Below, one piece after another: positions 1-64,000 of a DNA stretch of 64,000 nucleotides. This DNA is from Raillietiella orientalis (Eukaryota). The notes beneath the pieces are model-generated. The model worked only from the letters and a program-made list of their open reading frames with translations, had not been told where the DNA came from and did no database searches. The stretch is from contig JAYWIR010000010.1 of assembly GCA_036172245.1 (NCBI GenBank), positions 3,596,001-3,660,000 on the forward strand. Reading direction: 5' to 3'. Both the position numbers and the translations under genes were made by a program. Every line of letters begins with the position of its first letter. The stretch's first letter is position 1.

Positions 1-399
1 ATAAGACAGCTGAAACAGAAGGCAATCTGCGAGATAATTTTGCACTTGCGTGATGTGTGCAGAAGATTAAAAATTGAACTCCGGAGAAAGCAAGCATCAC
101 CGCAAGATGGCTGCCACAGTTCCAGACTCTTCTATTCCATTTGCAACTTCTTAATATTAAAAAATGATCTACTCGGTATGGACACGCTCTGTGGACTCGA
201 GAGAATATTTCAAATGTTAGTGGAAAATGGTCATTTCGATTTAAAGAAGTACAAAATGCAACGGCACGAAACTTTCTACTGCTGGTGAACTTGGCCGACA
301 AAGCCAAGAGTTTGCCGCAGCTGCTCATAGGAAATCCTGTGACAAAGAAGCGTCTTGAGGATCGATATTTCTTTTCTCTGCTACATCTTCACGAATTTC

Positions 400-2050
400 G
401 GCGGCTAATTGAAGCCGATTCGGCGGGAGGAGACTGAATCATCGCGCGTAAGTTCGGAGGGGTGGCGCCTTGGCTGAGGCGATGAGAAAATTTGAAATTT
501 GAAACTGGAGTCGCAGCAGAGACAGGACATTTTTCTTTCAGCTCCGGCCGCTTCCAGTGAGAAAGCATGAATATAAGATCTCAGGAAAGAGCCAGGTCGC
601 GCGACGCCCTTAATGCATTTCCCCCAAAGAGTTCTGGAAAAGTTTTCGCGCAGCTGCGGCTCCCACTTGGATGGCGCAAGCCTGCTGACGACCTCGACGA
701 GTCCACAAAGAGTGTGCAGTTCCGACGTACGCCTTCTTCGCAAAAGACCATTGCGATTGGTTTCCGAATAGAACGAAATTCCTTTCTTTCTGGCTTCTCA
801 AACAGTCTGCCGGTCACTCAAGACGTGGGACATGTCAGGCACTCCAAGTGGAAAGCCCTTCCTCTTTTTGGGAAATCGGGTCGTAACCAGATACCTGCGC
901 AGCTGCTGAGTTGTCCAGGTGTCGATTAAGCGAGCTAAGTCTAGACGATGTATCAAAAGAACCGATCTTTGCGTCCTCGACGGAACGTCGTCCTGTTATC
1001 TGCTTCATCCGTTGGTGATTGAACGCTCTCTTGTTAAGCATCGTGGATTCAGTCTACTCCCTATAACGAACAGAAATACCGCGGCCATCGAGGTCCAATT
1101 TACCCTCGAAGCTCGTGTGCCAGACACTGGAGGTGGTTTTTCAGCAGCTCGGAATCATTCTTCTAAGTTCTCCCATCTACGAAACAAGTTCCGAGTCCTT
1201 ATGCAGCATTCAGATGCAATTTCCGGGTTCATTTCCAGGTTCAATTTCCGGTGCTTCTCGTTGGTAATTTCTTGGAGTTTTCTGCAGTTCTCATGGAAAA
1301 CGCAAATGCCTCGCTCTTGTTCCCGTGCGCTTGAGATACTGCGACGAATGAAGAGGTGCAGTGGTTACAAGATGGAATCCAAGAGTCTATAGCAATCTGA
1401 CTTTGTGGTCTGTGTTATCCGAAGCCGTCATCCGGCATATTGCACTCAGTTTACAGACTAAAGGAATCCACTCTTGATGGAGTCAAGAGGGAATCCCTTC
1501 CTCTTAACTGGAAACGCTTCAGAAAATCTGAAAAAATGGAAGTGGAAGGGGAAACATGAGATTACGTTTGAGAAAGTGAGAACATTTCTTCATTAGTAGC
1601 ACTTCTTGCACTCTCTGGATGCAATATGCCACCAAGCATGGCGCGTGTTGAACTTTGAAGCACTTGGACATCGAATAGACAGATGAATCCAAAAGATTTT
1701 GATTTAGAAAAAGAAAATGTTCGTGCTCTTTATTCATGAATACGCTTCTGTTCACAGTTTCCAGTTTTGTCACGACAGTTCAGCAAAGATTCTGTCGCTT
1801 TTGGTCTGCTGCCTTGCCATTTTCCCTACGCGACCTTCAGGTTAGACTCCCAGGAATGCTCTTCAGTTTTTGCTCTTCTCTTTCTCTCGATTTTTCAACT
1901 CTTCCCAAGTTGCGATCAGTAAATATCCTGCATCTCCCCATACTACCTGGCAAAATTTGGAATCTAGTATAGAAAAAGATTTCACATCAAATGCCCTCAA
2001 TCTTCATGCTCCACATCCGGTGTTTACAAATGGATGACCGGATGCTTACT
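400..2050 (-). pseudogene. Highly degenerate non-LTR retrotransposon RT remnant
   Basis: Minus-strand motifs in RT order across frameshifts: 'SMSKCFKVQH' (DxxKAFDxVxH-like, ~1650-1675), 'SEAFPVKR' (~1505-1525), and tatgcc(g)gatgac = YADD with a 1-nt insertion (~1427-1439). Boundaries approximate. Confidence 0.4.
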
Positions 2051-4929
2051 GTTAATTCCATCTGAGAGCCACTTAAGAATTGATGAACCGCCAGTTTGTC
2101 GAATTACGGATGCACGCAAACATAGATCCAGCAGCCAGAGTATTCCTCGAATACGTGAAGTGTGTGTGTTGCATGTGCGCCGCATGAAATGACATTATCT
2201 GGGGTGCCTTATTGATCTCACATAGCATTGATCTGTCAGAAAAAACGAGTTTTTCCACTCGGCATCTGCAGTTTTGGCATCTTATAACTTGAAAGGGTAG
2301 TCTCGATGAACTGTATCTTCGAAAAAAAAAAAAAAATTTCCATTCTCCCAAGAGTGCAGACTCTTGGAGACATTGACGATCGGATCATGCAAGTTTGAAA
2401 CAGCTCAGACCTCGACTCGAGTTTCACGTTTTGACCGAAAGACAGCGGTGAAACTGGGTGCATGAGTAGTCGTCACCTCTGGCTCGAGGGTGGCGGGCAA
2501 TCTTGGGGCCCGTTGCGACGGGGAGATTGACCGCCGCTGGTACCGAGGGCGTACGGTGCGGTCAGATGGAAGCCATTTCGCCACCAAAGAGATCCCGTTC
2601 AAGAACGGGTCCAAGAGAAACGCGAGGTCCTCCTTTCTCAGGAAGCGGCGACCCTCGATTCCCAATTCCCATTTGGTGCACATCAGAGTGAACAGAATTT
2701 TCCGATTCGTGCATAGTTCCAGCTGCATCGACGGCTTTCGAAAAAGCGTACTCCCACGCACTACAGACGGCGATGCCTCTCTCTACGATGCAAGCAAAAA
2801 ATGGATCAAAGAATGGTATGTGCACGTGATCGCGCACATGTGTTTCGAAAAAAAAAAAGAAACAAAAAACCAGATGCAGACCTATTTGAAGATGATTGGG
2901 TTTGTGTGCTTAAGATGGCGATTCGTTTCGTTTCGTTCCATTCCCACAGGCGATTCGTGCAAAAGGACACGGGGATAACGAGTACTCCTAACGGTTGTTT
3001 ACGGGCTGGCAGCGAGTCATCACCGTATCCGTTGGTGCATCGGATCGGGAAGATGCGGCAGATGCAAAAAGCATCACGTTCTAATGACGCGTCGCGATTC
3101 TAAAGTTTTGCCAGCGAGCGCTTCTAAATTTTCTGCGGGAAGCTGCTGGGGCCAGGAAAACGTTTACTATTACCTTGGGGAATCTTCTGGGAGGGAAGTG
3201 GGAAGATGAAAATAATTGCAATGGCGCCAAGTGGAAAAACTGTGTTGTTCCTAATTAATGGGTATGACGTCAGAAGACGGGCTTCGAGGTTTTCATATTG
3301 CGATTACGAAGTCGGCAAGCTGACGCACTTTATATTCATGCACGTTGCTTGTTTTTGTGAAGGGTATCAAATTGCAGGCCCGTTGGGACAAGGACTGCTT
3401 TAGGATCTCATCGAATGGAGTTGTTCCATCGATGTCCCACCGCTCCACTGAGGCGTCTCGAGACAAGCCGATTCATTTGAGTTTCGCCTCCCCGAATCGG
3501 AGTACTGTGTGTTTCATGTTAACATTTGTTTCCAAGTAACCCCACAGAGCATCACAGGGAGGCGCTGAACGCATTCCCTATTAGTCTCGAGGCTTCTGCT
3601 CGCAGCGGCAGCAGTGCTTTGAATGCGTACCAAAAGCCGCCCGTCCGAAAATGATTTCCCACTCGTTTCGAGTAGACTTGTCAAGAAGAGCGTGCACTAC
3701 AAAATTCACTTTCCCGCTCGTCCCTCGGATAAAAGTCGCAAGCGCTGGGAACTGGAAGCAGACGAGCGATCTGTCATCTCTCTTTGTTGATCGAACATCA
3801 TCAACATGCACTGACTCATGATATGCGGTTCCCACGGTGCTTGTGCGAAAAACCAACGCAGTGCTCTTACCACGTGCTGTTCTCAAAGGCAACATCGTAT
3901 ATGTCGGCTACTACGTGTTTTTGGTTCTCTTCCTTTTTCCAGCTTCTCAAAGCATTCCGGGGCTCGATCTGAATGAAGAAACGTGCGTACCGAGTCTCTC
4001 CTCATTGACGGTTTTTTTTTTTTTTTTTAAACGAAGGATACCAATCCTAAGCAAGCTTACTCGTTTTTTCTCTGTCCTGTCTCTGCTAATTCCACAGCAT
4101 TGGAATACGGACCTTTGACACAAACCCAGAAGTGCTCTCAAGCATGCCGACAAGTCAGCAAGCACCCAGGAGTGCTCTCAGAGCATCTCCAGGAATTCCT
4201 CTGAGGTCATCTGGTTTCTAGCTGAGATACGTGTATGCTGACGCCTTCCTTTCCCGTCGTTTACGTTGCTGCAAGACGCTCTTGCTTCGGAACAGTTCAC
4301 AAGTGTTGATGCATCCACGCAGCTACAAAAGTACAGAGGTCCATGGAAGAGCCAAAGGAATGGACTGGAAACATTTCCGTTCCAGTGCTTTGCTGACATT
4401 TTTGTGCGCGTTTTCTTCTTTTGCCGGCGTGAGCTACAAGAAAAGGGTTCGCATGCGGAGCGGTGGGGTGCAGTAACCAAGACTACAAGCCCACGACTCC
4501 GAAACGTCCACCCGAATAGTTCTCCACCTTCTCTTCGTCCTCTTGATCGAACTGACCGGGTTTCAGGTATAGTGGATGCTGCTGTTTTGGACCTTTTGCT
4601 GCCGGCATGCGTGAAACAGGAAGCACTTCTTATTTGGTGCCAGTCTTGTTTTTTCGGCAGGATTGCCTCGACACAACACTCGGATCACGAGGACGAGGTC
4701 AAGTGATCATGAGAAGAAAGAGTCGGCATTGTATTGCTATCACAGGAGGAATCACGTTTTCCCTCTGCTGTGTTTTCGCGTCCGTGGGAAACAAGGAACA
4801 ACCTCAGTGCACACAAGCTGCTGCCTGAAGAGTGCTCTGCATAGTACTCGCTCCGTTCCGAAATTGGCTGCAGATTCGACCGGAGGCCTGGTTCCGTAGA
4901 TCTTAGGAAGAGTGCAACAACGCTTTCAC

Positions 4930-5290
4930 CAGCTGCGAGAAAGGACGGTGGGTTTCCTGGCTTCAGTGATCTTCGGCGTTCCTATCGCTCTCTCGGCAGC
5001 CATCCAGCGAAACACCCCTATCAAGGGAAAAATCCCTGAACCGTGACGGGAGGCATCGTTCTTCGGGGATCGACGGTCAGGCGCCTCCGATTCTGCAGAT
5101 TCATCCATCCTGCAACGCAAACTCGATCTTCTGCCCACGTGAGGGCGTAACTCCCACCGGGGATGGTGCCGATCGTTTGTGCAGAAGGGTCTGCGAAGAC
5201 TCGAAGGTCACATCCTCGTAGGTAACAATCGGACCGTTTTCACAAAAAAGCATAACGAGCTGGTAGCAGAGGTCAGGCGGGCTACCGGGA
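4930..5290 (+). mobile_element. Degenerate R2/NeSL-type (REL) non-LTR fragment, Zn-knuckle region
   Basis: Translation 'RKLDLLPT*GR...GHILVGNNRTVFTKKHNELVAEV' resembles the LPT...HIL...RHN motifs preceding the REL endonuclease. Confidence 0.4.
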
Positions 5291-5859
5291 ACTGGTGGCC
5301 CTCGGTCAGTTTTTTGTCCCTATGAATACTCACAAAAGGCAATTCCCGATACTTCGTGCGACTGTGGACACAACATCAACAGATTTGTCCCGAAACAGCA
5401 TATTGGAATTGTTAAACATTCCTCCTTTCAACGATAGAATCACCGCTCCCTATTCCCTACGTCTCTTTAGACCAGTCTCTCTCCCCTCTCGCTGCGTACC
5501 TTCCTGATATTCCCGATGTCTCCGCGGATGGTTTCTCCTCTTCCTCCTCTTCTTCCTGGTAGCTGCTGTTCTTCCCAACTTCCTCTGATGGGAAGTCTGC
5601 ACCCATAGGTTCCTCAGACAAAACGGCTGCAGACGGGAGATGGAGATCCTGGGTGAGGTCTCTGAGGACTTCCTCCGCATTCTGGTCGGAGTCAACCAAG
5701 GTTTTGTAGCGGGTCCCTGGTATGATTGGGTCGGCCTTCACTCTGAAATGAACTGAGAATGCTGAAAAGGGCAGAAGATACTCTCGGAAGAGACACGGTA
5801 AAATTGGGGGAAAGCCCGATGAGTGAGATTGGTTCCCCGCTTCGTCCCGAAAAGGGTGT

Positions 5860-6045
5860 CCACGACCTTGAGAGCGATCCTAGTAGAATCTCTAAGACCA
5901 TGGAATCCTGCAAGTGAAGAAGCGTCGAGGCAGCTGAAAATTCCGAAAAAGCAGGTGGAGCGCATCAGAAAGGAAATGATGTGCTCGGACTTTCAGTACC
6001 CTGGGGTGTTTATTGAATACGTTGGACAGTTCACCGTCCATACCT
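5860..6045 (+). mobile_element. C-terminal fragment of NeSL/Utopia-like non-LTR ORF
   Basis: 'AILVESLRPWNPASEEASRQLKIPKKQVERIRKEMMCSDFQY' matches the IVGSLGxWDPxNE...LRKxMxSD tail of NeSL-clade proteins and resembles the copy at 7090-7670. Confidence 0.5.
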
Positions 6046-6611
6046 AAGGAACAATGAAGAATCACAAGCATGTCAGCAAGAGTGCAAGAGAACAGAGAGA
6101 CCGATGGAAATAGCCTCATTTCTCGTTTGCCCCAACAGTAAAAATCTCAAGTCCGAGGTTTGCTCTTTCGATGATCACATTTGGAAGGTGAAATCTTCCG
6201 ATCCTACTGAGCGCACCCTTGGCATCGAGTTGGTACGACAAAACGGCTGTAACGGAACATCCTGTGCGATCCTTGCTGCCACGACGTGCTGCAAGGGACA
6301 GTCGGTCAGAGTTGCTGGAGGTCGGGAAGGATGGGAACTCCTTGCGTGTATTTCTGGAACTGCAGCTCGCTTCGTTCCGGCTGGGGAGCACCTGAGACTT
6401 GCGCTGCAGCTCTCGGGATGACAAGCCAGGAGACCTGCTGCGGTGGCTGCCCTCACGCCTCACACATGGCGATTCTGCTTCCTTTTATCGGAAACAAGCG
6501 CTCCGATGCAAACCGGGTAGCAAAAGGCTTGGAGAAGAGGGAGGTGGGCTGGACCCACCCATGATTAGAACGGGTCCCCTTGTACTGCTTCCCTCCAAGA
6601 GACACAAGCCA

Positions 6612-7012
6612 TTAAACATCATCATAAAATGAAATCTATCAATAATTTCATAATCAAACCCCAATAAACTCCAAATAAACATCAACCCAAACTTCCAAAC
6701 TAATAAACCATCCCTTCTCCAATCACATCCTCGAACACACATTGAAGTAAAATATATAACTATCAAACTTACTCTCCAAATAAATCCACAAACCTCATAC
6801 TGAATACTACTATAACATAAAATTTTTCTAATCCATTAACATTCCCTTAACATTATACTCCATTCACATCCCATTACTCATTAAATTAACCCATTCCCTA
6901 ACAATTAAATTATTACTTCATAAAAATTAAAAAATTTTCTATAAATCACCTACCAAACAAATCATCTCGTAACCCCACCATAACCAACCTATACTAAACC
7001 TCTTCCCCATAA
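6612..7012 (-). pseudogene. Probable NUMT (mitochondrial-like insert, possibly nad4L/nad4 junction)
   Basis: Abrupt ~400-bp block almost devoid of G on the + strand. With the invertebrate mitochondrial code the minus strand gives hydrophobic text including 'GCDWSSDGLLV' (nad4 N-terminal GCDxxSxGL-like) and 'LVMVGLRDDLFGS' (nad4L end-like). Confidence 0.5.
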
Positions 7013-7089
7013 TTCTTCGAGATGCCACTCTGCACTCAGCAGTGGAACACTGGACACTTCTTTTGCCGTAAGAATCAGAATGGTGAGGG

Positions 7090-7670
7090 GTAGTTGCGGC
7101 AGCATTCTAGTGAGTTTAATGTTGAGAACATCGATGGCTAGTTGCAGGGAAGAACGCATACGTCGGAGTTGCTGGACGGAAGACCATACGTTGTCCCACA
7201 TACTGAGCAGATGCAAGAGACGCATTCCTCTGTCCATGACACGTCACTACGCGATTCTAGAGATGATCAGAAAGGTAACAGTGGATGAAGCGAAGTGGAC
7301 CCTTGTGTTTAGCAACAAGAGAGTTCCAAGAACAACAATTTTACCCCTAAAACCGGATCTGATAATGGAAAGGAAATCGGGTATGTGTGCTAGATGTCTA
7401 CTGCCCATACAAAAATGGAAGAGAGGAGTTCAGAACAGCCAGGAAAAACAAGGAAGGAAAATACAAGGACATAGCCTTACAGCTGGGGAAGGGGGTAAAG
7501 CGATGCAAGGTAGGGCATCGTTGGGTTTCTAGGAGCACGGGATCCAGGAAATGAGGAAGTTCCGCAAGATCTAGCAATCCAAAGAAGAAGCTGGTAGAAC
7601 TGAGGCACCAGATGGTGGCTTCGTGTATCCGGTACTCAAGTGATATCTATGCAACCCACGTCGTACGGAA
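7090..7670 (+). mobile_element. 3' fragment of NeSL/Utopia-like non-LTR retrotransposon (Zn knuckle + REL endonuclease), frameshifted
   Basis: 'RRSCWTEDHTLSHILSRC..RHYAIL..LKPDLI', then after a frameshift 'DVYCPYKNG..ARKNKEGKY' and 'LRHQMVASCIRYSSDIYATHV': the PD..D..K REL signature and NeSL-like tail. Confidence 0.75.
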
Positions 7671-7789
7671 AAAAGACAACCAGATGGAGAACTCCAACAA
7701 TCTGCTCTGACCACACGAAAGCCAGGAAGCGGAAGAAGCACCACGAAGAGGGGCGGCGAGCGCCTCAAGTGAACAGCGGAGGAAATGGC

Positions 7790-8180
7790 AAAGAATTCCA
7801 TAACTCCCTGTAACCGGTTCTATAACTGCACACATGAGCAATAAAATCGTCTTTTCGTTCATATCTTCCTAGAATAATGGATATGTGTGGAAATGTGGAG
7901 AGGGGAAAGACGAGAGAGTCTAAGGATGTATTGTGTTCCAAAATCTGAATATGTCTGGGTAATCTTAGTAGCTCCGTATGCTGGAAAGTGTTGCGAGAAG
8001 AAGGCTGCATTTATTGAGATGAATATAGAAAAGAGCTGGATATTGAGCAATGGACAATTGAGAGAAAGCCCTGCCATTAAGGCATATCGGCGGATGAACT
8101 CGGAAATAATGAAAGATACAGCGTCCATGGGTAGGATGTCATGGAAGCGTGCCGTGACCTTGTACGTGCGGCTGAGCATC
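7790..8180 (-). mobile_element. Retroviral-type (gypsy-like) integrase core remnant
   Basis: 'AAFFSQHFPAYGATKITQTYSDFGTQY' resembles the YGxPxxIxSDxGxQF integrase motif, followed by 'SYRTGYRE'. Confidence 0.4.
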
Positions 8181-8785
8181 CTAGAGGATCTAAGAGCAGG
8201 TGGATGTTTGAAGATCGGAAAGCTTGATCAGAGAATTCACTTTCGGTAGACGCATGGGTCGCAGATTCATCGCTGGTGTTCTGATGCTACTCCTCCATGG
8301 AAAAACTTCCGAAACAGGAGAAAACCCACGTGCCACGTCGGACAGCTTCGTGTCATCACTTCCTGGCTGCTGAAGACACCTGTGGCTCTCCGACGGCCGC
8401 TTCACGCACGCCACTCGATTCGACCTGCCCAAGAACTTGCAGGAGGTTCTCGATACGGGAGGAGTCCTTGACGCGCATTCCAAACCTCTGCGCCCGGAAT
8501 CTCTTTCTCTACCTTCCTCACCATAATCCGGCCGTCCTCATCGAGAAAAGAAAAGTAGGAGCCGGCGGCCGCCGATCGGCCGATGCCGGTAGGCGACTTG
8601 AAACTCCATGAGAACGCAGGTGCTCCGCAACCGGGGCCGAGTGAACACACTCGACGTTGGGCGGGCGTGTGAAAAGGGTGGAGTAGGCAGGAGACCGAGT
8701 ACGGGAAACTTTGCGTCCTCTTCTCGGCTCCGATGAGAGCGCTTGCTGAAGAGTGGAATCCCTGGTAGCTTGGGATCTCACATTA

Positions 8786-10950
8786 TCACCCGGATGCGCC
8801 AAGGAGTTTATTATATGAAATAAACATACAATGTGTAGGGTCATGAACCCTACATTGTCCGAAAATTCTCGGAACCTGCCGAGTAACCGGCACACAGGCC
8901 AGCCAGGTTGACCTCGGCAGCGGAGGAGGGGAAGGGGCAAATAAAAAATAAACAAAATAAAAAAAAAAGTATATACAACAGTTAAGAGGGTTAAGGAAAG
9001 GATTTCCGGGTGCTGGAGGGCGTCATTTGCATCTTTTCCAGGATGCCGGCAAGTTCATTCTGAGTATGTCCCAGGTGGACTTATCTAGCTGCTGTCCTCA
9101 TGGAGCTCAGGGTGAAACAGATGGAGTCCCTATCGTGCCGTCCTCCTCTCGCGTAGCTCCAGGCCGCCACAATCCCATGTAGGCTGCAAAGAGCTGCTAG
9201 GGATACTCCAGGCAAAAGGGCATCGCGCACGAAGAGGCGTTTCAACACGTTCCTGGGATTGTTCTTTGATGCCCTAAGAGCCGTTGCGTAACGCCACCAC
9301 AGGGGCTGGAGGGCAACACAGTCTACAAGCAGGTGCGGGAGGGATCCCGTTGCCCCGCACCTGCAAAAGTTGGGGTTCACAGCACCCCGGGTCCAGTGAG
9401 ATCGGAAGGCATTGCACGGGATACCCCAGTCCAACAGCAGGAGTGCCGACTCCTGCCACCTCAGAGGGAGGGCCCGATTGTTCTTCAGCTCTGGAGGACA
9501 CTGGAGGTCTTCCTGCGGGATTTCCAGTAGCTCAACTCAGCTCAACTCAACTTAGTCCTTTCGGTGGGGCAGTTGGGGTCTCAGCATCCGTTAGCTGGCC
9601 CGTGGTCCAACCACTAATTCCTTTAGTCTTCCACCGATCTCACATCGGACCTCCCATTTGGCCTACTGATTACTTTCCAGGCGCTTCCTGAGGAAGGGCA
9701 GTTCCGTGACTAGGGAGGTCTTTTCTGCCCACGCATGCGTGGTAGGCTGCACGATGACGTTCTTCAGGGAGCGGTTGTTGTAAAAGCAGTATAGCAGTCG
9801 CTACCTCATCTCCAGGCTCGCTTCGTTCTTCTGAGCCCATATGCAAACGGTTTTCTGCAGCCAGGCACTACCGTTCGCGGGCCGATAGAAGATCCAGCTG
9901 TTCGCTTTGGTCAGCTTAGCCACTTGCCGAAGCTCCAGTCCGTAACGGGGCGCGCTGCATTGGTGCCGGCGCGCCAGGAACAAAGACAGTCCCGCGTGGC
10001 TGGTGGTCCGCTTGACCAGGTATCAAGACAGAGGATGGTGGTTCACCAGGATCACACCTTGGGTGTGAACAACTGTCGGAGAGCCTTTGGCAGGATAACA
10101 AAGCGGTGGTGGGAATTGCGGAGTTTCTGCTGGAGTGTAAACGATACCTGCCAAAATTGTTTGGACGGCTCGTGAGTCGCAACGAACGAAGCCGCCCACT
10201 TAAAGGGACGTGGAGGCATCTTCCCGGCAATGGATGCTCCTTGAACGAATCTTCACTCGAAGCAGTGTGTCAATGAATGCGTTCTCTAGAGACTTCAAGC
10301 AAGAGGCGCAGTAAAGGAGACAAAGCTATGACAGCTTTAAGTCATATCTTTACTGATTTCAGACAGAGACCGAAGGGTTGTCGACGGGTTGGCGACACTG
10401 GTTTAATCGGGTTCGTCAAAGATACATCCATATGGTTCGCTAGGATGAAACCTCTATGGGAGACACCGCCGACATCTTACCATCAACCGCTGCGCTATTG
10501 TTGTACAACATTCATGCAAGTGATTCGATAAGTTGAACCATTTTGTCATCAATGGAATATATCAAAGGAATACAAGGATGGTGGGCGAGAAGAAGGTGAT
10601 GTTTAGTGACATCATAGATCTGAGCCAACGCCTGAAAGGCTCTAAAGCGAGGGAAGTCTAAGACTTCCCTCGAGCTTAGCTGGAAAGAGTTATCTGGAAG
10701 GATGGGACTATCACGGAGTCGTAGTTGTTTCGACAGATAGCAGCGACAAATCATCAGATCCAGAAGCTGAAGAGTCCAATGATGGTGACTCCAAACTTAT
10801 TAGGACCAGCAGCGTAGCCAGAGAATCGTCGAAGTGTGATGATCGAAAGCGCTACAAAGCTGCAGTCAAGATGCTTTGTAGAATATCTCCGTTGAGTCCT
10901 TCGATGGTTAAGCCGGAGATGAAACTGATGGTTCAGGCGAGCGCTGTATT
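8786..10950 (-). mobile_element. Old, 5'-truncated L1/Tx1-clade LINE copy
   Basis: Collinear with ORF2 of the 53811-57913 copy: 'GSDDLSLL' (YADD), 'KAVIALSP', 'WIFYRPANGSAWLQ', Zn finger 'FCRCGATGSLPHLLVDC'. Ends in the shared AATAAA + stem-loop + TGA motif at 8786-8812. 5' boundary approximate. Confidence 0.75.
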
Positions 10951-12899
10951 GAGGAAGAAGAGTCCCGATCCGGGTAGTGTGCCTAGTCGCCTGAAGATTT
11001 CCGTTCCTCTTACGGATGGAGACGACTCTGGCATCTGAGGCGACGTAGCTTCAATTCCGTCACCATCATTCCTATTTCTATTGCTATTCTGTCCTGAATC
11101 TAGTAATTGCAATAATTAACCCCTTCAGACAGACACCTAGCTCCACTTCGAGTCGTTCCCTTCCAAAACCACTTCCAGCTTGCCCAATCTTGCGTAGGTA
11201 GATATGAGATTTTGACTTGGATTGCGTGTCCAGTGTTCCGCTAGCATTTCTCTTCTCACCTCTGTTGGTGCAGAAACGTGTGAAGTGCTGCAAAAATTCT
11301 GCTGTCGGAATTCCCCTTGACAGTGAGGGTTCGTACTTTTTCTCAGCTTGCCTGTCTAGGAAACACACTCTGTTCCTGCGGTGTGACAAAGAGCATGGAG
11401 TCCAGAGGAACTGATCACAGAATTGTCTCTTTGAATTGTCCTCTGTGAGCCGCGTTTCAGGGAAGGATCCGTCCGTGAACTCTAACCCCGGGATTCAACT
11501 CATTTCCTGTTTGTCAAAGAAAAACAAAGCCTTTTCCTATCGAAGCTTTCCTGGTCTTCCCCGAGAGGCTCGGACATTTCTTTGCAATTCGCTGCTTGCT
11601 GGGTGAAGAACAACAGGTTCCTCCGTTAAGGTTCAAGAGTGCTCACTGCCTCTTCTTCGCGGCCTCCACGAGGAATTGTGGAATCACCGAGTCGCCCTTG
11701 CTCACCATCACATTTTCCAGCAGTGCCACAGGGAGTTACAGGATCCTCAAACCACTCCTCGAAGGCAGACTTTGGTGGCCAGGAGCTCTCGGGATCTCCT
11801 TCTTTGTGCCGTTCTGGATTCGAGAGGACTTGTGAACCGGAAGTGAATCACTCTTTCAGATCCTGGGAGAGGACCCCCGTGGTGAAAATTACACTCCCGA
11901 ACTGTTTCGTTAATTCTTCGCTCTGCTTTCGTTGCTGTGGTTTCATTGCTCTTCCCTATTTCTTCTTTTTTTTTTTTTTTTTAACAATTCTATTTTATTT
12001 TATTTTTCAGGACTCGAGTGGAGATTCGGAAACGAAATTGTCCCTCACAGTCAGCACTCATAGTCCCTCGTATGCCTTACCAAAAAACAGCCAAGGACTC
12101 ACGATATCTGCGTGTCTCCACCACCGGGTTCAACAAACTGGAACATGCTCGCCTGTGATCCCTGTTCATCTCCTTTTGCTTCCCGTGGGCAAACCGAGGT
12201 GCAGGGAGTCGGTGCAGAAGAACTTCTAGCATCAGGTTCTGAGCGATTTTCCCCTCCCCTTACCCGCTTCCATCATCAATAAGTTGCATCGATTTCAAGA
12301 TTGCAACAAGCTGTATTGATCCCAGGATCAAGATGGCATCCCTTCAGCTTTCAGAGAGAGTGCTGCTGCCCACGAGAGAATGATGAGCTTCGTCGACTGT
12401 CCTTGCGAATGCGCGTCCTCGTGCTAGGAAACTTCGCAGGCTCCAGAGCAGGGCACAATGACACGATCGCTTCTTTGTTTTCTTTCTCGCTGGTCCCTCC
12501 GCTCCGCGGAGACGTGTTGCGCGCGAAACTTTAGATGGGACCGACCAAGGCTCTTTCCAGAGAGCGAACCCGATGTTCGGCCTTTTCCGACCGACGAGTG
12601 GGTGCTTCGCCAGTTTCTTCGAGCAAGAGCCTCAGGCGTACGGGTTGATGCGAATACTCGCCTAAACTCTCAGAAACCTTCTCGGACCGGTAGCGCGGTC
12701 CTCTCGAAAGACAATGGCAGCAGGAAGCTGTCCAGACAGAAAATGATCCGGTTTCCAGGAAATCTACATGTTTGAACAGAAGATAGGTATAGGTCGATTG
12801 CATTCTGGAGTGCAGCTGCCACAATTGTTCCACGAGCACTCTACATTGAGGACCGGTGCATCAGATTTTCGCCTGAGCTGCTCCCTTTTCTTCTCCTCC

Positions 12900-14460
12900 A
12901 GAGAAGTTTCCGAAGATGCTACGCAGGACGCAGCAGATGGCAACACGGTGTTCCGAGTCGTTACTTGGAAGCAGCTGATTCCACTCTTACGTTGTTTTCC
13001 AGGTATGCTATGTTTCTTTTGAAGCAGCTGGAAATCAAATGGTCCTTTGAAGGTTCTTTTAGAATGTCGAGTAGATAGGTTACATCGCCATCTGGTGCGG
13101 TTCTCTGAGCCATACTTCCTCCGACGAAGCATCTTATCTTGGCAATGATGAGAAGAACGGTTCCAAGTTGTGTTTCGAGTCAGCCTCCGTGGTTTTCTCG
13201 ATGTAGGACTGGATCATCTTCATCTCTTCATCTCCTTTCCATTATTCAAATGAAGTGCGGGGGATCGTAGACACTTGAAGAGACGATTAGTTACCTCCTA
13301 GAAGAAGAAAAGGTGATGTTATTTTGCTACAGTTTGAAAAAGGAAGCACTACAGGCGTGAAAGGATTTTGTATGGTACTTTGGCAAGACCTTCTAACGAA
13401 AGAAGAGCATTTGGTCATTTTAAAGGATACACATGAAGACGGAGGGGAACATCGTGGAAGCGTTCCATAGGGAAATTTCTCTCGCATTTTCCCGTGATCG
13501 TCTTGCAGATCTGGGAAACATTGCATAGGAGGGTTCTTGGTTGCGGAATCAGGCTGGACTTATGGGGCTGCCGCCGGCGCACGGCTCCTTCCCAGGTAAA
13601 GAAGTTTTAGCAGTCGGCTCTCCCTGATGGGTCCAGTTTTTCCAAATTCGAAGGAAGAAAGAAAGGCAGCATGACAAACCTGACCCATATCCAGTGCTTT
13701 CTGAGGAATGATGAGGAAAAACACACACACAACCATACACCCAACTTTTTAAGGGGGTTTTGGACAGGCAGAGGAGACAAAACGCCTGACTGAGGTGACA
13801 GGCTAAAAGAGAGACGACGTAAATGCCACGTGGTCCATTCTAAAAGGCAAATTCGAGAGAGAATAACATACGGGCCAAGCAGAAATCTCCCACAGGGTTG
13901 AATCAGCAGCCGTCGCAAATGTGAAAGGAACACATCTCCCTAGTTCTGTAAGAGGGCACAGTCCACACTGTGAACTACGATCCTGTTCGCACGAAATCAA
14001 TTCCACCTATAGTAGCTAAAGATCAGTCGAGTACAGGTTCGAATAAATAAATTCCACTGAAAACACACGGAATGAAGAGGAGTAGTGGTAGGCGATCACC
14101 AAGCTGAAAACGAGGCTGACCGCGGGCGTCCCTTCCTGGATGAAGGCCAAGGACGAAGAGAAGACGGAGCCGTGAGGAGGCGTTGGGTTTCTTCCATAGC
14201 CGTAGCATCAATAAAGCCAGGAGTAGACGCAGAAAAAAAAAAAAAAAATCATTATCATCAACAGAACATCTTATCTGCAGTGTGGGGAAGGAAGATAAGG
14301 TGGCGTCCTTATTGTTTTGAAGACCTTTAAGCTGTTTACTTTGATCCAGTGAGGTGAACAAGCACCCCCAATAAAGAATGCGGTCTGAGGTGACTGAGCC
14401 AACGAAATATTTGTCCTTGGCTTGTGCAGCACTGTCTGATAAGGTCTTCCTTTATGCAAC
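12900..14460 (-). mobile_element. Very degenerate Ty3/gypsy pol remnant
   Basis: Scattered motifs in pol order: 'FSYYRW' (YYRRF-like), 'PFTFATAADS' (RNase H TDAS-like), 'DEEMKMIQSYIEK..LEPFF', 'EWNQLLP'. Confidence 0.3.
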
Positions 14461-16620
14461 CTTCCCCATCAATCTCTCTCGTAAGCTTCCATATCGACTC
14501 TTCCGTAGCTCAAGTCATTTTTAATCTGTCCCTCATTTGAGCTTTATTACAGGATCGATTTCATTATCCTACGAGGCCGGACTGCTTCAGGAAGCAATGT
14601 CTTTTTAATTGATGCATAAAGGCTCTTTCAGCAGCCTCCATGAATTACCCGGCACAGGATGGCTTTCCTCTCTAAACTGAAAAAGGCACGACTATAGTCT
14701 GAACGAATGCCAAGCATTTCGCGCTGTGTTCTTGTGACATTTGAAGGACCACAAGATGAGAAATACCTATGGGATTAAGGATTTCTTAGCTTAATGATTT
14801 TCGGCAGCCGAGTTCAGCAACTCTCATAAAATGCCAACCCTGCCTCGTCTGGGGCATTTTCACTGCAAGGGAAGCTGTGGAATAGATTCCCATGGTCCGG
14901 TTAGCTGACGATGTAGAGAGAGGAGATTTCAGACTGAGCAAATCTCAAAATGGAAGGTCCGCTTGGGGCACTGTCGGTAGGGCTGCTGCATTGCTGAAAG
15001 GCATGCAGCACCCCTGTCCGACAGTGCTCTTTCTCTATTCTACGCTCAAGCGCACTGATGCGAGCATTGCGAGTGTATCAGAGCTCCGTTAGAAGGTGTG
15101 CAAAGGTACACGGGCACCGCTGACCTTTTTGACGTCTTCCTGCCCGCATTCAGAGTCCCAGCTCTACGTTGACTTCGCTCAATTCTGCACTGGGCATAAA
15201 ATCCCTACAAGGTGAACGTGCTGGATTCTAGTGCTTGGTCGGAACGCTGCTAGTGGTCATCGCTTGTCACCTGACTACTCCACGGCGTTTGTTTCCAATG
15301 AAAGATGCAAAGAAAACTTTGCTCTTGCAGATTGCATGCAGATAAGAAGGAAATGCTGACACGCAGGTCAGCTTTGCAATCAGATTTTTCCAACAATAAA
15401 TGATTAAACATGTTAATAAATAATTCTAAAGCCAGAGAGATCTAGAAATCCTTAGTGCAATGCATCTGTTACCAGGAGTCAAGCTTTTGTTTTGCGCTGA
15501 AAGGGACAACGGGAAAAATTAGAGAAGATGAAAAGGCATGTGCTTTGGCAGCTCCATTGGCCCGCTGCTACCAGGAAATAAGGCAGGTCCGCATGTCTTC
15601 AGTGTCCTTGTGCCTTCTATAGAAGATTTAATGATGGGAAGAGTGGAGATGAGAACACAAGCAATAGGGACCTGAAGTAGACAACGAAAATGTCTCAACG
15701 ATCTGAAAGGCTATGTCTGAAAACGAACAAATATCCAACTGAGAAACTGGATCAAACATCCAACCTAAGAAATCATAAATCTTCATCGGAAACAGAAGTC
15801 GCTGGAAAAGTACAGGAAGGAGAAAAGGAAGGAACCATCTTATTCTCTTTCAGCTCCCTAAACGCTCTTTGTTATCTTATTCAGTAGCACGAACTTACAA
15901 GGCTAGGAGAATGGAATATCGCCATGGTGATTCAAAATGCAATAAGTACCTTGAACTATAGCGTTTCAAGACACCACTGCAAGATACCAACCGAATCTGT
16001 GCTTCTTGTTTAAGAAATCTTACGAGCATCTATCGTGGAAAATTAAAAAATGATTTGGTGAGCTCACTACTGCTGCATCCACTTGAAGCATCTTGCACTT
16101 CATCCAAGTATACAATTCATTGGATGCTTGGTCGTCTTTTTACCAAAGTAGCTGTGTCCTCATGCTGTCCATCAGTGTCCAGTTAAGAGTTTAATTCTTC
16201 CTAGTGAGAGTGACATTCAGCGTCGTCTTCTATGTGACCATGTCACTTTTTTCTCTTTTTTGAAAAAAAGAAGAAAGCATCATTCGTGAACAATTGTTTT
16301 TATTTCATTTTAGCTCATACAAAGAAAGCATCATTTGTGAAAGTATCCCGTTTGAACAATTGTTTTTATTTCATTTTAGCTCATCGTAATTTGCAGCATC
16401 CGGTTCAGCTGTATCCACATTCACACTCATTGATGTCTGAAAAGTACTGGTTGAGATCGTTCTCTTTCTGAGATGCAGCACAATCTCTGCAAGGTAATCC
16501 TTCAAGAAAAGCAGGCATCATGACGCTTTGAACAGTTCTTTGAAAGCAGCTGCAACTGTGCTCATAGGTCCATGCTACAAACTTTTCTGGAACTGAGATG
16601 TGTGCTCTTTTCAGCTCTCG

Positions 16621-16812
16621 TCAGATTGAGAACAGCAGGGTCGAGTGATTTGAGGACATCGAAGGATAACGAGTGAATTTCAGACGCTCTCTCTTTAGCA
16701 AGACGTAAATAAAGGGGTTGATGACGAAATGAAGGGCAACGAAGAAATCTCCAATCTGATATATAATCAGTTCTTCTGAGAATTTTTTGCTCTGGGCTAC
16801 TATTATGGTTGT
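16621..16812 (-). CDS. GPCR coding exon 4 (TM7, C-tail, stop)
   Basis: Acceptor ttttcag, 'TTIIVAQ..IGDFFVALHFVINPFIYVLLKR..SI*'. Confidence 0.88.
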   Translation of the reverse strand, partial: TTIIVAQSKKFSEELIIYQIGDFFVALHFVINPFIYVLLKRERLKFTRYPSMSSNHSTLLFSI

Positions 16813-19800
16813 CTGAAACAAATTAACAAACATTACCGGGAGTGAAGAGAAATCACACGTTCATGAAGAGGATTCGAAAATGATCATGGATCAGTGTACC
16901 AAATTAAATTTGTTACTGTGCTTTTCCAAAACTAGAAGTTTCATCAACGACCACCAACTGCATTTTTTTTTTTTTAATCAGTAAAGACTTCTCCGATCAA
17001 ACAAGAAAAAAAGAGGAGATTAATTTTAACAAAAAACGAACAAACAAACGAAGTTGATCTTTGTAGGTCAGAGATGACTTCGAGATTCGAAGACTCAAGA
17101 GAAAGGTAGACAGTTTCAAAAAATGACGGATGAAGCAGAAGAAACTCACCATTTGTGGTAGCCAACATATCAGATATAATAAGGACAATATGCCCATCAT
17201 CCTGGCAAAGACAACGTCTTGCTTATACAGATTGCCTTTGTGGACTGTCACTGCTGTTTGGCGAACACAGTTCTTTCTTGTTTGGTAGAGTATCTGCATG
17301 ACCTTTATGTTTGAAGTCACCATGAGTACACAGATCGAACAACCTAACACGTTGTGAGGAGGCATGCGTTAAGCATCAAAATTGCTTTCATTTTGTACTT
17401 GAAGCAATAACAGAGAAATGAACACATTGGGCACAGTGAACACAAATGAACAAATGTGTTCATTTCTCTGTTATTGCTCATCAATGTCAACTCATCTAGA
17501 AAGCAGACTTTCTTTTAGTTGTTTGAGAAGAGCAAAAAATACGGAGACAGAAATGCCGTGTTTCTAGAACGTTTCTAAATTAATGGGTAGTCCAACAAAA
17601 CTTGCACCTTTAGCCATGATTCACTCTTTCACATGTGAACAAACATACGCATTCAGATGTTATATTATTATATATTGTCAGGGGCCTCTTTCAGCTTGAA
17701 AATATGCTGACTGATCAACGGAAAAAGTCTGTCCAACACCAAGAGAAGAATACAACCTATCGTAACAACATGAGCTTAGTTTAGAAAGGGAAAGGAGGAT
17801 ATGAATTATTTTACAGAGTACGTGCATGACCTGATGTGGGAATGAAACAAGTAGTGAGAAATCTAGCGTAGGTTAATACCGGTTACAAGGAAAACGTCGA
17901 CTCACATAAGATTTTCACGTATTGAAGATGGTTTACTAGGGAAATGAGATTTTGCCTCCGGCTTTATTTTGTCAAGATCTAAGACACGTGGACGAGAACG
18001 ATCCCGCACAGACCACCTCCCCTGTAAGAAAGAGAAAGGGACGCTTTTCCACGTAGGACTAACATGTCAAAGATACATAGGTTGAACTCTGGATATAGTT
18101 ATGAATAATAGCAGTTTAGATTTTCACACTGGCTACTGTTTCTGGTTTTACATCATTTTCATTACTGTATATAAACGCCTTTTTTTTTTTTTTTAGTCGA
18201 TAAGTAATGTTTAGTTTGGGCTTTGACGACAATTTTAACCCCGTTGAGCTCTATGGACGCATCTCGTGTTTAGCAAATGCTTTTGCCTTGTCCACGCGAC
18301 ACGTGTTAACACTATCCATGTTTGAGATGGACACATGCACTTACGCTCTTATAATTCAGTCCCTTGGCAACGACAGTAAACAAAATTCTATTTATATCGG
18401 CTGACTGTTGTCGGTGTTTCTCGGTATGGCATGTGATTTATCATACCGTTTACCATCTTTGTGATATCTTGAAAATGTGAATCAGTTATTGGTTTATTCG
18501 AATTGTAATTTTTATATAAATAATATATGTTTGGGGAAAGTGAAAATATTTTATTTAATGTGGCGTAAATGAACAATTACAATAGTAACTTCATGTTAGT
18601 CAGTCTGCACCTCGACGGAGCACGCGGTACGCGAAAAAGCCTTCCGTCCAACCGCGACTCGCGTGCCGTCAACACGGAAGGTCAAAATCTGATGAGTCCC
18701 TCACCCAAAGGGTTAATTAACTAAGGAGATCAGCTTAAAAGCTGATCGTCCTTGAGTCTTGCTTAGTACGAGCTAGCATGAGTGTTAAATTAATGGAAAC
18801 ATATTCTATATCTGAAGGACAAGTATGGACTTTGCAAATAATTTTCACATAAAAGTGAGCTGTGACAAGAGACAATTAGGTGCTTCTAGGAAGCGAAGTC
18901 TTTGATTAGGAAGGGATGAACATCACTAGAGTCAAGTTTTTCAATTGCCAAAAATCCGTGACAGGCATGCCGCGTGTCTTTTTTTTGTGACGTTGGCTTA
19001 ATTGTTTTGGGGAAGATCAAGTTCGTTAACAAAAAATATATCATCAAACCCAAGACGCAGATTGAGAGAAGGATAAGGGTGAACTACTACAGAACTACAG
19101 AAGGACAAGTTTATTCTATCTGAATTCGAACAGGATTTCAATTGCGACTTTCTTGGAGGAGAGTAAGTTGGACACTGGAGTGTCGAGCAGGACCTCGAGC
19201 ACAAATTGCTGCGGGGCTGTCACGACGAAATTAGCAGACTCGAAAATGGATGGAGTGTGTACCTACACAGAGGATCGGTCGACTGTTTTGTGTCACGATG
19301 CTAATGAGCAGTTGGTGTTGCAGATCGCATACACAAGTTCATTTGGGGCCCACACTCTAGAAAAATATCTCTAGTCAAAACCTCCAGCGTGTGTGTTTTG
19401 TTTCCCTTTCAAAGCTCCAAACAGTTTGAAAGAAAGTTGGAAAATAGGTTGTGGAACCGAGTCAGCTAACTATAGGGTTTCACTATCGCTGCAGGGATGA
19501 TTTCATAATTATGGATCTAGTGGGTGAGTGAGCTGAGTTGTAATTAGTAGGAAGAGAGATACAAACTAAGTATTCATAGGATATCATTCGTGACTTTAAG
19601 ATCATGACTGTGAACGATGAAGTCTGTTGGAAAACAGTAAGCTGCACCTTGATCCTGCTATGTCATCAAAATAGTCGGCCATTTAATAAGTGCTTCGTGA
19701 TGTTCAATTTGAAACTCCTGTGAAAGTGCAATCAGGAATGTGGATGACATGATGTGTTTCCACCTGTCAATGTTTGGGCTGTTGAAACATCAAGGCGTCG

Positions 19801-22800
19801 GCGAAGACAACGACTGAAGCTTCGTGGTGTGCAGATTGTGAGGGAAATGACGTACCCTGAGAACCAGAGGGAGAAATCCCTAAAAACAACATGCTTTTTA
19901 AGGAATGTTCAAACCAATATGAACCTGCGACCTCAACAATGGAAGATTTGTCTTCTGCTGACGGGGGTATCCCACACGACTGGAGTCTCGGAGACAGAAT
20001 CATCATCATCTTTAAGATGCTCTAAATTCCTCTAGTGTGAAAGGGCCGGAAGATAGGAACAGTTCTTTTGATTGCAAACATGACATGCCAGTGGAGCAAA
20101 GGCCTGGAGATTTGAGATTTCACATGTGTATCACATGTGATACCGGTTGTAAGAAAATTTTGGATAGAATTTGGAGACAGAAGGTCTCCTTGGGGACTGG
20201 GTTAGTGGAACGTGTTAGTGATGGCGTTTTAGCTCGCTTTTTTTTTAGCACAAGCTCGTTGAAAGGAATGAAGTGGAGTATAAAGTGGTTCCAGAAAGGG
20301 TAATAAGGAAAATGTGGACGCTCATGCCAGAGACTTGGGCTCACATAGGGAGGGAGAAAGTGAACCGAGTTGATGCTATTGAGTGGAAAAGGAGGAAGGA
20401 CGGAAAATATATGGCATTTGGAGCATAAATAAGGAACAGAAAGTTTAGGTCTATGGGCACAGCGCCTTCTGGGCTCAGAAGGCCTCTTATACAGCATGAA
20501 GGTTTCTTATCAATGAGGTATGCGACAGAGAATAGAATGGACACTGGGAGTCGAGGAAGGGATGAACGATCTTTAGTAGGTTTTGCAGAACAGATCTGCA
20601 ATTCGCATTATGGTTTACTTTTCACCCAGAAAAATCCCATGGGGGACTTTCCACGAGTGTGAAAATTTCAAAGACATTTCTGGGTGGACCAGAATCGGTT
20701 CTTCATGCGATTCTGTTGAGGGTGTTCGTGCGTTTGTCAATGTCTGAGTATAGGTGTGTAATTTGCGGAAAGATGCTTAGACCGATCGTTTATGAATAGA
20801 TGAGGGGTTGCGAAGACTGAAGTTTTTCGTTGAGTTCTATGGAGAGTGTCGCGATGGTGAGGTTCGTTCCGATCAGTTCTTGCACAAGCAAAAGCGCTCC
20901 CTGCCTTTGACTAAGGAGATTAACATGCTAATGGAAGCGCAAGGGAGATAATCACCAGCTGACAGGGATACAGGGAAGCTCAGAGGATGTTGCATATCAG
21001 GTCGAAGTTATAAGAGTCAGCTTAACCTCCAGTAGTGCAGGATGCTGGAAGGAAATTCCTTAAGACGTCGACTGGAAAAAATAAAAATAAAGGATGCGTC
21101 CACTTCTCAAGATTTGGCATTGACCGTACTCCGATCAGTTTCTCACTGATTGGTGACTGATTTCTCGTACCTTCCGTATTCGTGAGCTAATTCGGGTTTT
21201 AAAGGATAACAAACTGACGATATTTTGAACACTGGCAATGCTCATGACAGTTTTCAAGACGACTGTCTTGTTTACGATTTATCTCGACGGATAAGATGCA
21301 CACGTAACTATTAACTCAGCCATTAGCCGCCGAATCGTTAACTCAGGAAGGATTTGCAGGAAATTATCTTTCTAAATTTCTACCTCGGGGGTTAGGGGGG
21401 GGGATTGCTACGAACTCTTGCTGCACTTAGGAAATAGTGGCCGGCTTGTCGGAGCTGGTTATCTGAATTCACCTCTAAACCCACTGGAGTCTTCCCACCA
21501 CTGGGTTTAGGGGTGTACGTACGGGCATCAAGGAATGGAAGTACACTACTTACCCCAGCTGAAGATGAAAAATGCGTATGCAATGTCCACAGGTTTTGTT
21601 GCAAATTTGTATCTCACACATCGTTTGGATAACGGTAGAGAAGCGTTGTAGTAAAGCCCAACACCGACAATTGGCATCGCGCAGGTAATTAAAGACACTG
21701 CCATGAGTGTGAAAGTTGCTATGCATATATTCCTGTTGCAGATGCGCTAGAAAGACAGTTCAGATTGAGATCAATTGGTTTTGCTCCTCGCTTAGCCAAT
21801 TTGCATCGCAGCAGCAGTACAACATTGCAGTATCAGAATCACAATCCGAATGTCTTTTCACCAGGACGAAAGCATTGAGTAGCCCATGCAGCAAAGTCGT
21901 AAATGAAGACCCCTTAAGAGAAGAAGAAAGAGTATGGACCATTTCGACAAGGAAAAAGCTTTACGCAACGCAGTGTACCCTTGATGGAATGAATCTCGGA
22001 TGCTTCCCATTCTAACCAGAGAAGTAACGGCAAGTAGGAAGCACGAAACTCCTTGCATTCCCATTCACTTCAGTCCCTCCATCCATTCACCCCCTCATCT
22101 TTCACTGCTTCTATGATAATTGCCTTCATCATCGAAAGTGCTCAAAGTCCATGACAATAATACACAAAGATTTGAAGGCGTTGCCAAAAGAAATAGCAAC
22201 ACGAGGTCTGCAGTGACGGCAAACCGCAGTGATCTGGCGGTGACGACAGTTTTCACGAAAAGTACTCTCTCTGAAATGTTTTGAAGCTTGTTCTAAGAAA
22301 AAGGAAAACGGCAATCGCTTCGAGCCAATGAGACAATTTAGCACGTGGAATAAGAGCCTTTCACGAAACATGCAATCTATGGGATGGGTCCCAACCAAGG
22401 TTCGATTCGGCCAGTCGGCAATTCAAAAAGGGTGAGAGTGGGTTCCAGTGTGCCAGAACACGGACATGGAAGCACGGCTACTGCAGATGACGCCTCTGAT
22501 GCAATAGTTGAGAACAGGATTTGAATAGTATTGCGTGATGCAACAAATGGAGCAATGATTATCATAATTAGAATACGCCTCGAGTTTGTTTCGGACTGGA
22601 AATTCTCTCTAAGATCTCAGCTTTTACCTTTTTTAGACAAAAAAACAAGTTCCCGTACAGTAAACGTACACCAAGAAGAGTAAAAGTATGCAGCAGATAA
22701 AAATCTACAGTGCAATGGCAAGGCACGGTAAAAGAGTGAAAGTATACGATAGAATAGTCAGCGGCGGAGGCGTGAAAATATGTGGTCGAAGGTGAAAGGG

Positions 22801-23819
22801 AAACTGAAACAAAATGCTTAAGCATTTTGTTTGAGTTTCCGATGAGGCGAAAGGAACCAATGAAACCCAAGCAATCATTTCCTTTCCTCCTCTGCAAAAT
22901 ATTCTTCACAATTCGTTCTGAATGACAGCATGGCGCACAGAATAACCAAGAAGAGGAAAGAGTTAATTTGAATCGGTTAAGCTCTGCCCTTTCCAAGAAC
23001 CATTACCTATACGAATAAGAGCTGCGCTCTTTGATCCTGGAGGGAGGTGATGAAGCTTAAAGTGAGGAGCTCTTTAAAAGCAGAGAAGACACCGAGGGAT
23101 TGGTGACTCTGGACTCCATCCTTGTTTAAACAAATAGACGTTGGCGCATCCAACTCTTCCTTAAACTGTCGAGACGCCTCTTGTCTCGTCAATCATAGGA
23201 GAAGGTGGGTGCGATAGACCCGAGAGGTTAAAAGCCTAGACATTGCCAGTCAAGTGAACAAAAAAAAAAATTCCCAGTGCAGCCCTGTAAAAGATTTCGC
23301 AAAGCTTTTGGGGAAGGGATGGAAGGCAACGGGAACCCTCGGAAGAACGCGAGTGGAATCTCCCTCGAAGAATAGCCTATCCCTAGGTTGCAGGGTCACT
23401 TGTTAAGCGAATAAGAAAGCAATATGAGTCTTTACTCTTTGATAGACGTAAGGCTGGGAGAACGTGACCCATCTCTCTACGGCCATCATGGCCACGATGC
23501 TTCCAGAGCACAAGCTGAAGCATCTGGTCAGCACATGGAACGAGCAGACAACTCTTGAGAAGGCAAACTCTCTCGAGAACAGCGTTGTAGAGCTCTTGAT
23601 GATCCAGTTTCCTGCCAAGGCAGCCGTGTCAACAACAGTAAGGCATTTCAACATGAAGACGCACTTGCTCGTTTTCTTCTTCTCGGTCTTCCAGAGAACG
23701 ATGAAGGCTGCCATGTTTCCCAGTATACCCACCAAGGAGTAGCACAGAGTGAAGATCTGGAAGAAGAATTTTTCGTGAGATAAGGATGCGAGGGATCGCC
23801 GTAGGAGTGTTGGGAGCAT
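16621..23819 (-). CDS. Rhodopsin-class GPCR, arthropod prostanoid (prostaglandin) receptor-like; join(23436-23819, 21554-21746, 17150-17343, 16621-16812), ~320 aa
   Basis: Four exons with GT/AG boundaries and compatible phases (0,1,0) give an open 963-nt CDS with seven hydrophobic segments: GILGN, LTVVD, MAVERW, MPIVGVGLY, CVRYKFA, CWLPQM, INPFIY. Start codon uncertain (an upstream exon is possible). Confidence 0.88.
17150..17343 (-). CDS. GPCR coding exon 3 (TM5-ICL3-TM6)
   Basis: Acceptor ttag (phase 1), '(G)CSICVLMVTSNIKVM..FARMMGILSLLYLICWLPQM', donor gtgagt. Confidence 0.88.
17403..17478. repeat. Perfect 26-bp inverted repeat, 24-nt spacer (GPCR intron 2)
   Basis: agcaataacagagaaatgaacacatt (17403-17428) / aatgtgttcatttctctgttattgct (17453-17478). 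Confidence 0.95.
19400..20700 (+). mobile_element. Possible very degenerate gypsy-like remnant in GPCR intron 2
   Basis: Weak motifs only: 'PVEQRPGDLRF' (PVxQRPRRLPF-like) and protease-end-like text near 19570-19610. Confidence 0.22.
21554..21746 (-). CDS. GPCR coding exon 2 (TM4-ECL2-TM5 start); not in the ORF track
   Basis: Acceptor tctttctag, 'RICNRNICIATFTLMAVSLITCAMPIVGVGLYYNASLPLSKRCVRYKFATKPVDIAYAFFIFSW(G)', donor gtaagt. Confidence 0.9.
23436..23819 (-). CDS. GPCR coding exon 1 (TM1-TM3)
   Basis: 'VGILGNMAAFIVL..MLKCLTVVDT..MMAVERWVTFSQPYVYQR' followed by donor gtaaag. Confidence 0.88.
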
Positions 23820-25183
23820 GCAAAAGATCTCAATCAGGAACTCATCCAAACGCTTCCTCTCAAGGGAAAGGAACAGAACTTGGATTCGAGAGCGACCCGC
23901 GGGATGCCTGAAGGGTCGCTTCTCCAAGAACAAGAATATGGAGTCCGTTTGTTTCCCGCAATGTCAAGGCCGCGAAATCTCTCTTGCGTGCAGGGAGTGA
24001 GAGAAAGCTCGTAAGTGTTCTTCCTGAGGGAATCCAAACTCTCTTTTCTCGCAACACGCCGGTGGGTGTGGGTTCAGTGGAGTTGGGTTCCTTAATGGAG
24101 CGAAAGAGCAATGAAGAAGGCTCTCCCTGGATTAAATGCTGATCATGAGCTTCCTGGATGTTCGATAAGGACTAGGAGTGAAACAGCATCAGACCCCATG
24201 TAGAGCCATTCACCAATATCCGAATGCATTCTTCTTCCACAGGCACCTCCGATTCCCGCCGGAAGGAAATGAGCGCTAGAATTACTTGCAACCCAACCAC
24301 TCCTTAAGACCCGGGGTACCTTGCAAGAGAACATGACCGGTCGCAAAGAATGTCAGTCTGGTGGGGGTCCCTCAGTTTCCCTCAACAGACTACAGTCGCT
24401 ACCGGAGGTTCCTCCAGGTTCCAAAACAGAATCCTTTCAAAGCGCGCGGGGCTGGACAAACTCTGCTCTTTCCTCCTGAAGGTGTCTTGCAAAGGAAGAT
24501 CTCGCAGTGTATCTGTGCCTCAAAGTTTGCAGGCCGGGCACCGTTGGCAATGCAGACGATGATGGCCATGGTCATCCATCATGCCACTCTTCGCACTACT
24601 GATCCACTCGAGAGGAACTTTTTCTCGCACCGGTTTTCAGAAACAGCTTGGTTGCCTGATTTTCCTGCTGCTCATTGGCTTCACTTCCGTTTCCGCAAGG
24701 GATACACACGCGTTGCTCGGGGAATGAGCTCCGGAGGATGGTTTTTCCACCTTCTCCTACGTCAAATAATCTATCTCCCAGAATGGGACCTTGCGCTCCC
24801 GACAGAAGTAACTGATCCAGAGGTGAAAACCGATCTTGACCATTTGGGACTCTGTTTTGATTAGCCTGCTCCTAAAAGAATAATCACCGGAACATCTTTG
24901 AAAGAAAAATCGGTATCTAGGGACGGAGGGAGGGAAGGATAGAAGTGGTGATGGCAAGGATTGGGCCAGACGAGATCAGTCTTACACGAGCGTAGAAAAA
25001 ATTTAGGGAAAGCGAATCCGGAGCTTCAGACCTGCGTTGTTTCAGACTGCCTCGAGATGATTTTCTCAAGTTGATTCTTCGAAAACCAGAGCAGCAACAA
25101 CAACAAAAAAAAAACTTCGAAATCCTCCCTAGCCCTCTTGGAACTGCATGACCGAAGTAGGGTGGCAACTGAAGAGTAGAATA

Positions 25184-26299
25184 CAGGCAGTTCTCGATTT
25201 ACGAACGAGTTCCTTTCCTAGAGGTCTGTCTTTTGTTATAGGTTTTTGTTCGTTGTGCCTCAAAACACCTAAATATGCACTTTTTTCGTACACGATGCGA
25301 TCCTATATGTTAGCAATCATTTTTACATATGAAAAGCTTTGTATTAAACATTGAATGTGTACGCTTTATTATAACGATACGCTACGAACGTAAAATGAAG
25401 TTGAAAAAAATACTAAGGGAAAATAATAGAAAATAGTTAATTTGAATTAAAAATATAAACAAATTCAAAACAAAAACACATTATGTACATACATAAAATA
25501 TGCATTCGACGTTCATTTGTCCATATTTGCATCAGTGTTCGTCAATGTCACTTTTCACACACGAGGTAGATCGTTGAACTTCTCTCGAAACGGCTGCAGC
25601 TAATTCTTCCACTCTTTTAAAGCAGCATTTGGCCGAAGACTGCACAGTTGGTTTCTGTTTTTCTTGAAAAATCTCATATAAGATTTCAGTGGTGATAAGA
25701 TTTCCCTGATAAGCGCCTCTTTTCACTTTCTCAATTCTCTACACATTCGAACCCAGTTCTTCAAACTTTGCCAGTTCCTCAGAAATTAACTCAAAAGCAA
25801 GCTGCAGCCATTTTCTGCGTCGTCAATGTTCTGGAAGAACGTGCAGCATCAAGTTCTTCTCACACTTCTGTGTTTCGATGCGCTTCTTTTGCTATTAATC
25901 CATCGGTTGTTCGTTCCTCAGAATGCGAGTCCAAACAGCTCTCTGACGTCAGCCGAGGCAAGGTCGAGTTCCACTTTGACCAGTCCAACAGTTTCTACAG
26001 TCACAGAGTCCACTGGTCCCTCCAGATCACTTAAACTGTTCACAAGGGCTGAGGACACAAGTTTTTCCATGCACCATTTCAGTTTGTTTCCTCCACATCC
26101 TATCGTATTAAGTAGGTAAGTTTAGGTATGAAGTAAGTAATTATTAAGTGGGCGAACATAATTGCGAGATTGCTGACGTCCTAAACTTACCTACTTAATA
26201 CATGTTGCAATTGTATTGCGTACGTTACTCAAATGAAAAAAAAAATCTTAAAATTGTGATGTTCGTTATAATGAATATTCATAAATCGAGAACTGCCAG
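25184..26299 (-). mobile_element. Internally deleted Tigger/pogo (Tc1/mariner superfamily) DNA transposon
   Basis: TIRs CAGGCAGTTCTCGATTTACGAA / revcomp CTGGCAGTTCTCGATTTATGAA, TA on the left flank. Minus strand has Tigger C-terminal text 'NGAWKNLCPQ', 'LDSHSEE', 'LYEIFQEKQKPTVQS'. Confidence 0.8.
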
Positions 26300-27979
26300 T
26301 GTTTGAAAACAAAACAACACAAAAATCAGTTGTTCCATAGTGAGATGGAAAGCAGGTTGTTCAGTGTAGTAGTAATGCCGCTGCTATCCATGGCTCCCTG
26401 CTTCCTCTGGGATTACCAGAGTGACCAAACCGTGACATCTTCCTTGAGAATTAAGAAACGAGTTTCACAGTGAAGGCAGTGTTCTTCCCGAACCAAGTGG
26501 TTGCAGCACTATTCACTTTGCTGGAGTAAACGCCGCTGGCGGCCGGATTGCAGGTCGCTAAACATAAACTGCAACTGAGAAGTGAGGCTGAGTCCAGAAA
26601 GGCAACCCTTCCATTTCGCTGCCATGTAGCGACCACATTGCTGGTTGCGAATGGCACGAATGAGGACACGAGACTCGTACAGTCCCTCACCACCTCCAAG
26701 AGCACCCATTAAGGTTTTTTTGGAGATCCAACTTCTCCACCAGTGTTTGTTTGTGACTCGGTTTACATCTCTTAGAATCCCAAGTACAAAGTTACATATT
26801 CTTCCTTAAAAGTGTCTCATGCTGCAGTTAAGATGCAAAAAAAAGGACCCCATGGTTCATCCTATGCTATTAAAGTTCTCCATGTGAACGATGAATAAAA
26901 GGAATGGAACCGAAATTTTGGCACGGCATTATTGTTAAGGGGGATATAAACAGATGAAGAGACGATTTTCGTCCATCCTCTTCTCCTGTCTCTACGAAAG
27001 TTTTGCATTTTCGGCATTCATTATTCAAGATGTCCGATGTGAATCTTGAAGGGCCTGCCGCCCTCTCTCCAAAATGCTAACTCTACAGTGACAGCCCAAT
27101 TGGAATCAAATAGTATTCGGGAAGCATGCACGAGAGCTATGCCCACGAAAAGGAATCGACGGCATTGAGTTGTGACAGTCAAAGGCCGTGATTTATGAAC
27201 CGCTACAGCAGCGAAAAAAATGTATGCATAAAAAAAAAAAAACATGTCGAGTCCAACATGCAAGCCTAAGGAACGATTCCTTCTGCTTGATAGTTGCAGA
27301 TGTTCCCAGATTAAATCATACATTATAGCTGGAGCGCTTCAGGCTGTTTTTTTTTTTTTGTTACTGCTGACTTGAACAAGATGAACAACTTGATAAGATG
27401 AAGAACTGACCTGGAGGAATTCAGCAACTTTGAGGCTGCGAAGAAATATCGTGGCTCCCCAAATTTGATTTGACGCAATGTACACAGTCCTCGTGGAACT
27501 CTTTTTGGGATTTGGAGATTTTGGAAATGTTACTCCCAAAAGGCACCCTCATTATGCCCTGCTTCCAGCATTGGAAGGTTCTCGCACACTTGTCACACAT
27601 GAACCAGATTTAGGGATGCTTTTGCGATTTCAAGCCACAGAGGATCCGAATCCACGCTATACGGTGGGTTTTTGTCAAATCTGACTCAGGCATTAAATGC
27701 TAACCGAATTTGCCATTGGCCTCTTCGGAACGGACAGTCATCCGTTTGTTGCATGGTGGTGATGGTAGTGGACTATTGTGACAGACTATCACCATGATAG
27801 ATCACAGAACAGGAAGCTTGTCTTCCTGCAAGTGACCTCTACAGCTAGGCAATTTGATGTCTAGTTGTAGTGGTCACTCTTGAACTCAGTTCTCGAAAAA
27901 TAGCGATGCTGAGGGAAGAGTCAAATACGTCCAAACAAATGCACGTATTTACAGGAAAAAAAATAACTCTCCGTGTTTG

Positions 27980-29350
27980 GATGTCACTGTTTTGACCAAT
28001 CTCTCGGGAATGGAACCAAAATGAATTTTGGGTTCCATGACGGCGGAGTGAACATGAGCAGTCCGTTTCCTAGCCCTGTTAAATGCCCAGATGAATGGAG
28101 CATTTTCGTTAAGCTTGGAGAAGACTCCAGATGTTTCTCAGATGAGGAACCGAATTCTCTAGATGATGTGTTTTTTTTCTTTTTTGGTCTTATTTATGGA
28201 TACATTCGCAGACTTTGCATCTGCCGCTTCGACCGGCCCTCACACGTGCACGTACTTTCCTCATAGGAATGAGCCTTCAAGTCAAATCCAAACAGTGCCC
28301 GCCCCAGAAACGGTGACAGACTAACAACCCCTCTCGTCACGTCCTCAGTTAAACCGGGAGTTGGTGCACGGAACACATTTTTCATAAAGGCCTTACCTGA
28401 TTTCCTACAGACTGGTCTTCGAAGAGCCAGGACACAATTGCCTTCGAGGTAATATCGTTTAGAACGTAATCCGTTTCTTTTGACCCATTCATTGAAAACT
28501 GCGGTGTGAATCTGTGCTGCACTTCTCTAGAGTGAAAAAACCATTGCCAGCTGCTCTTCACCAAGTACACTCAACTTTGCTCGGTGGTGGCGATGCTATC
28601 CTGAGGCTCGGCCAGCGTCTTCACCACAAACTCATTTCTCAGCTGAGACACGCTTCTGACTGGAGAGCACAGTGACAATTTTTCTTCCGCTCTTTGATTA
28701 TTTGACTAAGATCTGGGAAGACGGCTTTTCAATGCAACAACCGGAGACTGCGCAGAAGGAAAACAAACTTTGGGGATTCGTTTACATGCTCGGGAAACAG
28801 GTAATAACACAAACTTCCAAATACCTTCCTCATATTTGTTTGCGATGGCTCTGAGTGTGGTTTCTATCCCTTTTTTTTTCCTCCTCACATTCTTTTCTGC
28901 TGTCCTCCGATGGCTGAAACGCCTCAAAACTTGCTTGGCTCTTGGGGAGAGAGAGAATCTTGTTGGATCACTTTTGGTGATGTTTTGTTACGAGAGAAGC
29001 TCAAGAAGAATAAGTGGCGGCGAGCTTGACTCAGGTGCGCCAAGGAAGTTCGGGAATGCCCACCTAGGACTCCGGGAAGTAGGATGACACCCAAGCGAGG
29101 AAAGACGCAAAATTCTGCTTCCGCGGAGGCTCTTCATCAGCTGCGAAGTATTCGGAGTCTTGAGCAAATTCGAAATGCTCCATCCTTACGGGCGTGATTT
29201 TCGAGCGTTGCTAGGAGAAAGACTCTTTCGTAGAGTAACGCGTCAATTTCAAACTTCCTGGTCACGACCTTCATTAAAAATAACGGATTTGAACAGAAGG
29301 ATTCATTCTCACTCTGCAGCATCGGAGACGCCTGGAAAATGCACTTCATG
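27980..29350 (-). mobile_element. Degenerate Ty3/gypsy pol remnant (RT start and integrase)
   Basis: 'RKDGAFRICSRLRIL' (KDGxxRxCxDYRxLN-like) at ~29150-29195; integrase-like 'LNDITSKAIVSWLFE' at ~28415-28460. Confidence 0.45.
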
Positions 29351-29866
29351 AGAGTGAGCTCCTGAATACAAAAAAGATACGCTTCTCTTCGCTACCGGTC
29401 GATGGGGAGGTGGCTTACGTGGCCAGCAAAAAAAATGAATTATTTCAAATACAAATCTATGTGAGACACATACAGTTTGGAATCGAGGCCCTAGCTAGTC
29501 AAAAAAACAAAAATTCCGAATATCCAGAAGTCCCTTTCAAGAATTTTTCCTGTCTTTCATCAGAACACGTAAGCGTCATCAGGTATTAAGCTAGAGAGTG
29601 CAAGAAAATGACAAAAGAAAATAAAGATGACAGTTATCACCGTTGAGAATAATTAGAATCAAGATTGGGGAACGTAAGAGTCAAAGAAAAGTGCAAAATC
29701 AAAAGAGAAAAAGAAACAAAAACAAAAGCAGTTCGAGGGGACATCCTGGACAAATCAGTCAATTCTGGGAAAATGCTGGCGGAATGTGTTTTGTTGTTTA
29801 TCTGTTTCCATGAGGTCAGCTTCCATGTTTGAGGTGCAATGTAGCAGAATGAAGAAGGTGACTCAC

Positions 29867-30011
29867 TCAGAGTTTCTGCCGGAACGCGACGCATGGTGCC
29901 ACACGCAGGAGCCTTAGCCACAAAACCTCCTACGCGGGCTTTGAGTGAGAGGTTTTGTGGCTAAGGCTCCTGCGTGTGGCACCATGCGTCGCGTTCCGGC
30001 AGAAACTCTGA
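29867..30011. repeat. Perfect 63-bp inverted repeat, 19-nt spacer
   Basis: 29867-29929 is the exact reverse complement of 29949-30011. Confidence 0.97.
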
Positions 30012-30879
30012 CGCCACTGCGTCGTTGGGTTCCGAGTTTCTCCTGCAATGGCGCTGGTTGGCCGAGACATTCGGACGTGGTACCGACGGTGAATAAAGCC
30101 GGAGGCTCCCGATGAAGGTCGGAACAATGGGAGTCGACCTTCGAACCCTTCCAGGAATCAAGGAGTGGGGAGTTCCCCCTCCTGTCGTGCAACGGAAAGC
30201 GGACCCCCCCACCGGGGGACCCTCCGAGTCGTCGTCTCTTCACAGAGTGCACAAGGAAGCAAGCAAGAGCGATTCCCCTGCGCGAAGCTCCAGCGCCCCT
30301 TCTGAGTTTCGGAAGCGTCCCTTAGGGGTTCTCTTCAGAGGAGTGAACAGGAGCGGTTCCCTTGCGGGTTCCCTCCGGAGAAGAAGAAGAAGAAAAAAGG
30401 TGTCTCACATAATCAAAGAGACAGAGAGAATCCTGTAGTCCTTTCTGGTAGTCAGTCCTTCATTTTGAGAAAACCTGAGGGGGCCACGAAATTATACCGC
30501 AAACGGAACGCTGCGTTCGTCCACGAGACGAAGGAATTGGAGCGTTCGCGAGCAAAGTTCATATTTGCCGCATTAAACGCATTGGGACGTGTTATTGTGA
30601 TTAATGTGTTATTGTTATTGTGATTACTCAAGGGAGAGGAAAAACCAACAGTTGACCTGTGAGAGGCATGGAGATTGAATTCTAAGAGTTTCGAAAGAGC
30701 AGAGCAGCTACCTTTCCTTGCTCCACTCGGGCACTCGGCCTCACTCCGCCGATCCCCCAGGCCAGAGATCGGACTGTTGGTACATCGAAGTCGTCGGGAC
30801 CACGCACGCAGAGCTTTTCAGATTCGGGGTCCCGGACCGAAAATCAGATCGTGCGATATTCGGCTCCCCGTGCACCCAT

Positions 30880-31470
30880 CCCCCCTCAAATATCATGTAG
30901 ACACAGTGAGCTGCCTTGAGGAAACTTCGTTCGGGGCCAAAGATTTGATGAATGCCAAAGGACAGTTATTGGGGGAAAACATTTAATTTACTCCGACTGC
31001 AAATATCCTCAGCGGAGAGACCCTGACCTTTTTCTGACATTTGAGCGTCCGAGGGAGTTCATTTCAAAAGAAACTGCCACCCTGATTGGATCCCGAGGCA
31101 GGAACGAATCCGTCTGCTCCGAATCTATGTTCGGGTGACCCACACCGCGTGGTCACAGTCCGGCGAGAAGGAAATCACTTCCAGCCTGCGAGTCATTTCA
31201 CACAAGGCAGCATGGACACCCCCTGCTCCGAAACATCTGCATCGAGGGAAGGCCATGCCCTGCATCGCGCTCCAGGCAGTCTTCTGTTAAACCTCGAGCG
31301 GCTCCGACTTGCGGGCTCCTCTCACCAGGGATGGACTTTCTTAGTCCAGGTCAAGCAAGTCACTATGAAACGTTGGAAACTGGTGGACTCCACTCAGTCT
31401 ATCCTGGAGACGTGGGGAAACAGATTTGGATTCAGCTTCAAGCTGAATCAAAATCTGATGAAGTAATAGC
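30880..31470 (+). pseudogene. Degenerate non-LTR RT remnant (I/Jockey-like)
   Basis: 'FTQGSMDTP' (PQGSxLSP-like) and 'QSILETWGNRFGFSF' (LxxWxxxxGxxF-like). Confidence 0.3.
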
Positions 31471-31651
31471 ACGTGTCTCTTTGAGTGTCCGGAAACAGTT
31501 CCAGAAGACTTAAGATGGAAGGAGGACAGTGGTCCCGTGATCGACCAGGAACGCCTTCTGGAGCTTCTGGGACACATGTGATTTTCGAGCATCTTTCTGG
31601 CCTATCTGCGTTCTGCTGGAGCAGTACGATTATTAACATCTCTTTCAGCAG

Positions 31652-33595
31652 ACTGTGCACGGTGTGCTGCTGCAACACGGCGGCACCCTGAGCTCCCTCC
31701 TCTTTAGCACCTATTTCGAATCGGTACTGAGAACTTACAGGGAGACGCTCATGCCGCGCGAATATTCCGGCACGCCTGCCATGGCAGCCGATCTTCTGCT
31801 GCTGCTCCCCATGTCCACCCGGGCATCTGCATTCGAGGGTTTCTTCGAGCTGCTCAGCTGCGGGACGGGCTTAAGGGTGAACAGGGCGAAATCGCCCGTG
31901 GTTCCAGTTGGTGCGGCGTGGGCAGGACGGCCGGACTGGGTCTGCTTGGGGATCCCCACGGTCGGGTACTTGAAGTACCTGGACGTTCCGTTGTGGGACT
32001 TGTGCGTCGCAGAAGTCTGGTCCGGCCGTCTTCAAAAAGTGGAATAGCGCTCGGTCCACCAAGGAGACAGGTTTTACTCGCCGGAACGGGCTGCAGTGTG
32101 GAACGCGTTTGCGACTTTCCTCCTCTGCCATCTGCTTTGTGTTTGCTTTGCTCCTGCGGCCATCCAAAAGAGGACCGCAGACCTCCCCAGAAAAGCACTG
32201 TGGAGCTCAAGGAGGTCCAGAGTCCGGTTAAAGGACGTTTGCTCTCCACGTGGACTGGGCTTCCTTACTCTGGGGGGAGCGGATGGAGCATCAGCTCCAA
32301 TTCCGAAGAATCGTACTGGCGTCGAAGCTGTAGGCAATATCATTGTGCACAAGGACACGCATTCTTGCAAAGCAAGCAACCGGCTGCGGGGGCTGACTTC
32401 AGTCTTCGTGTCTATTGATCGAAGTTTGAACCATGTTGGTTTGCAGCTCCGAAAAATGGCTGCCTTCCTCCGGAGGAATCCTTGAATCTCCGTCCTACCT
32501 GCAAACTGGACTGCCTGGCTGCAGGAGTCAGTTTCCGCATGGGGAGAGATCCACGGCTCGAGCAAGGCGGAGTATATCTGTCTGCGGAACACCAGATGTA
32601 CTCGTCAGCCCTTGAGGGAGATCTTCGGAAACACAAGGAAGCTGCTTTGGGCGTCGTTTACCCTCCTTGCACCAGTGCTACCCTTACGATAGGAAGCAAG
32701 TGACAGCGACCTTCCGGCCAACTGGGAAGTGACGTGTACCATCAACAATAGAAAAAATGCAAAGAAAAAGTGCGTGGAGATCTCGGGAGCTGATGGATGC
32801 CGCGACCCTGATTGTGCCCCCAAGAGGACGCCTAAGCTGGGGAGAGCTACTATAAATTCCTCTGCAGGAGGTGCAGTGGCCCCAGTGTGCTGGAACAGTG
32901 CAACCCCCATTTCAAGTGGCAAGAGTCGGCGTTCCTGCTGTTGCAATGGGGCCTCCCGTGCAGTGCCCGCCGACACCATTGGACCCGGGGGAGTGCGAGC
33001 TCGAGCTGCAACAGGTGCGGAGAAAAAGAGTCACTCACGCACCTGCTCATGGGTTATGTTGCACTCCATCCCTTGTATGAACGCTTTACCGCGTCCCTGA
33101 GGATCCCCGAGGGCAACTCCAGGGACGTTTTAAAGCTCCTCTTCCTGCTCAACTCCCTCACGTCAGCCGCCTCCCTAGCAGCATTTGGCTGCCCACGCGG
33201 CGGGATCGTGGCTGCATGGAACAACGCCAGAGTCCAGCACGGAAGGCACGCCATCTATTTTGCTGTCCTCTTCATGACGATAGCGTCAAGATGACCCCAT
33301 CTGGGGGCTTTGAAATAGGAACTTGCCGGCATCCTGCGAAGGATGCAGAGGACTCCCTCCAGCACCCGGTGATCCCTTCCCGAACCCTCCCAATTTTTTG
33401 TTTATATATTTTTTTGTTTTATTTTTCTTTTTTTTTGTTTCCCCTTCCCCTCTGCTGCCGAACCTCGCCGGCCTGCGCGCCGGTTCTCGGCAGGTTCTTT
33501 TCAGTATATTTATGACGTGGCAGGACCAAGAGTCCTGCCACTGACCTGTATGTTTATTTTTTTTTTATAAATAAACGTTTCGGCTCAACCGGATG
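31652..33595 (+). mobile_element. 5'-truncated, frameshifted L1/Tx1-clade LINE copy
   Basis: 'LSSLLFSTYFESVLRTYRETL', 'VNRAKS', 'YLDVPL', Zn finger 'CNRCGEKESLTHLL', 3' UTR hairpins and terminal motif at 33570-33595. Confidence 0.9.
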
Positions 33596-35191
33596 CCAAT
33601 CGACTACCCTTCTGCAAGACCAGGTAGGTCTTCACGATCGAAAGTTTTTCACTGTATTTTCTTAAGAATTTTGCCTTCCTCTTTCTGCTTCTCTTTTTAT
33701 GTCCAACTTCCAAACTCATTCGAAGACGTTTTCGTATGTTCCTTGAAGAACATCCTCCACGTCTTACTCCCTCATAATCAGGCACACAGTCCGTGTTGTT
33801 CGTGTCTTCTAAAACATAATTTAAAACTTTATTCACTTATCTGCTGCTCACCATCTCATTCCTGCCAAGCACTGAATGAAGATAAACGACTAAACGATGG
33901 TCGGTCAACCGAATATTGACACCTCTGACATGGTTTCACGAAATGGAACTCAACGTGGTGGATTCTTGCTGGTCTGAGAATTATGACCACCATGCAGGTA
34001 ACAAGGAAGCTACTATTATTTTAATTTGGGATCTCCGTTCCCTTTCTGTATTAGCTGATTTGCTTTCTCCTTGACGTGAGGATCGCTCCTCTTTGTGCCG
34101 TCTACCTTTCGAATTTCGCTTTCTCTTTTTAAGAACAGGTTTTTGCACACTTGAGGACTTGTGTGCAAAATGTGCCTTGGGTGATTGTGAACGTCAGTTC
34201 TATAAGCAGGTAGATTTTTTCATGCGTTCTTTCCTTTCGGTGGAATTCAAGCAATGAAGTGCACCTTCCTCTTCTGGGATAGTGAATTTCTAGAAATTGG
34301 AACAATCTTTCAGTTTTTGCTCAGCCCCCTGATTGCTTGGTTTTCCAATTTTTTCAAGAGGAAGGAAAGGAAGCAGATGGTAGAAACGAGTGCGACCTTG
34401 GCTGTGGCAAAGGAAACTGAACTCTGTCAACTCTGGTAGCATCTACGGTCTTGCTTCCATTACGCAAAAGGTCGCAAAGAAAGCAGAACCTTCACGCAAA
34501 GACGTAACCGTTCCAACATTTCGATGTCTTTACGGATCAAAAACAACGAACAGCAATTTTTCACCTACGCGCTCCCCAGAAGAAATGCAACCTTTCTGTA
34601 GTCATTGGGATCCCTGGATTATTTTTGGATTTCAGTATGGTCGTTGTTCTAAAGTCGAAGAGGACTCAGAGAAGATCCATAGCCTTCTTGGAGAGTCATT
34701 GCATGAGCACTACAGAAGACGGAAAGCTGCTCATCAGTTTCGACTGAGATTCAAGGGTGCAGAGCCCTTTCAGAAGAACGCTGCTTTCAGGATTTTTCCA
34801 AGTGGGAAACATCAGAGAAGCGAGAAACAGTTTTCTCTTCGATTCCATCTCCTCCCTCTTGTAGAAATGTTTCTTCCCGGTCAAATCCATATGGCACCAC
34901 TACCCACCTCAAGGACAACATCTGGCTTCTTTCAAATTTTGCATCTTTTTTGAACGACAAACGCGTTTTCAAAAGCGCCACATGGACCGTTTCCAAATGT
35001 TGGTGATCAAGGATGCGATTTTCCTCGTATGCTTTCTGGATACTGTGAGCTCTTGGAAACAGACCATGACACTCTATCTTGTTTAGAAAAACTCTTGAAG
35101 AACCACACTGAGATAATAATAAACACTTTTCTGTACACTGCCACGATCGATAATAAAGCTTTTCATGATTTGCTTGTTTCTTCCCAACTCG

Positions 35192-35540
35192 ATAAGCAAG
35201 ATGTTCAAAATTGATAGAGAAACAATATATTGGTGGAGAAAAAGGAGAGAAGAAACAGGAAGCATAAAACCATCTTCAGGCTATCAAAAAGGGCATAGCC
35301 ATAAAAGCAAAGACCTAGGCAGTTTTGCCAATTTTCTAGATGAAAATCGAGATATTACAGTTGAAAAGATTGAAAAATTTGGCAAGATGTGCAAGGAAAC
35401 AGTGTATAGCTATCTCAAAAAAGTTAACTATGCATATAAAAAAAAACTTTACCAGGAAAGCGATAAAGAAAAACGCAAGGAATTAATTAAAAAAGTAGCG
35501 AAAATAAAAGAAGATTTAGTATTTATAGACGAATCAGGCA
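35192..35540 (+). mobile_element. Bacterial-type IS630 family transposase fragment (N-terminal HTH to first catalytic Asp)
   Basis: 'ISKMFKIDRETIYWWRKRREETGSIKPSSGYQKGHSHK..LKKVNYAYKKKLYQESDKEKR..LVFIDESG'. AT-rich; A9 run (35438-35446) at the position of the IS630 frameshift window; no TIRs seen. Confidence 0.75.
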
Positions 35541-36707
35541 AAGTCACATCTGCGTCCATCGTCTGGAACAAAATCCGTTTTGTTACTTATTGACCAGCAA
35601 TTCAATGATGTGCACAAAAGTCTACTCTTTTCTTTCCTCTTATCTCTTTCCAATGGCTAATGAATTTACTGTTGAGTCATGGAAGCATCTGTCTAAAATT
35701 CAAGTTTTTCCTTTTTATTAATGATTGCTGACTGCAGCCTGAATTCACTTTTTCTTTCTTTGTTTCTGAATTGGCTCTTCCATTCCTGCCAGTGCTGTTC
35801 GTCAGAGTTTATGAGGGAACGCCGAGACGCACAGACCCAACCAGACCTCTAGGTGATGAGGCAGAATGAGACGCACAAGATCTTTAGGGACCATCCGCTG
35901 GACTTCCTGCTAGCTAAAATTCCAAATTTTTCTAAAACAGAACTGACCCAAAGAAGGGAGTGACAAGATATCGGTTGAAGCTCGGAATGATCGCCTACCT
36001 TCGAACCTCTGTGGCAACCCTTCCGCAGCCTTCTCTTTCCTCGACTGAATTCTTCTTCCTCAATGCATTTTCAATACATGGAATCGTAACTAGATGCTCG
36101 TGCACTTGCATCTTCCATCAACTGTTCCAACAGAGTTTCGTCACCATTCCCCATCTCTTCTTTCCTTCTGCAACAGCGACTTTCTTCCCCATCAGGTCAG
36201 GAGGGGACTTGGGCGTTTTTGGCGCTTCACAACTCCCTGCAATTCTTGTATTTGGAAACAAGGAAGTATCAACGCTTAGCTTGATTTGTGGATGCCCTAG
36301 GCATTCTGACTAGCCCCTGCTTCGCAACTCGCCCTCAGTCGTATCTTATCCCCTTTTTTGATGGGTACTGCCAAATGTCTTCTGGATTTTTAGTTCCCTC
36401 ATCAAGGCGTCGCCTTCAGATCTCAGGAGTTCCACGACGGACCCTCATCAAATTATCCGGCACGCCTTTGGACGCGAAGTGGAGGAACATTCCTTCGAGA
36501 CCGCTATCCTCCTAGTTCGTGATCAGTGATCAGATCCTAACCCGTGATCAGTCCGGGACAGACGTAGGCTGTTCCCGGACGAACCATGGAGTACAACCTG
36601 CTCCTCACGAGCACATAGTGGCAGTCGCAAACAAGGTTTGCGATGGAGGGTCACGAGAATCCTGGATTCTCTTCTGACCAGGGGATGGGAAGGCCATTAA
36701 AGTACGC

Positions 36708-38867
36708 CTGGAGCCCTTACGGTCGCAGTCGATTTGCATAAAGCTCTCGACTGCGTCGACCAGGAGCTCCTTCTGGAGCTTCTGGAACGCATGGGGTTTC
36801 CGGCCGTCTTCCTGGCCTACCTGCGCTCCTGCTGGCGCTTCGCGTACATGAACATTAATTTCAGCGACCGGCACGTGTACGGCGTGCCGGTTCGTCGTGG
36901 AATTCGGTAGGGACACAGCCTCAACCCTCTGCTCTTCAGCATCTACTTTGAGTTGGTGCTGAGAACATACAGGGAGACTTTGGCAACCCTGCCGAGCCTG
37001 TGTCCCAGCACGCCTGCCGTGTCGGCCTACGCCGACGACCTTCTGCTCCTGCTACCCAGATCCACCCCGGCATCGGCGCTCGAGGATTTCTTCGAGCTGC
37101 TGCGCCGCGGGACAGGCCTGGAGGTGAACAAGACGAAGTCGTCCTTGATATTTACGGACTCGTCGCGGGCAGGACGGTCGAACTGGATTCGCTTGGGGAT
37201 CCCCACGGGCGAGCACTTCAAGTACCTTGGCGTTCCGTTGGGAGACTTCTGCGCAGCAGAAGCCAGGTCCGACCGTCTCCAAAAGGCATCGCTGGCGATC
37301 GGTCCGTTCCACGAAGGCAAGTTTTACTTGCAGGAACGGGCCGCGGTGTGGAACGCTTTCGCAGCCCCCTTCCTTCGCCCCTTACATTTTGTGTGTCCCT
37401 CCCCTCCCAAATCAGACACGGACAAGGGGCTTCATCAGGCCCTTTGGGGCAACCGGAGGTCCCGCGTCCGACTTAAAGACTTGTGTGCTCCTCGCAGGGA
37501 CGGTGGACTTGGTCTCTTGACGTGTGAGCGTATGGAGCGTCAGCTCCAATTTAGGAAACTCGCCCTGGTGGCGAAACACTGGATTGCGCCGCGGTGTGCG
37601 CCTACACGACTTCTCGCCTACAGCGCAACCGGCTGCTACGGATTGACCTCCATCCTAGTGGCTAACGACCGTAGCCTGAACCATTGTGGGTTTCAGCTAC
37701 GGAACATGGTTGCCTTGGTGAGGGGAAACCCGTGGATCTCCTGCGGCCCCGCAAACTGGACTACCTGGCTCCAGGAGTCCGTTTCCACTTGGGCAAAGAT
37801 CAACAGCTCCAGCGATGTGGACTTCTCCTGCCTCCGTCGAGGCAGGTACGCTGACCAGCCCCTGCAAGAGATCGTTTCCAACCCACGTAAACTTCTGTGG
37901 ACTTCATTCACCTCCCTTGCCTCCGTGCTGCCCTCCCTCAGAGAAGCTAGGGACAGCCAAGAGGAGGCAATGTGGGAAGTGTCCTCCTTCATTGGAGGCA
38001 GGAAAAAGCTAATGAAGGCGTGGACGTCCAGGGAACTAGCGGACGCTACACCCCCGAGTGTCCCGCCGAATGGACTTGTGCGCTGAGGCGAGCTGCTGGA
38101 TATACCTCCGGAGGAGGTGAAGAGGCGCCCGGCCTCTTGGGACAACGGCATCCTCTCTTTGGATTGGCAGGAGACGGCGCTGCTTGTGCTCCATTGGGAA
38201 CTTTTAAGCAGAGCACGTCTGTCTCACTGGACATTAGGGAAAATGGATGCCAATTGTACAGAGTGCGGGGAAAGGAAGACCTTCCCCCACTTAATAATCG
38301 AGTGTGTTGCCCTCCGCTCATGTGGGATCGACTCTTGTCGATCCTGAACATTCCGGTGGGCGACCCTAAAAACATTTTTCTTCGCCTCCTGATGCGGGAC
38401 GCCCTGCCAGCCGCCGCGTGTGTTGCAGTTCTCTGCTGCATACGCGGAATTCTGGATAAGTGGACCGCGTCAAGGAGATGCCGCAGCAGTCGGGATGCCA
38501 TTCACTGAGCAGTCATCTCTATGGAGAAGGCTTCTCGTTGGCGCCGGCTGAGAAAAATTCTGTCTGCACTTGTCCGCATCCAAAACCGGATGCAGAGGCC
38601 TCATCACGGCGGACCGTGATACCTTCCCTTACATCCCCTCCGCATTTTCCCCCCTTGTGTTTTTGTTTTTCGTTTTTGTTTTTTTCTGGTTTTCCCGCTC
38701 CCTTCGCCAGTGAAGAGGACCTTACCGTCCTCAGGGTTGATACGGACAAGTGCCCAAGACAGTCAGAACGATGTGATCTGACTGAAAAATAACTCAAAAA
38801 AACAAGACTTTATTATGAAATTTCTTTGTAAAATTTCAATAATAAGAGTCTCGGCTTACCCGGGTGA
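36708..38867 (+). mobile_element. 5'-truncated L1/Tx1-clade LINE copy (RT to 3' end)
   Basis: 'VDLHKALDCV', 'AYADDL', 'YLGVPL', 'LCAPRRDGGLG', Zn finger 'CTECGERKTFPHLIIEC'; internal stops; terminal motif 38841-38867. Confidence 0.92.
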
Positions 38868-38869
38868 AA

Positions 38870-39453
38870 AACTTGCTGGGAGTCCGGTTGTTCCAAGCCC
38901 TGACTGGCCAACCCGGACTGCCAGCTTTGATGCTCGACCCCGGCTCGATACTCCCTCGGTCTTCGGATGTTGGGTTTACTAGAAAAGCGACGAGCGTGGA
39001 GCTACGATCTCTCGTTCCTCACGCCCTCTCCGAATCCTGCGGGAAGACGTTGCATCGGGTACTGTTTGCAGAAGTCATGGACTGAGCGTTTCAACCGGTT
39101 CCAGTCCTCGAGATTCTGCACGCTGAAGTCTCGCTAGAACTCGCAGAGATGCTCCGCAGCTCTCGGGAGGCTCAGACAGTTCCCTGGGAGATGCCACGCG
39201 TAATTCGGGGGACTCCTGTCGTGCGGACGAACTGTCAGCTCCATCTGGGAGTGGTCCGACAGCGCCTACCACACCCTGCGTCGCCTTCTCACCCGTGCGC
39301 ACAGGTGGTTGTCGAGGATGACGTGGTCGATGTATGTCCTCCACCCCGGCCTCTCCAGCCAACGAGTTGAGCGAGTGTACGGACGCGCACGCCTCGTTGG
39401 TCAGGTTGTGCTGGCCGTTCGGCGCCCCTGATAGCAGGCGAAGATTGAAATTT
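38870..39453 (-). mobile_element. Internal LINE ORF2 fragment (APE end + linker)
   Basis: 'NFNLRLLS..NEACASVHS..TYIDHVILD' and 'LPAGFGEGVRN..WQSG' align to the ORF2 at 55329-57605. Confidence 0.85.
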
Positions 39454-39454
39454 C

Positions 39455-41283
39455 TCACCTGGTCACGCTGGGGCGTTTATTTTATGGAAAAATAAACCAG
39501 TTGGGAACCAAGTTCCCAATCGACGACAACAGAGAACAAAGGGGAGGGTCCACCGGCAAGCAGACCGGGATAAGGGAAGTTCGGAATGGGAGAAGGGATC
39601 GAGGGACAACAAAAAAAGAAAAATAAACGCGGTGGGATGGAACGGGGATCTTTGAGTTCGCTACGAGAGGCACGGGGATAAAAACAAAACACCGGGGAAG
39701 CTGCAGAGCAATCGGAGATAGGGAATGAAAGGGGATGGGTGAAGATGAAAATAATGAAAATAGAGAGTGGGAGGGAGCAAGGGTCACCGGGCTCTGCCGT
39801 TCCTAACTGTCCATCAACCGGCGGTGGATGCCGGCGATCTCGTTCGCCTCTTCGTCCCGGTGAGGCCACCTCACAGCCACCCTTATGTATGCCATCCTGG
39901 TGACCCCCCTTCGCTGCGCGGTCGTCTCAAACACATGGTGGGTTGTGACAATGGCACGGATGCAACTCATGGTTGCAATCACTGCGCCCGTCTGGCGGTC
40001 GGTGGCGAAGCACTCGCAACCCTGTTTGCGTGTCACCACCGCCGGTTCCGATCTTGCGGTTTCCCTCTCCGGTGTGTCGCTGCTCTGATGAGAGCGAACA
40101 CGTGGATTCGCTGACGCCCTGCAAATACTCCGACCTGGCGGCAGGAGAAAGTGAGGCCGTGGGACCAGCTCACCCAGGTCCCGTCGGAAGTTACCCGCTG
40201 CCGAGAGTTTCAGAAGATCAAAGGAAGAACACTGGAGGCGGTGGGTAGTGAACTGACTATGTTGGCCTACCCAGCAGCCAGCCCCTTAGCCGCAGCGGTG
40301 TCCTCCGCTATCAAGGTACATGACACTTGCCTACCGGTGAAGTGAGAGGTTTCCAGCGAGATCTCGGCCCGCAGGAAGCCTATCGGTGGCTGGACATCGC
40401 GTGAGCTGGCTGACGCGGCAACAGCAAGAACCGCCTCCAAAGGACTGGAACGTTGGGACGAACTCTTCTCCATTCAGCCCGAAGAGTTGGAAATACCCCG
40501 GGAATGCCCATGGACAGCAAGCTGCTTCCCCTCAAGTGGCAATCGGCGCTGCCTATACTGCACTGGGGTCTTCCGTGCAATGCGAGCCGGACCACTGGAC
40601 GAGGGAAAGCACATCGCCGAACTGCGCCAGGTGTGGAGAGAAGACCTTCCTCCACCTCATAGTGCAGCCTGTCGCCCTCCGGGACTTGTGGGAACGTTTC
40701 TTTGCGTCCCTTCCACACCCCGTGGACGATCCCAGAGACTCCTTGAGGCCTTTCTTCGTGCGGGGCGCTATGACGCCCGCAGCCGCATTCGCAGCGCTGT
40801 GCTGCCTGCGCGGTGCCGTCGCGGAGAAGTGAGACGCCGAGGGTGATCAGAGCGACGGGGGAGCTGCCCTGCAGGCCATGCGCTTCCTGCAGATAGCTTT
40901 GAGGTGGCCCCACCTGGAAAGGGAGAAGGAGGAGCTCGCCGACATCCTTCAACGAACGCCGAGGCCTCACCCATCATGAAACGTCAACCCTTCCCTCCCC
41001 CCCCAATTATTTTTTTTTTTTTGTTGTTTTGTTAATCTTTATTGTTTGTTATAGTTTGTTTTCTTTTTGTTCTAATTTTGTTTCATTCCTCTTCCCCTTC
41101 GTGTATGTGATGGACCTCGCCGTCTCTTTCTCTTTTTTCCTAATGTAATAACTGGAATCGATGAGCCTTTTGCCTCCAGCGATTCCTGCAAAAGGAATAA
41201 ACGCCCCGGCGCACCCGGGTGTGAAATCACTGCGCCCGTCGACAGACCTCCTGGAGCAAAGAACCGTCGGAGCACATCTCGGA
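39455..41283 (-). mobile_element. Short 3' LINE copy interrupted by a nested insertion
   Basis: Reading frame 'RDVLRRFFAPGGLSTGAVI' (41225-41283) resumes as 'ATMSCIRAIV..IHRRLMDS*' below 39977; terminal motif at 39455-39481. Confidence 0.88.
39993..41224 (+). mobile_element. Nested 5'-truncated LINE copy with 16-bp TSD
   Basis: TSD aatcactgcgcccgtc at 39977-39992 and 41225-41240; Zn finger 'CARCGEKTFLHL'; terminal motif 41196-41224. Confidence 0.9.
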
Positions 41284-41295
41284 GATCGAAATTTT

Positions 41296-42198
41296 TCACG
41301 CGGCCATGCCGGGGCGTTTATTAAAAATAAACCAGTTGGGAACTTTTCTTCCCAGCCGACGACTACAAGAAGCAAACAAGAGAGTCCATCGGCACGCAGG
41401 CTGGGAAAACGGAAATCCGGAACGGGGGAAGTGATCGGGGGACAACAGAAAAAACAACATCGGTGAGAGGGGTAGGGATCTTTGGTGTCGCTCCGTACTC
41501 TCCGGGGAAAAAAAAAATAAGAGTACCAAGAAAGTAATGGAGCAATGGAGACGGGGGATTAGGAAAAAAATAAAATAAAATAAAGGGAGGGAGGGGACAA
41601 GGTTCACTGGGTCCGCCGCTCCAAGTCGTCAATCAACCGGCGGTGGATGCCAGTGATCTCCTCCTTGGCTTCCTCTTCCAGGTGAGGCCACCTTGAAGCT
41701 GTCTTGATGTGAGTGGCTGCCATCCTGGTGACCTCCCTTCGATGCGCGATGATTTCCTGCACCTGTCGGGCCGAAACGATGGCGCGGATGCAACGCATGG
41801 TTGCAATAACAGCGCCCGTCGAGAGGCCTCTCGGCGCGAAGAACCGCTGCAGCACGTCTCGAGCGGTGTCCTCCTGGTGCAGGAATGCTGTTTCCAGCCT
41901 CCGCGACAGTTCTTGGAGGATGCTGCAGTCCAAAAGTCCTGGCACAGTTAGGGGAAACAACCCCTCTGGAAACTCGGTGCCACCGCTCGTTGCACCGGAA
42001 TCCTCAGTGAACAAAAAGCAGCACGTCCTGTTTCCAACTCAGCGGAAACACTGATGTGTTTACAGCAGTTTGGCGGGACCACTAGTTCTTCGGGAGCAAC
42101 ACTCAGCTGTTCGTACCATCGAACAAGTCCCGCAGCAGTTGTCCGTGTAGTGGCAGCGTCTGCCAACTCGAGCGCCTTCCAGCCAACTAAGAGTTTTG
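41296..42198 (-). mobile_element. 5'-truncated LINE copy (ORF2 C-terminus + 3' UTR)
   Basis: 'ELADAAT..EELVVPP..LHQEDTARDVLQRFFAP'; terminal motif 41296-41322. Confidence 0.88.
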
Positions 42199-42202
42199 TT
42201 TG

Positions 42203-43450
42203 TCACCCGGATATGCCGGGGCATTTATTATAAAAATTTTTTACGCACACGAAAAAAATTCCTTAATAAAGTCATTAGGAATGTTTCATTCGTGGTAGAA
42301 CACTTGGTTCTACCACGCTCGAGAGACTTGGCATAAACCGGTACATAGACCGGTGAGGCCCTCTCCAAAGGCGAAGGGGAAGAAAAGAACAAAACACAAA
42401 TAAACAAAAAGAATTGAAAAGGGGAGGAAAATGTTTTTAGGGGAGGTTGGAGGTGGGAATAGATCACTGTATACCTGGATTGGTCCTCTGCATCCTGTTA
42501 CGGACGCTAACAAGTGCTGGACGGATATTCCAGAGTCGGGGCCATGGGGCGGAGTGCTTCATGAAGATTTCCGCCCAGTGGATGGCTCCCCTGCTGTTTT
42601 GGCCTCATCTGTTCGCGGCCCACCTTGCCGCTATTCCGCGTACACAGCAGAGAACTGCTAGAGACTCTACGGAGGGTAGGGCATTACGCATGAAGAGGAG
42701 CCGGAAAATGTCTTTCGGGTCGCCTTCTGGAATATTCACGATCGACAAGAGTCGATTTTAAAGGTCACGGAGGGCGACACAGTCTATTAAGAGATGCGGG
42801 AAGGTTTTCCTTCCGCCGCACTCTGCACAACGGGCATCCACACTTACAAGTGTTCAGTGAGAGAGGCGTACTCTGCATAGGATTCCCCGACGCAAGAATA
42901 GCAACGCCGTTTCTTGCCACTTTATTGGGAGGGTGCAACTGTCCTCACACGGTGGGGGCTACTTCCCCTCCTGCGGAAGCATTCCGAGCAGCTCGCCCCA
43001 GGGCAAAACTCGTTTAGGAGGGAAACTCTGGGTCTCAGCGTTCGCTAGCTTCCGAGTTGTCTTGTACCTTCAAGAGTTCTTTCCTGCCCCCGATGAGGCA
43101 GGACACTTCCCACAATGCTCGTTCCTTGCTATCCCTAGCGTTCCTGAGGGAGGGCAGCACTGGGGCAAGGGGGATAAAAGAAGTCCACAGCAGCTTGCTT
43201 GGGTTGTTGAGCGTAGGTTCCTTGTCGGAGGCAGACGTATTCCGCCTCGCTCGAGCTGTTGATTTTTCCCCATGCGGAAACAGACTCCTGAAACCAGGCA
43301 ATGCAGTTCGCGGGGAGGTAGGAGATCCACGTGTTCTCCCTCACCAGGGCAGCCATCTGTCGCAGCTGATGACCATAATGGTTCAGGCGGCTTTCGCATG
43401 CCACGAGTATCGAAGACAATCCTTTGCAGCCGGTCGCTCTGCTGGCAAGA
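42203..43450 (-). mobile_element. 5'-truncated LINE copy (related to the 36708-38867 subfamily)
   Basis: 'QLRQMAALVRENTWIS..QESVSAWGKINSS', 'NPSKLLWTSF..WEVSCLIGGRK'; terminal motif 42203-42229. Confidence 0.88.
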
Positions 43451-43862
43451 GCTTAACCGGAGCTTTTATTTTTTAAATTCTACATTATTTGTTATATTTA
43501 AATTTAGTCTTTTGGGTATTGCTTCTTCCACAACACATGGTTCTGGCAATGTTTTTTCACTTGTCCTTACCGACCCGCTGGCGGGTGTGGTACTCTCCAC
43601 AGGCGAAAGGGACGGCAAAACCAAAAAAAAAAGAAAACAAAAGAAAAAAAAGAAAAAACGCCGGGGGGACAAAGTTTTATGGAGTGGGGAGGAATGGGAT
43701 GGGATCACTGCTCGCCGGGAGGAGTCCTCTGCATCTGGTTTCGGATGCGGGCAAGTGCCGGTTGAATTGCCCTTAACCGGTTCCATCGGCATGCCTTCTC
43801 CATGGAGAGGATTGCCCAATGAATGGCGTTCCGGTTTCTATGTCCTCTCCTCGATGCATTGC
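43451..43862 (-). mobile_element. Short LINE 3' end fragment
   Basis: 'TCPHPKPDAEDSSRRAVIPS' nearly matches 38565-38625; AATAAA plus only the first arm of the terminal stem. Confidence 0.8.
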
Positions 43863-44995
43863 ACTTACGTCGACACGACAGGAGTGCCCGAGCACGAGCT
43901 AGGCAAGGTTACCAGAGTATCCCTGTATGCTCTCAACACCAGCTCAAAGTAGATGCTGAAGAGCAAGGGACTCAGACTGTCACCCTGTCTGATACCGTGA
44001 TGAACAGGAACACCGTACACGTGCCGGATGCTGAAACAAACGCGAAGTGCCAGCAGGAGCCCAGGTAGTCCAGGAAGACGGCCGGAAATCCCATGCGCTC
44101 CAGTAGCTCCAGGAGGAGTGCCTGGTCGACGCAGTCGAAAGGACATGGGGAGCAGAAGAAGCAGATCATCAGCGTAGGCGACCATGGCAGGCGTTCCCGG
44201 GCAGGAGCTTGGCAAGTGAGACAGCGTCAGCCTGTACGCTCTCAGCACCAACTCAAAGAAGATGCTGAAGAGCAACGGGCTTAAGCTATCCCCTTGCCGA
44301 ATGCCCCTACGCACGAGAATACCGTACATGTGGCAGCTGCTGAAAGTAATGCAGGTTAGCGCGTGGCGCCAGCAAGCGCGCAAGTAAAGCAGGAGTTGCG
44401 CCGGGAATCCAAGGCGTTCCAAAAGCTCCAAGAGGAGCTCCTGGTTTACGCAGTCGAACGCCTTATGGAGATCGACCGCGACCGCCAAGGCACCTGGCGT
44501 TCCCTCCTGCCGTCGGCGCGTGTTCTTGCCTGCGGCTGCGGCTTTCGCCGCAGCCCGGCTCTGCTGCGCCACGACCTCCTGTAGCTGCATCCAAGTGCGC
44601 GCGAAAAGGATGTTCGCCTCCATGGATCGTCCGGCAACCGCGTAGGGTTGTTCCGGGCTCACCAGGGATTCCGCGAGACTTCCTAACCGCGCGACCCACA
44701 GCTTAGAAAATAACTTGACGTTCGAATTCACCAGAGTGATCGGACGCCAGTTGTTGAGATGGCAATTGAAATCTCCGGCTACCAGGTGCGCTTTCCGAAC
44801 GTCTCCTTTAATCAGCCAGTCGCGTCGCAAGTTTCTGAAGAATGTCTTTCGTTCCCGGGCTCTGCTTGAGCCTCTAGGAGTGTACACATTCGTGACTACG
44901 GGATCGATCGAGTCGGACCACCTAGGTGTCAGTTGGCCGACCCGACCTTCCTTGTCGAAGCGTACGCTTTCTCGTCCGTCGCGACGACCGGTTGA
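43863..44995 (-). mobile_element. Rearranged LINE ORF2: APE fused in frame to RT, followed by a second RT segment from another subfamily
   Basis: 'NVYTP..AGDFN|CHLNNWRPITLV..DLHKAFD..QGDSLSPLLF..YADDL', then a repeat of 'FDCVDQ..QGDSLSPLLF' at 43863-44140. Confidence 0.88.
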
Positions 44996-45056
44996 ATAAG
45001 GAAGACCATCCTGCAGGACCGGAGGGATCCGCAATGTCACGGCAGCAGGCCACCCC

Positions 45057-45916
45057 AGTTGACAGTTGCCTACCGGCAAGGTGGGAAATCGCCTGCACTA
45101 TCGCAGGAGCAACCCGACCCATGGGCGACTGGAGGACTAGCGAGCTGGCAGACGCCGCCACGCCTCGCAACATCCCGAAGGGACTCCTTCGGTGGAGTGA
45201 ACTCTTGAGTGTGCCCCCCGAAGAACTTGTGGTCCCTCCCTAGTGCATGAACACTTCTGTGTTCCTCCTTTCTTGGAAGCAGGACATCATCATGCTGGTG
45301 CATTGGGGTTTCCATTGCAGCCAGCGCGCTCACCTAGTTTCCGTGGGAGTTGTCTCCTCGAACTGTAAAAGGTGCGGAGAAGCAGAAACGCTCCAGCACC
45401 TGCTCTTCGACAACGGTGTTCTCCAAGGACGTGACGGAGGCTGGCTTCAGCTCTCCTGCACCAGGGGGACACTGCAAGGACATTAATGCTCCGCTTCTTC
45501 ACGCTAGGCGGCCTGTCGTTAGGTGCTTTCGTCGCTACGATCTGTTGCATCCGCGCCATCGTCACGGCCCGCCGCCAGTTGGAGTCACAGGAGATTTTTC
45601 GGGAGGTCGCCGGTTTAGCCGACAACATGATGTCGGCTACCAGGTGGCCTCATCTTTCAGAAAACATCAGAAAGGAGATCTCCGGCATCCAACGCCGATT
45701 CTGAAAGGAACGGCCGAACCCACAGACCCAGTCGTCAACTCCCTCCTATCTCTTTTTGTATTTTTTGCATATATGTATTTGTGGTCCCCTCCCTCCCGTT
45801 CTGGACTTTCGGTGTGACCGACCTGCATTTCGGGGAGTCCTCTCCTCGAACTTCCCTTTGTCTGGGAACTTTTGTCTGGAAAATTACTGGCTCATTTCCG
45901 GAGCAATTTCCGGATG
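45057..45916 (+). mobile_element. LINE 3' portion (related to the 53811-57913 subfamily)
   Basis: 'DSCLPARWEIACTIAGATRP', Zn finger 'CKRCGEAETLQHLL', 'EISGIQRRF*', 3' UTR with a degenerate terminus. Confidence 0.88.
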
Positions 45917-46299
45917 CACCTTTTCTTGACTGATTTTTCCTTCGGTTTCTGAGAGCATGATCTGAATTGTGTGTCATGACATCCTCCATACCTCCTTGAT
46001 CATGCAAACAACATTGGCATAAAACGACACCTAATATAATTCTTACGTATATCTACATATATTCAAATTTGATCTCCAGAGACATGCTCTACACACATTT
46101 AGGTGGCGCTGTGTTGTATTAGATTTGATTTTGTTTTGTCGTGCCGGCAATCCATGAACGTTTCGTATGGATTTGAGACTCATTAACCCTTCTCATTACA
46201 GCTCATAATAGAACAGGAGAACTCGAAAGATGTGGCCAAGCGGCCATCAGGACGCTATTGAGAAATTCTACTGCTCCCTGCGACCAAGATGATGCCACT

Positions 46300-46760
46300 G
46301 GAGAGAAAAGAGAAATAAGAATTCAAATTGATCAATGGTCACGCCCCGAATCACCTGGATGACCATAAAAGAGCTCCATTCCAATAACATTGGATCGCAT
46401 CCCACTTTTGCTGAAATGTTCTCTGCCTTCTTCCGGAGAGCTCCTTGCGAGTTTAACGGGGTTCTAAATTTAATCTCCTCTTGTAGCCTTCTTCTGATCA
46501 CTGATACTCTGTCTGATATTGTTACGGCTTCTTGAGAAATATGGTGACAGTGTCTTACGAATGTTCCACCATCCACTGTTTCTGACGCTTGTTCGGGAAG
46601 TCTGACCTTGAGTGCACTTCGGAATGCTGCAACCTTTCCCCCTATTACGCTGCATCCTTGTCTCTCGGGCAGGTAAAGTCGATATTCCTTACATTAAATG
46701 AGCGATTCCCGTAACTTTGTGATGACCTATTTCAATTTGCTGTGTGATCTTGACGGAGCA
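46300..46760 (-). mobile_element. Possible Tc1-like transposase remnant
   Basis: 'ISDRVSVIRRRLQEEIKFRTP' resembles the Tc1 'STIRRRL..RxP' HTH2 segment; heavily frameshifted. Confidence 0.3.
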
Positions 46761-47332
46761 TCCCTTCTTTCTCCCCTTTCCTTTGCAAAATACCGACATA
46801 AAAGGTTCTAAAAGGGTGATTCGAATAGAAAGATGGTCTTCAGGAGGAACTCTTTCTTTCCTGCCCACCGGAGAGCTCTGATCTCAACGTGCACTGAGAT
46901 CGGGATGATTTTCATCAAGGACTCTTTAATAAATGGTACTACTCTCCCTCGTGTGCACCTGGGTATTGATCCAGAAGCAAGAAAACTTGTACGACTCGTG
47001 CATCCTTCATTACATTTTATATTCTTCGTAAAATGTAGCTAACAATCCTTAAGGAGCAGCGAACAGCTTCACTCCCCATTTCTCTATCCTGCAGATTAAA
47101 TGTGTGGGTCCCTTCAGCAGCAAACGTGTTTTCCGTTCCGTATTCTCACATTTTATCCGTGCACAGTGTGCCTATTTTTGCATTGCTCACTTTTTTTGCT
47201 TCCGTGGCTCCTGTCGACACATCTCTGAGAGGATGCGCTTGCCACGAGTGCATGTGCCACACGCAGATCACTTTCAGCTTTGAAACCAACCGACCAGTAG
47301 GAAGTTAACAGGGGTGACACGCGGGTGCTTAA

Positions 47333-48453
47333 CCCTCTATGGGGAGAATTTTTTTCAAGGCTATAAAAAAATTTATGTGGCGTGAAATGAAGAAATATGA
47401 ACCTCTAAATACCAATTAATAATGAATTGAGTAATTTGAATGTTTTTATTGTGACGAATATGCTCTGTGACTTTGGGGTTACAACGTTTGCACTTACGTA
47501 TAAAGGCTCACGTGTGGAATTCCATAAAACGACCCGTAAATTGACATAAAACAGCAACAACCAAAGAATGTTTCATTAGATGAAACACCCATGGGTTTTG
47601 CTGGATCACCTTGCAGTGCATTTGTATTGGTATAGTCAACTGTGGTACTTATAATTTCGTCATCAAATAATTTTCGGAAATAGGTCATAGGAGAGTGGGG
47701 TGCTTCAGGATCTTCGGGACAGTTTCCTTTCCAAGGAAGGTGAAGGCTATTTTTCGGATGGGATACTGATTGCCAAGAAGGTTGTCGCGATTTTAAGTTT
47801 TTCATCATCATCTGATGACGATTCACCACTCAACTGATCGTTGCCATCGATAATATTTACACGTCTTCGAGTAATTGCTAGTGCCGAGTCAGATTCGAAT
47901 AAAGCATCTACGGATGCCCATTACCTCTTGTGCTTCTTATTCTTACTACTCTTTTCATTTTTATATGCTTTGGTATTCACATTTTAGGCTTCTATTATAT
48001 AAAACGAAAAAAAAAAACATGCATTCATCGTTATCGCAAATACACGGAATCCCACCATTGCAGCTCATTGTGACTTGAAAGAGCGATGCCATGTGAAAAT
48101 AAGAACAAGATGATCGTGTAAATATGTGTAAAACGAATAAGAGATTATTGACATACAGACCAGGAGCTGTTACGTAGGCTTTTTCTTGTTTCTCGAACCA
48201 CCGACAGAACAAAAAATAATGACAACTGCACAGGATGGTTCGTACAACCTTTATCTGTACGTGACACCTTGCAAAAGCATTCACTTCGATATCTCGGGTT
48301 GGAGTTGATATCCGTCACCAAGGCTGTTGCTGGTTACCAAGGAGACGTTGTACGACAAGATGGTTATGCATGTTGGGGTAAAAAATTCCTCATGTCCATA
48401 AGATATCGACATATTCGTATGTTACTTCAGAGTCACACCGGGCCTGTAGAGGG
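47333..48453 (-). mobile_element. Internally deleted piggyBac element
   Basis: TTAA at 47329-47332 and 48454-48457; CCCTCTA termini; 'SPMTYFRKLFDDEIISTTVDYTNTNALQ..FFGCCCFMS' is the start of a piggyBac (PGBD-like) transposase domain. Confidence 0.85.
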
Positions 48454-48834
48454 TTAAGGACAGAAAGCTTGAGAGCAAACGTGGAGGTCGATGTTTCCCC
48501 CGGATCTGCAGCCGAGTTCAGAATGAAAACCACGCAAGCGAAATAGTGTTGGCAGCAAAATGTTCACAAGCAACTTTCCCAAGGAAAGGACTCTGAGATG
48601 CGATGAGGCGAGGTCATGATTCTCTTGGAGTAGCTTTGGATCTTCACTCTGCTTCTAAGGCACCCACCAGATTGCCTTCCTGCAGTTGGAAGGAGAACTG
48701 GAGCACCTGGTCAGATCGCATGCTTCTCTTCCCAGTCGGATGGGTTGCATCGCAACAGTGACTAAAACGGCATCAGAGTGGCATCCTCCCCTTTAAGAGT
48801 TTTTATTCATAATAACGGTTTCAGATAAGAACGA

Positions 48835-49523
48835 GCATTCCCTCTTCTTTGGAAACAGGACGTACTTTTGCTCGTGCATTGGGATCTCCATTGCAACCAG
48901 CGCGCGCACCTAGTTTCCGGGGAAGTTGCTTCCCCCAACTGTGGACGGTGCGGAGCAGCAGAAACGTTCCCGCACCTTCTTTTCGACTGCGGTGTCCTCC
49001 AAGGACTGTGGCGGAGGCTGGCTTCAGCTCTCCTGCACCAGGGGGACACTGCAAGGACATTAATGAGCCGCTTCTTCACTCCAGGCGGCCTGTCGTTAGC
49101 CGCGGTTGTCGCAACGGTCTGTTGCACCCGCGCCATTGACAAGGCCCACCGACAGCTTGGAGGGACGGGTGGAGTCGCAGGCGATTCGTCGATAGGCCAC
49201 CGGAATAGCCGACGACAACATGACGTCGGCTGCCAGGTGGCCTCTTCTTCCAGAAGACGTCAGGAAGGAGATCTCCGGCGCCGGTTATAAAAAGATGGAA
49301 CGGCCGATACCAAAGACCCCTGTCCCCAACCCCTCCATATCTATTTTTATATTATATATATATATATATATTGATTGATTGATGGTCCTTTCCCTTCCGT
49401 TCCGGACTTTCGTTTTTTCCGACCTGCGTCTCGGGGAGCCCTCCCTTCGATCTTTTGTATCCCTTGCCTGGGAACTTTGTTCCCAGATACTTTTTAAATA
49501 AATGTCCCGGCGCACCCGGGTGA
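48835..49523 (+). mobile_element. 5'-truncated LINE copy (Zn finger + 3' UTR)
   Basis: 'CGRCGAAETFPHLLFDC..LHQGDTARTLMSRFF'; terminal motif 49497-49523. Confidence 0.9.
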
Positions 49524-50032
49524 AAAGCATCTCCCACTCGAATCCCATGGATGTTTTCGCCGTTCTGGTTCCTTGGAATTTCTACACATGGGATCCACGG
49601 AACGGCTCCAGGTTTCAGGATGACTATACCAAGAATGCCTCACTCACTGGCATTCCCGATTCGATGGGATCTGGTGGGATCTGACGGCTCTGGAAACTTT
49701 CTTGATCAGCTGACAGCAATGATGAGCACACAAGAGCAATAACAGTTAAGCAGCCGATAAGGATCAGTACATAGTGCTCGCACGTTTGAGGAAAAAATAC
49801 TCAGTAATAAATGCGTTAATTTCATTTGCCGAGTTCCCAAGGTGAGTCTTTCTCGTTAGGGGACTTCCAGAAAGGAAATCTTGGATTCGTTGTCATGGCG
49901 GCGACTGGTGTCGATCAAAATTCCGAATACCGAAATCTCGAAAGATTACCTTTTTTTATAATCATTAATTATTCTTATTCATAATAAGCATACGTATTTA
50001 TTTTTTTTAAAAATGTGCTTATTATGAATACT

Positions 50033-50143
<111 letters not shown>

Positions 50144-50267
50144 TGATTGATATATGTAATAGACACATATATTCATTATTACTTGTGTTAATCATATGTA
50201 TGTCAATAAGTATGTTAAAATAAATTTGTGTCAATATGTATACATGTTTATATACAAATTTATGTTG

Positions 50268-50795
50268 GCATTCTATCACTTGGCGTTGTCTCAAAGTTCG
50301 TTGGCAGACTGCTTTGCTGTTATGGCCCGGAAATCACCACAGCTGCAGAAAGAATTTTTTCACAATTTTGCAGCACAAAAGTGCCTGACACGTGATCTTT
50401 GTTTTCCGCCCTTCATCTTTTTGTATCCTCACTAAACACCGTCTAAATTTGAGACACATTAAGTACAATATGTCTGTATGAGAATTCTAGGTTGGAATTT
50501 GATGCTTATCGAAATGATGTGGAAATGTTGAGAAAAGAGCTGCTGAGGGCCGACTACAGGAAATGCTGAGACACTATGATGCATGCAAACATCATTGTGA
50601 AAAGTTACGTTCTGATGTATCCGTGGAACTGCCCTTCCCGGATGAGAATCCCATTAAAGTCATGCACAAGCAGTTGCTGCTTTTCCACAACTCAGCATAT
50701 TTTGCTAGCAACCAGAAATCTCTTGATGCAGTGTTCAAGCAGTTCAACACCTCCGAAAGAAATCCAAATGCTAATGCTCTTGGTTGGAGTAGTAA
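50268..50795 (+). pseudogene. Arfip: Intronless, frameshifted arfaptin (AH/BAR domain) C-terminal fragment
   Basis: '[29 protein letters not shown]', 'LFSALHLFVSSLNT', 'YENSRLEFDAYRNDVE', 'EKLRSDVSV..IKVMHKQLLLFHNSAYFASNQKSL..KQFN', 'SWLE**' follow the arfaptin-1/2 C-terminal half in order. Confidence 0.9.
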
Positions 50796-53700
50796 TACAC
50801 AGCAGAAGCCTTTTCTTTCTAGTCAACAATCCTGTAACAGTATATATACATACTGATATACACATTCATTTTAACATATACATTTCTTGACATACGTATT
50901 AAATATTAGCATATGTATTTATTTATATATGCATAATACGCATATATATATATATATATACTTCAGTCTTTACAATGCATATTAACTGTATGTTAATCTT
51001 TATAATAAACACATATATTTATATTTTATGATCTTTTGGGATTTTGATCGTTCGTTTATTCGTTTCAAGGAGTACAGGATTGCTGTTGAAGAATTCTGTT
51101 GTTCAGGACGGCTTCGTCAAGCATTCAGAAATCGAGCCATTGAAAACGAGGAAGGCAATTCCGCAGATGCGAGGAGGTTGCCTGCTCTCGAGGAAAAGGG
51201 AAGGACTCGAAATTACCGAGCTGAAAACGAAAAGTCCCTAAAGCTTGTGAAAGTAACGAGCTATTTCGTGCCGAAGGTTGCAGCGTCTCATCAGGATGGG
51301 GATGCATATGGAACCATTTATCAAGCAGGTCATCAAAAGCTCCAGAACAGTCCCGAAGATTGCTTTCGCGCAAGCAGAACGATTCAGCACGCAACTCGCG
51401 GGCTTCGAGATTGAGAACAGGGTCAGCAATCAGATGAAATTTCTGGAGTTCGCAGTGACCTCATTTGTAATTTGCCATGTGTTTGGTCGTTCTTCATGCA
51501 AATGTGAAGATTATGCTTTTTTTTTTTTTTTTTTAGAGCCTAACAAATTAGTAAATTAAGACAACAACACTTTCGATATCCAGAAACTCTACGGCAACCG
51601 GTAGATCCCTGAACTTTTCACCCCAAAAAAGAGGGGAAGGAGGTGAAGAACCAATTTGCAGAAAACTCATTTCTCAGAAACGTTGGGAAAATCTTTCCAA
51701 GGGTTAAAGACCTACTGATGCATCAGATTTTTTTTTAGGATCCCAATTTGTTTACCACCTTTGCTTTTTATCAGGCATATGCTGCAATATTAATAGACAC
51801 TTTAGGATTAAGGCGGTTTCACCCATGAAGCCTTTGATGTCGATTTGCTCCTATGAATCAATTCGTCTGTGTCAAAACTGATGAGCTCGTGCATCTCGTG
51901 CATCAAGCATCCAGGTTTCGTGAATTCCTCCGTTCGGATTTCGTGCTTTCGCGGTGGTATTCTTTTGTCTTTTAACGCTGCCCCAGATTCAGCACCAGTC
52001 CTTCGACTTTTTAAAAATCGGCTCGGGTGGTTCGTTGTCGATTCCATCGAAGTGCAGAGGTATAAAGAAATGCTCGTTGGGCTGATGGATATCGGGAGAA
52101 CACAGTGTGCTGTTGCCCCAAGCATAACTGTGCTAAATCGGATTGCAGTTTGACTGATCGAATTTTCGGGAATCTTTTGGGAGCTCATTCGCTCGGTTCA
52201 CAGATGAGGGCATTCACTTTATAGGAAGCTTTTTCCACCGCATCTCTTGGAGAGGCGCTTGCCAATCAATGTTGCTGCACGCACAGTGGCTTCAGAAAAC
52301 ACTTAAGCAATAGGGTTGCACAGAAGGTGGAACGTTTGGTCTCCTTGGAGGCTAGCAGTTCCATTTCAGGGCTTTTCTGAGAAGAATTCCAAAGAAAAAG
52401 AACCCGGCTTTGTGGCTAGTTCCAATGTTCCTCGATCAGTGCCCTCAATCATTCCACTGACGTCCGATTCTTAGATAGTCATTAGATGAGCAGGTTGCAC
52501 CTGCCTCTCTGCAGAATTTAAAGTGTTTCACACTGCTTATGGAACTGTTTGACCTATTTCCCAAGACTTCAAGTATTGCCCTCCTATGACGACAACCCTC
52601 AGATGGCAGTACCCTCAGATTGAGAGACGCGAATTTGAGTGTGCATCTTGCACCCGAGTCCTTCCTATCCTTGTTCAAGCCATGAAATCAGATCACTTCC
52701 ATCAGCAAACACACATTTTCAAAAACATTCTTCCTTGATTCCAGAGAGATGTGTCTAAATTCGCTTCCGTTGCATCTAAACTGTGTTGGTACGTGCTTGA
52801 CTGCTTTCTTTCCTTCCAGTTGTTTGAAGCACGGTCACCTTCGTTAAGTCTTAAAACAGCAATCCTGTTGTTCGCGACACGGCATTTGACTTTGCCATCT
52901 TCCAGTTCATATGGGCAATATCTTAAAAATACAAAGTACACTCAAAAGTCGAATCTTTGTTTAGATCACGTTTGAGGTTTCATTTCAAAAAATACTACAG
53001 GATAATTCTTCAACGTGAGTTGCATCAAGGAAGTCCCGTGGACCTACACTGTACTAACGCAGAATCATCCTGCATTAGTACATGGACAATGAATTTCAGA
53101 TCCCTTAATGGTGCCAGTTTCGGAAAGGACGATGGAGCGCGTTCCTTAATCACCGGCAATGCAACCTGCACCAGTCCCATTTCTGGAGAAATTCTCCCGA
53201 TAACAAACCGTGGAATGAAGAGGGGTCGGAGCATCAGCTCTTCAGTCACTCCAGAGAAGTGCCGATCAAAGAGCCGCTTCGCTGTACCACGCTTGCACCT
53301 TGGAGGAATGCGAAGCAACGGCATTCTTCAGAAAGAGTTTGGAACACAAGCGAGGAAACAGAGAAAAGCGTGCAAGAGCGGATCCGGAAATTTGCAAAGA
53401 ATGCAGAGCGACACAGGGAAGTGGAAGTGAGGAGAAACGCTGTCAAGGGCAAAAGTGAGTCGCTTCTGCAGCGACCATGTGCTCAAATCGGGTGCCGGGC
53501 TTCAGGTTAGCATGCTTACTGGTTCTGCGAATCATCTCTCGGGAGCTCACGTCTCGGAAAGCTGTTGCCATGGGGATGCCAAAGGGGCCGAACGAAGGGT
53601 GAGCAAATTTTCCCTTGAAGGAATGCCGAGATTTTGTGCCGCGGCACCAGCGAGACGGAGGAGATGCGGTTTCCGCTTCAGCTTGAATTCCGAGCAGGCA

Positions 53701-54036
53701 GAAAGGAAGCGAAGCGACCGAGTCCAGTCAGGATGTTGGGAAATCGGGAAGCGTTGTTTGGGGTGGATTCCAAGATGCGATTTCCATGGAACGCAACGAC
53801 ATCCAGCTGATTATCACCCGGGTGCGCCGGGGCGTTTATTAAAAACTATCCGGGAACAGAGTTCCTGGACAAAGGGAAAAACAAGAGACGAAGGGGGTGG
53901 GATCCCCGACACGCAGGTCGGTATGCCGAAAGTCCGGAAAGGGAGGGAGGGGACCACAAATAGACTACTATAAAAAATAAAAAGAAAAATATGGAGGGCA
54001 GGGGACAGGGGTCTTTGGTTCGGCCGTTCCTTCCTT

Positions 54037-57000
54037 TCAGAACCGGCGATGGATGCCGGCGATCTCTCTCCTCACGCTCTCTGGTAGGTGGGCCCACTCG
54101 GCAGCCGACGACATGCTTGCGCTGGCTAATCCGGTGGGCTGACGAAGGATGGCCAGCTTCTCCAACTCTCGGTGGGCCTTGTCGATGGCGCGGGTGCAAC
54201 ACACGGTTGCAACGACAGCACCCAAAGACAGGCTGCCTGGCGTGAAGAAAAGGCGCATCAAGTCTCTGGCGGTGTCCCCCTGGTGCAGGAGCGCTGAGGC
54301 CAGCCTCGGCCAAAGTCCTAGGAGGGCGCCGCAGTCCAGGAGCAGGTGCGGGAGCGTTTCCACTTCCCCGCACCGCTTACAGTTTGGGGAGACAACTCCC
54401 CCGGAAACAAGGTTCGTGCGCTGGTTGGAGTGAAAACCCCAATGCACCAGCATGATCACGTCCTGCTTCCACGAAAGGGGGAACACAGAAGTGTTCAAAC
54501 AGGAGGGAGGGACCACAAGTTCTTCGGAGGCCACACTTAAGTGTTCACTCCACCGAAGGAGTCCCTTCGGGATGGTGCGAGGCGTGGCGGCGTCGGCCAG
54601 CTCGCAAGTCCTCCAGCCGCCTATGGGTCGGGTTGCTCCTGCGATGGTGCACCTCCCACCTCGCCGGTAGGCAGCTGTCATCTCTTGCCCTGAAGGCTGA
54701 CAGTGCGTCGGCGAGGGGGGTGACGGCCAGGCGGGTCCACTTCTCCTGGCTGTTGCACACCTCATCCACCGTGCAGTACGGGGAGAGGTGAGCGCAACGG
54801 AGTTCCAGGAGGGAAACATCCTGGTGCTTTGCCCAGCCATGCAACGGTTCCTGCCGCTAGGCTTCAAAGTTCGTTGGGCGGCAGGAGATCCATTTCTGGG
54901 CTTCCAGGAGCCGGTAGAGCGGTTTCAACGGGAAACCGAAGCTTCTCGTGGCGCGCTCCGTATGCGGCCGCAGCGACAGAAGTCCATCGCTGCCTGTGCA
55001 GCGCCGCAGAAGCAGGCGCGCGGAAGCGCACCACGGAGTGGACCAAAGGTTGGCGCACAGGGCCAACATCCGAAGCTGCACCTCCAGCTCGATTCTCTCC
55101 AGCGTCAGGATGCCTAAGCCAGCATCCTGACGCGGAGCCGCCGAGTCTTTGAGGCGGATCCTGGACCTCGCAGGTCCCCACAGAGCGTTCCTCAACAGGC
55201 CGTGCTCCTGGAGCTTGGCCGAGTAGGGGGCAGGCAAACAAAAAGCAGGGGGTGCAAGAGGGGGGCAACGAAGGTGTTCTATATCGCGGCCCGCTCCGGC
55301 AGGACGAATCTGCCATGGTGGAACGGGCTCAGAGCACTCGTAGCCTTCCGAAGGCCAACCACACTTCCACTGGGCTGATGTTCCCCAGCGGAACGCCCAG
55401 ATATTGGATGGACGAAGCAGTCGGGATCCCCAGGCGGATCCAGTCGGACTGCCCCTCCCACGCCGCACCAATTGGAACGACCACGCTCTTGCTCCGGTTT
55501 ACGCTCATGCCCGCTCCCCGGCGAATCAGTTCGAAGAAATCCTCGAGACTGGACGCCGGGGTGGTCATGGGTAAAAGGAGAAGCAGGTCGTCAGCATAGG
55601 CCGCCACGGACGGCGTTCCTGGACAAGAGCTCGGCAGGTTGGACAGCGTCAGCCTGTACGCCCTCAGCACCAACTCAAAGAAGATGCTGAAGAGCAACGG
55701 GCTTAAGCTGTCGCCCTGACTGATGCCCCGCCGCACCGGCACGCCGTACACGTGGCAGCCGCTGAAAGAGATGGAAATGAGCGCGTGGCGCCAGCAAACG
55801 CGCAAATAGGCCACGAGGTGCACCGGGAGACCGAGGCGTTCCAGGAGCTCCAGGAGGAGATCCTGATTCACGCAGTCGAACGCCTTACGGAGATCGACCG
55901 CGACCGCCAAGGCACCCGGCGCTTCCTCAGACCGAATGCAGCGACGCCTAGCCTCGGCAGCCGCAGATGCGGTTACCTGGCTGTCGTGCGCCACGCAACG
56001 TTGCAGCTCGAGACACGTGCGCGCGAAGAACAGGTTTGCCTCCATGGACCGCCTGGGAACAGCGTAAGACTGCTCCGGACTTACCACGTATCCAGCGATC
56101 CTACCTAGGCGCGCGACCCAGAGCCTGGAGAACAACTTGACGTCCGCATTCACCAAGGTGATGGGACGCCAGTTGCTTAAATGGCGCATGTCTCCGCCTT
56201 TCGGCAAGAGACGCACCCTCGCTGAGCGAAACGAGGCCGGGACATTGCCTGTCTCTCGCATCAGCGCAGAAAGCCTCAGCACCAGGGGGATGAGTTCCTC
56301 CGCGAAGCACTGGAAGAACTCCGCAGGCAGACCATCCTCACCTGGCGCCTTGCGCTTCTTGAGGCCCGCTATGGCGGAAGACACTTCTTCCGCCGTGAAG
56401 GGTAAGTCAAGAGTGGCGCGTTCCTCCTCGTCGACCGCCGGGGAATCCGTCGGCAGAAGCAGCTCCGAGAGACTGCGTTCCGTCGGCTCCCTAGCATACA
56501 ACGAGGAGTAGTAGCGCTTTAGGAGACGGCGAACGTCGTCCGCGCCCGAGCACTCCAGGCCTTGGTCGTCGAGCAGACAAGCCGCTCCTGACTGCCAGAC
56601 CTGGCGCTCGGCCTTGGCCTTGTACTCCGCAAGGTACCGGACGTCCGGGCATCGGGAGAATTGGCGGGCCTGCAGAAACTCTCTGCTGTTGGCCACACCT
56701 TCTCGGAAGCCACGGGGAAGCAGGTGCAAGGGGAACCGGCAGCAGAACTCGCGGACCGATCTTTTCAGATCGTCCCAGTCCACGAGCTCCCGAACGGTCA
56801 AGCTCCGGAGATGCTGGCGGAGGTGCTCCGCAGCCACCGGATTTCTTAGCCAGTCGGTCGGCAACCTCCAGACGTGAGTCGGAGGACCCTTACCAGGCGG
56901 GAGTAGCTCCAACTCCAGCCTGTGGTGGTCGGAAAGCTCGGACGGCACGGGACCTCTTCGACCCACCCGACAATGCAGGTGATCGTCGAGGAGCACATGG

Positions 57001-57605
57001 TCCGGCAAAGCACGCATCCCGGGATCGTCGGCCAGCAAATTCGAAGCGTGCACGGACGCGCACACCTCGTTCACCAGCCGCTTCTCCCGGAGACGGTGGG
57101 ACTCCTCCGATAGCGCGTGGACGTTAAAGTCCCCGGCTAAGAGGTGAGCCACGTCGGGGCCGGAGTTGCTCAGCCAGCGGTCGCGCAGTCTCTCGAAAAA
57201 CTCCAGTTTCTCGGTGTGACGCGCAGAGCCGCTCGGCGCGTACACGTTCGTGATGACAAGGTCGATCGATTCGGACCACTTGAGAACAAGTTGGCCCACA
57301 CGACCTTCCTCGTCGAAAAAAAAGCTCCGCACCGCCCCCGCCACCCTGCCCCAGACAAGGAATGCCACTCCGCAGGTATTCTGGGAGCCTGACCTCCAAT
57401 GGAGCGTCCCGCCTGCGCGAACTTCCAGATCGGCCGCTTGCTGCTCGGAGAGTGCGTGAATCTCCTGCAGCAGGGCCAGATCGAAGTAGCGCAAGACGTT
57501 GGCAACCAATCGCCTCTTCTCGTTGTCCTGCAGCCCGTTGACGTTCCAACAGGCCACTCGGACGCGACGAGAAGATGCGAGACCGCGCATTGCTGCTATG
57601 GACAT
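54037..57605 (-). pseudogene. LINE ORF2: APE endonuclease + RT + CCHC Zn finger; open for 758 aa, then several frameshifts/stops
   Basis: WNVNGL, LQEIH, NVYAP, GDFN, SDH; KAPGEDG, WRPITL, DLRKAFD, QGDSLSPLLF, YADD, YLGVPL; AAPRQDAGLG; CKRCGEVETLPHLLLDC. Confidence 0.95.
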
Positions 57606-57638
57606 GGAGGTGCGTTCCTCGCCCCGTCCGGCGAGGCA

Positions 57639-57913
57639 TCAGCCGGGAGCATCAGCGGATGGGGGAGCGCAAGCGCTTCCTGTCTCCGCCGCGCCTCTCG
57701 CGGCTGGCTCGGTGGAGTCGAGGACCATTGCCTCGGGCTCCGAGGAGCATCGGGAACCGTTCCCGGCATCAGGCTCTTGCCTGGCAAGTTTCGGCTTGCG
57801 CGCAGCCCTGGCCTTGACCGGGGCTTGGCGAGCCTTTGCGCTGCCTTCGGACTCCACCTCGGAGTCCGAATTCCGCGCGCGCGGCGGGCGTTTCGCCTGC
57901 CTCTTCTTCTGCT
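57639..57913 (-). pseudogene. Probable truncated C-terminal tail of LINE ORF1 (basic, low complexity)
   Basis: Open K/R/A-rich frame ending 33 nt before the ORF2 ATG, inside the TSD-defined element. Confidence 0.5.
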
Positions 57914-60099
57914 GACATCCAGCTGAAGGGTGCACGTGAGGCCAGAAACACTGTAAGGAGGGTGCTACGGGACGCGGAGGCGGACGAAGACGGACGCGTT
58001 TCTCACCTTCTCAGCCGATCGAAACGGAAATTGGCAATCTGGAACGGATCGCCCCATCGACAGATAGAGCTGGAGAGCGTTGGCCTTCTCGAGTGTGTGA
58101 AAAGAGAGCACACCATAAGATGTTTTTCCGTACGATCGCCCTCCGGACCTGCAGCGCCTGCAAGAGTAGCATCCTGGTTACGGGGACAAAAAAGCGAATT
58201 GGGAAGTCGGTCGCTCGCAATGCGGGGTCTGATCGGCGATGTGCACGCCCTGCAACAAACGGGAAAGTTTTCGTGAAGCATTTCGATGCCTGCGGCTGCA
58301 GAGAAGCTTCACCGTGCTCACATCGCAGATCCTGACAGGCTGAGCTACGGACGGGTTGCACGAAAGTTGCCTTCCGCGTCCGGTGACCTTCAGGAACAAA
58401 GTACACTCGGCGCGACTTGGGCAGGTCGTTTTCGGGTGCGCATCGTCTGGAGAGAATAGGGACGTCGAAAGGAAAGGAGGGATTTGCGTACGCAAACCCA
58501 TGCCGGGCGCCATTTCGATCGTTGGGATTTCCAGACGCAGGCCATTTCTGCCCAGCCGCAGGTGCGACAGCCCTCTTTCGTACGGCTGCAGGCTCAGATG
58601 GGAAGCAATGTGTCTGACAGAGGGTGGACGTAAGGAGGTGACGGCGCGAAGGAGCGAACTGTCATGCAGGCATCGGATTCTGCTGGCAGAAGGGAAAATG
58701 GAAAGGGAGGAGGCGCGGTAGGGATCGACAGATGGCACAGTCGAATCTTGGTCACTTGTGCGGCTGTCTGCGAGGCTTCACCGGAAGCAGGCGAGGATGC
58801 GGTTTGCGTACGAATGAGTGTCGGGACTGGCCGATGTCTTCCCAGAGTCATGTGTCGAGATGAATCTTTCGCCGTGTTGCATCTCTTCGAGAGATGCTGC
58901 TTTGCTCTTGGCTCGTGGAGAAGGGAAATCGCTAATGTTTCGGCTAGGGTGGCTGCACCTCTTGAAGGTTGTTGGGTGTTTCGATAAGAGATCCCGGCCC
59001 CTTGTTCCGGCCCGTGAAACTAGGTGCGAGGAATTTTGTCGAAACAACGAGAAAACAGGAACGAACAGGCTGCATACTGATGTCGCGGCGTCTACCCAAG
59101 TTTGCGATGGAGGAAAGTTGCGATGTGTCACCTTCCTGACCTCGGGGCGGGACAATCGGTCTAGGAGCAAGTTTTCGTTATGGCGAAACATGCGAAGTGT
59201 TATTATTGGCTTTGGCCGTGTTGAAGCTTTGCATGGAAATTCAACTTCCCGGAGCAGCGATCGTTGCCACCGAAGGATCAGCAATGCAAATTTGAAAGGA
59301 GTCTCGGCGCGATACGAAAGAACTGAACCTGAGGGATGATGACGCGTGAGACATGTGGTCCGGGGAAACGGACGGAACGAACTCTTCTTCTCCCTCTCCT
59401 TTTCTCTCTCTTTTTTGTTCTTTTTTTCCCGGGATGAAGAGGAGAGCACACTTTGCGGGAAGATGGGGGAGGGGAGGTTTGCGGCGCGGCAAAATCGGGC
59501 CCAAGTCACGTGATGTACGGGAGGAAGCTCCGCCGCTTGCGGAAATGCTTTTTATCGCGTTTCTTTGGGCGGGCGTAAGGCGAAGGGAACGAGGAATTCT
59601 GCACGCGAACAGAGCAGGGCGAAGCGAGGAAAAGGAACACCCCAGTGGTCCTGCCTAGGAGGATTTCGGAAGGGGGGGGAGGATGCAAGACGTAAGGCGG
59701 GAAACAGCATGGAAAAACGGCATTAGCATCTATGATGACTTGCTGCGGTAATTTTCATGCCGCTGTACTACGTTTTTTTTTGCTCTCCAGTTTCACTCTT
59801 CCCAGCTCCTTGAAGAGGAGCTGGGAAGGATGCTTTCCAAAGAAGGATGTGATCAACTCGAAAGAGAACAGCAAGAATCAGGAAAACGCAGGTCTGCTTC
59901 GGAGACGTCTTTATCTGCGTCTCCGTATCAAAATAAAAGATTGTGGTGCAGCAGTGAAGATAGTATTGGTCTTGAAAGTTGTGGGACACGATTTTGATGC
60001 ATGCATGGTAGATTTTAGTCTACCAGACTTTGATGCTTTTGTTTCTTCGGAAAAGCCATTTCAGGAAGTGCGCGCATCTCTTTGGGGGGTGATCTAATG

Positions 60100-60776
60100 G
60101 AGAGGGAAAGCGGGATGGGATGAAGACTCAGAATCTGAGAAAGGAATTGCCTTCTTAGTGGCCGCTGTGTGAAGCACTGCATGGATCCTCTGAATATCAG
60201 ATGTGGCTTGTGGGTTGTCGAGTCTTGTCCGAAAGTGGATAATTGAGGAAACTTTGTGATGTTCCCTTGCATCCAGTCCCAGTGGGGTAGAGGCGTGGGA
60301 GACGCTCGCATAGATGTGAGGAGAAGACCCATGCCAGTTGTGCAAGCGAGATATGCCTGAGGACCGACACGTGCAGCCCTTGCTGATGCCACCTAGTGAG
60401 TACTGTTGAAGAATTTCCTTCGATCGTCCCAGTTTTCTGAGGAAAGCAAAGGTGACCCCTAGAAATCCTAAACGCCCCAGCCCCACTCAAGGCTCCGGAG
60501 CAGGAATGCAGCGTAGGAACAAGCTGTAGAGTATCCGTGAATGAGTGGATGCTTGCAGTATAAAGAGGAAAAAGTCATTTTCTTTTCAGATTAGCTACAA
60601 TAAAAGATACGGGCAACAAGAATTGTGCTCTTCAGGCGAGGCTGTTTCTGGTGGGGGATATTCCTGGACAACCCTCTCCCCCCTCCCCTCTCCCCCTTTC
60701 TCTTCCATTTTTCCCAAAAGCGAGTGCAGACAGACAAGACCTTTCACTTCACCTCGAGAGACAGAGGCGCAGCACT

Positions 60777-60819
<43 letters not shown>

Positions 60820-61500
60820 CAAGGAGGACGAGCGTTGACAACGGGATACAGAGGGGATCATGGAGACCAGCTGTCCTCTCCAATAAGGGAGAGGACATCC
60901 TCATCCACGAGGAAACGCTCCAGGAGGCGCTCTTTGAGTAATCCTCCTTCCCTCTAGCCGCTGCTTTCCTGCCTGGGGTGAGAGGAGAGCTGAATGAGTA
61001 GGAGGAAGACCAGGGGAAAGCTCCCTCCATAAGGATGTGGACTTGGTTGAGTTGCTGGCCGCACCCTTCCGGAATTCTGGTCGACTTGGGATCTCACGTT
61101 CTTAATGTACGACGCCCTCTCTCCTGGAGGAATTTTTTCTATTGCCAGGGCCAAAAGAAAGGGGACTGGGATGTTTTCTTCTTCCAGAGAGTTCCAGAGC
61201 AAAAAAGGGCTGTGGTTCTCGGAAAAAGCGCAGGGAAACCGACTGAGAATGTCGCGAGGCGTATGGGACGTCCCTGCGCGAACTGAGAACAGGTATGGTC
61301 CAGGGGGAGAATACGTTCGCAGAGACATGCTTCAGTGCTGTCAGAATTCTGCAGGGTTAGGAGGCGAGGAGACCCGGAGGGAGCGAGGTGAGCATCCCGA
61401 AGGCACAGTAGATCGAAAGAGGTTTCAGGAAACGGGGAGCCAGAGAATGTGGCGGCGGCACCGCTGCCGCTGGCTGGAGCCCATTCTTCTTGGGATGCCA
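60100..61500 (-). pseudogene. Possible very degenerate R2-like RT remnant
   Basis: Weak motifs: 'IPPGERASYIKNV', 'YGGSFPLVFLL' (QGDPLSPLLF-like), 'P*VGLG'. Confidence 0.25.
60779..60817. repeat. (TC)n microsatellite
   Basis: ~19 TC units. Confidence 0.98.
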
Positions 61501-64000
61501 CTCTTTCAGCGGTGGCGGCACTCGCAGGCATCTTTCGGAAAAGACTTTGGATCTGTTCCAGGATGGAATCCTTCCTACTGTTAGGTGGAAGAGTTCTCCT
61601 GAAGGCCTAAATGCATTTTCAAGAACAGAAAGGGAGTGTGTATGAGGATGCACTTCTGAGAACTTTGGGTCCTCTGCGCCCCCTCTATCCACTCTTCGAT
61701 GCTGATTCTCATGCATTCCACCTCGGGATGTGATCTTGCAGAATCCTGCTTTACCCATTTGATGAGATCGTGGAGAAATGTCAAGCGAGCAGCATTCACA
61801 TCTCAAAGATCCAGCGAGCAGCACTCACTGGGTTCTCGAGAGAGAGGAGTTCGTTGCTGAAGCGAGAGTAGGGCGGAGACTCTCCTAGAACTTCTGGAGT
61901 CAAGAATCGATCTACTGGAGAAACTCAGCATTCTGTTTCCCTTCGGCTGCAATTTCATCTCACACGAGAAGGAAAGGAGTGATAGGAAACGATCGGTCTA
62001 TCGGAAGATTTGCGTAGATCGAAACTATGAGGTGGATTCCCTTGGATCTGGGAGTGATCTGCACTGCTGCTGCAAATCGTGAACTTTTCTTTTGGTCTTC
62101 ATAGGCTGAGTCAAAGAAAATCGGGAAAGATGCATAAATCAAAAGATCAGTTTGAAACTTCAGCGAAAAATCGCATCCAGGTCGAGAGAAGAGAATACGC
62201 GAGAGAAAGAGGTAATATGGAACCGCAATGGCAAACCTCAAAGATTAGAATAATCAAAGTCTCGGAAATGAGCTCAATGTGGTACGGATGTAGTATGCCT
62301 AACTCGAAAAAAACTGTATACCTCTTGGATCTGGGGTTTCTTCTCTGCAAAGCAGCGCTGGGAAAGAGTAGTCCTTTCTCATAAACTCTCTTGGTTGGAA
62401 GAATCTTTCCTGCTCACTTGACGTCGTTTACCAACAATTTTAAAGAATCCTGCGTCTTGGAAGTTCATAGACAGCAGATGGAAGAAGCCGAGCACTAATT
62501 TCTTCAAACAGCAGCACGCATCAGCAAGACGAACGAACGATACCGATGCCGTCATCTCAAGCTGTTTGCACCTCGCAATAAGTTTGCTCTCAAGAAAAAG
62601 AAATCGTTTACGTAGGGAAGATGGAAAAAGCAAAACGAATTCGTGTTATTTTTTGAGCGGGACTGTGGAAAAACAACGACATTAGCAACAAAAAAAATAA
62701 AACTGTTTTTAAACGAAGCAATGTACCTGCCAAAGGTTCTTGTATCTACTCCAGGAATTTCACATTTGCTGTTTCACCAGTCACGATGGAGTATTCATTG
62801 AAAAGATAAACAAACCAAGACAGTGTGACTTCCGACCGACTCCAATTGCTAAGGACTAATTTCGATTTGCTTGTGGGTCTTCCTTATTTCAAGTTTTTTT
62901 GTAATGTAGAAAAGGAAAATGAATGATTTTCAACGGTTAAAACTGATATTCCTTTCGCCTTCATGAATGTAACTGCTTTAAATAATCAAGGATACATTTG
63001 GGCATTTGCCTTTTTGTGAAAATAGGAGGGGAGGATCGTAATGATAGGAGGGGGAGGGTACACGCATGCATATATCCTATCACCTAATTACGTAAACATA
63101 CTAAATAAACATAAAACACAGTAGAGTTCGCATTTTTAAACGTAGAGATAAGAAAATAAGCCCAATGCAAAAATCCCTAATTGTCAAAAAAAAACCATAT
63201 ACATAACTTTCCATTGTGAATTTAAAATTCACACATATTCACATCATTTCATCGACAGATTTCCGATTAGTCATTTCCTTTGTAAAGCACTCCGAAGTGT
63301 TAAGCAATCTTGGAAACATCGGGATGGTAAACCAGCTGTCCATGCAGATAAAGCACTCTTGTTTGTGACATCACTTTGTTCAGATACTTGACACAGTACA
63401 AGACAGAAGCGAAATTTCGATAAATTACTGAAACTCTCATAACCACTTCAATTGCCATAGGGTATTTGCATCAGTGATGTCTTCTTTAAAGACGGTAATT
63501 AGGAAATGAAAAGTATGCTTCCATCCTTCTTTGAATTCTATTTCTCAGTTGTCCAAGGGTCCGATAAACGGTGGGATGAACGTATTTAAAATCTGGGATA
63601 CATAACAACAGTTACTCAATCAATAGACACTACCGTCTCTGTCAAACAAACTTTGTTTTCCACTACCCTGAGTGTCACTGTTCCAAGCCAAGTTCGGGGT
63701 TGGTTACTGGGTTCTGGTCACTAGGGAGTTTGCGGCGTTCCGTTCACCCAGGCAGTATCTTCACTTCACACGTCTTTCGCAAGATGAAGCAATACATCCA
63801 GGCTGGGATCCGGGCACAGTTCCTGAGCAAAGCTCCTTCTGGATAAGTCCTTTGAAAATTTCTATTATTCCTGTTTTCTGTAGCTTTGTCCTTATTACAA
63901 TGCTTGTGATGAAGAGAGCTATCGCTGCACGTATCATGGATTGTATCGAGGAACGTTGAAATAATCACGTCAGGATTGCCATTCCTGCGCACGTCAGCAG

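Follow-up and report, generated by a model that had tools for sequence, protein, structure and literature searches.

A conserved multi-hairpin 3′ tail in diverged L1-like LINEs, a candidate recognition structure for their reverse transcriptase

The L1-like LINE copies that crowd a 64-kb stretch of DNA (hereafter, the window) carry conserved stem-loops in their 3′ tails, corroborating the observation made in an initial annotation of the same sequence. Following the ORF2 stop, a tail is laid out in the 5′ to 3′ direction as a C-rich tract, a T-rich tract, and four hairpins, here called a, b, c, and d; the succession of the two tracts, already remarked on in that annotation, is visible in the UTR sequences. 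Stem-loops that occupy fixed places while the letters of their stems change are the usual mark of a tail recognised by the element's own reverse transcriptase (RT). We put the probability at roughly 55% that these are multi-hairpin tails of the 'stringent' type, bound by the ORF2 protein (ORF2p), on which RT starts at a fixed nucleotide.

Eleven LINE copies (A to K) lie in the window, nested in one another and mostly 5′-truncated with the 3′ end retained. The ORF2 domain order is that of the L1/Tx1 group, with an APE endonuclease (Pfam Exo_endo_phos, 3.8e-13), an RT (RVT_1, 7.7e-21), and a C-terminal zinc motif, for which the zf-RVT match is weak and under Pfam's cut-off (0.006). The best solved match is human L1 ORF2p (E-value 2.4e-42), R2 reaching only 5e-17. 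The nearest database proteins are no more than 27% identical, with a single exception at 64% that lies on a short contig. Copy E is the most complete element, with ORFs reaching position 59551, and the ORF2 C-termini of copies A, B, F, and H are only 31–36% identical to this reference, so the modular structured 3′ UTR is indeed common to diverged subfamilies, as had been proposed. Copy H is the closest relative of copy A (79% identity upstream). Insertion sites are varied and fall mostly within other LINE copies. We rejected site-specific insertion, since the flanks are LINE fragments at differing ORF2 positions and in differing orientations, and we rejected an R2-type element, since the APE domain is present and the flanks are unrelated LINE fragments at differing positions. 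The window also holds a 7tm_1 fragment, and the genome looks animal.

Table 1. Structural features of the LINE 3′ tails in the window, copy by copy (window coordinates).
Feature	Position	Strand	Details
Copy A, hairpin a and outer stem	33455–33493	+	CTGCCGA ... CCGGC-CTGCGC-GCCGG ... TCGGCAG; core 33468–33483; in MFE and centroid folds
Copy A, hairpin b	33517–33541	+	GTGGCAGGAC-CAAGA-GTCCTGCCAC; perfect 10-bp stem; in MFE fold
Copy A, hairpin c	33552–33576	+	GTTTATTT pairs with AAATAAAC; perfect 8-bp stem; AATAAA (33570–33575) in 3′ arm; in RNAalifold consensus of A, H, F
Copy A, terminal hairpin d	33579–33598	+	TTCGG-CTCAA-CCGGA, then TG and 3-nt end CCA; alignment A6; covariance model R1 match 33570–33600
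Copy H, distal UTR	8782–8925	-	Hairpin a 8887–8902, b 8834–8854, c, terminal hairpin; end ...GGGTG-ATA, then 10-bp target-site duplication
Copy F, distal UTR	42199–42365	-	Hairpin a 42338–42353 (CCGGT-CTATGT-ACCGG), b 42291–42317 (11 bp), terminal hairpin with loop CATAT
Copy E, distal UTR	53810–53940	-	Hairpin a 53906–53921, b 53850–53868 (one A·C mismatch), AATAAA, terminal hairpin CCCGG-CGCAC-CCGGG
Copy D, distal UTR	49400–49527	+	Hairpin a 49419–49434 (4/5 pairs), b 49468–49486 (8 bp), terminal hairpin
Copy G, distal UTR	39451–39585	-	Hairpin a 39553–39568, b 39501–39519, c 39475–39497 (9 bp)
Copy G, terminal hairpin		-	Two C·A mismatches; CCGG to CCAG in each arm
Copy I, distal UTR	41292–41420	-	Degraded hairpin a 41389–41404 (3/5 pairs), b 41336–41355 (6 bp), c, terminal hairpin with one mismatch
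Copy B, tail	38760–38871	+	Hairpin b homologue 38760–38784; long A/U-rich stem 38816–38838 extending over AATAA signal; terminal hairpin CTCGG-CTTAC-CCGGG; no hairpin a homologue
Copy C, tail	41080–41226	+	No hairpin a; own stems GGAATCG...CGATTCC and TTCCT-GCAAA-AGGAA 5′ of AATAAA; terminal hairpin; end ...GGGTG-TGA, then 16-bp target-site duplication
Copy J	45818–45876	+	Hairpin a 45818–45833 (4/5 pairs) and 5′ arm of b; cut or rearranged 3′ of b loop
Copy K (relative of B)	43440–43585	-	Imperfect hairpin b homologue 43525–43549; tail cut 3′ of terminal-hairpin loop

Hairpin a, a 5-bp stem closing a 6-nt loop with the consensus CTGCGT, is recognisable in eight of the 11 copies. The five sites first described, in copies A, E, F, G, and H, are all present; three additional ones occur in copies D, I, and J, each degraded, and the hairpin is missing or non-homologous in B, K, and C. 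Across the eight copies (alignment A1), 36 of 40 cells are paired, a fraction reached by one of 500 shuffles, with slid controls at 20–50%. Two of the five pairs are changed on both sides, from G-C to A-U in D, E, and J, and from C-G to U-A in F. The loop is conserved, with C10 and T11 invariant.

For hairpins a and b together, all ten coordinate ranges of the initial annotation hold the sequences given for them. The identity of one range did not stand: in copy B, 38816–38838 is not the homologue of hairpin b but part of a longer stem that also takes in the AATAA signal, the true homologue being CAGTCAGAAC-GATGT-GATCTGACTG (Table 1). Perfect hairpin b stems are found in six of the 11 copies, and few of 1000 dinucleotide shuffles match them: 0 for copy A (10 bp), 1 for F (11 bp), and, among the 8-bp stems, 10 for H, 2 for D, 6 for G, and 17 for B. 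The remaining five copies lack a significant perfect stem here. Copy E is interrupted by its single A·C mismatch, the stem of I is down to 6 bp, that of K reaches 7 bp but contains one mismatch, and J breaks off within the hairpin; in C, a different stem, of 7 bp, closes a 19-nt loop. In alignment A2 (nine copies), 81 of 90 cells are paired and 9 of 10 pairs are changed on both sides, the pairing being reached by none of 500 shuffles (slid controls, 24–45%), although a share of it arises by construction because each row is centred on its own hairpin. The turnover of stem letters with pairing retained thus holds for both hairpins, and for the RNAalifold consensus described below. All copies come from one 64-kb window, share ancestry, and in many cases have decayed, so the independent compensatory events are few, about two for hairpin a and about six to eight for hairpin b.

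Hairpin b lies 9 to about 75 nt from AATAAA, and this varying distance, together with the loss of hairpin a from three of 11 copies, indicates that neither is strictly needed in a fixed geometry. Moreover, the modules look exchangeable: hairpin b of A and that of F are alike at 20 of 25 nt, with four of the five differences forming two compensatory pairs, even though their flanks do not align, whereas H, the closest relative of A, carries a different hairpin b.

Toward the 3′ end the tails become more uniform. Hairpin c pairs UUUAUU with the AAUAAA signal, and this pairing of AATAAA with an upstream TTTATT is found in copies A, H, G, I, and B. Hairpin d (CCCGG-CGCAC-CCGGG) is followed by UG and three further nucleotides, the last of which is A; 91.4% of its helix cells are paired (seven copies), and one of its five pairs is changed on both sides. 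For A, H, and F, the RNAalifold consensus consists of exactly the four hairpins, and 9 of its 36 pairs are changed on both sides; for D, E, G, and I, a long-range helix between a and d is favoured over the local hairpins a and d. Sequence identity is 84% in the terminal 31 nt (nine copies), 74% in hairpin a, 56% in hairpin b, and 53% over the whole stretch from a to d, and an increase toward the 3′ end is the expectation for a recognition tail.

Target-site duplications in copies C (16 bp) and H (10 bp) fix the element end exactly 3 nt past hairpin d, counted from GGGTG. A 3′ poly(A) tail is typical of relaxed L1s. In copies C and H the target-site duplication follows the element end without an intervening A-run, and in this respect the two depart from the L1/Tx1 group. 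Nine tails align without gaps through the element end (alignment A6). All nine finish in A, and eight have an invariant AATAAA (AATAAG in B), 20 nt before GTG and 23 nt before the end. Copies E, A, B, D, F, and G yielded no target-site duplication of 8 bp or longer, and the sole match of such length for copy I, an A/T-rich 8-mer, was not accepted as one. A search of sequencing runs turned up a single DNA run (X1), in which a small fraction of the words recurs, and no RNA run among the matches. The contig match of run X1 is lost at 53811 in copy E, in line with an exact 3′ end; its contigs cover only the LINE part from 53801 to 57955, not the flanks, are mostly less than 90% alike, and gave no linked variants usable for covariation.

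A conserved terminal stem-loop, compensatory changes in hairpins a, b, and d, and a defined end are features of a stringent-type tail, and we propose a three-step use of it. The element's own AAUAAA would direct 3′ cleavage about 23 nt downstream, at the last A, as the spacing suggests. ORF2p would then bind the tail in cis once it has folded, as stringent-type LINEs suggest by analogy; hairpin d would be the shared anchor, and hairpins a and b, which vary, would be subfamily-specific or scaffolding contacts. Finally, the nicked target would prime RT at a fixed nucleotide, giving new copies without poly(A), an outcome that the target-site duplications of two copies and the invariant register of nine show.

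Comparable tails exist in other elements. Eel UnaL2 is an L2-clade LINE with a stringent-type 3′ tail, and the structure of the R2 3′ UTR is kept across species while its sequence diverges. The ORF2p of stringent-type LINEs (zebrafish ZfL2-1 and ZfL2-2, L2 clade) binds its cognate 3′ stem-loop, with both stem and loop recognised (PMC4176376); the plant L1 lineage 'monocot 1a' (Ohshima) conserves a 3′ hairpin whose stem carries compensatory mutations, read as stringent recognition (PMC3747384; PMC3472496); and the R2 element protein binds a multi-helix 3′ UTR to start target-primed reverse transcription (PMC10499050, PMC12222951). The suggestion of an undescribed RNA domain therefore survives for the sequence family but not for the kind of structure, which is already in print for L2-clade and plant L1-clade LINEs (PMC4176376, PMC3747384).

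The present tails resemble the L2-clade stringent tails in having a conserved stem-loop at the 3′ extremity and a defined end sequence rather than a long poly(A). They differ in their L1-like ORF2, in having four hairpins instead of one, in placing AAUAAA inside a stem, and in ending 3 nt after a hairpin without terminal short repeats. With 'monocot 1a', they share an L1-type LINE, a 3′ hairpin, a variable but compensated stem, and conserved loop or flank nucleotides. The plant tail ends in poly(A) and has just one hairpin, within its final ~45 nt, whereas the present family lacks poly(A), adds the upstream hairpins a and b, and resides in an animal-like genome; the two tails have no sequence similarity. 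R2 also has a multi-helix 3′ UTR, but its endonuclease is restriction-like and specific for rDNA, whereas the present family has an APE endonuclease, varied sites, and an RT closer to that of L1.

If the tail is recognised as we propose, it brings an L1-like, apparently animal family into the set of LINEs in which structure, and not poly(A), identifies the tail, and it bears on when and how often L1-clade elements relaxed template recognition. The natural covariation, apparently swappable modules, embedded poly(A) signal, and exact start could guide experiments on template selection by L1-type ORF2p. Nothing is overturned; such tails are expected by specialists in transposable elements.

The tail might instead serve 3′-end formation or RNA stability, with hairpins that present or mask AAUAAA, set cleavage at the last A, and shield the transcript end, and with an RT that does not read them. 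The invariant hexamer at its fixed spacing in eight of nine tails, its pairing with TTTATT in five copies, and the universal final A agree with this account, which nevertheless leaves unexplained the copies that start exactly at the cleavage-site nucleotide without poly(A); these need RT to be positioned. The terminal hairpin, moreover, sits 3′ of the hexamer, where no specific structure is required for the cleavage factors, and we consider 3′-end formation or stability unlikely to account for the tail in place of RT recognition. The two roles can coexist.

A second alternative, which we hold to be distinctly improbable, is that the hairpins are functionless mutational by-products, inverted repeats generated by template switching in RT or replication and then inherited. 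One template switch can yield several apparent compensatory changes, as would fit hairpin b, which differs wholesale between A and H, and sense and antisense strands fold equally well. Over the full window, LINE bodies and non-LINE DNA included, 36 perfect hairpins reach 8 bp or more, roughly a fourfold excess over the 8.4 ± 2.5 seen in shuffles. Nine of these 36, however, fall in the 175 nt that close each of the 11 copies, stretches that make up 3% of the window (binomial 9e-7). Hairpin density is about 11 times higher in the distal UTRs (9 in 1925 nt) than elsewhere in the window (27 in 61,865 nt). Also difficult to reconcile with by-products are the same module order across subfamilies whose proteins are only about one-third identical, the single-pair compensatory changes between clearly homologous stems (A/F and D/E/G), and the conserved loop of hairpin a.

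Folding energies raise the question of strand. Whole tails fold better than their shuffles in A (z = −5.25), H (−3.14), F (−4.31), and B (−2.70), and not in C, D, E, G, I, and K (z from −0.5 to −1.7); the antisense scores match or surpass the sense scores (A −5.24, H −3.90, F −5.56, B −3.72), so folding energy does not single out the acting strand. The structures could then act on minus-strand cDNA or an antisense transcript, as DNA hairpins aiding second-strand priming or as antisense regulatory RNA. We think this very unlikely, because several stems pair only through G·U in the sense strand (hairpin a of H and G; terminal hairpins of A, H, and B) and would have A·C mismatches in the complement, although the counts are small and show no clear excess (10 G·U vs 5 A·C cells in the tables for hairpin a and helix d). 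A self-cleaving ribozyme or another catalogued RNA family, which the tail resembles in its compact hairpins and nothing more, is scarcely credible, as Rfam 15 gives no match at gathering score and none in any UTR at E ≤ 1, against the self-processing raised in the initial annotation, and there is no evident multi-helix junction or conserved catalytic core.

Within the preferred reading, recognition by ORF2p, we tentatively add, at a low probability, that the loop of hairpin a (C-UGCG-U) may kiss that of hairpin d (CGCA-C), forming a compact tertiary unit that would bring the upstream module onto the RT start site. Candidate loop-loop pairs are UGCG:CGCA in D and E, UAUG:CAUA in F, where two pairs differ on both sides, and UGUG:CGCA in H, with one wobble; 25 of 28 cells are paired (seven copies), and the kissing helix by itself does not beat shuffles (126 of 500). 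A limited literature search for kissing loops in LINE tails gave only work on LTR elements and unrelated subjects. If true, a loop-loop contact would stabilise the recognition domain of an animal L1-like LINE, one that begins RT exactly at its own cleavage site and hence acquires no poly(A).

Searches beyond the known tails were conducted at several scales. Within the window, covariance model R1 and blastn recovered only the nine LINE tails, with no orphan or SINE tails. A scan of metagenome contigs with the terminal motif gave 112 loci, none window-like by blastn, which we rejected as chance-like, many of them resembling bacterial terminators. Protein-guided scans of viral and genome contigs found no relatives, and the contig scans run found no copies outside the window. 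At E ≤ 1, Rfam gave two sub-threshold miRNA-like matches, at 29901–29977 and 17398–17489, both of which lie outside the tails.

The hairpins lie in the 3′ untranslated region of LINE copies. Stop-to-stop ORFs in the window encode an RVT_1 reverse transcriptase, an APE-type Exo_endo_phos endonuclease and a weak zf-RVT motif, and the top solved relative of a 769-aa ORF2 piece is human L1 ORF2p (E 2.4e-42; R2 proteins, 5e-17 or worse). With ORFs from copy E, the most complete one, as queries, tblastn finds LINE fragments nested at 31–60 kb and one more at 9 kb. Reading of the junctions gives 11 LINE 3′ regions (copies A to K), the majority 5′-truncated with the 3′ end retained; copy J is truncated within hairpin b and copy K within the terminal hairpin. 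C-terminal ORF2 identities to E (D about 78%, J 64–79%, G/I 44–64%, C 35–52%, A/B/F/H 31–36%) show that the copies belong to several strongly diverged subfamilies: {A,H}, {F}, {B,K}, {C}, {D,E,J} and {G,I}. Copy E, although the most complete, carries frameshifts and is not intact, its ORF2 being split over three overlapping stop-free frames. Most copies are inserted in other LINE fragments, at varied ORF2 positions and orientations, and thus form a nest rather than marking a specific target site; C (+) and I (−) lie tail to tail, with 65 nt of LINE-derived sequence between them. Contigs from an independent DNA sequencing run, X1, match only the body and tail of copy E, mostly at <90% identity, and leave its flanks uncovered, so related elements are present in another sample. 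In two X1 contigs the last ~30–110 nt of the tail are fused to ORF2 sequence 570–810 nt upstream; such contigs may represent either diverged UTRs or copies with internal deletions.

For copies A, H and F, RNAalifold yields four successive hairpins, a (with an outer stem), b, c and the terminal d, with changes on both sides in 9 of 36 pairs; hairpin c is UUUAUU paired with AAUAAA. For D, E, G and I it yields hairpin b and a short c, and favours long-range pairing of the a region with the d region over the two local hairpins a and d. An upstream (G)TTTATT pairs with AATAAA(C) in A, G, H and I, and inside a longer stem in B, so that the poly(A) signal sits within a stem directly before the terminal hairpin. 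Mean column identity climbs towards the 3′ end: it is 53% over the whole a-to-d stretch, 56% in hairpin b, 74% in hairpin a and 84% in the last 31 nt (AATAAA-N3-CCCGG-CGCAC-CCGGG-TG-NNA-A). Copies A and H are 79% identical through hairpin a and then lose similarity entirely, and their hairpin b sequences differ; hairpin b is common to A and F, whose flanks cannot be aligned. Judged from these sequences, the tail modules look exchangeable. A further inverted repeat occupies homologous sites in the last ORF2 codons, immediately before the C-rich tract; it reads GCATCC...GGATGC in A, H, B, F and K and CCGGC...GCCGG in E.

Every coordinate range in the initial annotation holds the sequence reported for it, and the evidence is much stronger for hairpin b than for hairpin a. 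Six copies have a perfect hairpin b stem that is rarely equalled when the same 149-nt regions are dinucleotide-shuffled 1000 times: A (10 bp, 0 shuffles), F (11 bp, 1), H (8 bp, 10), D (8 bp, 2), G (8 bp, 6) and B (8 bp, 17). A significant perfect stem is absent from the other five: C (1000 shuffles; a different stem with a long loop), E (316; one A.C mismatch), I (110; 6 bp), J (433; truncated) and K (496; 7 bp plus a mismatch). In alignment A2 (hairpin b, nine copies), which leans towards pairing because each row is centred on its own hairpin, 81 of 90 cells are paired and both partners change in 9 of 10 pairs (30 cells), a level reached by 0 of 500 shuffles, with slid controls at 24–45%. 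Plainly homologous stems give cleaner evidence: A and F match at all but 5 of 25 positions, and four of those five make up two compensatory pairs; in D, E and G the two outer pairs differ by C-G/U-A and U-A/C-G exchanges. In copy B, the hairpin initially assigned to this position is part of a longer A/U-rich stem that extends over the AATAA signal; the hairpin b homologue is a separate site (see table).

Hairpin a, a 5-bp stem with a 6-nt loop, occupies a homologous place in 8 of 11 copies (stem/loop CCGGC/CTGCGC in A, CTGGC/CTGTGT in H, CCGGT/CTATGT in F, CCGGT/CTGCTT in G, CCGAC/CTGCGT in E; also D, J and I); B, K and C have no homologue. The gap-free alignment of these eight has standard pairs in 36 of 40 cells (I retains 3 of 5 pairs, D and J 4 of 5), and in two of the five pairs both partners are exchanged (A-U replaces G-C in D, E and J, and U-A replaces C-G in F). 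The paired fraction or covariation score is matched by one column shuffle in 500, and a slid 3′ partner is 20–50% paired. A 5-bp stem by itself is not unusual: copy E has no better perfect stem in this region, and 316 of 1000 shuffles equal it. What argues for hairpin a is thus its positional homology, together with a loop whose start is conserved (C10 and T11 invariant) and the outer stems enclosing it in A, H and F.

The element ends at an exact position. The target-site duplications flanking copies C and H show GGGTG to be followed by just three more element nucleotides (TGA in C, ATA in H), and neither copy has poly(A) between element end and duplication. Nine tails are gapless through this end, the third nucleotide being A in 9 of 9, and X1 contigs with related copies lose their match at 53811, the equivalent place in E. 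The end of the AATAAA hexamer precedes the GTG by 20 nt, which puts the element end at the usual spacing between poly(A) signal and cleavage site.

A stringent-type LINE tail is the best-supported reading: target-primed reverse transcription would begin at a fixed nucleotide once ORF2p has bound the folded 3′ end. Its observed support comprises the conserved covarying hairpins, the 3′-ward conservation gradient, 5′ truncation with 3′ ends kept, and the exact, poly(A)-less terminus. We infer that ORF2p reads the tail, with hairpin d as the anchor and a and b adding subfamily specificity or scaffolding. The precedent is direct: in one plant L1 lineage, a conserved 3′ hairpin that carries compensatory mutations is interpreted as stringent recognition (PMC3747384). 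A cis-acting RNA domain, as initially proposed, is thus a reasonable reading of the confirmed hairpins, but the kind is already known, and the LINE tail adds a member to it rather than a new class.

The hairpins may instead serve 3′-end formation or stability, which could coexist with recognition. Action on the complementary strand would be compatible with the folding energies. The hairpins could also be functionless output of hairpin-generating mutation, as the window holds 36 perfect hairpins (stem at least 8 bp, loop 3–9 nt, (AT)n microsatellite excluded) against 8.4 ± 2.5 expected from 30 block-wise dinucleotide shuffles, an about 4-fold excess that includes sequence outside the UTRs; against this, hairpin positions are conserved. 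Shuffled controls are therefore read against a raised background, despite which 9 of the 36 fall in the 3′-terminal 175 nt of the 11 copies (1925 of 63,790 nt; binomial 9e-7). Perfect stems beyond the UTRs include 12 and 13 bp in element E and 11 bp in non-LINE DNA. A ribozyme finds no signal in Rfam. Two miRNA-precursor-like Rfam matches, far under the gathering score, are probably chance hairpins.

Whole-tail folding beats shuffles in A, H, F and B (z −5.25, −3.14, −4.31 and −2.70) and does not in C, D, E, G, I and K (−1.40, −0.80, −1.47, −1.70, −0.53 and −0.70). The description "structured UTR" is therefore apt for the first four; the D/E/G/I group has mainly hairpin b alone. Four bases in the loop of hairpin a are complementary to four in the loop of hairpin d (UGCG:CGCA in D and E, UAUG:CAUA in F, UGUG:CGCA in H), and 25 of 28 cells pair across seven copies. 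Two pairs change on both sides, both in F only; one is CpG in both loops, where independent CpG decay would often keep pairing by accident. Taken alone, this helix is no better than shuffled controls (126 of 500), and pairing in one slid register is as high as 71%; we consider a kissing contact unlikely.

The hairpin evidence comes from one 64-kb window. Outside copies were found neither by a metagenome terminal-motif scan (112 loci, all apparently chance matches) nor by protein-guided scans of viral and prokaryotic contigs, and the window holds no SINE with the LINE tail. The sequencing runs listed as sharing sequence with it include none of RNA. Elsewhere in the window are a long (AT)n microsatellite, a rhodopsin-family ORF fragment, which points to an animal host, and an IS630/Tc1-type transposase fragment, probably a DNA-transposon remnant.

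Positions of LINE features and other elements in the window
Feature	Position (strand)	Detail
Copy E	53.8–59.6 kb (−)	
Copy E ORF2	54037–57638 (−)	frames 55329–57638, 54857–55498, 54037–54924
X1 matches to copy E	53801–57955	
Copies C/I, tail to tail	41196–41322	
Last-codon inverted repeat	33329–33346; 53.99–54.05 kb	
Hairpin b homologue, B	38760–38784	
A/U-rich stem hairpin, B	38816–38838 (+)	
Hairpin c, A	33552–33576	
Hairpin c, G	39475–39497	
Hairpin c, H	8812–8832 region	
Hairpin c, I	41310–41335 region	
Target-site duplication, C	39977–39992; 41225–41240	16-bp direct repeat AATCACTGCGCCCGTC
Target-site duplication, H	9636–9645; 8774–8783	10-bp direct repeat ATGTGAGATC
Perfect stems, element E	55102–55133; 59798–59828	12 and 13 bp
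Perfect stems, non-LINE	10648–10672; 22807–22832	11 bp
miRNA-precursor-like match	29901–29977 (−)	35.8 vs 90 bits
miRNA-precursor-like match	17398–17489 (+)	33.9 vs 88 bits
(AT)n microsatellite	50036–50140	
7tm_1 ORF fragment	23406–23963 (−)	E 2.6e-06, just under Pfam cut-off
HTH_Tnp_IS630 ORF fragment	35123–35590 (+)	transposase HTH, E 1.9e-04

Follow-up and report, generated by a model that had tools for sequence, protein, structure and literature searches.

A conserved 30-nt 3' terminus without poly(A) in a divergent L1-superfamily-like LINE family

The minus strand of the window (the whole 64-kb stretch of DNA analysed here) carries a LINE copy, hereafter the 53815 copy, which is delimited by its reading frames, its protein domains and a target-site duplication (TSD). 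At its 5' end the copy is cut short inside an upstream frame that is presumably ORF1, and three separate frames make up its ORF2. The 3' untranslated region (UTR) contains three hairpins in the order SL0, SL1 and the terminal SL2, the last of them inside a 30-nt terminal module. The features of this copy are as follows.

53811..57913, minus strand: LINE copy, 5'-truncated within the upstream frame
55329-57638, minus strand: ORF2 frame 1, endonuclease and reverse transcriptase, 769 aa
54857-55498, minus strand: ORF2 frame 2
54037-54924, minus strand: ORF2 frame 3, Cys/His C-terminal region, 295 aa
53906..53921, minus strand: hairpin SL0, CCGAC-CTGCGT-GTCGG, with a covarying stem and a 6-nt loop that opens CT in every subfamily
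53850..53868, minus strand: hairpin SL1, CCAGGAAC-TCT-GTTCCCGG, whose stem differs between subfamilies with pairing kept
53811..53840, minus strand: terminal module, AATAAA-CGC-CCCGG-CGCAC-CCGGG-TG-ATAA, the best match to covariance model R1 (48.1 bits)

In the 769-aa frame, an endonuclease of the APE type (PF03372, E 3.8e-13, residues 31-238) is followed by a reverse transcriptase (RT; PF00078, E 7.7e-21, residues 479-750). In the 295-aa frame a C-x2-C-x7-H-x4-C string is visible, and the zf-RVT match found there (PF13966, E 0.006) scores 17.7 bits, below the 27.5-bit cut-off. Among proteins of solved structure, the best relative of the ORF2 frame is human L1 ORF2p (E 2.4e-42, 148 bits), followed by R2 proteins at E 4.8e-17 or weaker; this comparison set includes no CR1, RTE, I or Jockey RT and so does not exclude those clades. 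A search of 5.8 billion proteins returned 58 matches, the closest of which (P0001) is a 619-aa metagenome fragment with 64% identity, while the remaining ones are at most 28% identical, save three short local matches at 30-36%; for ten of the 58, looked up by cluster, no name is on record, and the Atlas supplied none either. To judge from these protein comparisons, the family is a separate deep branch, its nearest proteins beyond the one metagenome fragment being mostly no more than 28% identical.

In a FastTree phylogeny of 59 rows, the window protein and the metagenome fragment form one long branch inside a 42-row group with support 96. The window family lies on the wider 43-row side of this tree, which holds all 23 of the zf-RVT-bearing rows, one of them a liverwort protein; facing it stands a group of 16 rows whose proteins carry Exo_endo_phos_2 or RNase H domains. 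The tree and the domains thus support an L1-superfamily-like placement. The preliminary description had called the element an L1/Tx1-type LINE, a view with which the endonuclease and RT, the nearest solved relative and the zf-RVT side of the tree agree; since the rows are labelled by Pfam architecture alone, with no named LINE references, the tree does not separate L1 from Tx1.

The terminus of the 53815 copy recurs throughout the window. A search with the loose pattern AATAAR-N18-TG gave 16 matches in the 64 kb, against 3.81 expected, and none of 100 shuffles reached 16. Nine of the 16 are LINE termini and the other seven are unrelated sequence. Directly upstream of all nine, tblastn finds a match to the ORF2 C-terminus, with 31-78% amino acid identity to that of the 53815 copy, which identifies these motif copies as the 3' ends of diverged LINE subfamilies. 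All nine had been listed before, with stems and loops that agree exactly with the letters of the DNA; the minus-strand starts lie one base above the positions that had been given, at 8787, 39456, 41297, 42204 and 53815. Besides the module of the 53815 copy, the 3' regions of the family in the window are listed here with the evidence for each.

49497..49526, plus strand: terminal module, copy c49497 (pattern, alignment and model R1)
41196..41225, plus strand: terminal module, copy c41196, of the element at 39993-41224 (pattern, alignment and TSD)
41293..41322, minus strand: terminal module, copy c41297, with one stem mismatch (pattern and alignment)
42200..42229, minus strand: terminal module, copy c42204 (pattern and alignment)
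39452..39481, minus strand: terminal module, copy c39456, with two stem cells broken via CG-to-CA changes (pattern and alignment)
38841..38870, plus strand: terminal module, copy c38841, the AATAAG variant (pattern and alignment)
33570..33599, plus strand: terminal module, copy c33570, with a T-A outer pair, the sole two-sided stem change among the nine (pattern and alignment)
8783..8812, minus strand: terminal module, copy c8787 (pattern, TSD and ORF2 match)
15264..15293, minus strand: decayed tenth terminus, AACAAA...GGTGACAA (model R1, 15.6 bits, E 0.91)
45057..45877, plus strand: eleventh 3' region, with roughly 81% identity to the 53815 copy; its last ~45 nt are lost, and the terminal module with them

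The covariance model R1 was built from the same nine termini, so that their scores of 39.6-48.1 bits, against 15.6 bits for the next match, are high by construction. That next match, at 15264-15293, was recognised as a tenth, decayed terminus from its upstream UTR, which aligns with the other copies.

The outline AATAA(A/G)-N3-stem5-loop5-stem5-TG proposed for the motif stands, and so does the constancy of its loop length and spacing: the nine termini align without gaps, with zero indels. Its extent needs revision by four bases, as the conserved unit continues after TG with NN-AA, giving a full unit of 30 nt, AATAA(A/G)-N3-stem5-loop5-stem5-TG-NN-AA, in which the AA is invariant in all nine copies. 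The TG-NN-AA ending is found in 10 of 10 termini, the decayed tenth copy included. Invariant across the nine are AATAA, G14 (the last stem base), C15 (the first loop base), C20-C21, T25-G26 and A29-A30; such base-specific invariants, C15 and U25-G26 in particular, would suit protein contacts.

Conservation is far stronger at the terminus than in the remainder of the 3' UTR. Over 36 pairs of copies, the last 30 nt have a mean identity of 76.8% with zero indels, compared with 55.5% in the preceding 80 nt, where shuffled controls reach 52.6%. The upstream UTR is also rich in indels, none of which occurs in the 30-nt module across 10 copies. A DNA palindrome, CACCCGGGTG, was considered as the conserved feature and rejected, being perfect in three copies and not so in the other subfamilies.

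Three copies are flanked by TSDs that fix the end of the element.

57914-57926 (5' copy) and 53798-53810 (3' copy): 13-bp TSD of the 53815 copy, with ATAA between TG and the TSD
39977-39992 (5' copy) and 41225-41240: 16-bp TSD of c41196, with TGA between TG and the TSD
8774-8783 and 9636-9645: 10-bp TSD of c8787, with ATA between TG and the TSD

The first two had been named in the preliminary description and proved real, at 13 and 16 bp; the third was added in this work and coincides with the start of LINE similarity. All three start 3-4 nt after TG. They therefore place the motif inside the element, as had been proposed, and at its very end, which leaves no poly(A). In two of the three cases the TSD opens with A's that overlap the terminal AA, a microhomology between element and target. 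A 9-bp TSD candidate for c49497 was discarded as unreliable, the LINE similarity beginning some 930 nt inside it.

The remaining termini are equally free of tails. It had been noted that at most a few A's follow the motif, and indeed no copy has more than about five A's after TG; a poly(A) tail is found at none of the 10 termini in the window. Runs of at least nine A's or T's are present in the window (26 in all), with none of them after a LINE terminus, indicating that A-runs are not simply lost in this genome. A tandem-repeat finder reported nothing at the termini, where the tail consists of a single TG-NN-AA. Outside the window, a public DNA run (X1) yielded 198 contigs that are 80-99% like the 53815 element, with flanks not matched; in three of these the match breaks off at 53811, the deduced last base, and unlike, non-poly(T) sequence follows. 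These contig breaks give limited but independent support to the same end point.

Upstream of the module, the hairpins SL0 and SL1, absent from the preliminary description, carry a real covariation signal. SL1 sits 9-63 nt upstream of AATAAA, with stems of 6-13 bp and folding energies of -8.2 to -19.8 kcal/mol. Its 5' arm changes from subfamily to subfamily (for example GGCAGGAC, GGTAGAAC, TGGGAAC and TAGGGT), each time with a matching complement; these counts were taken from per-copy folds, the MAFFT alignment of SL1 having been out of structural register. SL0, which lies upstream of SL1, combines a stem of 5-6 bp with a 6-nt loop opening CT, and its stem shifts from CCGAC/GTCGG to CTGAC/GTCAG, CCGGT/ACCGG or GAGGAC/GTCCTC. 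Copies c38841 and c42204 also have hairpins of the SL0 type, in which the 6-nt loop again opens CU but the stems are unrelated.

In the five well-aligned copies, a model with all three hairpins pairs 86.7% of 90 cells, and 7 of its 18 pairs show two-sided changes. None of 500 shuffles matched these values, and controls in which the pairing was slid reached at most 46.7%. RNAalifold, run unprompted, returned the same three hairpins, with 17 pairs of which seven are compensatory. When SL0 and the terminal hairpin were taken across seven copies, 90% of the cells paired, 4 of 10 pairs changed on both sides, and 3 of 500 shuffles reached the cell count. As the tested structures were read off the same sequences and the copies are related and few (five to nine), these shuffle tests are inflated. 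SL0 and SL1 are clearly supported by compensatory changes.

An exact end 6 nt past a hairpin, no poly(A), base-specific invariants and a covarying UTR are together the anatomy of a stringent-type LINE. The best reading, towards which we lean by a small degree, is accordingly that the 3' end is of the stringent type and is recognised by the RT/ORF2 protein of the element itself; in this explanation, the motif would be a conserved module at the 3' terminus of an L1-superfamily LINE family that branches deep and has an APE endonuclease, an RT and a Cys/His C-terminus. Exactly 6 nt lie between the 5-bp GC hairpin and the end of the retrotransposed unit (...stem-UG-NN-AA). Mechanistically, the ORF2 protein would bind the structured 3' end, as in other stringent-type LINEs, with the terminal hairpin acting as a structure, and target-primed reverse transcription would start at the terminal AA. 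Two of the three TSDs suggest that this AA could anneal to T's where the target has been nicked; the AAUAAA hexamer may also help to form the RNA 3' end. Against such recognition counts the lack of a short tandem-repeat tail of the L2, CR1 or RTE kind. A SINE that shares its tail with a LINE is a classic sign of stringent recognition, and model R1 detected no SINE or other non-autonomous element sharing this tail in the 64 kb. A fuller version can be offered tentatively, as a conjecture somewhat short of even likelihood: in a deep branch of the L1 superfamily that had so far gone uncharacterised, the ORF2 protein would read the 30-nt module along with both upstream hairpins and, like that of R2, begin cDNA synthesis at a fixed base, with no need of poly(A).

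The hexamer lends itself to another reading, which we consider unlikely and still the most serious of the alternatives. In a canonical poly(A) site, AAUAAA precedes the RNA end by 10-30 nt, and a tail is added there. An AAUAAA about 20 nt before the end of the element looks like such a signal, and the module may thus act in RNA processing: it would be a compact 3'-end formation signal in which AAUAAA serves as poly(A) signal, the spacing is fixed by the hairpin and the RNA is cleaved at the G/A right after the stem. The terminus would then be exact as a result of RNA cutting and not of any reading of the hairpin by the RT, with a very short A tail or with just the first A's copied. The AATAA core is invariant in the nine intact termini and is followed by A in eight of them (the remaining copy having AATAAG); the distance from hexamer to end, 24 nt, falls within the canonical range; T-rich tracts lie just upstream, with TGTA in two copies; and the base after TG is A in seven of nine copies. 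However, an L1-type RT primed on poly(A) is expected to leave tails of variable length, whereas here there is no tail, and the three copies with perfect TSDs have just 3-4 nt after TG. Poly(A) signals moreover tolerate variable spacing, in contrast to the zero indels over 30 nt in 10 copies, and a variable NN before an invariant AA is unlike a pure A tail. On these sequence comparisons, the missing tails and the indel-free spacing argue against a processing signal as the whole story. Recognition by the RT and processing of the RNA 3' end are not mutually exclusive and can both hold.

It could also be argued that conservation of the terminal 26-30 nt concerns primary sequence alone and that the 5-bp hairpin is incidental, through a recent exchange of tails (by recombination or template switching) or as a binding site read in single-stranded form or at the DNA level. 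This we hold to be improbable, more so than a processing signal. In the nine copies, 42 of the 45 cells of the terminal stem pair (93.3%), and of the eight cells that depart from the commonest pair, four are U-G, one is a two-sided change from C-G to U-A and three are broken. It had been claimed that most stem changes are G-U compatible or compensatory; this is literally true (5 of 8) without being statistically significant, and the covariation of the terminal stem is not significant either, since 108 of 500 column shuffles of the nine copies reach the observed values. Nor is extra stability evident: the ten terminal 30-mers fold at -4.0 to -11.8 kcal/mol, with z scores of -1.32 to +0.11 against shuffles, so that shuffled GC-rich 30-mers fold about equally well. 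The 30-mer of the 53815 copy prefers a register shifted by one base, and the terminal hairpin is present in 4 of 10 minimum-energy folds of the last 200 nt. Neither covariation nor folding energy thus gives significant support to selection on the structure of the terminal 5-bp hairpin, a point that also counts against the favoured reading. A recent swap would also fit the pair c41196 and c53815, which belong to two subfamilies and are identical at 26 of 26 nt of the terminus, with an identity that breaks off sharply at AATAAA, while their ORF2 C-termini are just 35-52.5% identical.

Against conservation of bases alone speaks the distribution of the changes. The three broken cells are confined to the two visibly decayed copies, 39456 and 41297, pairing is kept in five of the eight changed cells, and the decayed tenth copy supplies a second two-sided change. 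Sliding the partner arm by one column lowers the pairing from 93.3% to 57.8-66.7%, and the module follows two covarying hairpins. A scan of the whole window with Rfam found no family at gathering score, the histone 3' element included.

That the motif copies are chance matches or a reading artefact is already refuted: seven of the 16 loose matches are indeed unrelated sequence, and the stricter pattern AATAAA-N3-YYYGGC-N4-CCGGRTG also arises in bacteria, in 65 stretches per 596 billion bases, but the nine copies all adjoin an ORF2 C-terminus, their R1 scores stand well apart from the next match (in a model made from those same copies), and by inspection the 64 kb contain six copies that fit the stricter pattern, a density about 10^6 times that of the bacterial background. 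Those 65 stretches come from prokaryote genomes and a further 112 from metagenome contigs; tblastn at E <= 1e-3 found an ORF2 relative at none of the 177 loci, which are therefore chance matches, mostly in bacterial records. A protein search of viral contigs with the ORF2 C-terminus gave no match.

A poly(A) 3' tail is typical of mammalian and flowering-plant L1. Further traits of mammalian L1 are an AATAAA close to the 3' end and an A/T-rich nick-site logic. The window family shares with mammalian L1 an ORF2 with APE and RT, its nearest solved relative being human L1 ORF2p. The two differ at the end of the element, since mammalian L1, of the relaxed type, needs a long poly(A) and leaves it at the new site, whereas the window family leaves 4-5 nt. 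The preliminary description had set poly(A)-using L1 against L2-type LINEs with stem-loops; this contrast is too sharp, as 3' stem-loops of L1-clade elements are in print (PMC3472496). According to this paper, maize LINE1-1_ZM and Chlamydomonas L1-1_CR, both of the L1 clade, have a conserved 3' end of about 45-50 nt with a hairpin and compensatory changes; of 15 green-algal L1 families, just two end in (A)n and five lack a 3' repeat (PMC3472496). The maize lineage has its tail in common with SINEs. For human L1 and Alu, too, a conserved stem-loop in the 3' UTR has been proposed (PMC5135761). The hairpin terminus described here is therefore real yet not unprecedented. Its likeness to LINE1-1_ZM and L1-1_CR, by description, consists in an L1-like protein and a conserved 3' hairpin end; the hosts there are plants and algae, and here no SINE partner was seen in the 64 kb.

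Eel UnaL2 and zebrafish ZfL2-1 and ZfL2-2, stringent-type LINEs of the L2 clade, end in short tandem repeats. With them the window family has in common a conserved stem-loop shortly before the terminus, important loop bases, a precise 3' end and the absence of poly(A). PMC4176376 reports that, in stringent L2-clade LINEs, the part of ORF2p that lies between endonuclease and RT binds the 3' stem-loop, and that cDNA synthesis in stringent-type LINEs starts at a defined place. The window family departs from L2-clade LINEs in its L1-like RT, its single NN-AA tail and the AAUAAA inside the module, and binding by its ORF2 protein is putative.

The structured 3' UTR of R2 is bound by the element's own protein, and its 3' junction is exact and free of poly(A). 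Both features of the RNA end, the structure and the exact poly(A)-free junction, are found in the window family, where protein binding is again putative. In contrast, the endonuclease of R2 is restriction-like and its insertion site-specific, whereas the window family has an APE and its targets differ between copies; R2 proteins also match the window RT much more weakly (E 4.8e-17) than human L1 ORF2p does. Histone mRNAs end in a short GC hairpin with the RNA end a few nucleotides downstream and no poly(A). The resemblance to this 3' stem-loop of replication-dependent histone mRNAs is one of analogy only, the module having a 5-bp stem, a 5-nt loop and no Rfam match.

How the RTs of L1-like LINEs choose their template is a standing question, and this family, in which many diverged subfamilies keep one 30-nt terminus and a three-hairpin UTR, offers a clean natural system for the RNA features that ORF2 reads. 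With it, the evidence for the poly(A) dependence of mammalian L1 as a derived, relaxed state gains a lineage beyond plants and green algae. If the ORF2 protein reads the module, strict template recognition would be ancestral or recurrent in L1-like elements outside plants and algae, and the module would give an APE-type retrotransposon a 3' recognition tag that is both very small and portable. As the copies lack poly(A), their 3' ends are best annotated via the motif itself. The literature searched, with Repbase entries outside the search, contained no description of this terminus, nor of apicomplexan or Tx1 LINE tails.

Elsewhere in the window, an open reading frame at 23406-23963 on the minus strand has a weak match to a rhodopsin-type receptor (E 2.6e-6, below the Pfam cut-off). 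It is the sole host-like signal seen; a tissue coccidian, suggested at first by the sequence's appearance, gained no support as host, and coccidian poly(A)-site data do not enter the evidence. A homologue search with this receptor-like frame found none, and its look-alike clusters in the Atlas are commonest in animal phyla.

Upstream of the 30-nt terminal module, in four copies of the LINE family, the heptamer GTTTATT lies 3–11 nt 5' of AATAAAC, of which it is the exact complement. The regions concerned, and those of a palindrome at the other end of the motif, are:

8813–8825, GTTTATT region upstream of AATAAA
33550–33569, GTTTATT region upstream of AATAAA
39482–39497, GTTTATT region upstream of AATAAA
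41323–41332, GTTTATT region upstream of AATAAA
53815–53824, palindromic motif end
41212–41221, palindromic motif end
49513–49522, palindromic motif end

Minimum-energy folds of ten copies paired GTTTATT with AATAAAC in four of them, and the pairing was not found in the youngest-looking copies, those at 53815 and 49497. This pairing may represent an alternative helix that masks the hexamer, or may reflect mere T-richness. At its 3' end the motif closes with the 10 nt CACCCGGGTG, which in three copies is a perfectly palindromic DNA sequence; the remaining subfamilies lack this palindrome.

The interval 38800–45900 is a dense cluster of LINE fragments, seven or more, lying on both strands. Here, the 41196 (+) and 41297 (-) copies stand tail to tail with approximately 70 nt between them, and at 41297 (-) and 42204 (-) the end of one copy adjoins the next. 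Elsewhere, at 14208–14248 (+), AATAAA is followed by 18 nt and a run of 16 A; this resembles the 3' terminus of a retrocopy with a poly(A) tail, unlike the LINE family described here.

In the 53815 copy, a frame 5' of ORF2, whose tail of about 90 aa (57639–57913, -) is rich in Lys, Arg and Ala, stops 30 nt ahead of the ORF2 start codon. This stretch has no Pfam matches and is presumably the C-terminus of ORF1. A search of 5.8 billion proteins returned a sole close relative of the RT, the metagenome protein P0001 (619 aa, 64% identity), encoded on a 2870-nt contig which, judging from its length, may end slightly before the 3' end of the element.

Apart from the LINEs, an open frame at 23406–23963 (-) presents a weak match to rhodopsin-family receptors (7tm_1, E 2.6e-6, under the Pfam cut-off). 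A homologue search with this frame found none; its Atlas look-alike clusters are most frequent in animal phyla, and the frame is the sole clue to the host. The window also carries two perfect microsatellites:

50036–50140, (AT) x 52.5
60779–60817, (TC) x 19.5
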